20,828 nt of DNA. Source: a virus. Taxonomy: Duplodnaviria > Heunggongvirae > Uroviricota > Caudoviricetes. The translations under genes were made by a program, and so were the position numbers. Position 1 is the stretch's first letter, and the number at the start of each line of letters is the position of its first letter. This document shows positions 1 to 20,828 of the stretch, one piece after another. The stretch covers positions 1 to 20,828 of IMG/VR virus record IMGVR_UViG_2531839668_000013. The stretch is one strand, 5' to 3'. The notes beneath the pieces were generated by a model. The model saw only the letters and a list, made by a program, of their open reading frames with translations, did not search any database and was not told the origin of the DNA.

Positions 1-219
1 TCACATCCACATAATTTGCTGTCCTGACGGCAACGGGTGCGGCCTTACGGCATGGACTTCTCCCGGCTTCACGATGTATCGCTGTACCGACTCATAAGTG
101 ATGAACGTGGCGCTGCAATTCACGTTCTGGCACTGATGATAACGCTCTTTTGTCGTGTCAGTGATATAGCGACTTGTACGCGCATGTGCGGCATGCTGGC
201 ATAAAGGACAATGAAACAT
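1..219 (-). CDS. ogr: Ogr late-gene transcriptional activator (C4 zinc finger), 72 aa
   Basis: Translation from internal Met: MFHCPLCQHAAHARTSRYITDTTKERYHQCQNVNCSATF... matches P2 Ogr family; Cys-x2-Cys...Cys-x4-Cys; start trimmed from the 97-aa ORF (ATG at 217-219). Confidence 0.9.
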   Translation of the reverse strand: MFHCPLCQHAAHARTSRYITDTTKERYHQCQNVNCSATFITYESVQRYIVKPGEVHAVRPHPLPSGQQIMWM

Positions 220-300
220 CGCGAGCACCTCTTCCGGTTTTGTTGATAGTGCCATTTTAGTTAATTTATCTTTATAAAACAAACAGATAAACAAAAGACA

Positions 301-1464
301 TCACTCATAATCTTCTGTTTCGTACTCCACATCAGAAAGCCTGACCTCAAGCTCCAAGGACGTCGTGAAGCCGCTATTATTCAGAAAATGTGTCACCTTA
401 GTGATTGTCCAGTCCTGCTCGTCTATGACGCGCTTAAAGCCTGACACTCTGACCGGTGTTTCCGTGTAAATATCTGCACGACCAGTAGCCAGGATGATGG
501 AGAACTCCGCAACGCCCCGTTGCAGTTTGTCCCACTTCGCCTGAGCAGCACGCATGGCCTGTGCTTTCGTGGCATATACCGTGGTCAGGGCAAAAACGTT
601 GTCAGCCTCACCGGCCATGTATTCACCTTCGCGCGCTTCCGGTACTTTTGGCGCTTTCTTCTGCCTGACCGGTTTCGCTTTCGGGTGCTCCAGTGCGCGC
701 AGGTGTTTCTCTTTCTTTTTGCGTTTCAGTTTTACCTTCTGCTTTTGTGGCTTCGGGTCTTTGGTGTGAAGCCACTTTGCCGTTACGCCGGTATAGGCTC
801 CACGGTCAGCAATCGCAAAATGATGACGGTCACCGTCGCTGCGGGTGATGGTGACCTGCGGGATTTTTTTACCGCTGGCCGTCACCCCCTGCCCCGCTTT
901 GAGAAACAACAGTTTTCCCATTTTTACCGAGACCTCACCGCCGTTGCGTTCTGCAAGACGGGTCAGGAATTTCGCATCAGACTCCTGCGACTGGTCGATG
1001 TGCGGGATTTTAATTCCTGCCAGTGACGGCGCGACACTGGCTTCCAGCCTGTTACGGGAGGCTATCGCCTCAACAATCGCACCGAGCGTGGTGTCATGCC
1101 AGGAGCCTTCCCGGCGGGAATTGAGCGTCCCGCGAAAATCTGCACTCCGGGCGCGGATGGTAACCACATCCGGCGCGCCCCGGTGTTCAACCTCATCAAC
1201 GGTAAATTTCCCTTTGCATACCAGGGCAAAACCTTTCCAGCCGATATACACCGTCAGGACAGCGCCACGAACCGGCAGCCCGACCTGCCCGTCAGCATCG
1301 TTCAGTTCAATATCAAGCTGGTCAGCCTCAAAGCCCCTGTTATCCGTCAGGGTCATACTCATCAGACGGTCGCTGATATTGCCGGTAATATCCCTGCTGT
1401 CGAGCATCAGCATGTAATCCGGCGTCAGCGTACTGCCTGCATCAAATGTCAGCGCATCCAGCAT
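301..1464 (-). CDS. D: Tail protein D (late control gene D), 387 aa
   Basis: Full-length ORF of P2 gpD size, lysine-rich central linker, position between U and ogr; start overlaps U stop (ATGA). Confidence 0.85.
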   Translation of the reverse strand: MLDALTFDAGSTLTPDYMLMLDSRDITGNISDRLMSMTLTDNRGFEADQLDIELNDADGQVGLPVRGAVLTVYIGWKGFALVCKGKFTVDEVEHRGAPDVVTIRARSADFRGTLNSRREGSWHDTTLGAIVEAIASRNRLEASVAPSLAGIKIPHIDQSQESDAKFLTRLAERNGGEVSVKMGKLLFLKAGQGVTASGKKIPQVTITRSDGDRHHFAIADRGAYTGVTAKWLHTKDPKPQKQKVKLKRKKKEKHLRALEHPKAKPVRQKKAPKVPEAREGEYMAGEADNVFALTTVYATKAQAMRAAQAKWDKLQRGVAEFSIILATGRADIYTETPVRVSGFKRVIDEQDWTITKVTHFLNNSGFTTSLELEVRLSDVEYETEDYE

Positions 1465-1943
1465 TATCCCGCCCCCGTCATACCCGTGAATTTAGTCGCC
1501 AGACTGCCAGCCTTACCGATGAGCGATTCCGCCTGTTTACCGATATCGCCATAAAGCGCGGCCAGTGATTCATCAACGCGGGTGAGCGACAGCGTAAAAT
1601 CAATTTTTCGGGGTGTGCCGTCTGCAAAGAAAATACTCCCTGTTTCACTCACCCTGCTGATGACATACATGCCGTAAATCATGCCGGTGCCATCCAGCAA
1701 CGGCCACGCCCGACCTTCCTCTGCCATCAGCCTGAGCGTAGTCATCGTCAGCTTTCCGCCGGTCAGCTCGGGATAAAGCACACCGGCAAGCGTGATGTTT
1801 TCCTCGCCAACACCGAGAAACTGAAAGGCATCCCGTTTACCGATACGGGAATTTGACGGCCAGCGATAATCTGATTCACGCTGCATGGTCTGGTGTGGCA
1901 GCGTCTGGCGCATAAAAACAAACATACCTAACGCTAGCATCAT
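1464..1943 (-). CDS. U: Tail protein U, 159 aa
   Basis: Size and position (between T and D) as in P2; recalled similarity to gpU. Confidence 0.85.
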   Translation of the reverse strand: MMLALGMFVFMRQTLPHQTMQRESDYRWPSNSRIGKRDAFQFLGVGEENITLAGVLYPELTGGKLTMTTLRLMAEEGRAWPLLDGTGMIYGMYVISRVSETGSIFFADGTPRKIDFTLSLTRVDESLAALYGDIGKQAESLIGKAGSLATKFTGMTGAG

Positions 1944-1957
1944 TTTTCGTCACCTCC

Positions 1958-4396
1958 TTAACCGTCATGCATCATGCTGGCACGGGCGCGCGCACGTTTA
2001 TCCCGCTCGTATTTTTCGAGCGCATCCTGTAACTGGCGGTCAAGCTGTGTCCCCGGCGCAGTACTCCCCGTCAGGTTGATGTGATATTCGTTTTTACTCT
2101 GGTCTACATAAGAGCGGCCAGCCGGTGCCGTGACCGGCTGATAGCCTGCATAAGAGCTGGTCGCCGGAATATAACCACCGCTGCCATACGTGGCGGCTTG
2201 AGTTCTGGCGGCGGTCTGGTCAAGTGTGTCTGACTCTTTGTTGATAACACCGAGTTTTTCCAGTACCCAGTCAATACCGCTGCGCAGTTTGTTGAACGCA
2301 TTAAGCGGCAGCATCAGCGCGTCAGCCAGTGCCTGCCCGAACATGACCCCCGTGTCACGGCAACTGTTCAGGGTGTCCTGAGTGGCTTTGACCGGGGCAA
2401 TCAGGTTTTTAAACCACTGCCACGCGGCCTGTAACTTTTCACCCAGCCAGTCAAACACCGGCTTAAGTGGCGTGAACAGTTCCCCCACCGGCGCAAATGC
2501 CACTTTCAGCCCTTCCACCACACCGCCAAAGAATGCGCTGACAGGCTCCCAGTATTTACGGATAAGCAACGCCCCGGCGACAATTGCGGCCACCACGGCC
2601 ACAACAGGCCAGCTAATAGCCCCGATGGCGGTCATAACAGCACTGCCAACCGTCGTGAAGACTGCCCCCATTGCGCCTGCTGCCGCGATGATGACATTGA
2701 TGCCGGTGATAACCGGCCAGGCTACGAGGCCAATGGCACCGATGATGCCAGTCAGCGCCAGCGCGCCACCGGCAATGATGCCGATGGTTGACGCCAGTGA
2801 TTTGTTTTTCTGGATCCAGCCGTCGAGTTTTAACACATACTTTGTGGCCGTCTGCGTGAGCTTACGCAGCGCGCCTTCCTGCTGGTCAAACAGGTCAGTC
2901 CCCACTGCCTCATAAGCGGACTGAAACTCTTTAAAGTCACCGCCTAGGTTGTCCTGCATGATATTTACCAGCTCGGCGGTCTTCCCGTCTGAGGCTTTAA
3001 ACGCAGCGGTCAGTTTGTCCAGCTTTCCGGTTGAGGCGGCAGTCATCAGCACGGCGGCGGCTGAGCTGGCCTCCTCCCCGAAAATAGTTTTCATGTATTC
3101 AGCCTGCTGGGCAGTACCGAGCCGGTTTTTCTCAAAACTGGCCTGCATTTCTTTCAGAATGGTAAATATTGGCCGGGTGTTTCCCTTGCTGTCTGAGGTT
3201 TTCACTCCAAGCTCTTTGAGTGCATCCCATGCTTTTCCCGTCGGTGCCTGCAGGCGGCTTAACACGGCACGGCTTCCCGTCCCCGCCATTGAGCCTGTGA
3301 TTTTTGCATCATGCAGCGCCCCGACCATTGCGGCGGTTTCTTCAATGCTGACACCGGCATTTTTTGCCACAGGTGCGGCATAGATCAGCGCATCGCTCAT
3401 GCCGTCAAAATCGGCGGCGGTTTTGTTCATCGTCATGGAGAGAACATCCCCGATATGAGCGACCTTATCGTTTGAAAGCTGAAAGGCGGATTTCATCCCC
3501 ATCAGCAGGGCGGCGTTTTCTTCCATCGTGCGGCGGTTCGCCAGCGCCATGTTCAGCGTGACCGGCGTTGCCGCCTGAATGGCATCAACATCCCCACCGG
3601 CTTTCGCAATAATAATCTGCGCACCGGCCGCATCATCCGCCGAGGCTGCGGTATTGTCGCCGAGCTGGCGCGCCTGCTTGCGGAGTGCGGTCATTTCGGC
3701 GGAGTCTTTTGCCACTCCTAGCACGGCCTGCAATTCTGAGTTTTTCTGCGCAAACTCATAACCGGGCATCAGCAGCTTAACTCCGGCCATCGTTCCCGCC
3801 GCCGCAATCCCCACACCGGCAGCGCCCACTGAGGCCATATTTCCGGCCAGTTCCTTTCCGGCCTGATAACGCTGTTTTACTGCGTTAAGTTTTGCCTGTT
3901 GCGCACTGACACGCGCCAGTGCGTCGCGCTGACGATTAAGCTGTGCGGTGGTTTCACTGATACGGTTTTTCAGCCCCTGCTCATCATGTGCAAGATTGCG
4001 GGTATTAATTCCCACAGCGGCCAGTTCCCGCTGCTGGCGTTTAACGGAATCCGTCAGGCGGTTATATTTCGCCTGTAAGTCCTCCGCCGCTCGCTTTGCT
4101 GATTCCAGCACTTTCGCCTGAGCACGGGTCGGACGTTCGGTGTTTTTAAACTGTGTGGCAAGGGCTTCGGCCTCCTGCCGTGCCTTTTCAAGTGCATGAC
4201 CAGTCACGGCGAGCTGTGCACTGGTCTTGCGGAATCCCTCAATACGGGATGCGTGACCGTTCAGCTCGCGCAGTGATTTTTGTGTTTCCCGGATATCCCC
4301 CGACAGCGACTTACTCGCTGTGCGGATGGATTTAAACGGGCGGGATGCCTGGTCAACAGCCCTGAGCAATACCTGTAATTTTACATTGTTACTCAT
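1958..4396 (-). CDS. T: Tail tape measure protein T, 812 aa
   Basis: Long Ala/Gly-rich ORF with coiled-coil N-terminal region and hydrophobic glycine-zipper central segment; P2 gpT position and size. Confidence 0.9.
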   Translation of the reverse strand: MSNNVKLQVLLRAVDQASRPFKSIRTASKSLSGDIRETQKSLRELNGHASRIEGFRKTSAQLAVTGHALEKARQEAEALATQFKNTERPTRAQAKVLESAKRAAEDLQAKYNRLTDSVKRQQRELAAVGINTRNLAHDEQGLKNRISETTAQLNRQRDALARVSAQQAKLNAVKQRYQAGKELAGNMASVGAAGVGIAAAGTMAGVKLLMPGYEFAQKNSELQAVLGVAKDSAEMTALRKQARQLGDNTAASADDAAGAQIIIAKAGGDVDAIQAATPVTLNMALANRRTMEENAALLMGMKSAFQLSNDKVAHIGDVLSMTMNKTAADFDGMSDALIYAAPVAKNAGVSIEETAAMVGALHDAKITGSMAGTGSRAVLSRLQAPTGKAWDALKELGVKTSDSKGNTRPIFTILKEMQASFEKNRLGTAQQAEYMKTIFGEEASSAAAVLMTAASTGKLDKLTAAFKASDGKTAELVNIMQDNLGGDFKEFQSAYEAVGTDLFDQQEGALRKLTQTATKYVLKLDGWIQKNKSLASTIGIIAGGALALTGIIGAIGLVAWPVITGINVIIAAAGAMGAVFTTVGSAVMTAIGAISWPVVAVVAAIVAGALLIRKYWEPVSAFFGGVVEGLKVAFAPVGELFTPLKPVFDWLGEKLQAAWQWFKNLIAPVKATQDTLNSCRDTGVMFGQALADALMLPLNAFNKLRSGIDWVLEKLGVINKESDTLDQTAARTQAATYGSGGYIPATSSYAGYQPVTAPAGRSYVDQSKNEYHINLTGSTAPGTQLDRQLQDALEKYERDKRARARASMMHDG

Positions 4397-4741
4397 TCGT
4401 GTTTCCGCTTCGCCGGAGCGCCTTTTCGCGCCATGTGATGAGTTCGGTCAGGCTCATGGGATACAGTTCTGATGGCGGCCAGTGAAATATCACTGCCACA
4501 TCCGCCATCAGGTCATCGACCGAGAGATTTTTTGGAAACGTCACTGCACCGAGTTCGGCGACAAAAAACCGACCACCTTACCGGCCAGCGCCACAAGGTC
4601 AGGCAGTTCCAGCGCGGCGACTTCCTGCTCGGTCAGCATCGGTGCCGTCATGCGCGGCAGCACCTTAATCAGTGCATCGACTTCGGAGTTTGCAACCGCA
4701 GCCAGACTGACACCGCGTAGCGTCCCGGCATTGGGTTTCAT
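4389..4741 (-). CDS. E+E': E+E' tail assembly chaperone, produced by programmed -1 ribosomal frameshift at 4562-4568
   Basis: Hand translation of the -1 frame after the slip site gives an open extension (...VAELGAVTFPKNLSVDDLMADVAVIFHWPPSELYPMSLTELITWREKAARRSGNTNE*) ending at TAA 4389-4391, overlapping the T start, as in P2. Confidence 0.7.
4541..4741 (-). CDS. E: Tail assembly chaperone E (zero-frame product; probably N-terminally truncated by an upstream deletion junction)
   Basis: 66-aa ORF ending ...GFLSPNSVQ; slippery heptamer at its 3' end; open frame extends 22 codons upstream without an ATG. Confidence 0.7.
   Translation of the reverse strand: MKPNAGTLRGVSLAAVANSEVDALIKVLPRMTAPMLTEQEVAALELPDLVALAGKVVGFLSPNSVQ
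4562..4568 (-). other. Slippery heptamer T-TTT-TTG for the E/E' -1 frameshift
   Basis: Minus strand reads GGTTTTTTGTCG across codons G-F-L of E (plus strand caaaaaa). Confidence 0.75.
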
Positions 4742-5313
4742 CAGCGTGACCTGTTCGATAACCTGCTCACCACGTTTGACCGGATTTTGCCGCCGCTGTC
4801 GCCGGGGTGTTTATGGGTATGCAGTACTTTACCGTTTGATGAAAGTTCACCGCCGGTGTGTTCAATGTTGCCGCGCATCGTCCCGCCCTTCTGCACTTCC
4901 AGCGTGCCGGTAATCAGCCTGTTGGTGCAGACCACCTCCGGTGTGTCCAGGGTGACGCGGGTTGATGCTTTCACCATGACCACCGGCACCGTGGCAGTAA
5001 CAGAATCAGAAGCCGTCACGCTGGCCGTTTTAATTCCGCTTACCGTGAGTGCACTGGTTTCAGGTTCATACTCAATCACCGCCCCGTCAGGGAAACGGAT
5101 ATGCAGGGCATCCGCCGACGCCGACGGCGCGGGGTTATCGGCACTTAAATCGCCGTTCGTCTGCGGGTCACTGCCCGGCATCGGGCAAAGACTCACTTTC
5201 GGGCAGGCGTTGTGGACAATCACTGGCGTCGGTGCAGGCGGGGCGCTGGTGCAACCGGCGCACAGCATCAGGCAGGTCAGCGCCATACCAGCGGCGGAAA
5301 TCTTCGTTTTCAT
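4741..5313 (-). CDS. lysC: In-frame fusion ORF: Rz1-like o-spanin lipoprotein LysC N-terminus joined to a C-terminal fragment of baseplate spike V
   Basis: From internal Met: MKTKISAAGMALTCLMLCAGC (signal peptide plus lipobox) and Pro-rich segment, then ...SADALHIRFPDGAVIEYEPETSALTVSG...VLHTHKHPGDSGG (gpV-like with HxH apex motif); starts inside lysB in another frame; stop overlaps E ATG. Confidence 0.65.
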   Translation of the reverse strand: MKTKISAAGMALTCLMLCAGCTSAPPAPTPVIVHNACPKVSLCPMPGSDPQTNGDLSADNPAPSASADALHIRFPDGAVIEYEPETSALTVSGIKTASVTASDSVTATVPVVMVKASTRVTLDTPEVVCTNRLITGTLEVQKGGTMRGNIEHTGGELSSNGKVLHTHKHPGDSGGKIRSNVVSRLSNRSR

Positions 5314-5593
5314 TGAGTAATCTCGTGATGGTTTTCTCGCGCTGAGCTTCACGCTTCGCGGCGTTTTCCAGTTCCTGACGCAGTGCCACCTGCGCCAGCT
5401 CGTTTTTGTCTGCCCTGGTGAGCGCAACATGAAGCTGATTTTTCAGCATGGTGATGGTCGCCTGTTGCTCGCTGGCTACGTTGTTTGCCCTGTCCAGTGA
5501 GGTGCGCAGGCTGGCGTTTTTATGCTTCGCCAGAAACAGACCCGCCACCGCCAGCGATAACAACACGACCAGCACAATCATCAGCCTTGACAT
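5168..5593 (-). CDS. lysB: LysB, Rz-like i-spanin, 141 aa
   Basis: N-terminal transmembrane segment plus coiled-coil periplasmic domain; contains the lysC start in an alternate frame; P2 position. Confidence 0.85.
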   Translation of the reverse strand: MSRLMIVLVVLLSLAVAGLFLAKHKNASLRTSLDRANNVASEQQATITMLKNQLHVALTRADKNELAQVALRQELENAAKREAQREKTITRLLNENEDFRRWYGADLPDAVRRLHQRPACTDASDCPQRLPESESLPDAGQ

Positions 5594-6006
5594 GGTTCCC
5601 GCCCCTCAAAACGCTGACGGCAGGCCGTACGTATCAGCCGGAAGAACACCGATGCCACGAGATAAATCAGCGCGGTAAAAATCCACCCGGCAGCGACCAG
5701 CGAGATAAATGTCGCCACCATCACCACCAGAGCTACTGCCCGTCTGCGCCACGGCACCGGCTGCAAAAACAGCGACGTGACAATCTTCACGGCCAGCGAT
5801 TCCGGCGGCAGCTCCCGTCCGTAGCGTTCCAGTACATACTCAGTGGCATACACACCGACACCACCGGCAACCACACAGATAACCGTCGCCAGAATCGCCC
5901 AGGTGGCGACAAAACTGACGGCCACGCTCTGCGGGTAAATCAGGGACAGTGCCAGCATCAGCGCCAGCGACACATTCAGCATCAGTGAAAGGGATAATTT
6001 CTTCAT
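5581..6006 (-). CDS. lysA: LysA lysis-timing membrane protein, 141 aa
   Basis: Multi-pass hydrophobic protein immediately downstream of the endolysin, as in P2. Confidence 0.8.
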   Translation of the reverse strand: MKKLSLSLMLNVSLALMLALSLIYPQSVAVSFVATWAILATVICVVAGGVGVYATEYVLERYGRELPPESLAVKIVTSLFLQPVPWRRRAVALVVMVATFISLVAAGWIFTALIYLVASVFFRLIRTACRQRFEGREPCQG

Positions 6007-6020
6007 GGTGTTTACTCCGT

Positions 6021-6518
6021 TTAAGCCGGTACGCCGCCAGCGGTACGCCAGACGGTGACCAGTTTTTCCAGTGAATGCTCACGCTGACCGTAACCGGCAC
6101 CCGGCAGGGACGCCCAGATATTGCGACAGCGTGAAATGGCGCGCTCAATGCGTCCCGCCCGGATGTCATCCAGTGCACCGCGTTCGCGGATCAACTGAAT
6201 GGCGAGCCTGTCCTGTGACAACGGACTGAAATCCGGCAGGGCAAGCTGTTTGCGGTAGTGCGGCCAGAACAGGTAAAGCTGCTGATAGCGACCGGAGGCC
6301 GTGGATTTTTCACCGCGACGGTTAAACACCTTCGCCGGTCGGCCATGCGCAAACGGGTGGTCACTGTAGTCAGTGAAAATTTCCGGCTTCCCGTCCAGTC
6401 CGGTGACTATCACGTCATAGCCCCGGTTTTTCGTCAGCGGATGATTCGCCGTCCCTTCGGACACGGCCAGCATGTCGAGAAAGGCCGCGATATTCTGATG
6501 CGTGTTAATTACCGGCAT
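6021..6518 (-). CDS. K: Endolysin K (lysozyme-like), 165 aa
   Basis: Size, position between holin Y and lysA, recalled similarity to P2 gpK. Confidence 0.85.
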   Translation of the reverse strand: MPVINTHQNIAAFLDMLAVSEGTANHPLTKNRGYDVIVTGLDGKPEIFTDYSDHPFAHGRPAKVFNRRGEKSTASGRYQQLYLFWPHYRKQLALPDFSPLSQDRLAIQLIRERGALDDIRAGRIERAISRCRNIWASLPGAGYGQREHSLEKLVTVWRTAGGVPA

Positions 6519-6799
6519 TACTGTTTCCCCCTGCCCTTAAAACGGCGCTGAATGGCAATCTCAATCACCTGATAACCGGCGATACCCAGCATGGAGCCGA
6601 TACCGCACACCGCAGGCAGTGACAGGTCAGGAAACTGCACCAGAACAACACCGGCAACCATCGAGACAAAACCACCGAGCAACATGCGCCCGATAAACAG
6701 ACGCGGGGTGATGGGTTCACCACCGGCAAGCACCTTGCCGACAACAATCAGCACCCCAATCATGAAAAGCGACAGGACGCTTTTTTCTTCTGCTGTCAT
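6518..6799 (-). CDS. Y: Holin Y, 93 aa
   Basis: Small protein with hydrophobic transmembrane segments and basic C-terminus; stop overlaps K start. Confidence 0.85.
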   Translation of the reverse strand: MTAEEKSVLSLFMIGVLIVVGKVLAGGEPITPRLFIGRMLLGGFVSMVAGVVLVQFPDLSLPAVCGIGSMLGIAGYQVIEIAIQRRFKGRGKQ

Positions 6800-6802
6800 G
6801 CG

Positions 6803-7006
6803 TTACTCCCACAGATTGACAGTTTCAGCCACGGGCGCGGTCTGAACGTCGGGCAGTTCGACGGCGGTGCCGTGTGGCAGCACCGCACCCAGTTCAGCCA
6901 GTCCCGGATTTGCGGCGAGCACGGTCTCAACCACGCCCTCAGTGCGCCCGTAATACCGGACACAGATGGCGTCGAGCGTGTCGCCCTGTAGCGCAAAGGT
7001 CTTCAT
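6803..7006 (-). CDS. X: Tail protein X (LysM-like), 67 aa
   Basis: MKTFALQGDTLDAICVRYYGRTEGVV... P2 gpX-like; start trimmed to internal ATG 7004-7006, which overlaps the L stop. Confidence 0.8.
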   Translation of the reverse strand: MKTFALQGDTLDAICVRYYGRTEGVVETVLAANPGLAELGAVLPHGTAVELPDVQTAPVAETVNLWE

Positions 7007-7515
7007 CAGATTTGACTCACGATGCAGCGCGGCTTGTCCTGGATGCGCGCCACTGCCCAGCGCATATCCCGCCACAGCTCATCAATGGTGCTGTCAATGC
7101 TGTCGGCCTTCTTGTCGCCTTTCGCACTGGCATCCACGCCGCGATAACGCTCATAAAGCGATGCGGTTGCCATCGCACACACGGCGCGCTCGTAGTAAAA
7201 AACTTTGATGCTTTCACCGTCGATGTCGTCCGCCGGGACGTCCGCCAGACGCGTAAAACCGGCAGCAATTTTCTGTTCGCGGTACTCGTACAGCTCCGCA
7301 TTCGTCTCCGCCATGCCTGACTTGATGGCCTCACGCAGACGGGCGGGGGCGACGGTCTGCTCAAGGCGCATACGTTCCCGGACGCGCTTCGGGTCGATAT
7401 CGGGAAAAAAGAACGTGTTTTTAATCACCGGCTCGTCGCCTGCCGGTTGCGGGATGACCACCGTACCCTCACCGGACACGGGAGCCTCCTTTCGCGGAAT
7501 AATCAGCGTCATCAT
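7006..7515 (-). CDS. L: Head completion/stabilisation protein L, 169 aa
   Basis: MMTLIIPRKEAPVSGEG... P2 gpL-like; start trimmed from the 189-aa ORF. Confidence 0.8.
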   Translation of the reverse strand: MMTLIIPRKEAPVSGEGTVVIPQPAGDEPVIKNTFFFPDIDPKRVRERMRLEQTVAPARLREAIKSGMAETNAELYEYREQKIAAGFTRLADVPADDIDGESIKVFYYERAVCAMATASLYERYRGVDASAKGDKKADSIDSTIDELWRDMRWAVARIQDKPRCIVSQI

Positions 7516-7614
7516 GACTACCTCTGAAAAGTCGGGCGGTGGACGCCGGTGCAGTGTCAGGTGATTCACCCTCACTGACCGGCGTGCCGCCCTGGCGCGG
7601 GGCGCATTCGGTTG

Positions 7615-8358
7615 TTAACTGGCTTTCTTTTTCGGGCGTCCACGTTTTGCCGGTGTCACGCTCCGGGTCTTACGCGGGGCGCGGGTGGCCGCTTTGGGTT
7701 GCGGCTCCGGCTTCGGTTTCAGCTCCCGCTCCAGTCGTTCAATCTCTTTTTTGACGCCTGCCTGACAGTCGAGCTGTGTCGCACGTTGCAGGTGAGCCAG
7801 CGCACCGGCGGCATCACCACCGTCACGCAGAAACAGACCGGTGATTTTGTGCAGCTTTGCGCGCACTTCATCAGGCATGTCAGCAGCGGCAGTCAGTTCA
7901 AGGGTCTCCGTCAGCAGGCGGGTATCCACAGACTCACCGGCCGCGTGGGCGCGCATGGCCGCAAGCGCCACCTCCTCGGTGAACATGTACGGCGGGGTGC
8001 GGCGGTGTTTACCCGGCATGGTCAGACCGTATTTCAGGGCATAACGGGCAATCTCCAGCGCACCGGCAATATCGCCGGTATCCAGACGCCACAGCATGAC
8101 CGTCATCAGAATGTCATCCTGTGCGCCTTTGCCCTGCTCCAGCACGCCGTTCACCCACGGCAACCAGAACGGCAGCAGTTCGCGCTTTTTCGCGGCCTTC
8201 AGCTCTTTTGAATAAATCGCTTTCAGTGTGCGCTGGTCTGCGGCGAGCTTAACCAGCATCTGCTCATAGACAGTTGCATGTCGCAGCGGGGCGGCTTCCC
8301 GCTGCGCGGTCATCGCTGCCGAGACCCGCATCATGTGGCGCTGTGCGGGACTCGTCAT
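7615..8358 (-). CDS. M: Terminase endonuclease (small) subunit M, 247 aa
   Basis: P2 gpM size and position; basic C-terminal tail. Confidence 0.85.
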   Translation of the reverse strand: MTSPAQRHMMRVSAAMTAQREAAPLRHATVYEQMLVKLAADQRTLKAIYSKELKAAKKRELLPFWLPWVNGVLEQGKGAQDDILMTVMLWRLDTGDIAGALEIARYALKYGLTMPGKHRRTPPYMFTEEVALAAMRAHAAGESVDTRLLTETLELTAAADMPDEVRAKLHKITGLFLRDGGDAAGALAHLQRATQLDCQAGVKKEIERLERELKPKPEPQPKAATRAPRKTRSVTPAKRGRPKKKAS

Positions 8359-8361
8359 CGG

Positions 8362-9435
8362 TTACGCTCCCGGCTCTGCGGTCGCCTTAGCCGGTGTGGA
8401 GAAATCACCGACCTTAATTTTTTCCACCAGACAACCGGCGGCGTAGTCCTCCACCACGTAATCAATGTTCATTGACTCGTAGTTCTCCACGCGGTCGAGT
8501 TTCGGGTTTTCCTCAATCACGCGGCGATGGCTGTCATCCATGTAGTAGATGGACAGGTTTTCCAGCTTCGTGATGAGCATCGCATCCGCCGGGAAGTACG
8601 GGACGCGTACCGCTGGCAGGTTGCCGATGCGTTTCTGGCTGATGATGACGTCAGCGGCCAGCATTTCGCTGTTGTCCTGCTCCTTGTTGACGATGGGAAA
8701 ATACTTGTCCGCCAGTAGCTGACGCCCCACAATCACCACAAGGTCAGGGTCTTCCTGATACCACGGTTCAATCAGGTTGTTGGTCGCATCCATCACCAGT
8801 GCATCAAGGCTGGCATAATCACCGCCCTTACCCACGCGGATGACCTCAGAGGTGGTGTGCCCTTCCTCGTCAGTGACCTTGCTCATCACGCGCGCCGGGG
8901 CTTCATTGCGGTATTTCTGCAGCCAGCCGACCGCCACATCCTGCAGCATCGGATTGCTGCTGCGGTCAGAGGTTTCGGCACGCTTCACGCCGTTAAAACC
9001 GGCCATGATGAAATCAAGGGACTGACGTTTGATAATGGCGTTACGGACACGGAGCTGGAAATCCTGATAACGCGCCCACAGGTCAAGCGTTTTGTAGCGG
9101 ATATAAAAATCGAAGTTAATCTGGTCGCATTCGTACTTGTTTGACGCCAGCTTCGAGAAGTCCTTCGGCTGACGCTCGGTGCCACCGGCAGTGTCGGTGG
9201 TGCTGGCGATGGAGCCGGTGACACCGATACCAATTTTTTCCCCTTTCATTTCGCTGACCGGCACAATGTTGATGCGGGTCAGAAAGTCAGAAGACTCCTG
9301 CATGGTGTTCATCAGGGTCTGGGTGACCGACGGTTCAACGGTGAATTTTTTCGACACATCACCGGCGTCGATGCCGTTCAGTTCGGCAACACGGGACAGG
9401 TAGGCATTAAATTTAAAGCGGGTTTCCTGGCGCAT
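8362..9435 (-). CDS. N: Major capsid protein N, 357 aa
   Basis: P2 gpN size and position between O and M. Confidence 0.9.
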   Translation of the reverse strand: MRQETRFKFNAYLSRVAELNGIDAGDVSKKFTVEPSVTQTLMNTMQESSDFLTRINIVPVSEMKGEKIGIGVTGSIASTTDTAGGTERQPKDFSKLASNKYECDQINFDFYIRYKTLDLWARYQDFQLRVRNAIIKRQSLDFIMAGFNGVKRAETSDRSSNPMLQDVAVGWLQKYRNEAPARVMSKVTDEEGHTTSEVIRVGKGGDYASLDALVMDATNNLIEPWYQEDPDLVVIVGRQLLADKYFPIVNKEQDNSEMLAADVIISQKRIGNLPAVRVPYFPADAMLITKLENLSIYYMDDSHRRVIEENPKLDRVENYESMNIDYVVEDYAAGCLVEKIKVGDFSTPAKATAEPGA

Positions 9436-9493
9436 AGTTTTTCCTGAAATTAAGGGTTAATCGTGAAGGTTTTCCCGGACTGACTGACGCCGG

Positions 9494-10348
9494 TCAGCAG
9501 TTCGTCATCAGGGCGTCACCGCCACCGCCGGTGGCTTTACTGCGGCGCTGCTGGGTCAGACTTTCGGTGTGGTCGAGACTGTTTTTCAGGCGGGTGAATG
9601 CCTGACTGGTTTCATCCGCCCTGTCAGTCACATCCTGCTTAAGTGCGGAAAAGGCGGTTTCCATCTCAGCAAGGCGCTGCTCAGTGGCGCTCAGTTTTTC
9701 CTGCACATGCTCAGCGACAGCGGTCACCGCTTCATGCACGTCATTCAGACGGGCGTCATCGCTGGCCTGTTTGCGGCCAAAAATGGATTTCACCTTTTCG
9801 GTCAGGGCGGTGAACACGGTTTCAGGCAGGTCTTCAAATTCCAGCTCAACAGGCGTTGCCACTGAAATCAGGTTTTCAGGGCTTAATTTGAAGCGGTTCA
9901 GAGGGTTGTGTTTTGCCGTGCGGCAGAATTCCAGGTATTCCGTGCCGAGGCTTGCCGGGTCATCGGTGACGGCCAGACCCACCAGATAACATTTGCCGGT
10001 ATTGGCAAAGTTCGGCTGAATTTCCATTGAGGTATAGACCTTCTGCGCGGCCTTGTTCATCGCGATAAGGTCATCGGTCGGGGTGATTTTCGCAAACAGC
10101 GCCCATTTGCCTTTCAGCGCCGAATCATCGTCAATCTTTTCGGCCTTCAGTTCGACCACATCGCCATAACGCTTAAAAATACCGTCAGGCAGGATGCCGC
10201 GCAGATGTTCCAGGTTAATGCGGCAACCATAGACACGCGGGTCAAAGGTTTCGGCCATTTCCTGAATATCCTGCGCACTGATGACACGCCCGTCACAGGT
10301 GTCACCCTCAACGCCGATACGAAAGAATTTTGAGACTTTTTTTGCCAT
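9494..10348 (-). CDS. O: Capsid scaffolding protein O, 284 aa
   Basis: MAKKVSKFFRIGVEGDTCDG... P2 gpO-like; start trimmed to ATG at 10346-10348. Confidence 0.85.
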   Translation of the reverse strand: MAKKVSKFFRIGVEGDTCDGRVISAQDIQEMAETFDPRVYGCRINLEHLRGILPDGIFKRYGDVVELKAEKIDDDSALKGKWALFAKITPTDDLIAMNKAAQKVYTSMEIQPNFANTGKCYLVGLAVTDDPASLGTEYLEFCRTAKHNPLNRFKLSPENLISVATPVELEFEDLPETVFTALTEKVKSIFGRKQASDDARLNDVHEAVTAVAEHVQEKLSATEQRLAEMETAFSALKQDVTDRADETSQAFTRLKNSLDHTESLTQQRRSKATGGGGDALMTNC

Positions 10349-10521
10349 TGTCAGGAGTCCTGAATAGTGATTAGAGGAGTCACATGTCGGCATCAGTTTC
10401 CCGACGATGCGCATCCTCCGCCATCAGTCCCGGATGGCTTATCACTGACACAACAGCACCTTAGCGAATCGCGGGGCGCGACTCAGTAGCCTTGCCGTGT
10501 ATTCATCACGGCGAGGTATTC

Positions 10522-12294
10522 ATGACCATCACCACAGACACCACTCTTTTACACGACCCGCGTCGTCAGGCGGCGCTGCTGTACTGGCAGGGATTTTCCG
10601 TGCCGCAGATTGCCGCCATGTTGCAGATGAAACGCCCGACGGTGCAGAGCTGGAAACAGCGCGACGGCTGGGACAGCGTTGCCCCCATCAGCCGTGTCGA
10701 AATGAGTCTGGAAGCGCGGCTGACCCAGCTCATTATCAAACCGCAGAAAACCGGCGGTGACTTCAAGGAAATTGACCTGCTCGGACGCCAGATTGAACGA
10801 CTGGCACGGGTCAACCGTTACAGCCAGACCGGCAACGAGGCAGACCTTAATCCGAACGTCGCTAACCGCAACAAAGGCGGGCGGCGCAAACCGAAAAAGA
10901 ATTTTTTCAGTGACGAGGCCATCGAAAAGCTGGAGCAGATTTTCTTTGAGCAGTCTTTCGACTATCAGTTGCACTGGTATCGTGCCGGGCTTGAGCACCG
11001 CATCCGCGATATCCTGAAATCCCGCCAGATTGGCGCAACGTTTTATTTTTCCCGCGAGGCGCTGCTGCGCGCCCTGAAAACCGGCCATAACCAGATTTTT
11101 CTGTCGGCCAGTAAAACGCAGGCGTATGTGTTCCGTGAATACATCATCGCCTTTGCCCGGCTGGTTGACGTTGACCTGACCGGTGACCCGATTGTCCTGG
11201 GCAATAACGGCGCAAAACTGATTTTTCTCGGCACCAACTCCAACACCGCACAGAGCCATAACGGCGACCTGTACGTCGACGAGATTTTCTGGATCCCGAA
11301 TTTTCAGGTACTGCGTAAGGTGGCATCAGGTATGGCCTCACAGAGTCACCTGCGCTCGACCTATTTCTCCACCCCGTCCACGCTGGCGCACGACGCCTAC
11401 CCGTTCTGGTCGGGTGAACTGTTTAACCGGGGACGCGCCAGCGCCGCCGAACGCGTGGAAATCGACGTCAGTCATAACGCTCTTGCCGGTGGTCTTCTCT
11501 GTGCGGACGGCCAGTGGCGGCAGATTGTCACCATTGAGGACGCCCTGAAAGGCGGCTGCACATTGTTCGACATTGAGCAGCTCAAACGCGAAAACAGCGC
11601 CGACGATTTTAAAAACCTGTTCATGTGTGAATTTGTTGACGACAAGGCATCGGTGTTCCCGTTCGAGGAGCTGCAACGCTGCATGGTCGACACGCTGGAA
11701 GAATGGGAAGACTATGCGCCGTTTGCCGCGAATCCGTTCGGCTCCCGCCCGGTATGGATTGGTTACGACCCGTCACACCGTGGCGACAGCGCCGGATGCG
11801 TGGTACTGGCACCTCCGGTGGTGGCCGGTGGCAAATTCAGAATACTTGAGCGTCACCAGTGGAAAGGCATGGACTTTGCCACTCAGGCTGAATCTATCCG
11901 CAAACTCACCGAGAAATACAACGTCGAATACATCGGTATTGATGCCACCGGCCTCGGTGTCGGCGTGTTCCAGCTCGTGCGCTCGTTCTATCCCGCCGCA
12001 CGCGACATCCGCTACACGCCGGAAATGAAAACCGCAATGGTGCTCAAGGCAAAAGACGTTATCCGCCGTGGCTGTCTGGAATATGACGTCAGCGCCACCG
12101 ACATCACCAGCTCGTTTATGGCTATCCGCAAGACCATGACCAGCAGCGGACGCAGCGCCACCTATGAGGCCAGCCGCAGCGAGGAAGCCAGCCACGCAGA
12201 CCTCGCCTGGGCGACCATGCACGCCCTGTTAAATGAGCCACTCACCGCCGGTATCAGCACCCCGCTGACATCCACCATTCTGGAGTTTTACTGA
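10522..12294 (+). CDS. P: Terminase ATPase (large) subunit P, 590 aa
   Basis: MTITTDTTLLHDPRRQAALLYWQGFSVPQIAAM... P2 gpP-like; divergent from O; RBS gagg upstream of the trimmed start. Confidence 0.9.
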   Translation: MTITTDTTLLHDPRRQAALLYWQGFSVPQIAAMLQMKRPTVQSWKQRDGWDSVAPISRVEMSLEARLTQLIIKPQKTGGDFKEIDLLGRQIERLARVNRYSQTGNEADLNPNVANRNKGGRRKPKKNFFSDEAIEKLEQIFFEQSFDYQLHWYRAGLEHRIRDILKSRQIGATFYFSREALLRALKTGHNQIFLSASKTQAYVFREYIIAFARLVDVDLTGDPIVLGNNGAKLIFLGTNSNTAQSHNGDLYVDEIFWIPNFQVLRKVASGMASQSHLRSTYFSTPSTLAHDAYPFWSGELFNRGRASAAERVEIDVSHNALAGGLLCADGQWRQIVTIEDALKGGCTLFDIEQLKRENSADDFKNLFMCEFVDDKASVFPFEELQRCMVDTLEEWEDYAPFAANPFGSRPVWIGYDPSHRGDSAGCVVLAPPVVAGGKFRILERHQWKGMDFATQAESIRKLTEKYNVEYIGIDATGLGVGVFQLVRSFYPAARDIRYTPEMKTAMVLKAKDVIRRGCLEYDVSATDITSSFMAIRKTMTSSGRSATYEASRSEEASHADLAWATMHALLNEPLTAGISTPLTSTILEFY

Positions 12295-13328
12295 TGAGCA
12301 AGAAAAAAGGGAAAACACCGCAACCTGCGGCAAAAAAAATGACTGCCAGCGCCCCGAAAATGGAGGCATTCACCTTTGGCGAGCCGGTGCCGGTACTCGA
12401 CCGCCGTGACATTCTGGATTACGTCGAGTGCATCAGTAACGGCAGATGGTATGAGCCACCGGTCAGCTTTACCGGCCTGGCAAAAAGTCTGCGTGCTGCC
12501 GTGCATCACAGCTCGCCGATTTACGTCAAACGCAATATTCTGGCCTCGACATTTATCCCGCATCCGTGGCTTTCCCAGCAGGATTTCAGCCGCTTTGTGC
12601 TGGATTTTCTGGTGTTCGGTAATGCGTTTCTGGAAAAGCGTTACAGCACCACCGGTAAGGTCATCAGACTGGAAACCTCACCGGCAAAATATACCCGCCG
12701 TGGCGTGCAAGAGGATGTTTACTGGTGGGTGCCGTCCTTCAACGAGCCGACAGCCTTCGCGCCCGGCTCCGTGTTTCACCTGCTGGAGCCGGATATTAAT
12801 CAGGAGCTGTACGGCCTGCCGGAATATCTCAGCGCCCTTAATTCTGCCTGGCTGAATGAATCAGCCACACTGTTCCGCCGCAAGTATTACGAAAACGGCG
12901 CTCATGCCGGATACATCATGTACGTCACTGATGCCGTGCAGGATCGCAACGATATCGAAATGCTCCGCGAAAACATGGTGAAGTCGAAAGGCCGCAACAA
13001 CTTTAAAAATCTGTTTCTCTATGCCCCACAGGGGAAAGCCGACGGCATCAAAATTATCCCGCTCAGTGAAGTGGCAACGAAGGACGATTTTTTTAATATC
13101 AAAAAAGCCAGCGCCGCTGACCTGCTGGACGCGCACCGCATCCCCTTTCAGTTGATGGGCGGCAAGCCGGAGAACGTCGGGTCGCTGGGTGATATTGAGA
13201 AAGTGGCAAAGGTCTTTGTCCGCAATGAGCTTATCCCGTTACAGGACAGGATCCGCGAAATAAACGGCTGGCTCGGTCAGGAGGTCATCCGATTTAAAAA
13301 CTACTCACTGGACACTGACAACGGCTGA
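12294..13328 (+). CDS. Q: Portal (capsid vertex) protein Q, 344 aa
   Basis: P2 gpQ size and position, immediately upstream of cos; start overlaps P stop. Confidence 0.9.
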   Translation: MSKKKGKTPQPAAKKMTASAPKMEAFTFGEPVPVLDRRDILDYVECISNGRWYEPPVSFTGLAKSLRAAVHHSSPIYVKRNILASTFIPHPWLSQQDFSRFVLDFLVFGNAFLEKRYSTTGKVIRLETSPAKYTRRGVQEDVYWWVPSFNEPTAFAPGSVFHLLEPDINQELYGLPEYLSALNSAWLNESATLFRRKYYENGAHAGYIMYVTDAVQDRNDIEMLRENMVKSKGRNNFKNLFLYAPQGKADGIKIIPLSEVATKDDFFNIKKASAADLLDAHRIPFQLMGGKPENVGSLGDIEKVAKVFVRNELIPLQDRIREINGWLGQEVIRFKNYSLDTDNG

Positions 13329-13333
13329 ACATC

Positions 13334-13355
13334 GCCGCCTGCGGGCGGCTTTTTT
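13334..13355 (+). terminator. Intrinsic terminator after Q
   Basis: GCCGCC-tgcg-GGCGGC hairpin followed by TTTTTT. Confidence 0.7.
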
Positions 13356-13497
13356 ACACCCCGTCATCACCCCCTCACACGCTCACCACCGCACAAAACA
13401 CCCCGCAGACACACCAACGCCTCAACGGGCAGACTAAGCGCCGTCACGACGCGCTGAGACGCTGAAAAAATAAAATCCGCACCACCGCCAGCGCGCA

Positions 13498-13516
13498 GTG
13501 CTTTCCCCGCCTCGCC
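13498..13516. other. cos: cos cohesive-end site (P2 19-nt cos)
   Basis: gtgctttccccgcctcgcc is the exact reverse complement of the P2 cohesive end GGCGAGGCGGGGAAAGCAC. Confidence 0.85.
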
Positions 13517-13661
13517 CGCCCGCTTCATGGGGCGGTTTTAATGCAGTTGCAATACCGCTTTTGAGCCACGCCAGTCCTGGCGGACGCACAGCCAGAACAT
13601 GTAACTCCGGCACATGCAAAACCATGCACAGATAAAAACGGGGATATCACAGAAAAAGCAC

Positions 13662-13688
13662 AAAAAAACCGGCATTCATGGTGCCGGT
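13662..13688 (-). terminator. Intrinsic terminator for minus-strand transcripts leaving the cargo island
   Basis: ACCGGCA-ttcatgg-TGCCGGT stem; the minus strand reads the hairpin followed by a T-run. Confidence 0.6.
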
Positions 13689-13827
13689 TCTGATCAATTT
13701 TTATAGTTGTCACTGGCCGCGCAATGTACCAATCACACTGTTGAGGCACGTACTGACAACAATTAGCAGAAAAATCGTTGTCCACGGACTTTCATAAATG
13801 TGAGATAACATCTTGATATAGATCATT

Positions 13828-14022
13828 TTATTTACTCATTCTGATGTGATTTAACAGGTATTTTATAACGACCATAAGCTCATCTTTACTGGCTTGTTCA
13901 ACCATTTTTTCAGTGTAACTGTCCACCTCGCGTGAGCTCAGGTCGTTATTTGAGGCCATTACAGTTAGCCTCTTTGCCCAGTCGGCATAAGGGTCTTTAA
14001 TTGATGAAAGGGAACTATGCAT
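13828..14022 (-). CDS. Hypothetical small protein (65 aa from internal Met; ORF extends to 14109)
   Basis: ORF in AT-rich cargo DNA with a downstream minus-strand terminator; no recognisable family; weak RBS. Confidence 0.4.
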   Translation of the reverse strand: MHSSLSSIKDPYADWAKRLTVMASNNDLSSREVDSYTEKMVEQASKDELMVVIKYLLNHIRMSK

Positions 14023-14452
14023 GTCCAAAAATCTCGAATTATTCAACCAACAGACGGCAGAAATCTTTGCGGTGCTATGGGATAACTTTCCTGTACCACA
14101 AGTCATCACCTACAAAAAATTTAACGCCGCGTTACCTGATGACTACTTTGACCAACTTAACTCACCAGAAATGAAAGCACTGAATCAGTTGCGTAGTGTG
14201 GTTGATGGCACATTCACTTTCTTAAGCGAAAACGGCTATATTCTGTACGGAACAGACCATCAGACCGGTTTTCATGATGTGCGACTGACCGAGAAAGCAC
14301 TCGCGGTGCTCAACAAAAAACCCGAAGCACTTGGCGGTAATGAAACGATGGGAGATAAGATTATCAGCGCAGTGAAGGACGGGACACCTGGTGTTATTGC
14401 CGGTGCAGTAACAAACCTGCTTACCCTCGGTGTCAATCTGATAACTAGCTAA
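14021..14452 (+). CDS. Hypothetical protein, 143 aa, with C-terminal Gly/Ala-rich hydrophobic segment
   Basis: Long ORF in AT-rich DNA; AGGGA-like RBS about 8 nt upstream; followed by terminator-like hairpin; no recognised family. Confidence 0.6.
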   Translation: MSKNLELFNQQTAEIFAVLWDNFPVPQVITYKKFNAALPDDYFDQLNSPEMKALNQLRSVVDGTFTFLSENGYILYGTDHQTGFHDVRLTEKALAVLNKKPEALGGNETMGDKIISAVKDGTPGVIAGAVTNLLTLGVNLITS

Positions 14453-14465
14453 CGCCTTACTTCAC

Positions 14466-14510
14466 CTCCGCCAGCACTGAAAGCAAGTTTCAGCACCGGC
14501 GGAGTTTCTT
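14466..14510 (+). terminator. Terminator-like compound hairpin after the 143-aa gene
   Basis: CTCCGCC...GGCGGAG outer stem with inner CTGAAA/TTTCAG stem, followed by TTTCTT. Confidence 0.5.
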
Positions 14511-14560
14511 AAATTTGTTCCATCTCAAACATTGAGATATCTTTTTCATTTCACCCGGAA

Positions 14561-14998
14561 TTACTTAATTACATTAAAGGTGAATCCCTTTACCCCTCGA
14601 CCAAAAACAGCCCCTCCATCCGATATATAAACAGAATTATCACAAAGACATATATCACCAAATGAATACTTTCCAAGCAAGTCTTTATAAATAGAAATAA
14701 GCTCTTGAGCCACATAAGGAATCATTAATTTTGATAACCCTTGTCCCCGCTCACTTTGCTTAACCCAAACATAATCTATTTGATATATTACAGCGTCCTC
14801 TGTAGATTCAATGATGAATGAACAAAAACCTATTTTCTCATTATCGTCATTCACCACTGCCACCACACTCACAAAATTACTGCAAAGTGCCTGATTATAC
14901 TTCTCCTCTGCTACGCTACAACAATCTTCAAAATCCCCGACTCCCAAAGAGATATCGGTGATAACATTCCCTTTCTTATCAATGCAAACTCTTACCAT
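14561..14998 (-). CDS. GNAT-family N-acetyltransferase-like protein, 145 aa
   Basis: Motif VWVKQSERGQGLSKLM resembles the GNAT acetyl-CoA binding motif (R-x-x-G-x-G) preceded by beta-strand-like segments; AGGT RBS; 45 bp downstream of A on the same strand. Confidence 0.55.
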   Translation of the reverse strand: MVRVCIDKKGNVITDISLGVGDFEDCCSVAEEKYNQALCSNFVSVVAVVNDDNEKIGFCSFIIESTEDAVIYQIDYVWVKQSERGQGLSKLMIPYVAQELISIYKDLLGKYSFGDICLCDNSVYISDGGAVFGRGVKGFTFNVIK

Positions 14999-15043
14999 AT
15001 ATAATTACCTGGCGTTATCTTGACACATTATTTATCAATAAGT

Positions 15044-17314
15044 TTAATCCACAAACCCCGGCCACTCATCAGTGACCGGATACGTGAATTTTTTCCCGCC
15101 ATAATTTACGGTTGCCCCACGCGCCAGCGCCTCAAGCTCCCATCGCTGCGGCCTGATACCGTTCTGAGCAAGGTCAACGCGGATACGGGTGATTTGCATT
15201 CGTTCCGACCGGGTCAGTCTGGCCGATGGCGCAATTTCATGTGGTTTTAACGGACTTCCGTTTCTTTGCTGACGGTTTGGCGTTCGCAGGTCGTGTTTTA
15301 ATGCGCCCCTGAGCGCCCTCACGACCTCCGGTTCATTCCATTCGATAACACCGTCATCAACCAGATTAAGCACTGCTGCGGCGTGCTCAGAAGGCGTGGG
15401 AGCCGGTAACGAAGTATCACCACCAGTGAGCTTTCCACAGTTATTGACAGGACTCCGAGGCGCGGCGATGCCGCTTTTTAAAGTCAAAGGCTCAACGACC
15501 GGCACTTTCGGAACAATGCGCCAGTCCATCGTTCTGGTGATATGAATATGACGCGCGCCGAGATGCGGCGCGTAAATGCCGACCACTCTCTCGACTTCTT
15601 CCTCGTACTCGTTAACTTCATCCGACGGACTACGGGCAACCCTGACAGTCTGACAATCGCGCGGAACATTTGCCCCACCCTGCGCGCTGATATACAACGC
15701 AAAATCACCACTGTCTGCGGCAGCGCGTGCAGCCTCGACGCGTTCGTCAAACTCATCAGCAATGCTGACGCCGCGAGGCAATTTGCGTAGTTCACGGTAA
15801 GCCCCCATTGTCGGCAGGCCAACCGTTTTAAATTGCGGAATGCGCCACGTTGACGCCCATGCGGTAACAGCCGCGGCAGTGTCTTTCAGCGGCCTGCCGG
15901 TATCGTTATCGAGCTGACCATCCAGTGCATAGCCATCGATGTTTTTTGAGATGTATTTCGCGATATATCCCGCAGCACCGCCCCGGTTAAGGTGTTTTGC
16001 CTGAAAACGGTTTCGCGCGGCTCCTCTTTCGTCACCATCCTCTTTGAGCGCATAGCGACGCATGATTTCGATAATCTGGTTACGCTGGCGTGGATTACAA
16101 AAAAGCATCATATGCCAGTGCGGCGTTCCGTCGTGGTGTGGCTCGACGACTCGCAAACCGTAGACCTGTAAATCATTATCCTTGAATGCCGTGCGCATCA
16201 GGCTCCAGATGCGGCAGAGATAACGCTGCGCATCCTTTGGATTAAATGCCTCATCATTCCAGCCGTGATTTAGCTGGACGGTTTTACTTTCGCCTTTTCC
16301 GACCTGACGTGTCGGGTGATACTTTGACGGCGCGGTCAGAGTGATAAACATCCCCACATCACCCTCTGCGGCGGCGTAACGCTCAATACCGGCGATGGTG
16401 TTCATCAGCTCCATCCGGCGAATTTCAGGATTAGAAATACTGCCCATCACCTTACTGATAAGGTCGATGCGCTCGCCGGTTTCCCTGTTTTCGAGGTCAC
16501 ACGATTTAAGAAATTCCAGATTTGCCTGGCGGCGTGCACGCACATCACGAATGGCATGTTTACTGGCATAAGGAGAACGGTCTTTATTGACCTCCCCGAC
16601 AGCAATCAGTAACGCCTCATGCCAGCGCATACGCTGGCCTTTAAGCTGATGAGTCCACCACTCATCGTTAAACAGACGGGCAATGGCAGAATATGCCTGC
16701 CTCGTGGTCATCTGTCCTTTACGGTATTTTTTCCAGTAGAGAGGGGAAATATTGAAAGCACGTGCAGCGCCAGCAACATGACCATACAGATGCGCCTGCG
16801 CCTCATCTGTAAACAGCGATTCTTTCTCGCCATGTGCATCAACCCATGCATCGCAGAGTTCCTCATACATCATGAAAAGCTGCGATGAGATACGGGCGGC
16901 AAACTTTTTCAGCTCCTTGTCATTCATCCCCGGCAGACGCGCATAATGGTCACGCTCTGCCAGAAACAGCAACGACGCGTCGGTGTTCATTTCATGGCGC
17001 TGATTCACGCGCTCAATACGCGGCCATAAACGGCGCTGAAAAGTGGATGTGAGGAAATAAAACCCGTGCACCGGGCTTTTATTGCGCCGGATGTAGTCAT
17101 AGCGTGAAGTAAACAGCGAGCGCAAAAAGTAAGGCAGGCGATTAATCGTGGATAAAACACCTTGCACCTGACGCATCTCGTCACGTGTAAGGGGTCTTTC
17201 GCGCCCGACGGCCTCGCGTGGCGCGTTCCATGCATAAGCACCGGTAAACGTCTCACCGGTGCCTGCGGCAAATGCTGACGGAGGGACAAAACGCCCGGAG
17301 GCTTTAACGGCCAT
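15044..17314 (-). CDS. A: Replication initiation protein A (rolling-circle nickase), about 756 aa
   Basis: P2 gpA-like throughout (PHWHMMLF, YIAKYISK active-site region); start trimmed to MAVKASGRF. Confidence 0.9.
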   Translation of the reverse strand: MAVKASGRFVPPSAFAAGTGETFTGAYAWNAPREAVGRERPLTRDEMRQVQGVLSTINRLPYFLRSLFTSRYDYIRRNKSPVHGFYFLTSTFQRRLWPRIERVNQRHEMNTDASLLFLAERDHYARLPGMNDKELKKFAARISSQLFMMYEELCDAWVDAHGEKESLFTDEAQAHLYGHVAGAARAFNISPLYWKKYRKGQMTTRQAYSAIARLFNDEWWTHQLKGQRMRWHEALLIAVGEVNKDRSPYASKHAIRDVRARRQANLEFLKSCDLENRETGERIDLISKVMGSISNPEIRRMELMNTIAGIERYAAAEGDVGMFITLTAPSKYHPTRQVGKGESKTVQLNHGWNDEAFNPKDAQRYLCRIWSLMRTAFKDNDLQVYGLRVVEPHHDGTPHWHMMLFCNPRQRNQIIEIMRRYALKEDGDERGAARNRFQAKHLNRGGAAGYIAKYISKNIDGYALDGQLDNDTGRPLKDTAAAVTAWASTWRIPQFKTVGLPTMGAYRELRKLPRGVSIADEFDERVEAARAAADSGDFALYISAQGGANVPRDCQTVRVARSPSDEVNEYEEEVERVVGIYAPHLGARHIHITRTMDWRIVPKVPVVEPLTLKSGIAAPRSPVNNCGKLTGGDTSLPAPTPSEHAAAVLNLVDDGVIEWNEPEVVRALRGALKHDLRTPNRQQRNGSPLKPHEIAPSARLTRSERMQITRIRVDLAQNGIRPQRWELEALARGATVNYGGKKFTYPVTDEWPGFVD

Positions 17315-17579
17315 ATGAGCCAAAAGCCTCTGAACAACGCTTGCTGAGTTGCTCAACCTGCGCGTTTAAATCAGCAAAAGACTTTGCGCTTCCGGTCAGA
17401 ATATCGTGATGCATCAGGCCGGAAACAAGCTGGCTTAATTTCGGGTAATAACCAACCACCGCCAGCCATTCCTGACCGGCGTTTTTACCGCTTTCAGCTC
17501 TCTTTTTCTCGTGGAGAATAAACTGAAAGCTGTCACTGGTAACGACATAACGTTCGCCAATTTCAATACGAATACTCAT
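17304..17579 (-). CDS. Small early-operon protein, P2 orf83-position, 91 aa
   Basis: Position immediately upstream of A; unknown function. Confidence 0.6.
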   Translation of the reverse strand: MSIRIEIGERYVVTSDSFQFILHEKKRAESGKNAGQEWLAVVGYYPKLSQLVSGLMHHDILTGSAKSFADLNAQVEQLSKRCSEAFGSYGR

Positions 17580-17800
17580 GCCGTTCTCCGGTAATGTTTG
17601 TTTTTTGCTTCAAAGACTGACTGGCAGGAAACACAACGCGTGGCTGACGGATAAGCCGCACGACGGGCAGCAGGTATTGGCGCGTCACACTCTTCGCAAA
17701 CCAGCGCAGAAACACCGCAATGCTTTACCCTTGCCGCGTTAATCTGGCGCTCCAGTAATTCAGCCTGTTGTTCCTGAATAAAATCTACGTTGTCCGGCAT
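17576..17800 (-). CDS. TraR/DksA-like C4 zinc-finger protein, 74 aa
   Basis: C-x2-C ... C-x2-C spacing (CEECDAPIPAARRAAYPSATRCVSC) typical of the TraR family; P2 orf82 position. Confidence 0.7.
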   Translation of the reverse strand: MPDNVDFIQEQQAELLERQINAARVKHCGVSALVCEECDAPIPAARRAAYPSATRCVSCQSVFEAKNKHYRRTA

Positions 17801-18105
17801 TACCAGTTCCTTTTGTCGTTAAGGTTTTTAAATTCATCAGCGCAATAGCTGGCGATTTCTGTCGTTAATTTCGTCAGTTCATCCACGGAGGAGATTTGCT
17901 TGTTAAATACAGCGCGTTTCACAAGTAAATTGACCACATCAGACAGGAGGTTTAATTCGTTCTGATAAATCGCGATAACAGACTCAGTTATTTCGCGTTT
18001 TTCTTTATCAAGACCAAGTTGAATAAGAGATAAATCGCCATTTTTCATAACGGCGATTTTTAAGGCGTTATTCAGTAATACAACTGAACGAGAACAGGAC
18101 ATCAA
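17800..18105 (-). CDS. Hypothetical AT-rich early-operon protein, 101 aa
   Basis: ORF with start and stop overlapping neighbours (ATGA junctions); noticeably AT-rich relative to flanking genes. Confidence 0.55.
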
Positions 18106-18326
18106 AGCACCTCCCCGCGAGACAATCCGATATTGTGAAATTTTTCCGACTCCTGACTGAGCAGCTCGACTATCTCCACGCGGGATAACTCCGCCTTTGT
18201 GATGTGGCGAATCATGGCGTCAAGATGAGAAGAAAAGCGCGTCGCTGCGTCGGCCTGTGCTTCGGTTCTGGCCTGTTGCAGCAGTAATGCGTATTTACCG
18301 CACTGATTTTCAGAAACTGTATGCAT
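18102..18326 (-). CDS. Small early-operon protein, P2 orf80-position, 74 aa from MHTVSENQ
   Basis: GGAG RBS 6 nt upstream of internal ATG at 18324-18326; the ORF extends to 18359. Confidence 0.55.
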
Positions 18327-18389
18327 GACTTTCTCCAGGCAAAAAGAAGCCCCGCACAATTAAGTGCGTTAAAAACTCTGGTTAATTAC

Positions 18390-18890
18390 TTAATGCAGAT
18401 ATTGCTCTGGTTTTACCGACGTCAGAATTGTCGGTGCATACTCAAACAGACTGAATAATTCACGTAATGCACGGAATAAAGCATCACGCCAGTAACATGA
18501 TTCTTCATTAATGCGCCAGTACGGCTGATTGAATTCTTTTTCTGTCAATCCCGCATGCATAAATAAAGTGCGACGCTGACTGACTGTTAAAAAACTAATA
18601 TATGCATACTCACTCGCGCCAACCTGACGACGTTTTGAGAATGCCCCACGCAATTCATCAATTGCACATACCAGTCGTTCACGTTCGACGTCGTTCATTT
18701 CTTCAAAACGCATCGTTGCGTGACGCTGTTTTAACTGCGCATGAAAGCAAACCGTTAGCCGTTCGCGCTCCATCATCTGATTATAATAATCACATGTATC
18801 CTGCCAGCGAGGAACGGCAAGATGCTTACCAATTATCCGGCGCATAGCTGCTGGCTGTTTTTCAACGAGATTGAGCGTCATCACTGTCAT
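18390..18890 (-). CDS. B: Replication protein B (helicase loader), 166 aa
   Basis: MTVMTLNLVEKQPAAMRRIIGKHLAVPRWQDTCDYYNQMMERERL... P2 gpB-like. Confidence 0.85.
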   Translation of the reverse strand: MTVMTLNLVEKQPAAMRRIIGKHLAVPRWQDTCDYYNQMMERERLTVCFHAQLKQRHATMRFEEMNDVERERLVCAIDELRGAFSKRRQVGASEYAYISFLTVSQRRTLFMHAGLTEKEFNQPYWRINEESCYWRDALFRALRELFSLFEYAPTILTSVKPEQYLH

Positions 18891-19057
18891 TCCCATACCC
18901 TCCGGCTTTTCAGAAAGGTCAGAGCCTTTTTTAACGGACTCTGTTTTTTGGTGCGGATAATGATTCCCTTACGCCCCTTACCGTGGGTGATGGTGAAGTC
19001 AATCGCCCTGGGGCTTTCGTTACGCAGTAACTGAGCAATACAACGCGGTTCACTCAT
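18887..19057 (-). CDS. Small protein, P2 orf78-position (start uncertain: 19057 or 19084)
   Basis: ORF between cox and B; basic C-terminus. Confidence 0.5.
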   Translation of the reverse strand: MSEPRCIAQLLRNESPRAIDFTITHGKGRKGIIIRTKKQSPLKKALTFLKSRRVWE

Positions 19058-19059
19058 AA

Positions 19060-19332
19060 TCACAACCCCATCCACAAAAGCCATGCATCACGCTGTTCAA
19101 CTGGTCGGTTATAAAACGCCTCTCGTACAGCGCGATTAAACTCTGGAATGAAAACCCACTTCTCACCGACACGAGCGTTCGGCTTACTTGGATCACGAAG
19201 CTCAATAACTGGCAATTTATTCTCTTTTACCATCTTGACTACAGCCGTTTCTGGCTTACCAAGTAACTCTGCAAACTTAACCGTATGTACCGCATCAATC
19301 GGGTACTGAATCACATAGTCATTGACTTCCAT
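19060..19332 (-). CDS. cox: Cox (excisionase and repressor of the lysogenic promoter), 90 aa
   Basis: First gene of the early operon, divergent from C; ...KLPVIELRDPSKPNARVGEKWVFIPEFN... resembles P2 Cox. Confidence 0.8.
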   Translation of the reverse strand: MEVNDYVIQYPIDAVHTVKFAELLGKPETAVVKMVKENKLPVIELRDPSKPNARVGEKWVFIPEFNRAVREAFYNRPVEQRDAWLLWMGL

Positions 19333-19371
19333 TGATTAGCCCTTTTTGCTTTCGTGTTACCCTTATTAGAT

Positions 19372-19413
19372 CCAGTCCCTTCTAGGTCGCCCCTGTCCTT
19401 TCTAGGGACTGGC
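19372..19413. promoter_or_regulatory. Repeat cluster GTCC(C/T)TTCTAGG x2 within an inverted repeat CCAGTCCCT...AGGGACTGG: putative Cox or second operator at the lysogenic promoter
   Basis: Direct repeats at 19375-19386 and 19395-19406; inverted 9-bp arms at 19372-19380 and 19405-19413. Confidence 0.4.
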
Positions 19414-19426
19414 TAACACACTCAAA

Positions 19427-19473
19427 AGGTCACCAATACACAACCTTTTGACGGGAATATAAGTCACCAATAG
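19427..19473. promoter_or_regulatory. Direct repeats AGGTCACCAATAC / AAGTCACCAATAG flanking the candidate Pe -10: putative C repressor operator half-sites
   Basis: Two 10/10 identical GTCACCAATA copies at 19429-19438 and 19463-19472, 34 bp centre to centre. Confidence 0.45.
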
Positions 19474-19484
19474 GTTACTGTCAA
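19456..19484 (-). promoter_or_regulatory. Candidate early promoter Pe (minus strand: TTGACA - 17 bp - TATATT)
   Basis: Near-consensus sigma70 -35/-10 on the minus strand pointing toward cox; -35 abuts the C start codon; flanked by direct repeats. Confidence 0.5.
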
Positions 19485-19778
19485 ATGCAGACATTCGAAA
19501 AACTGAAAGCGATTAGGAAAGCAGAAGGCTTAACACAGGCGAAATTCAGCGAAATTAGCGGGATAGCTCTAGGAACAGTCAAAAATTACGAAAGTGGGCA
19601 TAAAGACCCTGGTCTCAGCATCGTTATGCGAGTCACAAATACGCCTTTATTTAAAAAATATACGCTCTGGTTAATGACTGGTGATACGTCACCACAAGCT
19701 GGTCAGATCGCGCCGGCTCTCGCACACATTGGGCAAAAACCAACAGAATCAGACCACTCCGAAAAACAGACTGGTTAA
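19485..19778 (+). CDS. C: Immunity repressor C, 97 aa
   Basis: HTH-containing small protein; ...KYTLWLMTGDTSPQAGQIAPALAHIGQ... resembles the P2 C C-terminus; divergent from cox, upstream of int. Confidence 0.8.
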   Translation: MQTFEKLKAIRKAEGLTQAKFSEISGIALGTVKNYESGHKDPGLSIVMRVTNTPLFKKYTLWLMTGDTSPQAGQIAPALAHIGQKPTESDHSEKQTG

Positions 19779-19847
19779 CACTCTATAAACATTACATTTT
19801 CACTATTTGTTACCAAGATGGTGAATACAGCGTCAGAGGGCTTTCTT

Positions 19848-20828
19848 ATGTCAATTAAGAAGCTCGATGATGGACGCTATGAAGTGGACATTAGACCTCG
19901 CGGTCGCGACGGAAAACGCATCCGCAGGAAATTTGAAAGAAAAGCTGAGGCTGTAGCATTTGAGCGATACACAATCGCCTACGCCAGCCAGAAAGAATGG
20001 GCAGGTCAGCGAGCAGATCGCAGAACTTTGAGTGAGTTGCTGGACATCTGGTGGAAATATCACGGGCAAAACCACGAGCATGGAACAAAAGAGTTTAATC
20101 ATCTGCTCAAAACCATCAGCGGCATAGGTGATATACCAGTGAGCCGGATGAGCAAAAGAGCTTTGATGGATTATCGTTCCATGCGACTACGTGATGGTAT
20201 CAGTGCCGCAACGATAAACCGTGACATGTACCGATTATCCGGCATGTTCACAAAATTAATTCAATTGGATGAATTTTCCGGGCAACACCCAATTCACGGA
20301 CTGCCGCCACTGGCGGAGGCCAACCCTGAAATGACGTTCCTGGAAAAAGCAGAAATCGAAAAACTGTTAAATGTTTTGGATGGTGATGACTTACTTGTCG
20401 CACTTTTATGTCTGAGCACTGGAGGAAGATGGACGGAAGTTGCCACGCTAAAACCAGCACAGATTACAAATTGCAGGGTTACCTTCCTGAAAACCAAAAA
20501 CGGTAAAAAGCGAACCGTGCCGATTTCTGAGGAACTGGAGAAAAAAGTTAAAGAGGAGGCCAGCGCTAAATTATTCAAAGTTGATTATGAGAAGTTTTGC
20601 GGGATTTTACGCAGAGTGAAGCCAGATATACCACCCAATCAGGCAACCCACATCCTGCGGCATACATTCGCAAGCCATTTCATGATGAATGGGGGCAATA
20701 TAATCGCACTGCAACAGATTCTGGGACATGCGAGCATTCAGCAGACGATGGCCTATGCGCACCTTGCGCCTGACTACCTGCAAAATGCCGTCGCACTGAA
20801 TCCTCTAAAAGGCGGAGTGACGTTATAA
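19848..20828 (+). CDS. int: Tyrosine integrase, about 326 aa
   Basis: MSIKKLDDGRYEVDIRPRGRDGKRIRRKFE... P2 Int-like with tyrosine recombinase C-terminal motifs (HILRHTF...LGHASIQQTMAYAH); start trimmed to RBS-preceded ATG; stop TAA at the window end. Confidence 0.85.
   Translation: MSIKKLDDGRYEVDIRPRGRDGKRIRRKFERKAEAVAFERYTIAYASQKEWAGQRADRRTLSELLDIWWKYHGQNHEHGTKEFNHLLKTISGIGDIPVSRMSKRALMDYRSMRLRDGISAATINRDMYRLSGMFTKLIQLDEFSGQHPIHGLPPLAEANPEMTFLEKAEIEKLLNVLDGDDLLVALLCLSTGGRWTEVATLKPAQITNCRVTFLKTKNGKKRTVPISEELEKKVKEEASAKLFKVDYEKFCGILRRVKPDIPPNQATHILRHTFASHFMMNGGNIIALQQILGHASIQQTMAYAHLAPDYLQNAVALNPLKGGVTL

Follow-up and report, generated by a model that had tools for sequence, protein, structure and literature searches.

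Gene content of the locus

The stretch of DNA analysed here, 20,828 nucleotides in length and referred to as the window, contains a P2-like prophage of E. coli that extends from int to ogr (Table 1). The genes are collinear with the P2-type order, int-C-cox-B-A ... cos-Q-P/O-N-M-L-X-Y-K-lysA-lysB ... T-U-D-ogr. Yersinia phage L-413C aligns with the window in five collinear blocks that display 93.1-98.1% identity, and its linear genome begins and ends at what is the cos position of the window. By gene order, nucleotide identity and cos, the element is a member of the P2-like (Peduovirus-type) prophages. It is a defective derivative and not a viable phage, as the contractile-tail module is incomplete. 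The accessory region between A and cos contains no known defence system detectable by PADLOC.

Table 1. Features of the P2-like element, with positions in the window
Feature	Position	Strand	Basis
ogr, late-gene activator, intact	1..219	-	comparison with parent
D (late control D/hub family), intact	301..1464	-	comparison with parent
U, intact, carries the only SNP	1464..1943	-	comparison with parent
T, tape measure protein, 812 aa, intact	1958..4396	-	comparison with parent
E' reading frame (GpE family), intact	4389..4544	-	comparison with parent
E, 5'-truncated, codons 11-91	4541..4784	-	translation; Phage_TAC_7 profile positions 22-78 of 79
LysC::V scar ORF, 190 aa	4741..5313	-	translation, comparison with parent LysC and V
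Junction B, V codon 206/207 to E codon 11	4785..4786	-	exact match extension against parent
Retained V fragment, C-terminal beta-helix and His-rich apex (HTHKH)	4787..5135	-	identical to parent V
Junction A, lysC codon 59 to V codon 89	5136..5140	-	exact match extension from both sides against parent
lysB (Rz-like i-spanin), intact; partner LysC truncated	5168..5593	-	comparison with parent
lysA, intact	5581-6006	-	comparison with parent
Endolysin K, intact	6021-6518	-	comparison with parent
Holin Y, intact	6518-6799	-	comparison with parent
X, L, M, N, O (-); P, Q (+); head, packaging and X genes intact	6803..13328		comparison with parent
cos, exact match to the 19-nt P2 cohesive-end sequence	13498..13516	-	sequence match
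Early region: A, small orfs, B, cox (-); C, int (+)	15044..20828		identical to parent

The window is identical to contig AFAE02000014.1 of the E. coli draft assembly GCA_000194645.2 over the 15,286 bp available for comparison. E. coli O157:H16 str. 98-3133, whose genome has been completed, carries an intact parent (NZ_CP051001.1, 989576-1018863). Both prophages reside at the same chromosomal site, between cpxP and fieF, and 3 kb of flanking chromosome compared between the source strain and 98-3133 displays 0 mismatches and one 1-nt gap. RefSeq flags the H gene of the 98-3133 prophage as a pseudogene, and a parent that was itself already defective was therefore considered; this is ruled out, as H is one continuous 399-amino-acid open reading frame.

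The two prophages differ by one SNP and two deletions only. Three collinear blocks are shared, of which those of 15,693 bp and 356 bp have no mismatches and that of 4,786 bp has one. This sole SNP, at window position 1502, is nonsynonymous (L148 vs M in U). Genes for head, packaging, replication, holin, endolysin, lysA, lysB, T, U and D are otherwise identical to those of the parent. The DNA that is missing totals 8,460 bp relative to the parent and ∼9.5 kb relative to L-413C, which makes the preliminary description's estimate of roughly 10 kb a fair one. The element is ∼21.1 kb, compared with 29.6 kb for the parent, or ∼71% of parent length.

Deletions and junctions

Deletion A comprises 1,322 bp (18694-20015 of the parent locus, L002; NZ_CP051001.1 1005269-1006590) and removes the 3' end of lysC, genes R and S and V codons 1-88/89. 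The junction is at a 5-bp CGATA microhomology, around which hand alignment displays a looser lysC/V similarity of ∼20 bp. Deletion B comprises 7,138 bp (L002 20367-27504; NZ_CP051001.1 1006942-1014079) and removes V codons 207-211, genes W, J, I, H, FI and FII and E codons 1-10, together with an invertible fibre cassette and its invertase. Here the microhomology is 2 bp, AA, with CCGG offset by one base on either side. The preliminary description had proposed two deletion junctions, and both could be mapped by match extension against the parent; junction A is inside the predicted interval of 5115-5150, and junction B is ∼5 nt outside that of 4790-4812. The flanking microhomology that it suggested looking for is present at both.

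A test of the tail module finds R, S, W, J, I, H, G, FI and FII absent from the window and V and E truncated. The earlier statements that sheath, tube, baseplate and fibre genes are missing and that the element cannot build its own tail are borne out by these losses, which extend to the N-terminus of V and to fibre assembly. The remaining genes had also been described as full length. This is the case for T, U, D, the head and replication genes and the other lysis genes, but not for E and lysC, which are both truncated.

The E gene has lost its start codon, its ribosome-binding site and ten codons. The E frame is interrupted by a stop codon that precedes the junction by 8 codons, and it contains no ATG, GTG or TTG before Met26, whose ATG is at 4741. 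The fusion ORF had been thought to stop in an overlap with the start of E; the ATG in question is this internal Met26. In the source record, the truncated E gene is annotated from an ATC codon. A TTTTTTG stretch, the putative E/E' frameshift site by analogy with P2, is kept at 4562-4568, and E' can be translated only by way of the truncated E.

Both the intergenic region preceding V and that preceding FI are gone. In P2 these regions contain the late promoters PV and PF. Loss of both promoters is probable from their position in P2 and not from a motif match. The candidate Ogr-box pattern TGT-N12-ACA has no match anywhere inside the prophage, and TGT-N10-ACA, which is present upstream of V, is the only near-pattern there. 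Expression of the lysC/V fusion and of E'-T-U-D would then occur only via read-through from the O operon.

The LysC-V fusion

Junction A fuses lysC and V in frame, as had been noted. The mechanically defined open reading frame spans 4741-5430 on the minus strand, but its upstream extension to 5430 lies in frame overlapping lysB, and the LysC start is the ATG at 5313. Residues 1-59 of the translated protein are identical to parent LysC and residues 60-176 correspond to gpV 90-206; the final 14 residues (IRSNVVSRLSNRSR) represent E sequence read out of frame, followed by a stop. Including the junctions, the retained V segment is 356 bp (window 4785-5140) and is 100% identical to parent V nt 264-619.

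Homology of the V-like segment to gpV, proposed earlier, is upheld by the structure of P2 gpV, 3QR8, which matches over chain residues 84-207 (E = 4e-71), and by the Pfam family Phage_spike (PF18715; 98.5 bits). This part of gpV has also been crystallised separately, and the resulting structures 3AQJ and 3QR7 align with residues 57-177 and 67-177 of the query, respectively. The N-terminal part matches Pfam LysC (PF23793) with 30.1 bits (cut-off 27), at profile positions 1-47 of 69. Pfam finds no match to PF04717, the N-terminal OB-fold, in the fusion protein, whereas full-length V proteins carry it. The fusion lacks the OB-fold domain, by which the spike is expected to attach to the hub, as well as the 5 C-terminal residues of gpV. 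On the lysC side, the last 37 of 96 codons are replaced by gpV sequence; in spanins, it is the C-terminal part of LysC that contacts the i-spanin LysB. Residues 1-59 include the stretch LMLCAGC, which we take to be a putative lipoprotein signal from what is known of Rz1-type spanins.

Two NCBI entries represent the fusion protein, WP_248698635.1 and WP_349145916.1, both named 'Rz1-like lysis system protein LysC'. The pair of prophages also illustrates how annotation pipelines name such a scar, in that a chimera of LysC and spike is called simply LysC. In the whole protein collection the fusion cluster consists of two sequences that differ only in start site (175 and 181 amino acids). The 181-amino-acid version leads to the source contig only and the 175-amino-acid version to none. 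Exact look-up of the 229- and 190-amino-acid versions in the same collection gave no entry; other start sites only are represented.

Recurrence of the breakpoint in gene V

In two unrelated assemblies, deletions have an endpoint no more than 5 nt from this same point in V. The independently assembled read sets of two loci, L004 and L005, contain junctions of this type. L004 is an unrelated element in which a C-terminal fragment of V is likewise retained between two deletions. It has lost the sheath, tube and baseplate genes and kept the head genes, and it also lacks the 3' end of the endolysin gene and lysA, lysB and lysC.

Two other in-frame fusions begin V at the same point as the fusion described here. 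It might be supposed that the LysC-V protein is itself selected, for example as a lipoprotein anchored in the outer membrane, where the trimeric spike tip on display would act as a decoy or in exclusion. In favour of this, the reading frame is maintained across the junction, LysC residues 1-59 with the putative signal are present, and the gpV portion coincides almost exactly with the separately crystallised one. However, the other fusions came from a protein search, and their in-frame status is an ascertainment effect of that search. The fusion partners (LysC, endolysin K and an ORF antisense to P) are unrelated, the protein lacks the end of gpV and terminates in frameshifted residues, and it is confined to one strain. 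It is also a late gene product, and its expression is limited to cells on the verge of lysis. Selection for the fusion is extremely unlikely, and the LysC-V protein appears to be an accidental by-product.

In absolute terms the V breakpoint is rarely used, as seen from a census. None of 119 V-containing IMG/VR loci has a break inside V, and a pattern with non-native bases upstream of the breakpoint has no match in IMG/VR or in JGI metagenomes. In all 1,557 of 1,557 matching complete-genome records, at least 80% of a 120-nt window centred on the breakpoint is covered. A hairpin at the site was considered and is not supported: in single-strand DNA folding around all four breakpoints, z ranges from -1.85 to +0.78, with no sign of unusual structure and with values for the V site of -0.06 and -0.32 (two strands, 76-nt window) and -1.28 (31-nt sub-window).

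Three independent deletions that end within 5 nt in V are the only surprise in these data. If upheld by a proper census, the pattern would point to a local fragile site in a very common prophage family. One could speculate that V codons 88-91 (CGGCGATA|ACCCC) are fragile and that P2-like prophages break there repeatedly, giving head-proficient, tail-less derivatives that keep the C-terminal domain of the spike. Some of these, including the present element, might then not be dead remnants but satellites in the making, maintained by borrowing tails from P2-family phages in the same cell. This proposal is very doubtful.

Origin of the defective element

A survey for the same junctions, suggested earlier as a search for independent occurrences, returned none. 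Neither of them is present in GenBank phages, in plasmids or in any of 5,426 complete E. coli genomes, and the junction 23/24-mers have zero matches in IMG/VR and in GTDB representative genomes. Complete genomes also contain no single-junction intermediate, the two-junction query being covered to at most 54%. As the junctions are absent from every collection searched, the architecture points to private and very recent decay, and not to one that is conserved or selected.

Very probably, a P2-like prophage of a strain near-clonal with 98-3133 has lost 8,460 bp of its late region very recently, at two short-homology junctions. The recent date is strongly supported by the intact copy that is one SNP away at the same site with a matching chromosomal flank, and the 'recently disabled prophage' of the preliminary description is borne out. 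The loss would have occurred by illegitimate recombination at short homologies, with lysC codon 59 joined to V codon 89/90 at CGATA and V codon 206 joined to E codon 11 at AA. The two deletions could have arisen separately by slippage, or else together in a single template switch during replication that made two jumps, and the collinear 356-bp V fragment between the junctions fits both. The element would be expected to retain lysogeny and immunity, excision, replication, head formation, cos packaging and cell lysis. Repressors of the P2 type do not respond to SOS induction (PMC2669165). Without tails, it would by itself form no infective particles.

Some observations count against decay. Two deletions within 9 kb in a prophage one SNP from its intact form are a coincidence, unless they arose in a single event or were selected, and the V fragment between the two deletions of L004 is not predicted by pure chance decay. 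The deletion is also known from a single draft assembly, GCA_000194645.2. The prophage is intact in the sister strain, whose genome is finished, and the source strain may in principle carry an intact prophage of which the draft skipped two segments. Yet the junctions are at microhomologies of 5 and 2 bp in unique sequence and not at repeats of a length that would mislead an assembler, the contig that bears the element is 122 kb with normal flanks, and the independent read sets of L004 and L005 display junctions of the same type. There is only a slim chance that the deletions are an assembly artefact.

The preliminary description also raised reliance on a co-resident helper. According to this, the element would be functional: it would make its own DNA-filled heads, and its tails, together with R and S, would be supplied by a P2-family phage resident in the same cell, a lifestyle like that of the tail-stealing satellites known as capsid-forming PICIs (cf-PICIs). 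The genes for head, terminase, holin, endolysin and replication are intact, as are cos, int, cox and ogr, and the independent L004 has likewise lost sheath, tube and baseplate genes with retention of head genes. A second sheath/tube match was found in the sister genome by a sensitive 'distant' search; this second sheath-like locus is, however, without a close V homologue, as the 120-nt V-breakpoint window matches one place only in that genome. Judging from cos phages in general and from P4, which fills P2-size heads as multimers, stable packaging of a 71% genome in such a head is doubtful. Acquisition of the tails of other phages by tail-less capsids is a known strategy (bioRxiv 10.1101/2025.02.11.637232), and defective prophages of O157 can be packaged with the help of other prophages (PMC2669165). 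Against this, the present element is private to one assembly and one SNP from its parent, which leaves no time for selection and no sign of it. Collateral damage to lysC and E, and the keeping of useless T, U, D and X, are marks of an accident and not of a streamlined design, and the lysis-gene losses of L004 argue that decay recurs, not that a working design does. Helper dependence is not favoured and is very improbable.

No new biological system is revealed by the element. With decay as the preferred explanation, it offers a clean and dated view of how prophage decay begins, with parent and derivative known to the base. The pair also serves to illustrate gene loss mediated by microhomology, for which template switching is a possible route.

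Comparison with known systems

The element resembles the 98-3133 prophage in chromosomal site, gene order and all retained bases but one, and differs from it in the absence of lysC 3' end through E 5' end, the V fragment excepted. With P2 it shares an identical cos sequence. The fusion protein has the beta-helix and HxH apex of P2 gpV and the first 59 residues of the Rz1-like o-spanin LysC, but not the C-terminal 37 residues of the latter.

In gene content the element resembles the cf-PICIs, which combine capsid and packaging genes of their own with the lack of a complete tail (bioRxiv 10.1101/2025.02.11.637232). The cf-PICIs are conserved and widespread and have dedicated regulation, whereas the present element is a one-off phage deletion derivative. 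In contrast to cf-PICIs, it retains remnants of the tail module (X, the V fragment, truncated E, E', T, U and D), and the collections searched give no indication that it has spread beyond the source contig.

Defective P2 elements have been described previously (PMC13586616), and among P2-like prophages a defective example is Sp13 of E. coli O157:H7 Sakai (PMC2669165). The present element is similar to Sp13 in that morphogenetic genes are lost and those for integration, regulation and replication are kept, and both can be placed in the 'defective prophage pool' of E. coli. Sp13, however, is without most morphogenetic genes, including those for head and packaging (PMC2669165). The element described here has lost only the tail module and, at one SNP from an intact sibling, is far younger.

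Structure of the prophage and its intact parent

According to the ORF listing and similarity searches, the window is a prophage of the P2 type whose late genes lie on the minus strand. As its limits are the ogr stop codon at the start and the int stop codon at the end, it represents the prophage in its integrated form. The late and head region aligns with Yersinia phage L-413C in three collinear blocks, and a further, accessory region carries three genes (see table); none of these matched a PADLOC defence model.

A single record among 5,426 complete Escherichia coli genomes spans the whole window: NZ_CP051001.1, from O157:H16 str. 98-3133, where the intact prophage sits between cpxP and fieF. 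The match has 100.0% identity and is in three pieces across 29,288 bp; in exact comparison, the pieces of 15,693 bp and 356 bp have no mismatch and that of 4,786 bp has 1. The sole substitution, at window position 1502, is nonsynonymous and places leucine in the window and methionine in the parent at residue 148 of U. The source contig, AFAE02000014.1 (121,772 bp; draft assembly GCA_000194645.2), overlaps the window by 15,286 bp, with identity throughout, and its flank is the same, fieF-pfkA-sbp. This chromosomal flank shows 0 mismatches and one 1-nt gap relative to 98-3133 over the 3 kb that are comparable. Because window, contig, parent and flank sequences are identical or nearly so, the source strain and 98-3133 are near-clonal, and the deletion described below is very recent.

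In the parent, the invertible tail-fibre segment comprises H, a fibre-assembly gene, an inverted alternative fibre tip with its own assembly gene and a Hin/Gin-type invertase. Although RefSeq flags the parental H as a partial pseudogene, its 399-aa ORF is uninterrupted.

Coordinates of features in the window, the intact parental prophage (L002), the source contig (L003) and two other P2-like prophage loci (L004, L005)
Feature	Sequence	Position	Strand	Remark
L-413C block	window	1-4786		ogr, D, U, T, E', most of E
L-413C block	window	4780-5140		3' 360 nt of gene V
L-413C block	window	5133-13516		lysB back to Q, and genome end
P2 cohesive end	window	13498-13516		exact, 19-nt
Accessory region	window	13551-15054		between gene A and cos; without counterpart in L-413C
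143-aa protein, PHROG 2266	window	14021-14452	+	in accessory region
GNAT acetyltransferase	window	14561-14998	-	in accessory region
Small ORF, PHROG 2454	window	within 13551-15054		in accessory region
Early region	window	15054-20828		follows late/head blocks
lysC-V fusion ORF	window	4741-5313	-	
Junction A (lysC to V)	window	5136-5140		CGATA
Junction B (V to E)	window	4785-4786		AA
E as listed for source contig	window	4541-4759		
E as listed for source contig	L003	10528-10746		
Invertible tail-fibre segment	L002	22241-25635		Mu-G-like; deleted from window
K-V fragment and its two deletions	L004	10001-12688		
V breakpoint	window	5130-5145		
V breakpoint	L004	10415-10430		
V breakpoint	L005	2210-2225		
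V breakpoint	L002	20008-20016		

Deletion junctions

At junction A, exact agreement with the parent ends with ...GTGCCGATA in lysC and begins again at CGATAACCCC... in V. The crossover falls within a 5-bp sequence and 1,322 bp are gone; by hand alignment, lysC and V are loosely alike here over ~20 bp (GGCGATTTAAGTGCCGATA vs GGGGATTTATTCCGGCGATA). At junction B, V agrees with the parent as far as ...GGCGGCAAAA and E from AATCCGGTC... onward, with a 2-bp overlap, CCGG offset by one base on each side, and 7,138 bp gone. According to the parent annotation, deletion A removed lysC codons 60-96, R, S, the S-V intergenic region and V codons 1-88/89. Deletion B removed V codons 207-211, W, J, I, H, the invertible fibre cassette with its invertase, FI, FII, the region upstream of FI and E codons 1-10. 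The late promoters PV and PF presumably lay in the deleted regions upstream of V and of FI, respectively; a motif search gave no confirmation. That the junctions arose by misassembly is unlikely, as they are in unique sequence with homologies of 5 bp and 2 bp. Such short homologies at both junctions are a signature of illegitimate, slippage-type recombination.

The lysC-V fusion and the truncated genes

The fusion ORF encodes 190 amino acids from the LysC ATG at window 5313. It consists of LysC 1-59, the same as in the parent, followed by gpV 90-206 (the residue at the join is both D59 of LysC and D89 of V), and ends in 14 residues read out of frame from E before a TGA stop that overlaps the ATG at 4741. 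In its V part the ORF aligns to the P2 spike structure 3QR8 (residues 84-207, E = 4e-71) and to the separately crystallised C-terminal fragments 3AQJ and 3QR7. The Pfam hits of the ORF are Phage_spike and LysC (covering 1-47 of the 69 profile positions), with no match to the N-terminal V domain. The preliminary description, made from the sequence alone, had thus correctly read a real structural feature, a tail-gene deletion scar with a gpV homologue joined in frame to lysC. NCBI holds the protein as WP_248698635.1 and WP_349145916.1, which differ only in start site, the latter mapping to the source contig; under both accessions it is named 'Rz1-like lysis system protein LysC'. The locus shows a gene fusion hidden by annotation.

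The same description erred on the neighbouring genes. The ATG overlapped by the fusion stop, which it took for the E start, is Met26 of E; of the parental E, which starts with MNKENVITLDNPVKRGEQ..., only the part from N11 onward is left in the window, so that E/E' is not full length. Nor is every lysis gene complete, lysC being truncated. Because a stop lies 8 codons upstream of the junction and the E frame has no ATG, GTG or TTG upstream of Met26, both E and E+E' are N-terminally truncated, with loss of the ribosome-binding site. In the gene list of the source contig, E is a 72-aa protein starting at an ATC codon (window 4759).

Recurrence of the junctions

Neither junction was found in GenBank phages, complete E. 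coli genomes, PLSDB plasmids, IMG/VR or GTDB representative genomes. Parts of the query are matched by 1,700 complete E. coli records, none over 80% or more of its length; as the best query coverage is 54%, single-junction intermediates are also absent from these genomes. The deletion event is private to one lineage.

Breakpoints in V of other P2-like prophages

The protein search also returned other aberrant V proteins. P0011 joins endolysin K to V starting at P91. It comes from locus L004 (Logan assembly of SRR7411343), an unrelated P2-like prophage that occupies another chromosomal site and carries another accessory gene. A C-terminal V fragment (K::V91-211) is kept there between two deletions, one from K to V and one from W codon 28 to ~T codon 207; the endolysin 3' end, lysA, lysB, lysC, R, S, W through FII, E and the first ~206 T codons are lost. 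This arrangement was not found in complete E. coli genomes. In P0004 (locus L005, SRR10434783), an ORF antisense to P is joined to V starting at D89; the junction is at a 6-bp GATAAC, and the locus still has W, J, I and H. Three independent deletions in unrelated prophages (the window, L004 and L005) end on the V side within ~5 nt of each other, between CGGCGATA and ACCCC (V codons 88-91), and small in-frame V deletions in P0014 and P0032 end 5-20 nt downstream, as estimated from the protein sequences. Two R::V fusions from other E. coli assemblies (P0005 and P0009; 276 and 289 aa), with the R N-terminus joined to V at ~codon 9 and S removed, are further deletions in the R-S-V stretch.

The protein list reveals five or six independent fusions; that three of them share one codon position is unexpected (p ~0.01, a rough, post hoc value), and V codons 88-91 may constitute a fragile site. 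Overall, breaks at this site are rare. No V locus in IMG/VR is broken inside V (0/119), no matching complete-genome record is broken at or within 60 nt of the site (0/1,557), and a targeted breakpoint pattern had zero matches in IMG/VR or JGI metagenomes. DNA folding predicts no unusual hairpin at the site.

Origin and functional consequences

The arrangement could have arisen by one replication template-switching event with two jumps or by two successive deletions. As one SNP separates the prophage from the intact form, the V fragment is collinear and no intermediate with a single junction is known, the single event seems about as likely as the two deletions.

The genes for lysogeny, immunity, excision, replication, head assembly, cos packaging and holin-endolysin lysis are base-identical to those of the intact parent. 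Judged from its gene content, the prophage is unable to make a tail and its spanin pair is broken; the L-413C record calls lysA and lysB nonessential, with only lysis timing affected. Because terminator-like sites from lysB to D are at chance level (13 found vs 12.0 ± 3.7 expected), any expression of the fusion ORF, E', T, U and D would depend on read-through from the O operon.

In sensitive search mode, the parental sheath and tube genes have a second match in the NZ_CP051001.1 chromosome, which may represent a second set of contractile-tail genes in this lineage; in ~1,700 other E. coli records the sheath/tube match is only 60-80% identical. A helper-dependent life of the tail-less element would be consistent with such a second locus, with the documented complementation among O157 prophages (PMC2669165) and with the existence of satellites that borrow tails (bioRxiv 10.1101/2025.02.11.637232). 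It is nevertheless highly improbable here, given that the event is private and extremely young, the collateral damage to lysC and E, the useless tail remnants left behind and a genome of ~21.1 kb vs 29.6 kb in the parent. The structure reflects an ordinary decay event, very recent and private, in a prophage family that is common.

Follow-up and report, generated by a model that had tools for sequence, protein, structure and literature searches.

A lysC-gene V chimeric open reading frame in a tail-less P2-like prophage of Escherichia coli, the probable by-product of two deletions

The DNA analysed here, referred to below as the window, is a stretch of 20,828 nucleotides of a viral record (IMGVR_UViG_2531839668_000013). 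It corresponds to a P2-like (Peduovirus) prophage, with the late genes on the minus strand and in the P2 order. This prophage keeps the integrase, the early genes, gene A, the portal, terminase, scaffold and capsid genes and M, L and X, and also Y, K, lysA, lysB, a remnant of E, T, U, D and ogr. The window has no R, S, W, J, I, FI or FII and none of the fibre genes, and its copies of V and E are truncated. The lysis and tail region contains the following features:

6799..6518, minus strand: holin gene Y
6518..6021, minus strand: endolysin gene K
6006..5581, minus strand: lysA
5168..5593, minus strand: lysB (i-spanin), intact, 141 aa, its stop codon 28 nt upstream of junction 1
4741..5313, minus strand: chimeric open reading frame, 190 aa plus stop, LysC(1-59)-gpV(90-206)-14 aa of out-of-frame E
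5251..5313, minus strand: LysC signal peptide and lipobox, MKTKISAAGMALTCLMLCAG followed by the lipidated Cys21 (5253-5251), with Thr at +2
5137..5313, minus strand: lysC-derived part, codons 1-59, in the +1 frame and starting inside lysB
5136..5140: junction 1 (lysC/V), 5-nt microhomology, TATCG on the plus strand (CGATA in gene orientation)
4786..5136, minus strand: gene V fragment, codons 90-206 (linker, intertwined beta-helix and most of the Apex domain)
4785..4786: junction 2 (V/E), 2-nt microhomology, TT on the plus strand
4741..4785, minus strand: out-of-frame gene E tail, the last 14 codons of the chimera and its stop, IRSNVVSRLSNRSR
4541..4786, minus strand: remnant of gene E (tail chaperone), codons 11-91, its own start and first 10 codons deleted, Pfam Phage_TAC_7
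1958..4396, minus strand: tape-measure gene T, 812 aa

The original prediction had placed at positions 4741-5313 a fusion of the o-spanin LysC with a foreign C-terminal extension of more than 100 residues. Six-frame listing of open reading frames, with translation, located it exactly there: it runs on the minus strand from an ATG at 5313-5311 to a TGA at 4743-4741, comprises 190 codons without internal stop and carries both protein families in one polypeptide. The extension measures 131 residues. A longer version of 229 codons could start from an upstream ATG at 5430; the counterpart of the P2 lysC start is position 5313, not this ATG.

Residues 1-59 of the chimera are identical to those of the 96-aa LysC of the closest relative, a non-deleted P2-like prophage of E. 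coli O157:H16 strain 98-3133 (NZ_CP051001.1) that we used as the reference for the deletions, and 54 of the 59 are shared with P2 LysC. P2-type LysC proteins have been described as signal-peptidase-II lipoproteins (PMC3091744). As judged by pattern inspection only, the chimera starts like the intact 98-3133 LysC, with MKTKISAAGMALTCLMLCAG followed by C-TS, and so includes the lipobox and the outer-membrane sorting residue at +2. The next 117 residues (60-176) are all identical to residues 90-206 of the 98-3133 gpV, and at the DNA level the V-derived stretch agrees with gene V of this relative at all of 353 bp (100%), so the resemblance is not due to chance. The spike protein gpV begins with an OB-fold at its N-terminus, continues as an intertwined beta-helix and ends in an Apex domain (residues 191-211), in which His197 and His199 cage an Fe ion, and its fragment 97-211 folds and readily crystallises (bioRxiv 10.1101/2023.02.25.529910). 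Both histidines are kept in the chimera (H167 and H169, positions 4815-4807), and the final five residues of gpV, which belong to the Apex domain, are swapped for another sequence. This sequence, residues 177-190 (IRSNVVSRLSNRSR), is gene E read in the wrong frame; the TGA that ends it shares bases with the internal Met26 codon of E (ATGA).

Profile searches gave the same picture. In Pfam, the single polypeptide matched LysC (PF23793, profile positions 1-47 of 69) and Phage_spike (PF18715, 1-53 of 53, E 2e-28), and no Pfam match was obtained for the Phage_base_V OB-fold (PF04717). With NCBIfam, P2_Rz1 (NF038368, profile positions 2-57 of 85) and phage_P2_V (TIGR01644, 78-185 of 192) were detected; P2_Rz1 scored 80 bits over positions 2-57 on the chimera and 128 bits over positions 2-85 on the intact LysC. 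The LysC family profiles thus cover the chimera over their N-terminal two thirds only. Chains of P2 gpV in the PDB (3QR8, 3AQJ, 3QR7) matched its residues 54-177 with E values from 4e-71 to 8e-66. Identity and profiles together bear out the description of an Rz1-type lipoprotein N-terminus joined in frame to a gpV spike fragment with its HxH motif.

P2-family LysC proteins do not naturally share the C-terminus of the chimera, since the P2 and 98-3133 proteins are both 96 aa long and end in ...QPAQGAD; neither junction contains a stop codon. The picture of a LysC carrying a foreign extension needs two amendments. The start is indeed that of LysC and is followed by a piece of gpV, but LysC is not whole, its C-terminal 37 of 96 residues being gone. 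Likewise, the added residues are not LysC, but they are merely what remained after two deletions, and the final 14 are gene E out of frame.

In several respects the chimera can still be aligned with P2 LysC, the partner of the i-spanin LysB (NF038368, PF23793). Both have the signal peptide, lipobox Cys21 and proline-rich region, both start at the same point in the +1 frame inside lysB (an architecture described in PMC3091744 and PMC6139136), and both occupy the same place in the lysis cassette, Y-K-lysA-lysB-lysC. In contrast, the full-length LysC family profile, including its C-terminal third, is not matched by the chimera, the mature product would be 169 aa instead of 76 aa, and R, the normal downstream neighbour into which P2 lysC runs, has been deleted beside it.

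Comparison of the window with P2 and its relatives by BLAST revealed a collinear arrangement, in three blocks separated by two gaps. Against the 98-3133 prophage, the blocks were:

5133-17100: 1 mismatch in 11,968 bp
4787-5135 (V block): 0 mismatches (353-bp V block)
919-4786: 1 mismatch in 3,868 bp

The retained flanks are therefore 99.97-99.99% identical to the 98-3133 prophage. The gene content of both gaps was read from the P2 and 98-3133 annotations. At junction 1, 1,322 bp are lost relative to 98-3133, corresponding to the lysC 3' end, R, S and V codons 1-88. At junction 2 the loss is of 7,138 bp and comprises the end of V (codons 207-211), the genes W, J and I, the tail-fibre/invertase block, the sheath gene FI, the tube gene FII and the first 10 codons of E. 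Comparison of the two junctions at the nucleotide level revealed no foreign or inserted DNA at either of them. The join between lysC codon 59 and V codon 90 is in frame, which has a one-in-three chance of occurring and is weak evidence either way, and the join between V codon 206 and E codon 11 is out of frame.

Both the window prophage and the 98-3133 prophage adjoin ogr/fieF-pfkA-sbp-cdh-tpiA. This shared chromosomal flank indicates that the window holds the same prophage insertion after deletions that took place in situ, and the near-identity of the flanks to an intact relative indicates that these deletions are very recent, leaving no time for selection to show. All three marks of a deletion derivative were thus found: collinear near-identity at the same site, junctions with short microhomology that lack an intervening mobile element or recombination site, and loss of essential virion genes. 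We consider it about 85% probable that the chimeric ORF arose by accident when illegitimate recombination deleted two segments of a resident P2-like (Peduovirus) E. coli prophage. One deletion would have fused lysC codon 59 to V codon 90, in frame by chance. A second would have fused V codon 206 to E codon 11, so that translation would continue for 14 codons up to the TGA. Microhomologies of 5 nt and 2 nt, as found at the junctions, are typical of illegitimate recombination. The original prediction had overlooked this cause and setting: the fusion is one of two junctions in a tail-less, defective prophage.

Recombination at pseudo-sites by a Hin/Cin-type invertase was also considered, such an invertase being encoded in the block of the relative that is deleted here. 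At hix, cix and gix sites, crossover is expected at the central dinucleotide between AACC/GGTT-like half sites. Inspection showed a crossover at AA/TCCGG for junction 2 and an overlap of 5 nt for junction 1, and this candidate was rejected.

Contig AFAE02000014.1 (E. coli assembly GCA_000194645.2) matches the window with 100% identity over 15,286 bp. No instance of the contiguous arrangement turned up among 5,426 complete E. coli genomes, the k-mers of both junctions were absent from GTDB representative genomes and from IMG/VR, and that of junction 1 was absent from JGI metagenomes. In a search of 5.8 billion proteins, a single cluster spanned both halves of the chimera, and it derived from the same sequence. 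The deletion event is therefore strain-specific, its junction being present in a single assembly among the data searched. An alternative reading is an assembly artefact, in which the real strain would have an intact prophage and the double junction would have arisen in the draft genome. The sole source is indeed a draft assembly (AFAE02000014.1), from which both RefSeq records of the protein may stem. However, assemblers produce false joins at long repeats, whereas the overlaps here are only 5 nt and 2 nt; the 121,772-bp contig continues through the prophage into chromosomal genes; two separate false joins plus the loss of 8.5 kb would be required; and comparable deletion scars occur in independent assemblies (PSJ-12 and SRR7411343). 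We accordingly regard an artefact as extremely unlikely.

Together, the two deletions removed about 8.5 kb of tail genes, the H/G region among them. With the tail-completion, baseplate, fibre, sheath and tube genes gone, the prophage cannot yield infectious particles on its own. T, followed by U and D, now lies directly downstream of the O-operon remnant, and the longest ATG-initiated ORF that remains in the gene E remnant spans 4741..4541 (66 aa). The chimera reflects the ordinary decay of a prophage rather than a novel type of lysis protein, and we found no evidence of selection or function.

We then considered how the product might be expressed. By reference to the P2 annotation, the deleted intervals contain the lysC attenuator, the terminator of the O operon and both the P_V and the P_F promoter. 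A terminator scan of positions 4000-6200 revealed no convincing terminator inside the chimeric ORF, and a match at 4589-4567 corresponds to the E/E' slippery TTTTTTG region. The chimeric ORF appears to have kept its place behind lysB in the late O operon, which depends on Ogr. The late operon of P2 is silent in the lysogen. Since the attenuator, terminator and both promoters are deleted, the chimera should be transcribed only once the late programme is switched on, when a transcript from P_O would read through lysB, the chimera, the E remnant, T, U and D. Once translated, the chimera would probably be exported, lipidated at Cys21 and, with Thr at +2, sorted to the outer membrane, and it would place a gpV beta-helix, possibly trimeric, in the periplasm. 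A stable product is plausible, as the part of V that is retained spans a domain able to fold on its own.

Could such a product still act as an o-spanin, its lipid anchor and proline-rich proximal LysC part pairing with LysB and the V fragment being a tolerated passenger? The signal peptide, the lipobox, Cys37 and Cys43 and the proline-rich stretch are all intact, as is lysB, which still overlaps the chimeric ORF, and the final residues of lambda Rz1 are dispensable (PMC5295617). However, LysC residues 60-96 are missing from the chimera (37 of 76 mature residues, profile positions 58-85), a loss that far exceeds the extreme C-terminus and that takes with it Cys70 and Cys80, two of the four periplasmic cysteines. 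Nonsense mutations in lambda Rz1 prevent lysis when they lie no further along than codon 46 of 60 (PMC5295617), so that proteins truncated at or before this codon are lysis-defective, and the Rz-Rz1 complex is formed via the C-terminal regions (PMC6139136); the comparison is with a protein of a different family and of embedded architecture. Moreover, a trimerising beta-helix of about 120 residues would be expected to clash, sterically and stoichiometrically, with a dimeric complex that spans the periplasm, and a prophage from which no virions come has nothing to maintain spanin function. Because the distal half of mature LysC is missing, and because a bulky trimeric domain ill-suited to the dimeric spanin design takes its place, the chimera is probably not a working o-spanin, and a retained role of this kind seems to us distinctly unlikely.

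The gpV part was compared in the same way with known proteins. By its sequence, the chimera shares with the P2 gpV spike the triple-stranded Phage_spike beta-helix and the HxH Fe site; the N-terminal OB-fold, which docks the spike onto the tube/baseplate, is missing. In P2, the gene for gpV comes first in the V-W-J-I baseplate operon, whereas the window lacks W, J, I and the P_V region. Unlike gpV, the fragment also stands behind an export signal and would reach the periplasm from inside the cell. Unimolecular spanins of the T1 gp11 type likewise combine an N-terminal lipoprotein signal with a long, beta-rich periplasmic segment. This class was rejected: the chimera has no C-terminal transmembrane domain, its tail KIRSNVVSRLSNRSR being polar and basic, and its C-terminal 30 residues (...HTHKHPGDSGGKIRSNVVSRLSNRSR) contain no hydrophobic stretch.

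Other scars were encountered in P2-like prophages. The prophage of E. coli PSJ-12 contains a J'-'E deletion fusion. In the Logan assembly SRR7411343, K(1-149) is fused to V(~90-211), and after this fusion W codons 1-29 run into mid-T (W'-'T); it is a second double deletion sparing only the C-terminal part of V. In Logan SRR10434783, the antisense 3' end of terminase gene P is joined to V at the same point. The two Logan cases were taken from several chimeric or internally deleted V proteins among the top matches of the protein search. The independent deletion fusions of PSJ-12 and SRR7411343 show that such scars are a recurrent form of decay.

The breaks on the V side in the window, SRR7411343 and SRR10434783 fall at positions 11353-11363 of the 98-3133 reference, within the same ~10 nt. 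The two Logan sequences are 95-98% identical to this reference, compared with 99.97-99.99% for the window, which makes three independent lineages. One reading is that the C-terminal part of V is kept, or V broken at codon ~88-90, more often than expected by chance. It might reflect a site-specific hot spot in gene V, or an advantage conferred by a spike domain that is free or anchored in the envelope, for example through interference with incoming contractile-tail phages. However, the coincidence is partly one of ascertainment, because a protein query that holds V from residue 90 ranks such fragments highest; it favours proteins that hold all of this part and finds open frames only. Folding of 101 nt around the recurrent breakpoint as DNA gave an unremarkable result (z = -0.49), and a hairpin was rejected. 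The 37-mer just 3' of the breakpoint was preceded by the native upstream sequence in 108 of 108 metagenome contigs, and the counts for complete E. coli genomes were 1,806 places with the 3' part of V against 1,790 with its 5' part. These counts indicate that scars at this point are rare, and we judge a real excess of such breaks, or of retained V ends, highly unlikely. The three-fold coincidence is minor; pure chance offers no comfortable explanation for it.

The same observations bear on the possibility that the chimera has been selected for a new function, as a periplasmic spike domain that is anchored in the outer membrane, bears an Fe-binding HxH apex and might interfere, for instance, with incoming P2-like phages or with envelope integrity. 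The beta-helix folds independently and is retained with an Apex that includes His197 and His199, the V fragment continues the reading frame of a signal for export and lipidation, and the two further independent remnants keep the C-terminal part of V from the same ~10 nt with open frames. Open frames are nevertheless expected in remnants found by protein search, the 3' part of V is ahead of the 5' part by only 16 places in ~1,800 in complete E. coli genomes, and V next to the breakpoint has its native upstream sequence at 108 of 108 metagenome occurrences. The junction itself is known from one assembly only; flanks 99.97-99.99% identical to those of an intact relative leave no time for a trace of selection; the ORF would lie in a late operon silent in the lysogen; and the last five Apex residues of V have given way to a meaningless out-of-frame C-terminus. 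Hardly any credence can thus be given to a selected function, and accidental formation by two deletions stays by far the preferred reading.

The ogr-D remnant of E. coli K-12 is a defective P2-like prophage formed by deletion. Like this remnant and those of PSJ-12 and SRR7411343, the window has lost late-gene blocks at short homology and has chimeric ORFs at the scars; the end points of the other remnants differ from those of the window. Here the head, terminase, replication and integration genes all remain, together with the lysis genes except lysC, which places the decay at an early stage. The chimera works like nothing established, and it belongs with the deletion derivatives of resident P2-like prophages.

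The window thus provides a clean and datable case of early prophage decay, with an intact sister at the same locus, about 1 difference per 10 kb and junctions resolved to the nucleotide. If expressed and stable, the chimera would be a natural test of how far an o-spanin tolerates a large C-terminal replacement, and nothing suggests that the cell makes use of it. A prophage predictor would rate this tail-less 21-kb element as a fairly complete P2-like phage. Finally, look-ups of exact proteins gave no match for the 190-aa or the 229-aa version, whereas homology search identified RefSeq versions that use internal starts. Two records, identical to the chimera including its out-of-frame tail, were identified:

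WP_248698635.1: 175 aa, called from Met16
WP_349145916.1: 181 aa, called from Met10

Both are titled "Rz1-like lysis system protein LysC [Escherichia coli]", so that RefSeq already lists the chimera under a misleading plain LysC name, from internal starts that cut into the signal peptide.

The V break lies at codons ~88-90 and falls within the same ~10 nt in the window and in two unrelated P2-like prophage remnants, each carried on a Logan contig.

L006:6001-6900, V scar in Logan contig SRR7411343_1609, corresponding to window ~5130-5140
L007:1986-2587, V scar in Logan contig SRR10434783_20, corresponding to window ~5130-5140

On SRR7411343_1609 the K endolysin(1-149) is fused to the V fragment (V') and a W(1-29)-T' junction follows, while on SRR10434783_20 V' is joined to the antisense 3' end of the terminase gene P. 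Internal deletions, ending at codons ~90 and ~97, are present in two V proteins matched by the chimera in the homology search (P0014 and P0032). The break point shared by the window, L006 and L007 may mark a hot spot for breakage, or else may be a product of ascertainment.

Three other matches (P0002, P0008 and P0012) are gpV proteins in large clusters (52 and 289 members) with frameshifted or alternative N-termini, the change lying around codons 55-88, close to CCGGGG and TTCCGG runs. These clusters may represent V pseudogenes, or may stem from homopolymer errors in the sequencing of deposited E. coli genomes.

The chimera (window 4741-5313, minus strand) carries the plain RefSeq/PGAP name 'Rz1-like lysis system protein LysC'. 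It is called from Met16 in WP_248698635.1 (175 aa) and from Met10 in WP_349145916.1 (181 aa), and each of these starts removes part of the signal peptide; the start equivalent to that of P2 is MKTK at 5313. At its 3' end, the chimera runs into what is left of gene E.

window 4541-4786, minus strand, gene E remnant without its start codon and codons 1-10

The TGA of the chimera overlaps the internal Met26 codon of E (ATGA), an arrangement by which coupled re-initiation might yield a 66-aa E fragment. At this remnant a 72-aa ORF is predicted by the gene caller behind L004, and the E/E' slippery site TTTTTTG (~4567-4573 of the window) is intact.

The intact prophage of E. coli O157:H16 98-3133 (L005) carries a region that is deleted from the window.

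L005:5736-8341, serine-recombinase and tail-fibre region

Here an invertase-type serine-recombinase gene is present together with tail-fibre and fibre-assembly gene segments in opposite orientations, so that, compared with P2, a switchable fibre cassette occupies the place of Z/fun. This cassette falls wholly within the 7,138-bp deletion of the window.

The window and the 98-3133 prophage also have in common a 143-aa ORF and a 145-aa GNAT-type acetyltransferase (window 14021-14998, with the portal gene on one side and replication gene A on the other), at the site that holds non-essential cargo (tin/old) in P2. No family match was found for the 143-aa ORF.

Another independent deletion was observed in a P2-like prophage of E. 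coli PSJ-12 (NZ_AP027622.1; L003:3242-4165), in which a J-like 'baseplate assembly protein' ORF directly adjoins the GpE-family (E') gene, I, H, G, FI and FII being absent between them. This element also has a shortened tail protein X and a fragmentary terminase gene.

Follow-up and report, generated by a model that had tools for sequence, protein, structure and literature searches.

An intact P2-type cos site beside complete packaging genes in a P2-like prophage with deleted tail genes

The presence of an exact P2-type cohesive-end sequence next to packaging genes in an element that has lost most of its tail genes raises the question whether such DNA can still be cut and packaged by a P2-type terminase, and what this would mean for the mobility of the element and its cargo. 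The locus was analyzed in a stretch of viral DNA of 20,828 nucleotides (IMG/VR record IMGVR_UViG_2531839668_000013), which is called the window throughout. With a probability of roughly 0.7, we regard the site as the genuine cos of a Peduovirus prophage with WPhi-type immunity, from which approximately 8.4 kb of tail genes have been lost very recently via two illegitimate deletions at short microhomologies. The cohesive-end 19-mer is a P2-type cos, i.e., already known biology inherited from an intact parent, and does not represent a new mobilisation system. The features of the window are collected in Table 1.

Table 1. Features of the window. P2 proteins were compared with the window by tblastn, and amino acid identities refer to the P2 counterparts; blocks with P2 coordinates stem from the blastn comparison with P2 NC_001895.
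Feature	Position	Strand	Evidence or P2 correspondence
Block ogr, D, U, T, E'	3-4786		P2 24252-19460
ogr, late-gene activator, intact	1-219	-	100%, 72/72 aa
Internal fragment of baseplate gene V, 361 bp	4780-5140	-	bounded by the two deletion junctions; P2 10930-10571
Block lysB through Q, then cosL	5133-13516		P2 8382-1
L, head completion protein, intact	7006-7515	-	99.4%, 169/169 aa
M, terminase small subunit, intact	7615-8358	-	99.2%, 247/247 aa, without stops
N, major capsid protein, intact	8362-9435	-	99.4%, 357/357 aa
O, scaffold/protease, intact	9494-10348	-	99.3%, 284/284 aa
Divergent late promoters PP/PO and Ogr activator site	10349-10521	.	173/173 identical to P2 2994-3166
P, terminase large (ATPase) subunit, intact	10522-12294	+	100%, 590/590 aa, without stops
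Q, portal protein, intact	12294-13328	+	99.1%, 343/344 aa, without stops
tQ, rho-independent terminator of the P-Q operon	13334-13349	+	terminator-like scan; corresponds to P2 tQ annotation
55-bp cos core common to P2, P4 and 186	13491-13545	-	TGCATTAAAACCGCCCCATGAAGCGGGCG + 19-mer + TGCGCGC
19-nt cohesive-end sequence, cos nick-to-nick segment	13498-13516	-	equals cosL/cosR annotation of P2 NC_001895
Block cosR side	13498-13545		P2 33593-33546
GC-rich hairpin CCGCCC/GGGCGG, then T-run	13516-13535	+	terminator-like scan; in the cos core, abuts the 19-mer
Block replacing old, tin, orf91	13546-15053		no P2 match
Hotspot cargo replacing P2 old/tin/orf91	13546-15043	.	no P2 match; two hypotheticals and a weak GNAT acetyltransferase
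Inverted repeat CGCCAGGACTGGCG	13569-13582	.	between core and distal motif; in P4 and 186, absent from P2
Distal conserved motif TGCATGGTTTTGCATG	13613-13628	-	~95-110 bp from the nick, cargo side
64-aa hypothetical	13828-14022	-
143-aa hypothetical	14021-14452	+
Weak GNAT acetyltransferase	14561-14998	-	Pfam: borderline GNAT match only
A, rolling-circle replication initiator	15044-17314	-	98.3% over 754 aa; ori nick region near 15456
Block A through orf78	15054-19058		P2 30294-26290
Block heterologous int-C-cox	19059-20828		weak or no P2 match
WPhi-type switch/integration module	19060-20828	.	cox 19060-19332 (-), C 19485-19778 (+), int 19848-20828 (+)

The cohesive-end sequence GGCGAGGCGGGGAAAGCAC has a single exact match in the window, on the minus strand, as the initial annotation had stated; no further match was found in the window with up to three mismatches, and none appeared in 100 dinucleotide-preserving shuffles. 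Its distance from the portal gene, previously given as 170 bp, also holds, since it starts 169-170 nt downstream of the last position of the Q ORF (13328), compared with 168 nt in P2. The site is placed between Q (after tQ) and the hotspot/replication gene A, as in P2. When the circular junctions of P2, P4 and 186 were reconstructed and aligned with the window, the sole block conserved in all four was TGCATTAAAACCGCCCC-N-TGAAGCGGGCG followed by the 19-mer and TGCGCGC, exactly 55 bp, which agrees with the "55-bp core" of Ziermann & Calendar 1990 as that core is cited in PMC5694545 and PMC2231350. The core of the window is identical to that of P2 at 54 of 55 positions, and the single difference (13528) is found in the loop of the hairpin, where the window has the base of phage 186; this loop position is naturally variable. 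The cohesive end, its position and the terminase proteins are thus the same as in the P2/P4/186 cos, from which the window differs by the loop substitution, and three deposited phage genomes (pro147, 9W and OU784746) contain the exact 55-mer of the window. The hairpin stem is conserved in P2, P4 and 186. However, the cos core folded as single-stranded DNA had an energy no better than that of shuffles (z = -0.31), hence, no thermodynamic claim is made for the hairpin, and conservation is its sole support. A search of the whole window against Rfam gave no match at the gathering threshold. By all sequence criteria open to testing, the site belongs to the P2/P4/186 cos family. From the P2 annotation, nicks are predicted 5' of 13516 on the minus strand and 5' of 13498 on the plus strand, i.e., between 13516 and 13517 (-) and between 13497 and 13498 (+), which would leave 19-nt 5' overhangs.

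Outside the core, the 95 bp on the cosR flank are of the 186/P4 type and less like P2. The distal motif, in the form TGCATG-N-TTTGCATG, is conserved in P2, P4, 186 and two further prophages (L006 and L007), whereas the sequence between the core and this motif diverges. It might possibly act as an accessory terminase-binding or recognition element, for which its conservation makes it a candidate.

The comparison with P2 revealed that the window corresponds to a permuted integrated P2 genome bounded by the stop codons of ogr and int. Its int-C-cox region matches phage WPhi at 99.7% identity and phages vB_EcoM-12474II-V at 100%, while int, C and cox share only 43-52% amino acid identity with their P2 counterparts. 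Judged by these matches, the window is a P2-like (Peduovirus) prophage whose immunity and integration are of the WPhi type. WPhi and the vB_EcoM-12474 phages, which are P2-like and heteroimmune to P2, have structural and replication genes approximately 97.5% identical to those of the window; in contrast to them, the window is devoid of 8.4 kb of tail genes and carries a different hotspot cargo. As a separate observation, equivalents of Trp64 and Thr67 of P2 C are conserved in the WPhi-type C repressor, but that of Ile70 is not; the P4 epsilon-insensitive sos mutation lies at Thr67.

The closest relative of the window is an intact prophage in E. coli O157:H16 str. 98-3133 (NZ_CP051001.1, ~989.4-1019.0 kb), which is inserted between cpxP and fieF. 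Over all retained sequence, including cos and cargo, both are 100% identical at the nucleotide level, and the sole differences are two short-microhomology deletions of 8.4 kb in total. Deletion 1 (positions 3028-10159 of the sister prophage, L002) took away FII, FI, the invertase, the tail-fibre genes, I, J and W in addition to the start of E and the 3' part of V, and deletion 2 (10520-11833) S and R together with the 5' part of V and the 3' part of lysC; all of these genes are retained in the sister prophage, V and lysC at full length. Junction A near 4786/4787 displays a TT microhomology (2 nt) and junction B at 5136-5140 the microhomology TATCG (5 nt), which, read from the junction sequences, are the signature of illegitimate recombination and not of repeat collapse by an assembler. 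The element had been described as tail-less, which largely holds: no tblastn match was obtained in the window for R, S, W, J, I, H, G, FI and FII, V is reduced to residues 84-205 and E to residues 11-91 (the first 10 codons are lost), while X, T, U and D are still present. As a full P2-like tail module was not found, the window does not represent a complete plaque-forming P2-like phage. With the 47-bp att core in the sister prophage taken as reference, the parent would measure ~29.6 kb and the deleted element ~21.1 kb on excision; the att sites are situated outside the window and are deduced only from the sister.

The deletion appears to be restricted to this record. A 31-mer across junction A occurred in 0 of 5,426 complete E. 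coli genomes, the deletion junction had no other copy in IMG/VR, GTDB representative genomes or JGI metagenomes, the junction-spanning fusion ORF has no record in the exact-protein index, and the deletion was not seen in ten contigs with the identical cargo protein (24 of 1,369 index blocks). Since the junction was matched nowhere and the divergence from the intact prophage is zero, the deletion is recent and, as far as visible, unique. The same zero divergence from a complete phage, which indicates very recent descent, explains why cos is intact here. Hence, the presence of cos reflects recent ancestry and not selection for a tail-less lifestyle, and the window is a freshly decayed prophage of the WPhi/P2 type, in which the packaging module is intact and the cos site an ordinary feature.

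The deletions also affected genes next to the junctions. At junction B (4741-5313, minus strand) the first 59 codons of lysC, which encodes the o-spanin lipoprotein, are fused in frame to the V fragment, which results in a chimeric ORF of 190 aa. The spanin pair is probably defective though LysB is intact, and the truncation of LysC with its fusion to the V fragment may impair release. T, U and D (window 301-4786) are intact but without their own late promoter PF, and PV is deleted as well. These genes now follow the PO operon, and the terminator that lay in between is gone; therefore, their expression by read-through is possible.

With regard to packaging, M, P and Q are indeed intact, as the initial annotation had it, and the cognate terminase pair gpM and gpP is full length in the window. 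This extends to all head, packaging and regulatory proteins, which are full length with 98-100% identity to P2, and, at 94-100% amino acid identity, to the wider set of head, packaging, lysis, replication and late-control genes with the exception of LysC. The head, packaging, replication, lysogeny and late-control modules of a P2-like phage are all present, the o-spanin LysC being truncated. B is intact (99.4% amino acid identity to P2), and 79 of 81 positions around the P2 ori nick site are identical in the window. At the sequence level, every cis site and trans factor that packaging requires is intact. Because cos and the whole 55-bp core lie beside an intact cognate set of terminase, portal and capsid genes, the DNA should be recognisable by a P2-type terminase. 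The earlier claim that it is packageable by such an enzyme stands in so far as the full cos core and the cognate terminase are intact, however, derepression, excision and replication would have to come first.

The order of events is suggested by what is known from P2 and P4. The P2-type terminase prefers covalently closed circles, and cleavage at the 55-bp cos generates 19-nt cohesive ends (PMC2231350). Derepression, excision and replication are needed before packaging owing to this preference. In a proposed pathway, loss or inactivation of the C repressor, either spontaneous or due to an anti-repressor, would allow Int and Cox to release a circle of ~21 kb, A and B would produce monomer circles by rolling-circle replication, and Ogr would switch on the PP/PO late promoters. 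Then, gpM and gpP would cut the closed circle at the two predicted nick positions in cos, the DNA would be pumped into gpN/gpO/gpQ proheads, the heads would be completed by gpL, and lysis driven by Y and K would free DNA-filled, tail-less and non-infectious heads. For infectious transfer, tails from a co-resident or co-infecting P2-like phage would be needed. It has been reported that gpM and gpP are required for packaging and that gpL completes the heads (PMC7552001). Moreover, P4 cos cosmids of 5-10 kb, down to ~43% of the genome length, were packaged and delivered, and capsids of tail-less mutants yield DNA (PMC2231350). The 21-kb circle corresponds to ~63% of the P2 length and 71% of that of the parent. 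In view of the cosmid and tail-less-mutant precedents, a circle of this size should be tolerated, and filling of the heads should not depend on tails; thus, by analogy, packaging of the ~21-kb circle into tail-less heads is plausible, whereas the stability of a 21-kb genome in T=7 heads is suggested only by analogy with the P4 cosmids. In situ packaging of the lateral type, starting from the chromosomal cos, was set aside, because the window contains one cos and the terminase prefers closed circles; a single chromosomal cos would be a non-preferred substrate.

How the prophage could be induced is a related point. P2 lysogens release phage spontaneously at a low rate. The C repressors of P2-like phages are not cleaved with the help of RecA and the phages cannot be induced by UV or mitomycin C (PMC1904268, PMC2669165); derepression of P2-type prophages is rare (PMC1904268). 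In the window, no LexA box was found with up to three mismatches to the consensus and no CTGT-N8-ACAG. An SOS control resembling the tum arrangement of phage 186 was also considered and rejected, since the window has neither a LexA box nor, in the cargo, a tum-like gene (Pfam, PADLOC). A test with mitomycin C is poorly suited and probably would give a false negative, because the repressors are not RecA-cleaved and a LexA box is missing. A heteroimmune helper could supply Ogr, tails and terminase in trans, and alone it would not derepress the resident early operon, the derepression of which is needed for excision and for the cis-acting, A-dependent replication. The packaging and transfer of defective prophages with the help of others has been documented in E. 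coli O157 (PMC2669165). Potential partners are not rare, as a cos region of the P2/P4 type occurs in ~45% of complete E. coli genomes. In the genome of the sister strain 98-3133, three cos-like and two tail-sheath-like places were detected; therefore, this strain probably carries further P2- or P4-like elements, which are possible helpers or satellites.

The cargo beyond cos has its own history. An index lists the identical 143-aa protein in 1,369 blocks, and PADLOC did not find a known defence system in the cargo. P2-like prophages carrying the pair of the 143-aa protein and the GNAT protein differ in their int/att modules, of which there are at least three. These prophages usually carry an additional module of an AAA_21/AAA_15 ATPase and a 145-aa protein between Q and cos, with the Q-to-cos spacer being replaced, and the homology of the window to them (98.7%) reaches from ~13492 through the cargo into A. 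The homology edge near 13492 together with the replaced spacer makes the cos core a mosaic boundary flanked on either side by variable loci. Variable hotspots flanking cos have been described by Rousset et al. (PMC9122126). The association with at least three int/att modules and the homology edge at the cos core fit recombinational exchange at such cos-flanking hotspots. Compared with packaging, recombination would be the better-evidenced route for movement of the cargo, as far as can be read from sequence. The initial annotation had regarded the site as relevant to the mobilisation of the element and its cargo; there is no sign of such spread, given the unique junction and the 100% identity to an intact prophage.

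Other readings of the site have to be weighed against a recent descent from an intact phage. In one of these, which we consider rather unlikely, cos is an inert relic that has stayed perfect in sequence only for want of time since the deletions; derepression, excision and packaging never occur in the host, so that the site is without present function and without a part in the movement of the cargo, which spreads instead by homologous recombination with incoming P2-like phages. Dead remnants agree with it, because a prophage of E. coli H2 (L006, NZ_CP028733.1) with a truncated portal gene and without terminase as well as a second one (L014, LRKB01000022.1) with a truncated terminase have both kept the exact 19-mer. 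The lack of the junction in all collections searched, the repressors that escape SOS cleavage in combination with the missing LexA box, and the occurrence of the same cargo pair with several int/att modules and homology from the edge of the cos core are also in line with it. However, the components for excision, replication, late transcription and packaging are all intact and identical to those of deposited phages, and the low-rate spontaneous release from P2 lysogens likewise speaks against a completely silent element. That the tail deletions are an artefact of assembly or sequence processing, and that the true locus is an ordinary complete P2-like prophage with a normal cos, appears very improbable. 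The complete identity to the intact prophage outside the two junctions would fit such an artefact, as would a junction and a fusion ORF that are on no other record, but assemblers do not collapse sequences at microhomologies of 2 and 5 nt in the absence of long repeats, and other P2 remnants display patchwork deletions leaving gene islands as well.

Two further readings assign a role to the heads themselves. The element could be an evolved head-only satellite similar to the capsid-forming PICIs (cf-PICIs), which would make its own DNA-filled tail-less capsids and use foreign P2-type tails. In favor of this, capsid, terminase and cos are present and sheath, tube, baseplate and fibres absent, the cf-PICIs prove that such a lifestyle exists (bioRxiv 10.1101/2025.02.11.637232), and the frequency of P2/P4-type cos regions in E. 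coli makes potential partners common. Nevertheless, we regard it as extremely unlikely, because there is no lineage but a unique junction with zero divergence from the intact parent, the leftover T, U, D, X and gene fragments point to decay instead of streamlining, and satellite-type regulation is missing. It is improbable, though somewhat less remote, that the element acts as a spontaneous head-only P2 derivative, i.e., a de novo capsid-forming satellite, in which T=7 heads with ~21 kb of DNA, set free upon derepression and supplied with tails by a co-resident or neighbouring P2-like phage, would move the cargo.

The window was also compared with known systems. The predicted product resembles that of the cf-PICIs, i.e., self-packaged tail-less capsids needing foreign tails (bioRxiv 10.1101/2025.02.11.637232). 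In the window, capsid and terminase genes are present and most tail genes gone, with T, U, D, X and fragments remaining. However, cf-PICIs are conserved and widespread satellite lineages with their own regulation, whereas the window is a one-off phage deletion derivative, whose junction is found in no other genome of the collections searched and which shows 0% divergence from an intact prophage. Sp13 of E. coli O157 Sakai is likewise a defective P2-like prophage, the DNA of which could still be packaged or moved with the help of other prophages (PMC2669165), but Sp13 has no genes of its own for heads and packaging and needs other prophages for them, whereas in the window these genes are intact and only tails are missing. 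With P4 cosmids and P4-like satellites the window shares the cos core, and in this system closed circles are cut and packaged by the P2 terminase and sub-genome lengths are tolerated (PMC2231350). In contrast, P4-like satellites do not encode capsid or terminase, and an element of 21 kb cannot fit into P4-size heads. P4-like satellites are characterized by an alpha primase, sid/psu/delta/epsilon and the absence of capsid genes; the window does not fit this set, as it has a P2 backbone and only the cos core in common with P4.

If filled tail-less heads that borrow tails could be shown, the element would provide a natural example of a single-step transition from a phage to a tail-dependent satellite. 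It would then offer a momentary view of how elements of the cf-PICI type could originate from phages, and at the same time a route for moving cargo of the cos-proximal hotspot. For annotators, the main point is that an exact cos 19-mer alone is no evidence of function or mobility, because dead P2 remnants keep the same 19-mer exactly. In the two remnants mentioned above, patchwork deletions have left small gene islands, and the hotspot cargo as well as the replication/immunity half are retained. The hotspot cargo of the remnant in E. coli H2 is a NACHT protein.

Follow-up and report, generated by a model that had tools for sequence, protein, structure and literature searches.

The old/tin locus of P2 is a known hotspot (Rousset 2022, PMC9122126; bioRxiv 10.1101/2024.10.15.618418) that has already been the source of several new immune systems and that also carries non-defense cargo (Rousset 2022, PMC9122126). 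In a P2-like prophage of E. coli O157:H16 98-3133 (source genome NZ_CP051001.1, PGAP annotation), an AT-rich segment with three genes lies at this locus, which raises the question of whether these genes constitute one system and what role they might play. We analyzed the segment within a window of 20,828 nt, i.e., the whole stretch of DNA considered here. An earlier interpretation (the sequence-only reading) had described a single horizontally acquired island, possibly a new defense or abortive-infection system. We hold with moderate confidence that the segment combines two unrelated accessory modules, each mobile on its own, within the known hotspot. Already on record are the hotspot itself and, in the available part of Table S5A of Rousset 2022 (PMC9122126), WP_000042039 and WP_000252694 as "hypothetical" entries.

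Position, composition, and boundaries of the segment

As the sequence-only reading had proposed, the segment occupies the P2 old/tin hotspot between cos and gene A: it is bounded by the gpA stop (15044) on one side and the end of portal gene Q (13328) on the other, with cos between Q and the three genes (Table 1). The 19-nt P2 cohesive-end sequence was found with 0 mismatches (0 matches among 100 shuffles), and the identical sequence is also present in loci L001, L003, L004, L006, L007, and L017. The AT-richness was likewise borne out, with a GC content of 40.3% in 13690-15043 versus 54.0% across the remainder of the window and none of the other stretches of 1,354 nt (n = 1,677) falling below 44.2%. 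The lowest-GC part is the gene for the GNAT-like protein (hereafter the GNAT gene; 36.5% GC, GC3 31%), and the 45-nt spacer between gpA and this gene has a GC content of 26.7%. The segment is compositionally foreign, and the hotspot cargo varies among related phages: the flanks match 2,168 genomes, the 64-aa and 143-aa genes (hereafter the pair) were found in 94, and the GNAT gene in 11. The earlier description of accessory, foreign cargo is supported.

Table 1. Features of the hotspot segment and its flanks, in window coordinates
Feature	Coordinates	Strand	Basis or remark
Portal gene Q, 344-aa ORF, left hotspot boundary	12294..13328	+	PGAP "phage portal protein"
cos, P2 cohesive end GGCGAGGCGGGGAAAGCAC	13498..13516	-	Exact 19-nt match
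Conserved cos-flanking non-coding DNA	13517..13827	.	ORF here (WP_001177885, Midge_047) frameshifted between loci
Terminator-like hairpin 3' of the 64-aa gene	13691-13665	-	Terminator scan
64-aa helical protein, WP_024173623, phrog_2454	13828..14022	-	Small partner of the pair
143-aa acidic, predicted winged-helix protein, WP_000042039, phrog_2266	14021..14452	+	Start overlaps the 64-aa start by 2 nt (CATG)
Strong hairpin, part of the pair module	14466..14504	.	Separates two convergent genes (143-aa, GNAT)
GNAT cassette, ~530 bp of lineage-specific DNA, one gene	14513..15043	-	Homology boundaries
145-aa minimal GNAT-like protein, WP_000252694	14561..14998	-	PGAP "GNAT family N-acetyltransferase"
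gpA replication endonuclease, right hotspot boundary	15044..17356	-	PGAP "replication endonuclease"; PGAP start at window 17314

Within the segment, DNA shared with other pair-bearing loci stops at ~14437-14512, and P2-like homology returns at 15042-15054, at the gpA stop; the stretch 14470-14512 is common to DinI-type loci without the GNAT gene. The hairpin at 14466-14504 reaches -20.2 kcal/mol (z -3.6) as (+) strand RNA, where it is followed by UUUCUU, and -29.6 kcal/mol (z -5.7) as (-) strand RNA, without a U-tract. Rfam and repeat scans of 13000-15400 returned no relevant match. The annotations of Midge and O157:H7 FRIK2455 include one more conserved gene, in the interval from cos to the 64-aa gene; it was considered and rejected, as the ORF in 13517-13827 is frameshifted between loci, with the frame of the matches switching from one to another, and we therefore treat this stretch as conserved DNA rather than as a gene.

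The three genes themselves, reported earlier as ORFs of 65, 143, and 145 aa, are present, and the two larger sizes stand; the figure of 65 aa counts the stop codon, and the protein has 64 aa. A search of all three proteins against PADLOC-DB v2.0.0 gave 0 matches for the 64-aa and 143-aa proteins and a best match of E 0.025 (12 bits, PDC-M23A) for the GNAT-like protein, i.e., no meaningful match for any of them, in line with the earlier statement that none could be assigned to a known defense family. A literature search by protein accession found no paper. All three genes are accessory and have no match among known defense families.

The divergent pair beside cos

The 64-aa and 143-aa genes are divergent, with start codons that share 2 nt, and this overlap is kept in nine P2-like loci. 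A GTG farther upstream would lengthen the 64-aa gene to a mechanical ORF of 93 aa. Both small genes appear to be real and under purifying selection, because pN/pS among the E. coli and Salmonella copies is low (0.05-0.17 for both) and the variable columns are mostly third codon positions; against the Klebsiella copy, pN/pS of the 64-aa gene is 0.3-0.37. The 64-aa protein, which matches phrog_2454 with a PHROG E-value of 3.9e-38 and has no Pfam, PDB, or PADLOC match, is helical and fast-evolving: between the window and O25b, it retains 53% identity, compared with 86% for its partner.

The pair was found in 94 of 5,426 complete E. coli genomes and also in the isolated phages Midge, FSL SP-004, and ST147-VIM1phi7.1, which represent three genera. 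P2-like phages bearing it have E. coli, Salmonella, Klebsiella, and Citrobacter as hosts, and in these phages the pair always adjoins cos, next to cargo that differs by locus (retron RT with HTH, DinI, Fic, or ComEC-like). By this distribution, the pair appears to be a self-contained cassette (module 1, ~13700-14512). Its two genes are probably functionally coupled, the 64-aa gene accompanying the 143-aa gene in 12 of 14 loci; the coupling would not be obligatory, since each member occurs alone in some genomes, the 64-aa gene in TW10598 and the 143-aa gene in L025/L026. Type II toxin-antitoxin (TA) modules are co-directional bicistronic operons with obligate co-occurrence, and the pair, being divergent with each gene sometimes alone, does not have this form.

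Residues 1-97 of the 143-aa protein are confidently predicted to fold in the order helix-strand-helix-helix-hairpin (H-S-H-H-S-wing-S), with structural matches to winged-helix domains, and are followed by two C-terminal helices; the protein as a whole has no close structural relative. Whether this predicted winged-helix protein binds DNA sequence-specifically, as a regulator would, is uncertain, because its net charge is acidic and helix 49-70 has few basic residues (as read from the sequence). Three other readings were discarded. "Repebody/VLR" PDB matches (E 5e-4) trace to one 38-residue LRR-consensus-like stretch summed over target repeats, vanish with the family profile, and conflict with the helical model. 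A membrane anchor via C-terminal helix 123-142, which is hydrophobic (mean Kyte-Doolittle ~1.6, hand calculation), was rejected in view of the charged end of the PhiKM homolog (...AECVSRIMRYVFNERK) and of the AF2 model, which packs the helix onto the domain (pLDDT 84-92). The similarity to T7 gp5.5/gp5.7 suggested by the Midge annotation reached hhalign probabilities of only 0.1% and 0.3%, with a single-sequence template of limited sensitivity.

A winged-helix homolog with 35% identity (hhalign probability 98%, E 1.4e-13) is encoded in a BcepMu-like prophage, where it also has a divergent small partner (71 aa) with a CATG start overlap (both PGAP genes). This version, flanked by dam on one side and the lysis genes on the other, was found in 499 of the 5,426 E. 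coli genomes (9%); roughly 11% of the complete genomes of this species carry the P2-like or the BcepMu-like version. No homology was detected between the small partners of 64 aa and 71 aa. The two share a short C-terminal resemblance, I-x-Y-x-L-[DN]-x-I-R.

With overlapping starts, the promoter and ribosome-binding site of each pair gene would lie inside the other gene, so that the 5' ends of the two mRNAs would be antisense to each other and each gene would antagonize the expression of the other. We infer such an antisense toggle from the geometry, since promoter scans identified none (the general scan performed at chance level, and the best candidates for the pair had 8-of-12 consensus matches). 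As the overlapping-start geometry is conserved down to 35% protein identity in a pair that is widespread in Enterobacteriaceae, built-in antisense regulation is implied.

The GNAT-like gene and the division of the segment

The 145-aa protein appears to be GNAT-like, as suspected from the start, on weak scores: it reaches 22.0 bits against PF00583, borderline but above the gathering score of 20.7, and 26.0 bits against PF13508, below the gathering score of 27. These matches (22 to 26 bits) span only residues 44-99, and PF00583 is matched by 7 of 11 family members (E up to 0.1). An alignment of relatives places R84-G-Q-G87-L-S89 directly after the predicted beta4 strand; relative to GNAT motif A (Q/R-x-x-G-x-G/A), R84 is invariant and S89 nearly so, with K, S, or G at position 4 among relatives, and the pair Cys59-Ser60 is invariant in the family. 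A single-sequence AF2 model is unreliable (pLDDT 40.9), with an order of secondary structures compatible with the GNAT fold. A sequence search against PDB found nothing, and no NCBIfam subfamily was found for the family.

The family is small: a word search of 5.8e9 proteins yielded one cluster, exhaustive and profile searches raised this to ~15 clusters, and 10 matches were found among 1.84e9 representatives. In five of its eight distinct contexts, the gene lies in the gpA/cos/gpQ hotspot of a P2-like element; in Klebsiella P2-like elements, the relatives are the sole cargo between portal and gpA. Others adjoin OLD, DUF4365-TPR, or nothing in particular, one lies near a retron-like RT, a PRTase-CE protein, and an AcrVA2-like protein, and one belongs to a mobile element with RadC, DUF932, and YqaJ. 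Two Vibrio species carry a homolog, without the pair, at a syntenic chromosomal housekeeping site. All-against-all BLAST of adjacent ORFs across nine family loci revealed no shared neighbor besides phage core genes, and a role as a TA toxin was discarded for want of a conserved partner. In the window, the GNAT gene follows gpA on the same strand after 45 nt, the promoter scan detected no promoter of its own, and in this phage the gene probably closes the early (replication) operon.

These observations suggest that the GNAT gene is a separate, stand-alone cassette of ~530 bp (module 2, ~14513-15043). The sequence-only reading of one island as one three-gene system, in which the trio, acquired horizontally as one cassette, would form a new defense or abortive-infection system of three components, draws on the shared location in a defense-rich hotspot, the AT-richness, and the absence of a known function for any member; we now consider it most improbable, as the distribution of the genes has already largely refuted it. 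The three-gene arrangement was found in 11 of the 5,426 complete E. coli genomes, which are 98.3-100% identical over 2 kb (at least 99.8% for the GNAT gene itself) and would therefore represent one recent, near-clonal phage lineage. Elsewhere, the pair stands beside other cargo, and distant GNAT relatives occur without it in P2-like hotspots, on a mobile element, and on Vibrio chromosomes; by tblastn of all loci analyzed, the pair and the GNAT family co-occurred in no lineage but that of the window. Sequence boundaries split the two, the genes alternate in strand, and a strong hairpin separates the 143-aa gene from the GNAT gene. Conservation as a cassette across genomes, by which the earlier claim was to be judged, thus holds for the two-gene pair and fails for the trio.

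Possible roles and relation to known systems

Both modules would serve the phage as accessory ("moron") functions, and their most plausible field is conflict with the host or with other phages, as defense or counter-defense. The 145-aa enzyme would move an acetyl group from acetyl-CoA onto an amine of some target and would work on its own, with neither an antitoxin nor a sensor as partner. Having no catalytic motif, the 143-aa protein would act by binding protein or nucleic acid, and the 64-aa protein may be its modulator or the actual effector.

For the GNAT gene, a stand-alone anti-phage function, in which a prophage-expressed enzyme acetylates and inactivates a phage component or a host factor that the phage needs, is unlikely in our estimate. 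The predominance of the hotspot among its contexts, the one relative beside the retron-like RT, and the high divergence within the P2-like niche (25-40% identity), which is typical of conflict genes, fit such a role, but PADLOC returned no match and the Vibrio homologs sit in a stable housekeeping context. Expression points both ways: orientation requires an own promoter in two contexts, whereas in the window the position after gpA without a detectable promoter suggests lytic-phase rather than lysogen expression. In addition, only ~21% of the hotspot cargo protein groups, among those in the available list, are defense-annotated (roughly four fifths are unannotated), and non-defense cargo is common. 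An enzyme of lysogenic conversion or resistance that N-acetylates a small molecule (an antibiotic, microcin-type compound, polyamine, or amino-acid analog) and is unrelated to phage conflict is conceivable, if doubtful. Its weak best profile matches are small-molecule acetyltransferases (3jvn, diamine, and phosphinothricin acetyltransferases, E 0.007-0.06; EctA, E 0.002), yet these similarities fall below significance and are confined to the generic GNAT core; and while the gene is solitary, apparently non-toxic, and retained at the syntenic site in two Vibrio species, and the hotspot is known for non-defense cargo as well, its closest relatives are phage-borne and no resistance-family model matches.

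Counter-defense by one or both modules, with the GNAT enzyme acetylating an immune protein of the host, in the manner of AcrVA5 and Cas12a, and the winged-helix regulator controlling a fast-evolving small inhibitor, strikes us as rather improbable. The GNAT gene as probable distal gene of the early lytic operon, relatives near the AcrVA2-like gene and in the RadC/DUF932/YqaJ element, the faster evolution of the small partner, and the unrelated small protein that takes its place in the Mu-like version, a pattern resembling a conserved regulator beside variable inhibitors, are all compatible with this idea; known acr-aca units, however, are co-directional operons and not divergent pairs. Of the two P2 DNA ends, the right one, near cos, lies closest to the tail and so would enter the cell first, but the position is non-discriminating because P2 old and tin, located there as well, are prophage-expressed defense genes. 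We find it very unlikely that the pair is a TA or abortive-infection module in which the 64-aa protein is the antidote to a 143-aa toxin that acts on membranes through its hydrophobic C-terminal helix: tight physical coupling of a two-gene unit and the hydrophobicity of that helix are what such a module would show, but the genes form no operon, each is found alone, the helix is charged in the PhiKM homolog and packed on the domain in the AF2 model, and no TA or PADLOC matches were obtained. The Vibrio chromosomal GNAT homologs and the genomes with a single pair member argue against toxin-type mechanisms.

A more far-reaching joint proposal, put forward as a single claim, is less likely than not: the pair would be an undescribed self-regulating module of two unrelated temperate phage families that acts in phage-host conflict (e.g., a conserved regulator with a rapidly replaced small inhibitor), and the 145-aa protein would found a new stand-alone acetyltransferase family serving as a single-gene defense or counter-defense in P2-like hotspots. 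As a new defense or abortive-infection system, the modules are possible candidates only; both are candidates and not a demonstrated new system. Splitting the island means that the pair and the GNAT gene are to be treated as separate candidates rather than as one block. The GNAT family, rare and largely confined to the hotspot, could represent a one-enzyme, acetylation-based conflict mechanism, for which AcrVA5 is, to our knowledge, the sole precedent. If neither module has a phenotype, the locus, often treated as a defense island, would hold further non-defense cargo.

Among known protein families, residues 1-97 of the 143-aa protein share the winged-helix topology of MarR/PadR-type regulators, of the winged-helix domains of kleisin, ScpB, MukE, and JetB, and of Z-alpha, and, as in PadR-like proteins, a "VRLTEKAL" motif follows the wing. 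The 145-aa protein matches the GNAT superfamily (PF00583/PF13508) in the core beta2-beta4-alpha3 region and has a size near that of a minimal GNAT domain; where the superfamily binds the acetyl-CoA pyrophosphate, after beta4, it has an R-x-x-G-x-S loop. In contrast to the superfamily at large, its family is small and isolated, motif A is degenerate in relatives, and Cys59-Ser60 is non-standard. GNAT-RHH TA systems (TacAT, AtaRT, KacAT), which act by aminoacyl-tRNA acetylation, likewise involve a small GNAT on a mobile element; the GNAT gene of the window differs from them in having no adjacent RHH/DUF1778 antitoxin, no conserved neighbor among the nine family loci, and stand-alone chromosomal copies in Vibrio. 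AcrVA5, a GNAT-fold anti-CRISPR protein that acetylates Cas12a, is a stand-alone, very small GNAT of a mobile element and offers a plausible analogy for an acetyltransferase that acts as one gene at a conflict locus; E. coli is not known to have Cas12a. Neither module has a sequence relation to Old, Tin, or the validated hotspot systems (no PADLOC matches), and neither is among the systems cloned and tested in the available part of Rousset 2022. With the P2 old/tin hotspot cargo (Rousset 2022; Vassallo et al. 2022), both modules share the same locus, the same core-gene bounds, and an identical cos, and this cargo is likewise AT-rich and variable between related phages.

Composition and setting of the cargo segment

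At 100% identity, the window corresponds to chromosomal sequence of E. coli O157:H16 strain 98-3133 (NZ_CP051001.1). It covers a P2-like prophage, and the flagged segment is cargo of the gpA/cos/gpQ locus, which old and tin occupy in P2 itself (PMC9122126). This hotspot was described by Rousset et al. (2022) as 18,150 loci with 1,650 gene arrangements (PMC9122126), and a later survey counted 427 groups of cargo proteins there, of which only 20.8% had a DefenseFinder hit (bioRxiv 10.1101/2024.10.15.618418). The sequence-only reading had described an AT-rich segment between cos and gpA with three ORFs of no known defence family, and our analysis bears out each of these points. Specifically, the GC content is 40.3% in the segment versus 54.0% in the remainder of the window (lowest value among other 1354-nt windows, 44.2%), an exact cos sequence and gpA lie on either side, all three ORFs were found as described and are annotated by PGAP, and PADLOC profile models matched none of the three proteins (0/3). 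NCBIfam gave nothing useful for the three products, and the 64-aa and 143-aa proteins matched phrog_2454 (E 3.9e-38) and phrog_2266 (E 3.3e-61), respectively, both with unassigned PHROG function. Second to the flagged segment in AT content is 18310-19660 (~44% GC), in the early/immunity region of the prophage. The longest ORF of gpA has a TTG start and encodes 770 aa; the PGAP product is 756 aa, starting at 17314.

In strain FRIK2455 (WP_001177885) and phage Midge (gp047), the annotation places an ORF of 89-90 aa between cos and the 64-aa gene. Its matches to other loci are piecemeal and switch frame, so we rejected it as a gene; the stretch is probably conserved cos-flanking DNA.

Features of the window and of loci fetched for comparison (L handles)
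Feature	Location	Strand	Remarks
Terminase P	10492-12294	+	
Portal Q	12294-13328	+	
P2 cohesive-end (cos) sequence	13498-13516		exact 19 nt; 0 found in 100 shuffles
Stretch of the annotated 89-90-aa ORF	13517-13827; L004 3227-3496; L002 44-316		
Flagged segment	13690-15043		between cos and gpA
Terminator-like hairpin	13691-13665	-	downstream of 64-aa gene
64-aa gene, WP_024173623	13828-14022	-	PGAP
Start overlap	14020-14023		CATG
143-aa gene, WP_000042039	14021-14452	+	PGAP
17-bp hairpin	14466-14504		between convergent 143-aa and GNAT genes
145-aa gene, WP_000252694	14561-14998	-	PGAP, 'GNAT family N-acetyltransferase'
Replication endonuclease gpA	15044-17356	-	rest of early operon beyond
ATPase + 145-aa hypothetical insertion	L007 1845-3592		NZ_CP187535.1, strain IrN
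Retron-like unit	L004 4282-5710; L003 5295-6723; L017 4114-5542		
Mu-like pair	L031 5001-5619; L030 2751-3369		NZ_AP021998.1; phage PhiKM
Small gene alone	L029 3001-3195		TW10598
Large gene alone	L025 4989-5447		Kluyvera-type prophage lineage

Two modules at one hotspot

The divergent 64/143 pair and the GNAT gene are two independent modules, contrary to the earlier proposal of a single three-gene island. In DNA searches of 5,426 complete E. coli genomes, the hotspot flanks matched 2,168 genomes and the pair matched 94 (82-100% identity), whereas the GNAT gene matched only 11, each copy being at least 99.8% identical, and the three-gene arrangement was restricted to these same 11. Likewise, a tblastn search of the three proteins against every fetched locus found the pair accompanied by a GNAT in no lineage but the window's own. 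Homology of the window to other pair loci stops at ~14437-14512, within the 3′-terminal part of the 143-aa gene with its hairpin or just past it, and homology to other P2-like phages restarts exactly at the gpA stop codon; the GNAT-specific DNA therefore amounts to ~530 bp (14513-15043).

Comparison of the hotspot thus upheld the idea of a cassette for the pair, which recurs beside cos with varied cargo, and not for the trio. Elsewhere, the pair kept a constant position immediately right of cos, and its neighbours were a retron-type reverse transcriptase and HTH protein (O139:H1 W13-16, O157:H7 FRIK2455, Klebsiella phage ST147-VIM1phi7.1), DinI and a small protein (strain S3, phage Midge), a Fic-like protein (Salmonella phage FSL SP-004), a ComEC-like protein (an O25b:H4 strain), or Hcp and DinI (a Citrobacter prophage). 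The commonest neighbour was a compact retron-like unit (316-aa reverse transcriptase, 102-aa HTH protein, 51-aa ORF), carried by O157:H7 FRIK strains, O139:H1 W13-16, and the Klebsiella phage.

A coverage pattern beginning at cos was common to 8 of the 11 GNAT-bearing genomes. Strain IrN, the one inspected, carries an AAA_15/21 ATPase (433 aa) and a 145-aa hypothetical protein between Q and cos, so that cos separates them from the usual cargo position; the hotspot hence has insertion points on both sides of cos. The identical pattern suggests the same insertion in all eight genomes.

A divergent pair with overlapping start codons

Substitution patterns show both members of the pair to be genuine protein-coding genes: in alignments of seven or eight loci, variable columns at codon positions 1/2/3 numbered 22/15/48 in the 64-aa gene and 23/16/88 in the 143-aa gene, and pairwise pN/pS was 0.05-0.17 (0.3-0.37 for the 64-aa gene versus its Klebsiella copy). 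The small gene evolves faster, with 53% identity between the window and O25b versus 86% for the large gene. All nine P2-like loci carrying both genes showed divergent orientation with a 2-base overlap of the start codons. Since this leaves zero upstream non-coding space for either gene, each promoter and Shine-Dalgarno sequence would lie inside the partner's coding sequence, and the two mRNAs would be complementary at their 5′ ends. Promoter-like hexamers are weak (8/12 consensus positions). Beyond the 143-aa gene, the strong 17-bp hairpin folds at −20.2 kcal/mol in (+) RNA, followed by a U-tract, and at −29.6 kcal/mol in (−) RNA, which lacks one; for the GNAT transcript, it may act as a stop or a stabiliser, or permit readthrough antisense to the 143-aa gene.

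The 143-aa family comprises 71 clusters, all named hypothetical, from Escherichia, Shigella, Salmonella, Klebsiella, Kosakonia, Enterobacter, Citrobacter, Cronobacter, Leclercia, Kluyvera, and other genera. In an AlphaFold2 model (45-sequence alignment; pLDDT 88.7, pTM 0.85), the N-terminal helix is long and is followed by a short strand, further helices, and a beta-hairpin wing at residues 74-89, after which come helices 91-97, 110-120, and 123-142. The top structural matches were winged-helix domains (aRDF, Scc1/ScpA C-terminal winged helices, Z-alpha, Stn1, RPA32, CodY, CtsR, ScpB, JetB, TubR, and MarR family proteins), and Foldseek returned no match with E <0.06 in PDB or BFVD; with matches so varied and none specific, the model depicts a generic winged helix without a specific relative. 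The label 'putative transcriptional regulator' in phage Midge is not secure, because the protein is acidic (16 Asp/Glu versus 11 Lys/Arg) and its recognition-position helix has only K52 and R58 as basic residues. The T7 gp5.5/5.7 similarity cited in that annotation was not reproduced by hhalign with a single-sequence template. Residues 36-74 (ALPDDYFDQL...NQLRSVVDGTFTFL), a 38-residue stretch, resemble one leucine-rich-repeat consensus and pull 'repebody/VLR' PDB entries (E ~5e-4); a leucine-rich-repeat reading was rejected, being unsupported by the family profile and the helical model.

The same architecture recurs in BcepMu-like phages. Escherichia phage PhiKM (classed in Bcepmuvirus) has a 134-aa ORF, missing from its GenBank annotation, that was found by tblastn, is 34-35% identical to the 143-aa protein, and aligns to the family over 124 columns (hhalign probability 98%, E 1.4e-13). 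Its divergent 71-aa partner again overlaps by two bases at CATG. PGAP annotates both genes (WP_000972294, WP_001069611), with a Dam methylase gene on one side and the lysis genes on the other, and the prophage with both occurs in 499 of 5,426 E. coli genomes. The last helix of the PhiKM homologue (AVIAECVSRIMRYVFNERK) is charged, which agrees with the AF2 packing of this helix on the domain and speaks against a membrane anchor, so a tail anchor formed by the last helix of the 143-aa protein (GVIAGAVTNLLTLGVNLIT) was rejected. The 64-aa and 71-aa partners showed no homology by BLASTP or hhalign (probability 0.2%); the small protein has been swapped non-homologously between the two phage families.

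Coupling of the pair is strong, not absolute: in TW10598 the small gene stands beside a large gene that is deleted after ~58 nt, and in a Kluyvera-type lineage no small ORF precedes the large gene. These solo variants, together with the divergent orientation, argue against a classical toxin-antitoxin pair. Given a conserved binder or regulator beside a fast-evolving small protein, a putative regulator-plus-inhibitor (counter-defence-like) or a regulated exclusion gene would suit the pattern better. Such a pair might operate as a bidirectional unit with mutually antagonistic transcripts, in which the winged-helix protein would act by binding and the rapidly changing small protein would be its modulator or the effector.

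A small GNAT-like family and its possible roles

In the 145-aa protein, residues 44-99 matched Acetyltransf_1 (22.0 bits; gathering 20.7) and Acetyltransf_7 (26.0 bits; gathering 27). The family appears extremely small: a word-indexed search of 5.8 billion proteins returned one cluster, exhaustive HMMER against 1.84 billion representatives found ten relatives (25-40% identity), and a profile search added four. PF00583 was matched by 7 of 11 members, and the family profile found only weak GNAT matches in PDB (best 3jvn, E 0.007, then diamine and phosphinothricin acetyltransferases). Invariant residues are C59, S60, I74, R84, V96, S122, and G129. GNAT proteins carry the motif Q/R-x-x-G-x-G/A after beta4; here, R84-G-Q-G87-L-S89 directly follows the predicted beta4 strand ('YQIDYVWV'), and most relatives have Lys or Ser at the fourth motif position. 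A single-sequence AF2 model was unreliable (pLDDT 41). The GNAT assignment is therefore probable, not proven.

The closest relatives are specialised cargo of the same P2-like hotspot. The gene lies between an OLD-family nuclease and the portal gene in L008 (gpA, nuclease, GNAT, portal), after a 239-aa protein without assigned function in the decayed prophage L009 (gpA, 239-aa protein, GNAT), directly after gpA in L010 (then two unassigned ORFs, DUF4365-TPR, and portal), and alone between portal and gpA in P2-like elements of Klebsiella (23 contigs; GenBank CP052639). In L011, the relative adjoins genes for AcrVA2-like and PRTase-CE proteins and a reverse transcriptase; another is carried by a mobile element together with RadC, DUF932, and YqaJ, and in Vibrio penaeicida and V. 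nigripulchritudo the gene occupies a syntenic chromosomal site between osmC and an MscS-type channel gene. When neighbouring ORFs were compared by all-against-all BLAST, phage core genes were the only shared partners, which suggests that the protein works alone, and it is apparently tolerated without an antidote. In the window, it follows gpA in the same orientation, 45 nt away, and an AGG precedes the ATG by 10-12 nt. A promoter scan detected none for the gene itself; it is probably expressed with the early operon. Its orientation requires an own promoter in two other contexts (L008 and the Klebsiella elements).

Sequence comparison shows GNAT-type features and a solitary occurrence, and the protein would carry out acetyl-CoA-dependent N-acetylation of some target. 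Small-molecule detoxification or another lysogenic conversion is a tentative candidate for its role; stand-alone defence and counter-defence are equally improbable, slightly more so than detoxification, and another role or no function takes the remainder.

WP_000042039 and WP_000252694 are already tabulated as 'hypothetical' cargo, at least in Table S5A of Rousset et al. (2022; PMC9122126), and our literature search by protein accession returned no paper mentioning the pair or GNAT accessions. What appears new here is that the island divides into two modules and that P2-like and BcepMu-like phages share the conserved overlapping-start architecture; specialists would find both worthwhile to test, if not startling. 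The hotspot itself is already known; the finding adds uncharacterised cargo to that hotspot and, to the GNAT superfamily, a small divergent family.

What the first reader, a model, noticed from the sequence alone, without database searches (positions are those of the whole stretch)
13828..14452. Divergent ORF pair with start codons interlocked in an ATGCATG palindrome
The 143-aa plus-strand ORF (ATG 14021-14023) and the minus-strand small ORF (ATG 14022-14020) share the sequence ATGCATG, so their start codons overlap on opposite strands. Each has its own strand-specific terminator (14466-14510 plus, 13662-13688 minus). The 143-aa protein ends in a Gly/Ala-rich hydrophobic segment (GVIAGAVTNLLTLGVNLI) suggestive of membrane insertion. 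Overlapping divergent starts could give mutually exclusive translation initiation, a toxin/regulator-like arrangement.
Basis: seen in the sequence. Interest (0 to 1): 0.55.

Follow-up and report, generated by a model that had tools for sequence, protein, structure and literature searches.

The report
Head-to-head overlapping phage accessory genes
Two small genes of unknown function in a P2-type prophage really do start back-to-back on opposite strands with start codons sharing two bases; both are conserved and translated, with a third overlooked membrane-peptide gene beside them, but they are separable accessory genes rather than a toxin-antitoxin pair.

Summary
The plus ATG (14021-14023) and minus ATG (14022-14020) share two bases inside CATG. 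Only GCATG is conserved, and ATGCATG is not itself a palindrome. The window is a P2-like E. coli prophage. The pair lies at the cos-proximal edge of the known gpA-gpQ accessory/defence hotspot.

Both ORFs are genuine genes (PHROG 2266 and 2454; dN/dS 0.05-0.3). The two-base overlap holds in every locus that has both genes. Codon-invariant sites (L5 CTC and L7 TTA in the 143-aa gene; S4 TCC in the 64-aa gene) show that each gene's ribosome-binding site sits in the other's first codons.

A third, mostly unannotated gene encodes a 33-aa single-pass membrane peptide (13710-13811, minus). It lies between the 64-aa gene and the minus terminator.

The 143-aa protein is an acidic winged-helix protein of a large uncharacterised phage family. 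Its C-terminal tail is probably a packed amphipathic helix, not a membrane anchor.

Each gene occurs without the others in related phages, which argues against a toxin-antitoxin system.

With no intergenic DNA, the two mRNAs must be complementary across both start regions. Excludon-like reciprocal expression is therefore plausible but untested. Function is unknown.

The parts
12294..13328 (+). Portal protein gene (gpQ), one border of the P2 accessory hotspot
   Evidence: RefSeq annotation of the identical sequence; ORF list
13498..13516 (.). P2/P4-type cos cohesive-end sequence (GTGCTTTCCCCGCCTCGCC, the reverse complement of GGCGAGGCGGGGAAAGCAC)
   Evidence: Read from the sequence. The same motif is in the P4 cos-containing inserts of Rousset et al. 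Table S2A. The identity of the 19-nt end is from memory of Ziermann & Calendar 1990.
13665..13691 (-). Intrinsic terminator closing the minus-strand two-gene unit, just before cos
   Evidence: Terminator scan: 10-bp stem plus T-run. The same element is present in L004, L003 and L022.
13710..13811 (-). Overlooked 33-aa single-pass membrane peptide gene (MLSHIYESPWTTIFLLIVVSTCLNSVIGTLRGQ). An in-frame upstream ATG at 13826 would give 38 aa in this window only.
   Evidence: It is the only frame free of stops in 12 loci. Substitutions: pS 0.68-0.77 against pN 0.20-0.25 in divergent pairs. Kyte-Doolittle best 19-aa window 2.05. It is annotated in Klebsiella phage ST147-VIM1phi7.1 and retained alone in phage SEN1.
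13828..14022 (-). 64-aa gene (PHROG 2454), predicted three-helix protein with invariant A-x-NNDLSSRE motif
   Evidence: PHROG match 1-64/64, E 1e-38. 54 homologue clusters, mostly 63-64 aa. Alignment A1. dN/dS 0.07-0.29. AlphaFold2 pLDDT 74, three helices.
14011..14013 (+). GGA core of the Shine-Dalgarno for the 143-aa gene; it is also codon Ser4 (TCC) of the 64-aa gene
   Evidence: TCC in 14 of 14 loci, while the other conserved Ser columns use 2-4 codons. Junction alignment.
14020..14023 (.). CATG junction where the two start codons share 14021-14022
   Evidence: GCATG is invariant in all loci with both genes.
14030..14041 (-). Ribosome-binding region of the 64-aa gene embedded in codons 4-7 of the 143-aa gene. 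The SD is GAGGT in most loci and GAGAT here, preceded by an A/U-rich TAAATAA.
   Evidence: Leu5 is CTC in 14/14 loci and Leu7 is TTA in 14/14, while the other 10 conserved Leu columns use 3-5 codons. The Kluyvera locus, which lacks the small gene, has AAC ATA here.
14021..14452 (+). 143-aa gene (PHROG 2266): acidic winged-helix protein with two C-terminal helices
14466..14510 (+). Hairpin plus U-tract terminator for the 143-aa gene; unidirectional, with no U-tract on the minus strand
   Evidence: Folds of both strands
14561..14998 (-). GNAT acetyltransferase gene: the variable hotspot cargo in this prophage
   Evidence: Pfam and RefSeq annotation. It is replaced by a retron, DinI, Fic, ComEC-like, Hcp or AAA_13 genes in relatives.
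15044..17356 (-). Replication endonuclease gene (gpA), the other border of the hotspot
   Evidence: RefSeq annotation

Best explanation
Location and content. This is the cos-proximal end of the gpA-gpQ accessory hotspot of a P2-family prophage. It holds three small, individually separable accessory (moron-type) genes:
- a 143-aa acidic winged-helix protein on the plus strand, with its own one-way terminator;
- on the minus strand, a 64-aa three-helix protein followed 16 nt later by a 33-aa single-pass membrane peptide, closed by a strong terminator just before cos.

Shown. The 143-aa and 64-aa genes abut head-to-head with no intergenic DNA. Their ATGs share two bases, and each gene's ribosome-binding site lies inside the first 4-7 codons of the other. 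Both reading frames and both embedded ribosome-binding sites are under selection.

Inferred. Each promoter must lie inside or beyond the other gene, so the two mRNAs are complementary across both Shine-Dalgarno sequences and both start codons. Expression is therefore expected to be reciprocally antagonistic, through polymerase collision and RBS-masking duplexes open to RNase III. This would work like a miniature protein-coding excludon.

No minus-strand terminator separates the upstream minus-strand genes (gpA, cargo) from the 64-aa/peptide unit. My best guess is that early, lytic or SOS read-through turns on the 64-aa and peptide genes and opposes the winged-helix gene, which would otherwise be expressed on its own.

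The biochemical roles are unknown. By location they most likely act in phage-phage or phage-host conflict.
For: Context. The sequence is 100% identical to a P2-like prophage of E. coli O157:H16. The gpA-gpQ interval next to cos is the described P2 hotspot (PMC9122126). These very proteins are listed there only as 'hypothetical' parts of hotspot arrangements.

Real genes. Both match PHROG families of unknown function over their full length. dN/dS is 0.05-0.29.

Conserved start of the small gene. Met1 is nearly invariant, and Met22 is lost in the divergent subgroup.

Conserved junction. The 2-nt overlap is identical in all loci with both genes.

Reciprocal RBS embedding. L5 CTC and L7 TTA in the large gene and S4 TCC in the small gene are the only codon-invariant Leu and Ser columns.

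Third gene..

Separability..

5' stub retention. In two independent lineages, deletion variants keep the first 17-19 codons of the large gene upstream of the intact small partner (SW9; L045/L046). This fits expression signals for the small gene lying there.

Terminators. The plus terminator is one-way, and no minus terminator is found upstream of the small operon in three cargo contexts.

Precedent. The excludon concept is from PMC3377988.
Against: - No transcription start sites are known, and I could not find a convincingly conserved sigma-70 promoter for either gene. The best minus candidate, TAGTCA-16-TAAATT about 89 nt inside the large gene, is in 11/14 loci but weak. The plus candidates differ between subgroups.
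- Rho could stop read-through across the untranslated antisense of the large gene.
- In loci where the cargo is co-oriented with the large gene (L021/L022, L008, L006, L019), the read-through route from gpA is unlikely, so the small operon must have another promoter.
- The junction may be kept only because any change to CATG destroys a start codon, without any regulatory role.
- The function of all three proteins is unknown. There are no hits to defence or TA models.
Confidence: 0.55

Rival explanations
1. Frozen junction. The overlap is a by-product of cassette insertion or deletion in a recombination-prone hotspot. It persists only because CATG cannot mutate without killing a start codon. 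The genes are expressed independently and the arrangement has no regulatory meaning.
For: - All enterobacterial instances descend from one ancestral junction.
- The genes are separable and functionally independent.
- Most distant family members have no divergent partner.
- CATG sites with open frames in both directions are common by chance.
Against: - With zero intergenic distance, antisense overlap of the two 5' regions is unavoidable if both genes are expressed in the same cell.
- The embedded RBS codons are under selection.
- A distant homologue in Mu-like phages has an analogous CATGATG junction with an unrelated small divergent gene.
- Divergent overlaps are otherwise strongly avoided: 331 of 14,958 overlaps (PMC2174442).
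Confidence: 0.3
2. Toxin-antitoxin or abortive-infection module. The membrane peptide (or the 64-aa protein) is a toxin, and the winged-helix protein is its repressor or antitoxin.
For: - There is a 33-aa hydrophobic peptide resembling type I toxins in size.
- The partner protein has a winged-helix fold.
- The genes lie in a defence hotspot.
Against: - The peptide and 64-aa genes persist where the winged-helix gene is deleted (SW9/SI22), and the peptide alone persists in SEN1.
- The winged-helix gene persists alone in L015 and L024.
- There are no TA, Abi or PADLOC matches.
- There is no operator-like inverted repeat at the junction.
- The winged-helix protein is acidic, with net charge -5.
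Confidence: 0.08
3. The winged-helix protein is a transcription factor for the adjacent variable cargo. It would be a hotspot 'gatekeeper', and the small operon would be unrelated passengers.
For: - The protein has a PadR/MarR-like sequence motif (weak PDB profile hits, E about 0.1).
- It always sits between cos and the cargo.
- In Y. ruckeri and K. aerogenes it lies 54 nt upstream of, and co-oriented with, an AAA_13 ATPase gene.
Against: - The cargo is of unrelated kinds and in either orientation.
- Distant family members sit in tail, nin and Mu-early regions with no cargo.
- The protein is acidic and no repeated operator was found.
- It does not reach any Pfam HTH family threshold.
Confidence: 0.07

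Closest known systems
Accessory (moron) genes of the P2 gpA-gpQ, cos-adjacent hotspot (old, tin and the systems of Rousset et al. 2022, PMC9122126)
   Same: - Same genomic slot, between replication gene A and portal gene Q next to cos.
- Patchy presence among related prophages (79 of 5,426 complete E. coli genomes).
- Own terminators.
- The proteins are already listed as 'hypothetical' members of hotspot arrangements.
   Different: - No anti-phage activity has been shown, and these genes are not among the cloned systems.
- No match to PADLOC models.
- This cassette behaves as a semi-fixed flank next to the truly variable cargo rather than as the cargo itself.
Excludon: a long antisense 5'UTR spanning a divergent gene (Listeria; PMC3377988)
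   Same: The genes are divergent, and the mRNA of one must be antisense to the 5' part of the other, so reciprocal expression is expected.
   Different: - Here the coding regions themselves overlap at the start codons, and each RBS is encoded within the other gene.
- No transcript mapping exists.
- The overlap may be short and symmetric rather than one long antisense RNA.
Face-to-face Pe/Pc (P2) and pR/pL (186) lysis-lysogeny promoters
   Same: Same phage family, and convergent promoters whose transcripts overlap and interfere. (Comparison from general knowledge.)
   Different: Those promoters lie in an intergenic switch region with repressor operators. Here there is no intergenic region, no identified operator, and the proteins are unrelated to C, Cox, CI or Apl.
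PadR/MarR/YjcQ-type winged-helix proteins
   Same: - Helix-strand-helix-helix-hairpin topology.
- The motif G-x-F-x-F-L-x-E-N-G-Y-I ... V-R-L-T-E-K-x-L.
- C-terminal helices after the wing.
   Different: - Below every family threshold: E about 0.1 against PDB profiles, and 3 of 111 members weakly hit DUF4364.
- Acidic protein, with no operator found.
Type I toxin-antitoxin loci (hok/sok, ldr/rdl, ibs/sib, symE/symR)
   Same: A small hydrophobic peptide gene, and antisense overlap covering a ribosome-binding site.
   Different: - The antisense partner would be a protein-coding mRNA that overlaps the 64-aa gene, not the peptide gene.
- The peptide survives without any of the partners (SEN1).
- No family match.

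Membership tests
P2-family gpA-gpQ hotspot accessory cassette | Located between replication gene A and portal gene Q, adjacent to cos | tested here: met
   cos is at 13498-13516. The hotspot definition is in PMC9122126.
P2-family gpA-gpQ hotspot accessory cassette | Variable presence among otherwise related prophages | tested here: met
   2,164 genomes match the flanks, but only 79-122 carry the cassette. Partial versions exist.
P2-family gpA-gpQ hotspot accessory cassette | Anti-phage (exclusion or defence) activity | not testable with these tools
   Needs phage challenge of a clone or lysogen. These genes are not among the systems tested by Rousset et al..
Toxin-antitoxin system | Partners co-occur, and the toxin is not kept without its antitoxin | tested here: not met
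   Each of the three genes is found without the others.
Toxin-antitoxin system | Homology to a known toxin or antitoxin family | tested here: not met
   Pfam, NCBIfam and PADLOC give nothing above threshold.
Toxin-antitoxin system | Toxicity neutralised by the partner | not testable with these tools
   Requires expression experiments.
Excludon / antisense-coupled divergent genes | Divergent genes whose transcripts overlap in antisense | tested here: inconclusive
   The overlap is forced by zero intergenic distance and by RBSs embedded in the partner's codons. No start sites are mapped, and promoter candidates are weak.
Excludon / antisense-coupled divergent genes | Reciprocal expression of the two sides | not testable with these tools
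   Needs strand-specific RNA-seq or reporter fusions.
Winged-helix (PadR/MarR-like) DNA-binding regulators | Winged-helix fold | tested here: met
   [not shown]
Winged-helix (PadR/MarR-like) DNA-binding regulators | Reaches a curated family threshold | tested here: not met
   No Pfam or NCBIfam hit for the window protein. 3 of 111 relatives weakly hit DUF4364. PDB profile E 0.09-0.12.
Winged-helix (PadR/MarR-like) DNA-binding regulators | Binds an operator near its own gene | tested here: inconclusive
   There is no inverted or direct repeat at the junction and the protein is acidic. Binding itself was not testable.
Tail-anchored or integral membrane protein (claim for the 143-aa protein) | A hydrophobic segment long and apolar enough to span the membrane, conserved in the family | tested here: not met
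   The best 19-aa Kyte-Doolittle window is 1.58, just under the usual 1.6. The aligned segment in 111 relatives has median hydropathy 0.58 and a median of 4 charges. The helix is confidently placed in a compact model.
T7 gp5.5 / gp5.7 (annotation of the phage Midge homologue) | Detectable profile similarity | tested here: not met
   hhalign of the 111-sequence profile against T7 gp5.5 and gp5.7 gives probability 0.2% and 1.7%. The template was a single sequence, so this is a weak test.
Known or candidate anti-phage defence systems (PADLOC-DB 2.0) | HMM match of any component | tested here: not met
   There are no hits for the three proteins.

The most novel reading that the evidence does not exclude
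The interlocked starts could be a selected, bistable antisense switch: a protein-coding mini-excludon in which each mRNA masks the other's ribosome-binding site. It would toggle a P2-family prophage between a lysogen-state winged-helix factor and a lytic- or SOS-state pair made of a 64-aa protein and a 33-aa membrane peptide. Together these would form a new three-gene exclusion or abortive-infection (or counter-defence) module. The recurrence of a similar back-to-back junction with an unrelated small gene in Mu-like phages would then mean that the large winged-helix family is generally paired with head-to-head partners.
Probability: 0.15. Interest if true: 0.6.

Novelty: new variant of a known kind. 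Interest (0 to 1): 0.35.

Why it matters
Head-to-head gene overlaps are the rarest overlap class in prokaryotes, because promoters and ribosome-binding sites must fit inside coding sequence. This locus is a clean, conserved example. Both ribosome-binding sites are demonstrably encoded within the partner's first codons, and simple synonymous mutations could test whether the layout enforces either/or expression.

The work also makes three practical points:
- It flags a widely missed 33-aa membrane-peptide gene next to cos in P2/186-type phages.
- It points to a probable mis-annotation on the opposite strand in RefSeq.
- It gives a confident fold for a large, uncharacterised family of phage accessory proteins (664 clusters at 50% identity).

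The cassette sits in a hotspot already known to be rich in anti-phage systems, so it is a reasonable low-cost candidate for phage-challenge screens. None of this is a surprise at the level of principle.

Tried and rejected
- **Protein families.** Pfam, NCBIfam and PADLOC scans of all three proteins gave nothing above threshold.
- **RNA families.** Rfam on the window gave nothing. One sub-threshold sRNA hit over the terminator region was ignored.
- **T7 gp5.5/5.7.** The similarity claimed in the phage Midge annotation was not reproduced.
- **Operators.** A repeat search at the junction found none.
- **Promoters.** A position-weight scan across 14 loci gave no convincingly conserved promoter on either strand. 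The tool's own scan gave no more promoter-like sites than shuffles.
- **Internal start.** The 64-aa ORF starting at its internal Met22, which has a good upstream AGAGG, was considered and rejected. Met22 is Leu in the divergent subgroup, and codons 1-21 are under purifying selection within groups.
- **Cargo partner.** The pair as a component of the neighbouring retron or a GNAT partner was rejected, because the neighbours vary freely.
- **RefSeq plus-strand ORF.** The 89-aa plus-strand ORF annotated by RefSeq over the peptide region is not intact in this window.
- **Literature.** No paper mentions the protein accessions.
Full report
**1. What the window is**

Window 5136-20828 is 100% identical to a P2-like prophage of E. 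coli O157:H16 strain 98-3133, inserted next to cpxP. The gene order around the finding is:
- terminase ATPase gene (10492-12294, +);
- portal gene Q (12294-13328, +);
- the 19-nt P2/P4 cohesive-end sequence at 13498-13516 (the same motif is in the P4 inserts shown);
- the region of the finding;
- a GNAT acetyltransferase gene (14561-14998, -);
- replication endonuclease gene A (15044-17356, -).

The A-Q interval next to cos is the accessory/defence hotspot of P2-like phages described by Rousset et al. 2022 (PMC9122126). Their Table S5A lists the very proteins of this finding (WP_000042038/9, WP_000551925) as 'hypothetical' members of hotspot arrangements. Their cloned and tested systems do not include them.

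**2. Checking the observation**

The start codons overlap by two bases (14021-14022) within CATG (14020-14023). ATGCATG is not itself a palindrome. In relatives only GCATG is constant, because the second minus-strand codon is CAT (His) or CAA (Gln).

Both terminators are confirmed:
- The plus hairpin 14466-14504 followed by UUUCUU folds at -20.2 kcal/mol, z -3.65. On the minus strand it has no U-tract, so it is one-way.
- The minus terminator is at 13691-13665.

On sequence alone the pattern is not unusual. Nine CATG sites in this window open at least 60 codons in both directions, and about two are expected in composition-matched random sequence. The case for reality rests on comparison with related loci.

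**3. Both ORFs are genes, and the junction is conserved**

- The 143-aa and 64-aa products match PHROG 2266 and PHROG 2454, both of unknown function, over their full lengths (E 3e-61 and 1e-38).
- Homologues occur in Escherichia, Shigella, Salmonella, Klebsiella, Citrobacter, Enterobacter, Kosakonia, Cronobacter, Yersinia ruckeri and Edwardsiella.
- The cassette is present in 79 of 5,426 complete E. coli genomes, against 2,164 genomes that match the P2-like flanks.
- In every fetched locus with both genes, the small gene starts one base after the large gene's A. This holds even where the small protein is only 52-58% identical.
- Pairwise dN/dS is 0.05-0.25 for the large gene and 0.07-0.29 for the small gene.
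- Met1 of the small protein is the conserved start. Its internal Met22 is Leu in the divergent subgroup. Codons 1-22 are constrained within each subgroup (dN 0.06 against dS 0.51) although saturated between subgroups.

**4. Each ribosome-binding site lies inside the other gene**

The Shine-Dalgarno for the small gene is the reverse complement of codons Asn4-Leu5 of the large gene. It reads GAGGT in most loci and GAGAT here. The GGA of the large gene's Shine-Dalgarno is the reverse complement of Ser4 (TCC) of the small gene.

The synonymous-site evidence across 14 loci is:

| Gene | Conserved columns examined | Codon-invariant columns | Other columns |
|---|---|---|---|
| 143-aa (large) | 12 Leu columns | Leu5 (CTC x14), Leu7 (TTA x14) | 3-5 different codons each |
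| 64-aa (small) | 3 Ser columns | Ser4 (TCC x14) | 2 and 4 codons |

The Kluyvera locus, which lacks the small gene, has AAC ATA at codons 4-5. This is direct evidence of dual constraint, and therefore that both starts are used.

**5. A third gene**

Sixteen nucleotides after the small gene's stop there is a conserved 33-aa ORF, MLS[LH][IV]YE[NS]PWTT[IV]FLLIV..C[LI]NS[IV]IG.LRG[QK]. In the window it spans 13811-13710, and an extra in-frame ATG at 13826 is specific to this window. The minus terminator follows about 20 nt later.
- It is the only stop-free frame in 12 loci.
- Divergent pairs show pS 0.68-0.77 against pN 0.20-0.25.
- Its best 19-residue hydropathy window is 2.05, typical of one transmembrane helix.
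- It matches no family.

RefSeq usually annotates an 89-aa plus-strand ORF over this region instead. That ORF is not intact in this window. The Klebsiella phage ST147-VIM1phi7.1 record annotates the 33-aa gene.

**6. The proteins**

The protein is acidic (11 K/R against 16 D/E), and the family's median net charge is -4. In the wider family it has median hydropathy 0.58 and a median of four charged residues, and it is confidently placed in the compact model. I read it as an amphipathic packing or oligomerisation helix.

*The 64-aa protein.* It is predicted, at medium confidence (pLDDT 74), to be a three-helix bundle with an invariant A-x-NNDLSSRE turn. Fold matches are non-specific.

*Family contexts.* Every distant relative of the 143-aa protein whose gene neighbourhood I fetched sits among phage genes:
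- between gpU and tail X;
- in a lambdoid nin/lysis region;
- after a Mu B-like gene;
- beside a small terminase gene.

In these contexts there is mostly no divergent partner.

**7. Separability**

| Loci | Genes kept |
|---|---|
| Kluyvera locus L015 (63% identity), metagenomic P2-like locus L024 (48% identity) | 143-aa gene alone next to cos |
| 186-like Salmonella phages SW9/SI22 | 64-aa and peptide genes. The 143-aa gene is deleted except for its first ~57 nt, which remain upstream of the small gene |
| Salmonella phage SEN1 | Peptide gene only |
| L006 | Peptide gene frameshifted |
| L012 | Peptide gene replaced |
| L014 | Peptide gene absent |

This pattern is the opposite of what a toxin-antitoxin dependency predicts. 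It marks the three genes as stacked, independent accessory genes.

The cargo on the far side of the 143-aa gene varies freely:
- GNAT here;
- a retron (RT plus HTH);
- DinI/Tum-like;
- Fic;
- a ComEC-like metallo-hydrolase;
- Hcp;
- an AAA_13 ATPase.

These are seen.

**8. A second, distant instance**

In Mu-like E. coli phage PhiKM and its relatives, a 34%-identical family member abuts an unrelated 71-aa divergent ORF at CATGATG (hhalign probability 0.2%). The starts there are adjacent or overlapping, depending on which ATG is used. In two of these contigs the large gene is truncated after 17 codons while the small partner is intact. This parallels SW9. Two independent retentions of the large gene's 5' stub suggest that it carries signals needed by the small gene. 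This is an inference from two cases.

**9. How it most likely works**

*Shown:* two translated genes with reciprocal embedding of their ribosome-binding sites and no intergenic DNA.

*Inferred:* promoters must lie inside or beyond the partner gene. The two mRNAs are therefore complementary over both Shine-Dalgarno sequences and both start codons. If both are made in one cell they should interfere, through polymerase collision and RBS-masking duplexes. The logic is that of the excludon (PMC3377988).

No minus-strand terminator was found between the upstream minus-strand genes and the small operon in three cargo contexts, and the 143-aa gene's terminator is one-way. A plausible scheme follows. 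Early, lytic or SOS transcription from the gpA/cargo side would read antisense through the 143-aa gene into the 64-aa and peptide genes. It would stop at the strong terminator before cos. The 143-aa gene would be expressed alone otherwise.

Weak points:
- I could not find a well-conserved promoter on either strand. The best minus candidate, TAGTCA-16-TAAATT about 89 nt inside the large gene, is in 11 of 14 loci but scores modestly.
- Rho may stop untranslated antisense transcription.
- Loci with plus-oriented cargo need another source of minus-strand transcription.

The main rival is that the junction is a frozen by-product of cassette shuffling. It would be held in place only because CATG cannot change without destroying a start codon.

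**10. Comparison with what is known, and novelty**

Divergent overlaps are the rarest overlap class: 331 of 14,958 overlaps in 58 genomes. This is attributed to the need for upstream signals (PMC2174442). So the layout is uncommon but of a known kind.

The genes belong to catalogued families of unknown function in a known hotspot. No paper mentions their accessions, and no defence, TA or RNA family matches. The T7 gp5.5/5.7 similarity noted by the Midge annotators was not reproduced.

I rate it a new variant of a known kind, of moderate-to-low interest. It is a tidy, testable example of reciprocal RBS embedding, together with an overlooked membrane-peptide gene and a confident fold for a large orphan phage family. 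It has no demonstrated function and nothing that would overturn expectations.

Noticed in passing
window 13710-13826 (minus strand); L004 2829-3098, L005 2829-3098: There is a conserved 33-aa single-pass membrane peptide gene next to cos. In RefSeq genomes it is usually not annotated, and an 89-aa plus-strand ORF (WP_001177885) is called over it instead. That plus ORF is not intact in this window and is probably a mis-annotation.
   Followed up: yes
window 1-5430 compared with L031 (NZ_CP051001): This prophage looks tail-defective.
- ORF 4741-5430 fuses a LysC-like N-terminus to the C-terminal spike domain of gpV.
- About 1.3 kb (lysC 3' end, R, S, V 5' end) present in the otherwise identical O157:H16 prophage is missing.
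- The tape-measure gene (1958-4396) follows directly, so W, J, I, H, G, FI, FII and E appear to be absent.
   Followed up: partly
[not shown]
   Followed up: no
L009 3251-3869 (phage PhiKM); L034-L046: Mu-like E. coli phages carry a 34%-identical family member that abuts an unrelated 71-aa divergent ORF at CATGATG. The family member is unannotated in PhiKM. In L045/L046 the large gene is cut after 17 codons while the small ORF stays intact.
   Followed up: partly
L002 5295-6723, L004 3884-5312, L005 3893-5321, L007 3571-4999: Many relatives carry a compact retron-like cassette as the cargo next to the pair: a 316-aa reverse transcriptase, a 102-aa HTH protein and a 51-aa ORF. The retron type and its ncRNA were not examined.
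   Followed up: no
window 14399-14412 and 14487-14500: There is a 14-nt, 86% complementary pairing between the codons for the C-terminal helix of the 143-aa gene and the 3' arm of its terminator hairpin. It could compete with terminator formation. It may be chance, and its conservation was not checked.
   Followed up: no
window 14195-14212: Ser59 (AGT x13) and Thr64 (ACA x14) of the 143-aa gene are also codon-invariant across loci. This hints at another embedded nucleotide-level signal in mid-gene, on one or the other strand.
   Followed up: no
window 14561-14998 (minus strand): A lone 145-aa GNAT acetyltransferase is the only cargo here. In other strains the same GNAT and the same 143-aa protein are accompanied by an AAA_15/AAA_21 ATPase and another hypothetical protein (Rousset Table S5A), so this window seems to hold a reduced version.
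   Followed up: partly
window 14461-14512; hits H74-H80: The terminator hairpin downstream of the 143-aa gene recurs at 88-92% identity next to DinI-family genes in P2-like prophages that lack the pair. It may be a shared boundary or recombination element of the hotspot.
   Followed up: no

Follow-up and report, generated by a model that had tools for sequence, protein, structure and literature searches.

Introduction

In phage P2 (NC_001895), int and C lie on one side of the transcriptional switch and cox, B and A on the other, and the promoters Pe and Pc are placed face to face. Pe has its -35 element at the C start codon and a C half-site on each side of its -10 element, and Cox represses Pc. 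The half-sites of P2 are 8 bp long with a spacing of 22 bp, its transcripts from Pe and Pc share about 35 nt, and P2 Cox has at least six 9-bp cox-boxes, TTAAA(G/C)NC(A/C), which overlap the Pc hexamers. In P2 Hy dis, a P2-type C likewise acts on two direct-repeat half-sites of 8 bp at Pe, but these are 26 bp apart and flank the -35 element. The pR/pL switch of phage 186 likewise has promoters that face each other and two repressors, each with operators of its own, Apl being the counterpart of Cox; it differs in using a large CI that acts on inverted repeats, together with CII and a second, CII-activated promoter.

Phage WΦ (Peduovirus Wphi) represents immunity class III, an immunity class being made up of C proteins that recognise the same site and are at least 95% identical (PMC3448106). 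WΦ C is 43% identical to P2 C, the two phages being heteroimmune, and 44% identical to the C protein of P2 Hy dis. Its half-sites are 10 bp long, 34 bp apart from centre to centre, and lie on either side of the Pe -10 (PMC1904268). Both half-sites are required in vivo, while in vitro WΦ C binds a single half-site (PMC1904263), which P2 C does not. Repression by WΦ C is not abolished when the spacing is cut to 2.5 or 2 helical turns, and the protein bends DNA by about 60 degrees (PMC1904263). Direct repeats seem to be the rule in all seven known classes, and each half-site has been proposed to take up one C dimer, of whose helices one is specific and the other less so (PMC2995052).

Here we analyse a 20,828-nt stretch of viral DNA (IMG/VR record IMGVR_UViG_2531839668_000013, positions 1 to 20,828), called the window below, in which a first-pass annotation, made from the letters alone, had placed an immunity switch at 19333-19484.

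Results

The switch region is that of phage WΦ

According to the open reading frame listing, the 152 bp of 19333-19484 are exactly the spacer between cox and C, which are divergently oriented. Three genes flank or adjoin it:

19060-19332, minus strand: cox, 90 aa (Pfam Phage_Cox, E = 9e-24), first gene of the early operon
19485-19778, plus strand: C gene, 97 aa (Pfam HTH_3), product 100% identical to WΦ C
19848-20828, plus strand: int, 326-aa tyrosine integrase (Pfam Int_N and Phage_integrase), 3' of C in the Pc operon

Window positions 19300-19520 (221 bp) match the WΦ switch record AJ245959 at 100% identity. The same level of identity holds for the C protein, in comparison with both AJ245959 and AY135739, and for the Cox protein. 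From its family and its identity to WΦ Cox, the cox product is predicted to be the lytic repressor of Pc and the excision directionality factor. A 1-kb query around the spacer matched WΦ (AY135739, AJ245959) and about 20 further Peduovirus records from Escherichia, Yersinia and Salmonella at 99.7-100% identity. Only the surroundings set the element apart from WΦ: Int differs at two amino acids, tail genes have been lost, and a cargo block occupies 13517-15056.

The region also has the features of a P2-type switch in general. It combines a C protein of about 100 aa with an HTH domain, a Cox-family protein and a tyrosine integrase, the same families as in P2, in the order cox, spacer, C-int. The arrangement of Pe and Pc is face to face with overlapping transcripts, as judged from our scan for Pe, from AJ245959 for Pc and from PMC1904263 for the overlap. 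The spacer is longer than that of P2 (152 versus 114 bp). A switch of the 186 type (CI/Apl/CII) was considered and rejected: the repressor here has 97 aa and a single HTH domain, versus about 190 aa and two domains for CI. No cII-like ORF is listed between cox and B.

At 100% identity to WΦ C, the C protein lies above the 95% that delimits an immunity class; the half-sites are two 10-bp direct repeats, 34 bp apart from centre to centre, that flank the Pe -10; and an imperfect 12-nt direct repeat is present between Pe and Pc. By all criteria that could be tested, the element belongs to the WΦ class. We conclude, with a probability of about 0.95, that the region serves a P2-like prophage of the WΦ class as its transcriptional (immunity) switch. 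The feature is already known, since it is the published WΦ switch base for base.

A WΦ-class switch, at 98.3-100% identity, is found in at least 25 phage records, and C is at least 99% identical to the window C in 35 of 80 related IMG/VR loci (described below). The repeats in the spacer thus mark an immunity class and not a single element. The first-pass annotation had held that they are specific to this element and define its immunity specificity: the second half of that proposal stands, for the WΦ class, while uniqueness to the element is contradicted by the phage records.

Promoters Pe and Pc

The promoter elements in the spacer are:

19479-19484, minus strand: Pe -35 element, TTGACA (consensus scan), adjoining the C start codon
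19456-19461, minus strand: Pe -10 element, TATATT (consensus scan)
19450-19486, minus strand: Pe promoter feature of AJ245959, GenBank annotation mapped onto the window
19332-19368, plus strand: Pc promoter feature of AJ245959, mapped onto the identical sequence

Read on the minus strand, Pe consists of TTGACA (19484-19479), a 17-nt spacer and TATATT (19461-19456), with 11 of 12 consensus matches, and its -35 ends one base ahead of the ATG at 19485. This is the promoter that had been pointed out in the first-pass annotation, and it proved to be the sole site with at least 11 of 12 matches in the whole 20.8-kb window, both strands being scanned; such sites are expected at a mean of 0.08 per dinucleotide-shuffled window. 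The TGTCAA followed by ATG that represents the Pe -35 and the C start is kept in 43 of 43 related switches. The -10 (plus strand: GAATATA) is conserved save for a few one-base variants (AAATATA, CAATATA, GAATTTA).

Pc gave no match in the consensus scan, as expected for a weak promoter. By eye, its hexamers are a -35 of TTGATT (19332-19337) and, after a 17-nt spacer, a poor -10 of TGTTAC (19355-19360; 3 of 6 matches). The Pc -35 shares one base with the cox start codon, mirroring the position of Pe at the C start codon. The annotated features of AJ245959, Pc on the plus and Pe on the minus strand, bear out the face-to-face arrangement that had been deduced from the position of Pe. In WΦ the two transcripts share 82 nt of overlap (about 35 nt in P2), and O2, the C half-site nearer to Pc, is 60 nt from the Pc start (PMC1904263). 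Both distances fit start sites at about 19368 for Pc and about 19449 for Pe, the latter coordinate being deduced from the overlap and the AJ245959 promoter feature. These positions should be good to 1-2 nt only, because the AJ245959 Pe feature sits 2 nt off the consensus hexamers.

The much stronger convergent Pe is said to lower Pc further. For the present locus it is the 82-nt overlap that suggests such an effect.

C operators and Cox repeats

Two families of direct repeats lie between the promoters:

19463-19472, plus strand: O1, C half-site GTCACCAATA, exact repeat, within the Pe spacer (PMC1904263, PMC1904268)
19429-19438, plus strand: O2, C half-site GTCACCAATA, exact repeat, about +12 to +21 of Pe (PMC1904263, PMC1904268)
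19372-19386, plus strand: Cox repeat 1, CCAGTCCCTTCTAGG, with the 12-nt core GTCCCTTCTAGG at 19375-19386, +8 to +19 of Pc
19392-19406, plus strand: Cox repeat 2, CCTGTCCTTTCTAGG, with the 12-nt core GTCCTTTCTAGG at 19395-19406

O1 and O2 are both exactly GTCACCAATA, 10 bp long and 34 bp apart on either side of the Pe -10, and the window holds no further exact copy. That these repeats are the C operators, as had been suspected, follows from the geometry reported in PMC1904268 and from the identity of a published oligonucleotide. The pEE938 oligonucleotide, which was used in CAT reporter assays and whose insert was also amplified for EMSA (PMC1904263), is identical to the window minus strand between 19484 and about 19430, a stretch that covers the -35 and O2. 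This synthetic 57-bp Pe operator, with GTCACCAATA sites only, is fully repressed by C, and mutation of O1 abolishes the repression of Pe by C (PMC1904263).

Among near-identical natural variants of the switch, substitutions occur at four positions only: 19391, between the Cox repeats; 19455, adjoining the Pe -10; and 19438 and 19472, the tenth base of each half-site. In Yersinia phage vB_YpM_22 the tenth base of O2 (19438) is changed from A to T, and in Salmonella phage STYP1 that of O1 (19472) from A to G (variants in L008, L009). Since the natural variants alter the tenth base, the sequences suggest that the invariant core of the half-site is the 9-mer GTCACCAAT.

A one-mismatch copy of the half-site, GTCACAAATA, lies in the same orientation inside C, at 19632-19641, 169 bp from O1. 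We rejected it as a third operator: such copies are not above chance (8 of 100 shuffles), and unpaired near-matches to the half-site are discounted in PMC1904268.

The second family, GTCCYTTCTAGG, consists of the imperfect copies GTCCCTTCTAGG and GTCCTTTCTAGG, 20 bp apart, which extend to the 15-mers CCAGTCCCTTCTAGG and CCTGTCCTTTCTAGG. In PMC5009727, which cites Ahlgren-Berg 2009, WΦ Cox is described as repressing Pc without the use of P2 cox-boxes and as recognising a 12-nt direct repeat in the Pe-Pc region. GTCCYTTCTAGG is the sole 12-nt repeat in that region, which by elimination makes it the WΦ Cox target, with two copies 3' of the Pc start, unlike the cox-boxes of P2, which overlap the Pc hexamers. 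The repeat family within a 9-bp inverted repeat that had been proposed as candidate Cox boxes or for Pc control is present and agrees with what that source describes. Of all the assignments made here this one is the least directly documented; it is supported by the secondary citation, the elimination and the comparative result given below.

Could the repeats and the promoter match be chance features of an AT-rich spacer? The spacer has 44% G+C versus 53% for the window, and short repeats are common in such DNA. However, an exact direct repeat of at least 10 nt within 152 nt arose in only 40 of 5000 dinucleotide shuffles of the spacer (0.8%), a 15-mer direct repeat with at most two mismatches in 11 of 2000 shuffles (0.55%), and a promoter site with at least 11 of 12 matches in 6 of 5000 shuffles of the intergenic region (0.12%). 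The sequence is moreover conserved in 25 phage records, and direct experiments on it have been published (PMC1904263, PMC1904268). We consider a chance origin extremely improbable.

Each repeat type follows its own protein in related switches

From IMG/VR we retrieved 80 loci with C relatives (69-100% identical) by alignment of four C proteins; they contain 43 distinct switch leaders. The repeats of the WΦ Cox type (CCAGTCCYTT...CCTGTCCTT; GTCCYTT) are confined to loci whose Cox is at least 93% identical to that of the window. All loci with a Cox of at most 87% identity carry another repeat type, which is AACCGTT-like and has a period of about 10-11 bp. The O1 sequence is distributed differently: GTCACCAATAGGTTAC, the 16-mer to which O1 extends, or a 2-nt variant of it is found in the WΦ-class loci and also in L047, L049, L050, L071 and L076, whose C proteins are 71-87% identical and whose Cox repeats are not of the WΦ type. 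Two natural recombinants show the converse. L057 (Cox 97%, C 74%) has a different O1 and WΦ-type Cox repeats, and L079 (Cox 93%, C 70%) likewise has WΦ-type Cox repeats. Across the 43 switches, then, the type of Cox repeat tracks the Cox protein and the O1 sequence tracks C. The recombinant loci separate the two proteins and support the assignment of GTCACCAATA to C and of GTCCYTTCTAGG to Cox without recourse to the literature.

These data bear on the possibility that the roles are swapped or shared, with GTCCYTTCTAGG serving as a site for C or for autoregulation of Pc and GTCACCAATA being bound by Cox. Viewed in one sequence by itself, either family could go with either protein; PMC1904263 leaves the autoregulation of Pc by C open for WΦ, and flanking phage DNA alters the EMSA pattern in that study. 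A swap is nonetheless very unlikely, given the full repression by C of an operator containing only GTCACCAATA and the effect of the O1 mutation, both reported in PMC1904263, the 12-nt repeat on which Cox is reported to act in PMC5009727, and the association of each repeat type with its assigned protein in L057 and L079.

Two further observations concern the Cox side of these loci. Where Cox is 68-87% identical (L087, L083 and many others), the loop of the inverted repeat that encloses the Cox repeats in the window holds two to three AACCGTTTAGA-like copies with a period of about 10-11 bp, which may be the Cox site of those classes. In phage fiAA91-ss (L004 1-1200), which has an identical switch and C, an IS21 element (istA) has taken the place of most of cox upstream of the equivalent of window position 19237, a natural cox knockout in the same immunity class.

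Orientation of the C half-sites

The extension of O1 to GTCACCAATAGGTTAC (19463-19478) is a pseudo-palindrome with symmetry at 6 of 8 positions. When the half-sites of the relatives are viewed as such 16-mers (GT-N12-AC), the O2 of L047, L049, L076 and L062 is symmetric at 7 of 8. In the WΦ class, O1 and O2 match best in direct orientation (12 versus 9 positions), as they do in the SI7 class, whereas in the classes of L051, L059, P37/L066, L084 and L085 they match best when one is inverted (13 of 16 versus 6-9). At the level of single loci, O2 is inverted relative to O1 in P37 (L002 2013-2028 and 2046-2061), L051, L059, L084, L085, L075 and L079, with 13 of 16 matches or with 8 of 8 for GTCGTCAA. 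The annotated C start of Yersinia phage P37 (L002 2024) falls inside O2 and is probably too far upstream.

Inverted half-sites in sister classes would go against the published generalisation that P2-like C proteins use direct repeats, and this point, drawn from sequence comparison, may be new. It may be a small new point about other loci and not about the window. A tentative proposal, possible but on balance doubtful, is that in the C subfamily that includes WΦ each half-site is a complete 16-bp pseudo-symmetric dimer site, GTNNNNNN/NNNNNNAC (GTCACCAA/TAGGTTAC for WΦ O1, 6 of 8), and that the relative orientation of the two sites is free. In the same proposal O2 lies within a covarying AAAAGGT-N12-ACCTTTT, which together with a CCAG...CTGG stem could form two hairpins in the C mRNA leader and thus add an RNA layer to the switch.

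Inverted repeats in the C leader

The stems in question belong to two perfect inverted repeats:

19372-19412: inverted repeat 1, CCAGTCCCT (19372-19380) and AGGGACTGG (19404-19412), perfect 9-bp pair, encloses the Cox repeats
19422-19451: inverted repeat 2, TCAAAAGGT (19422-19430) and ACCTTTTGA (19443-19451), perfect 9-bp pair, brackets O2 and reaches the Pe start

Inverted repeat 2 does not figure in the first-pass annotation and brackets the left copy of GTCACCAATA; inverted repeat 1 is a potential hairpin in either transcript.

Both might function as RNA hairpins, either in the C mRNA leader of 117 nt or in that of cox, with a role in RNA stability, translation or transcriptional interference; such a role would supplement the switch model and not replace it. 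In its favour, the Pc leader (19368-19484, 117 nt) is predicted to fold into exactly these two hairpins (-33.4 kcal/mol, z = -2.9), and hairpin 1 alone reaches -20.5 kcal/mol (z = -3.1). In the alignment of the 43 distinct relatives, the stem of hairpin 2 (AAAAGGT-N12-ACCTTTT and its outer pairs) has 85% of its cells paired, and two positions show compensatory exchanges (UA/CG/GC at one, CG/GC/UA/AU at the other). Its covariation score is 0.173, against 0.102 ± 0.012 for shuffled controls, none of 500 of which reach 0.173, and a maximum of 0.103 in slid registers; the shared phylogeny of the 43 sequences inflates these controls. In the outer stem of hairpin 1, CCAGNN/NNCTGG, G-C is exchanged for A-T, and C-G for T-A and A-T, among the relatives.

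Against this, RNAalifold finds no consensus structure in the same 43-sequence leader alignment, and the 5' hairpin on the Pe side is weak by itself (z = -0.5). G·U and A·C pairs are about equally frequent in hairpin 2 (20 and 16), and thus neither RNA strand is favoured and symmetry at the DNA level fits equally well. Moreover, the arms of hairpin 1 share bases with the Cox repeats and an operator lies within hairpin 2, and symmetric sites that co-evolve with a protein would also seem to covary. In a search of the whole window, Rfam gave nothing at the gathering threshold and, around the switch, only a meaningless match to NEAT1 (E = 0.49). We regard functional RNA hairpins as rather unlikely; the conservation of both inverted repeats with compensatory changes may itself be new.

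Prophage surroundings

The window starts exactly at the ogr stop (position 1) and ends at the int stop (position 20828), which correspond to WΦ 22438 and 22712. Bounded in this way, it spans the whole prophage minus attL, attR and the Cox and Int sites of attP. Compared with WΦ, the prophage is without WΦ positions 8381-9698 (the last part of lysC, R, S and the beginning of V) and 10058-17643 (W, J, I, H, G, orf44, FI, FII), a loss of tail genes of about 9 kb in total with junctions near window positions 4780-4786 and 5136-5139 (region 4741-5430). In a 229-aa ORF a LysC domain is fused to the spike domain of gpV (Pfam LysC and Phage_spike). Among complete E. coli genomes none has the LysC-V junction at a single place, and the 31-nt E'/V junction occurs in no species-representative genome. 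Judged from its gene content, the element should be unable to make tails, and with the tail genes lost the switch here would govern immunity and excision and not the production of infectious virions.

The block 13517-15056, located between cos/Q and gene A, the position of old/tin in P2, has no match in WΦ. It contains a 145-aa GNAT-like ORF (14561-14998; Acetyltransf_1 at 22 bits, barely above the cut-off) and ORFs of 143 aa (14021-14452) and 93 aa (13828-14109) that have no Pfam match; none of the three has a PADLOC match.

Discussion

For this exact sequence, the literature covers the promoter starts, the C sites and the need of both for repression, the bending of DNA by C and the repression of Pc by Cox through the 12-nt repeat. 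The EMSA, reporter fusions and comparison with P2 that the first-pass annotation suggested as checks have largely been done in that published work. Repression of Pe by C, repression of Pc by Cox and immunity of the lysogen to WΦ are predicted for the present element by carrying these results over from the identical DNA and proteins. Nothing in the evidence contradicts the explanation as a WΦ switch.

On this explanation, two promoters would face each other across the 152-bp cox-C spacer: a strong early Pe, starting at about 19449 on the minus strand and serving cox, B and A, and a weak Pc, starting at about 19368 on the plus strand and serving C and int. With an overlap of about 82 nt between the transcripts, activity of Pe would also interfere with Pc. 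In the lysogen, dimers of the 97-aa HTH protein C would occupy O1, in the Pe spacer, and O2, just 3' of the Pe start, bend the DNA and shut Pe. A drop in C, or its inactivation by the P4 antirepressor, would allow Pe to fire and Cox to be made; WΦ is reportedly derepressible by that antirepressor. Cox would then act on both 12-nt repeats just 3' of the Pc start and turn off the synthesis of C and Int, while doubling as the excision directionality factor. From its position at +8 to +39 of Pc we infer that Cox may block the initiation step or the first phase of elongation, probably through oligomers that spread from the repeats across the start region, a suggestion made by analogy with the filaments of P2 Cox (PMC3936717).

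The finding makes no open question newly testable by itself, and its value for the window is one of annotation, as a P2-like prophage of the WΦ immunity class. Operator orientation and the covarying inverted repeats bear modestly on the long-standing puzzle of how symmetric C dimers read direct repeats. To judge from its switch, the element should confer immunity to WΦ-class phages and should, as WΦ is said to be, be derepressible by the P4 antirepressor.
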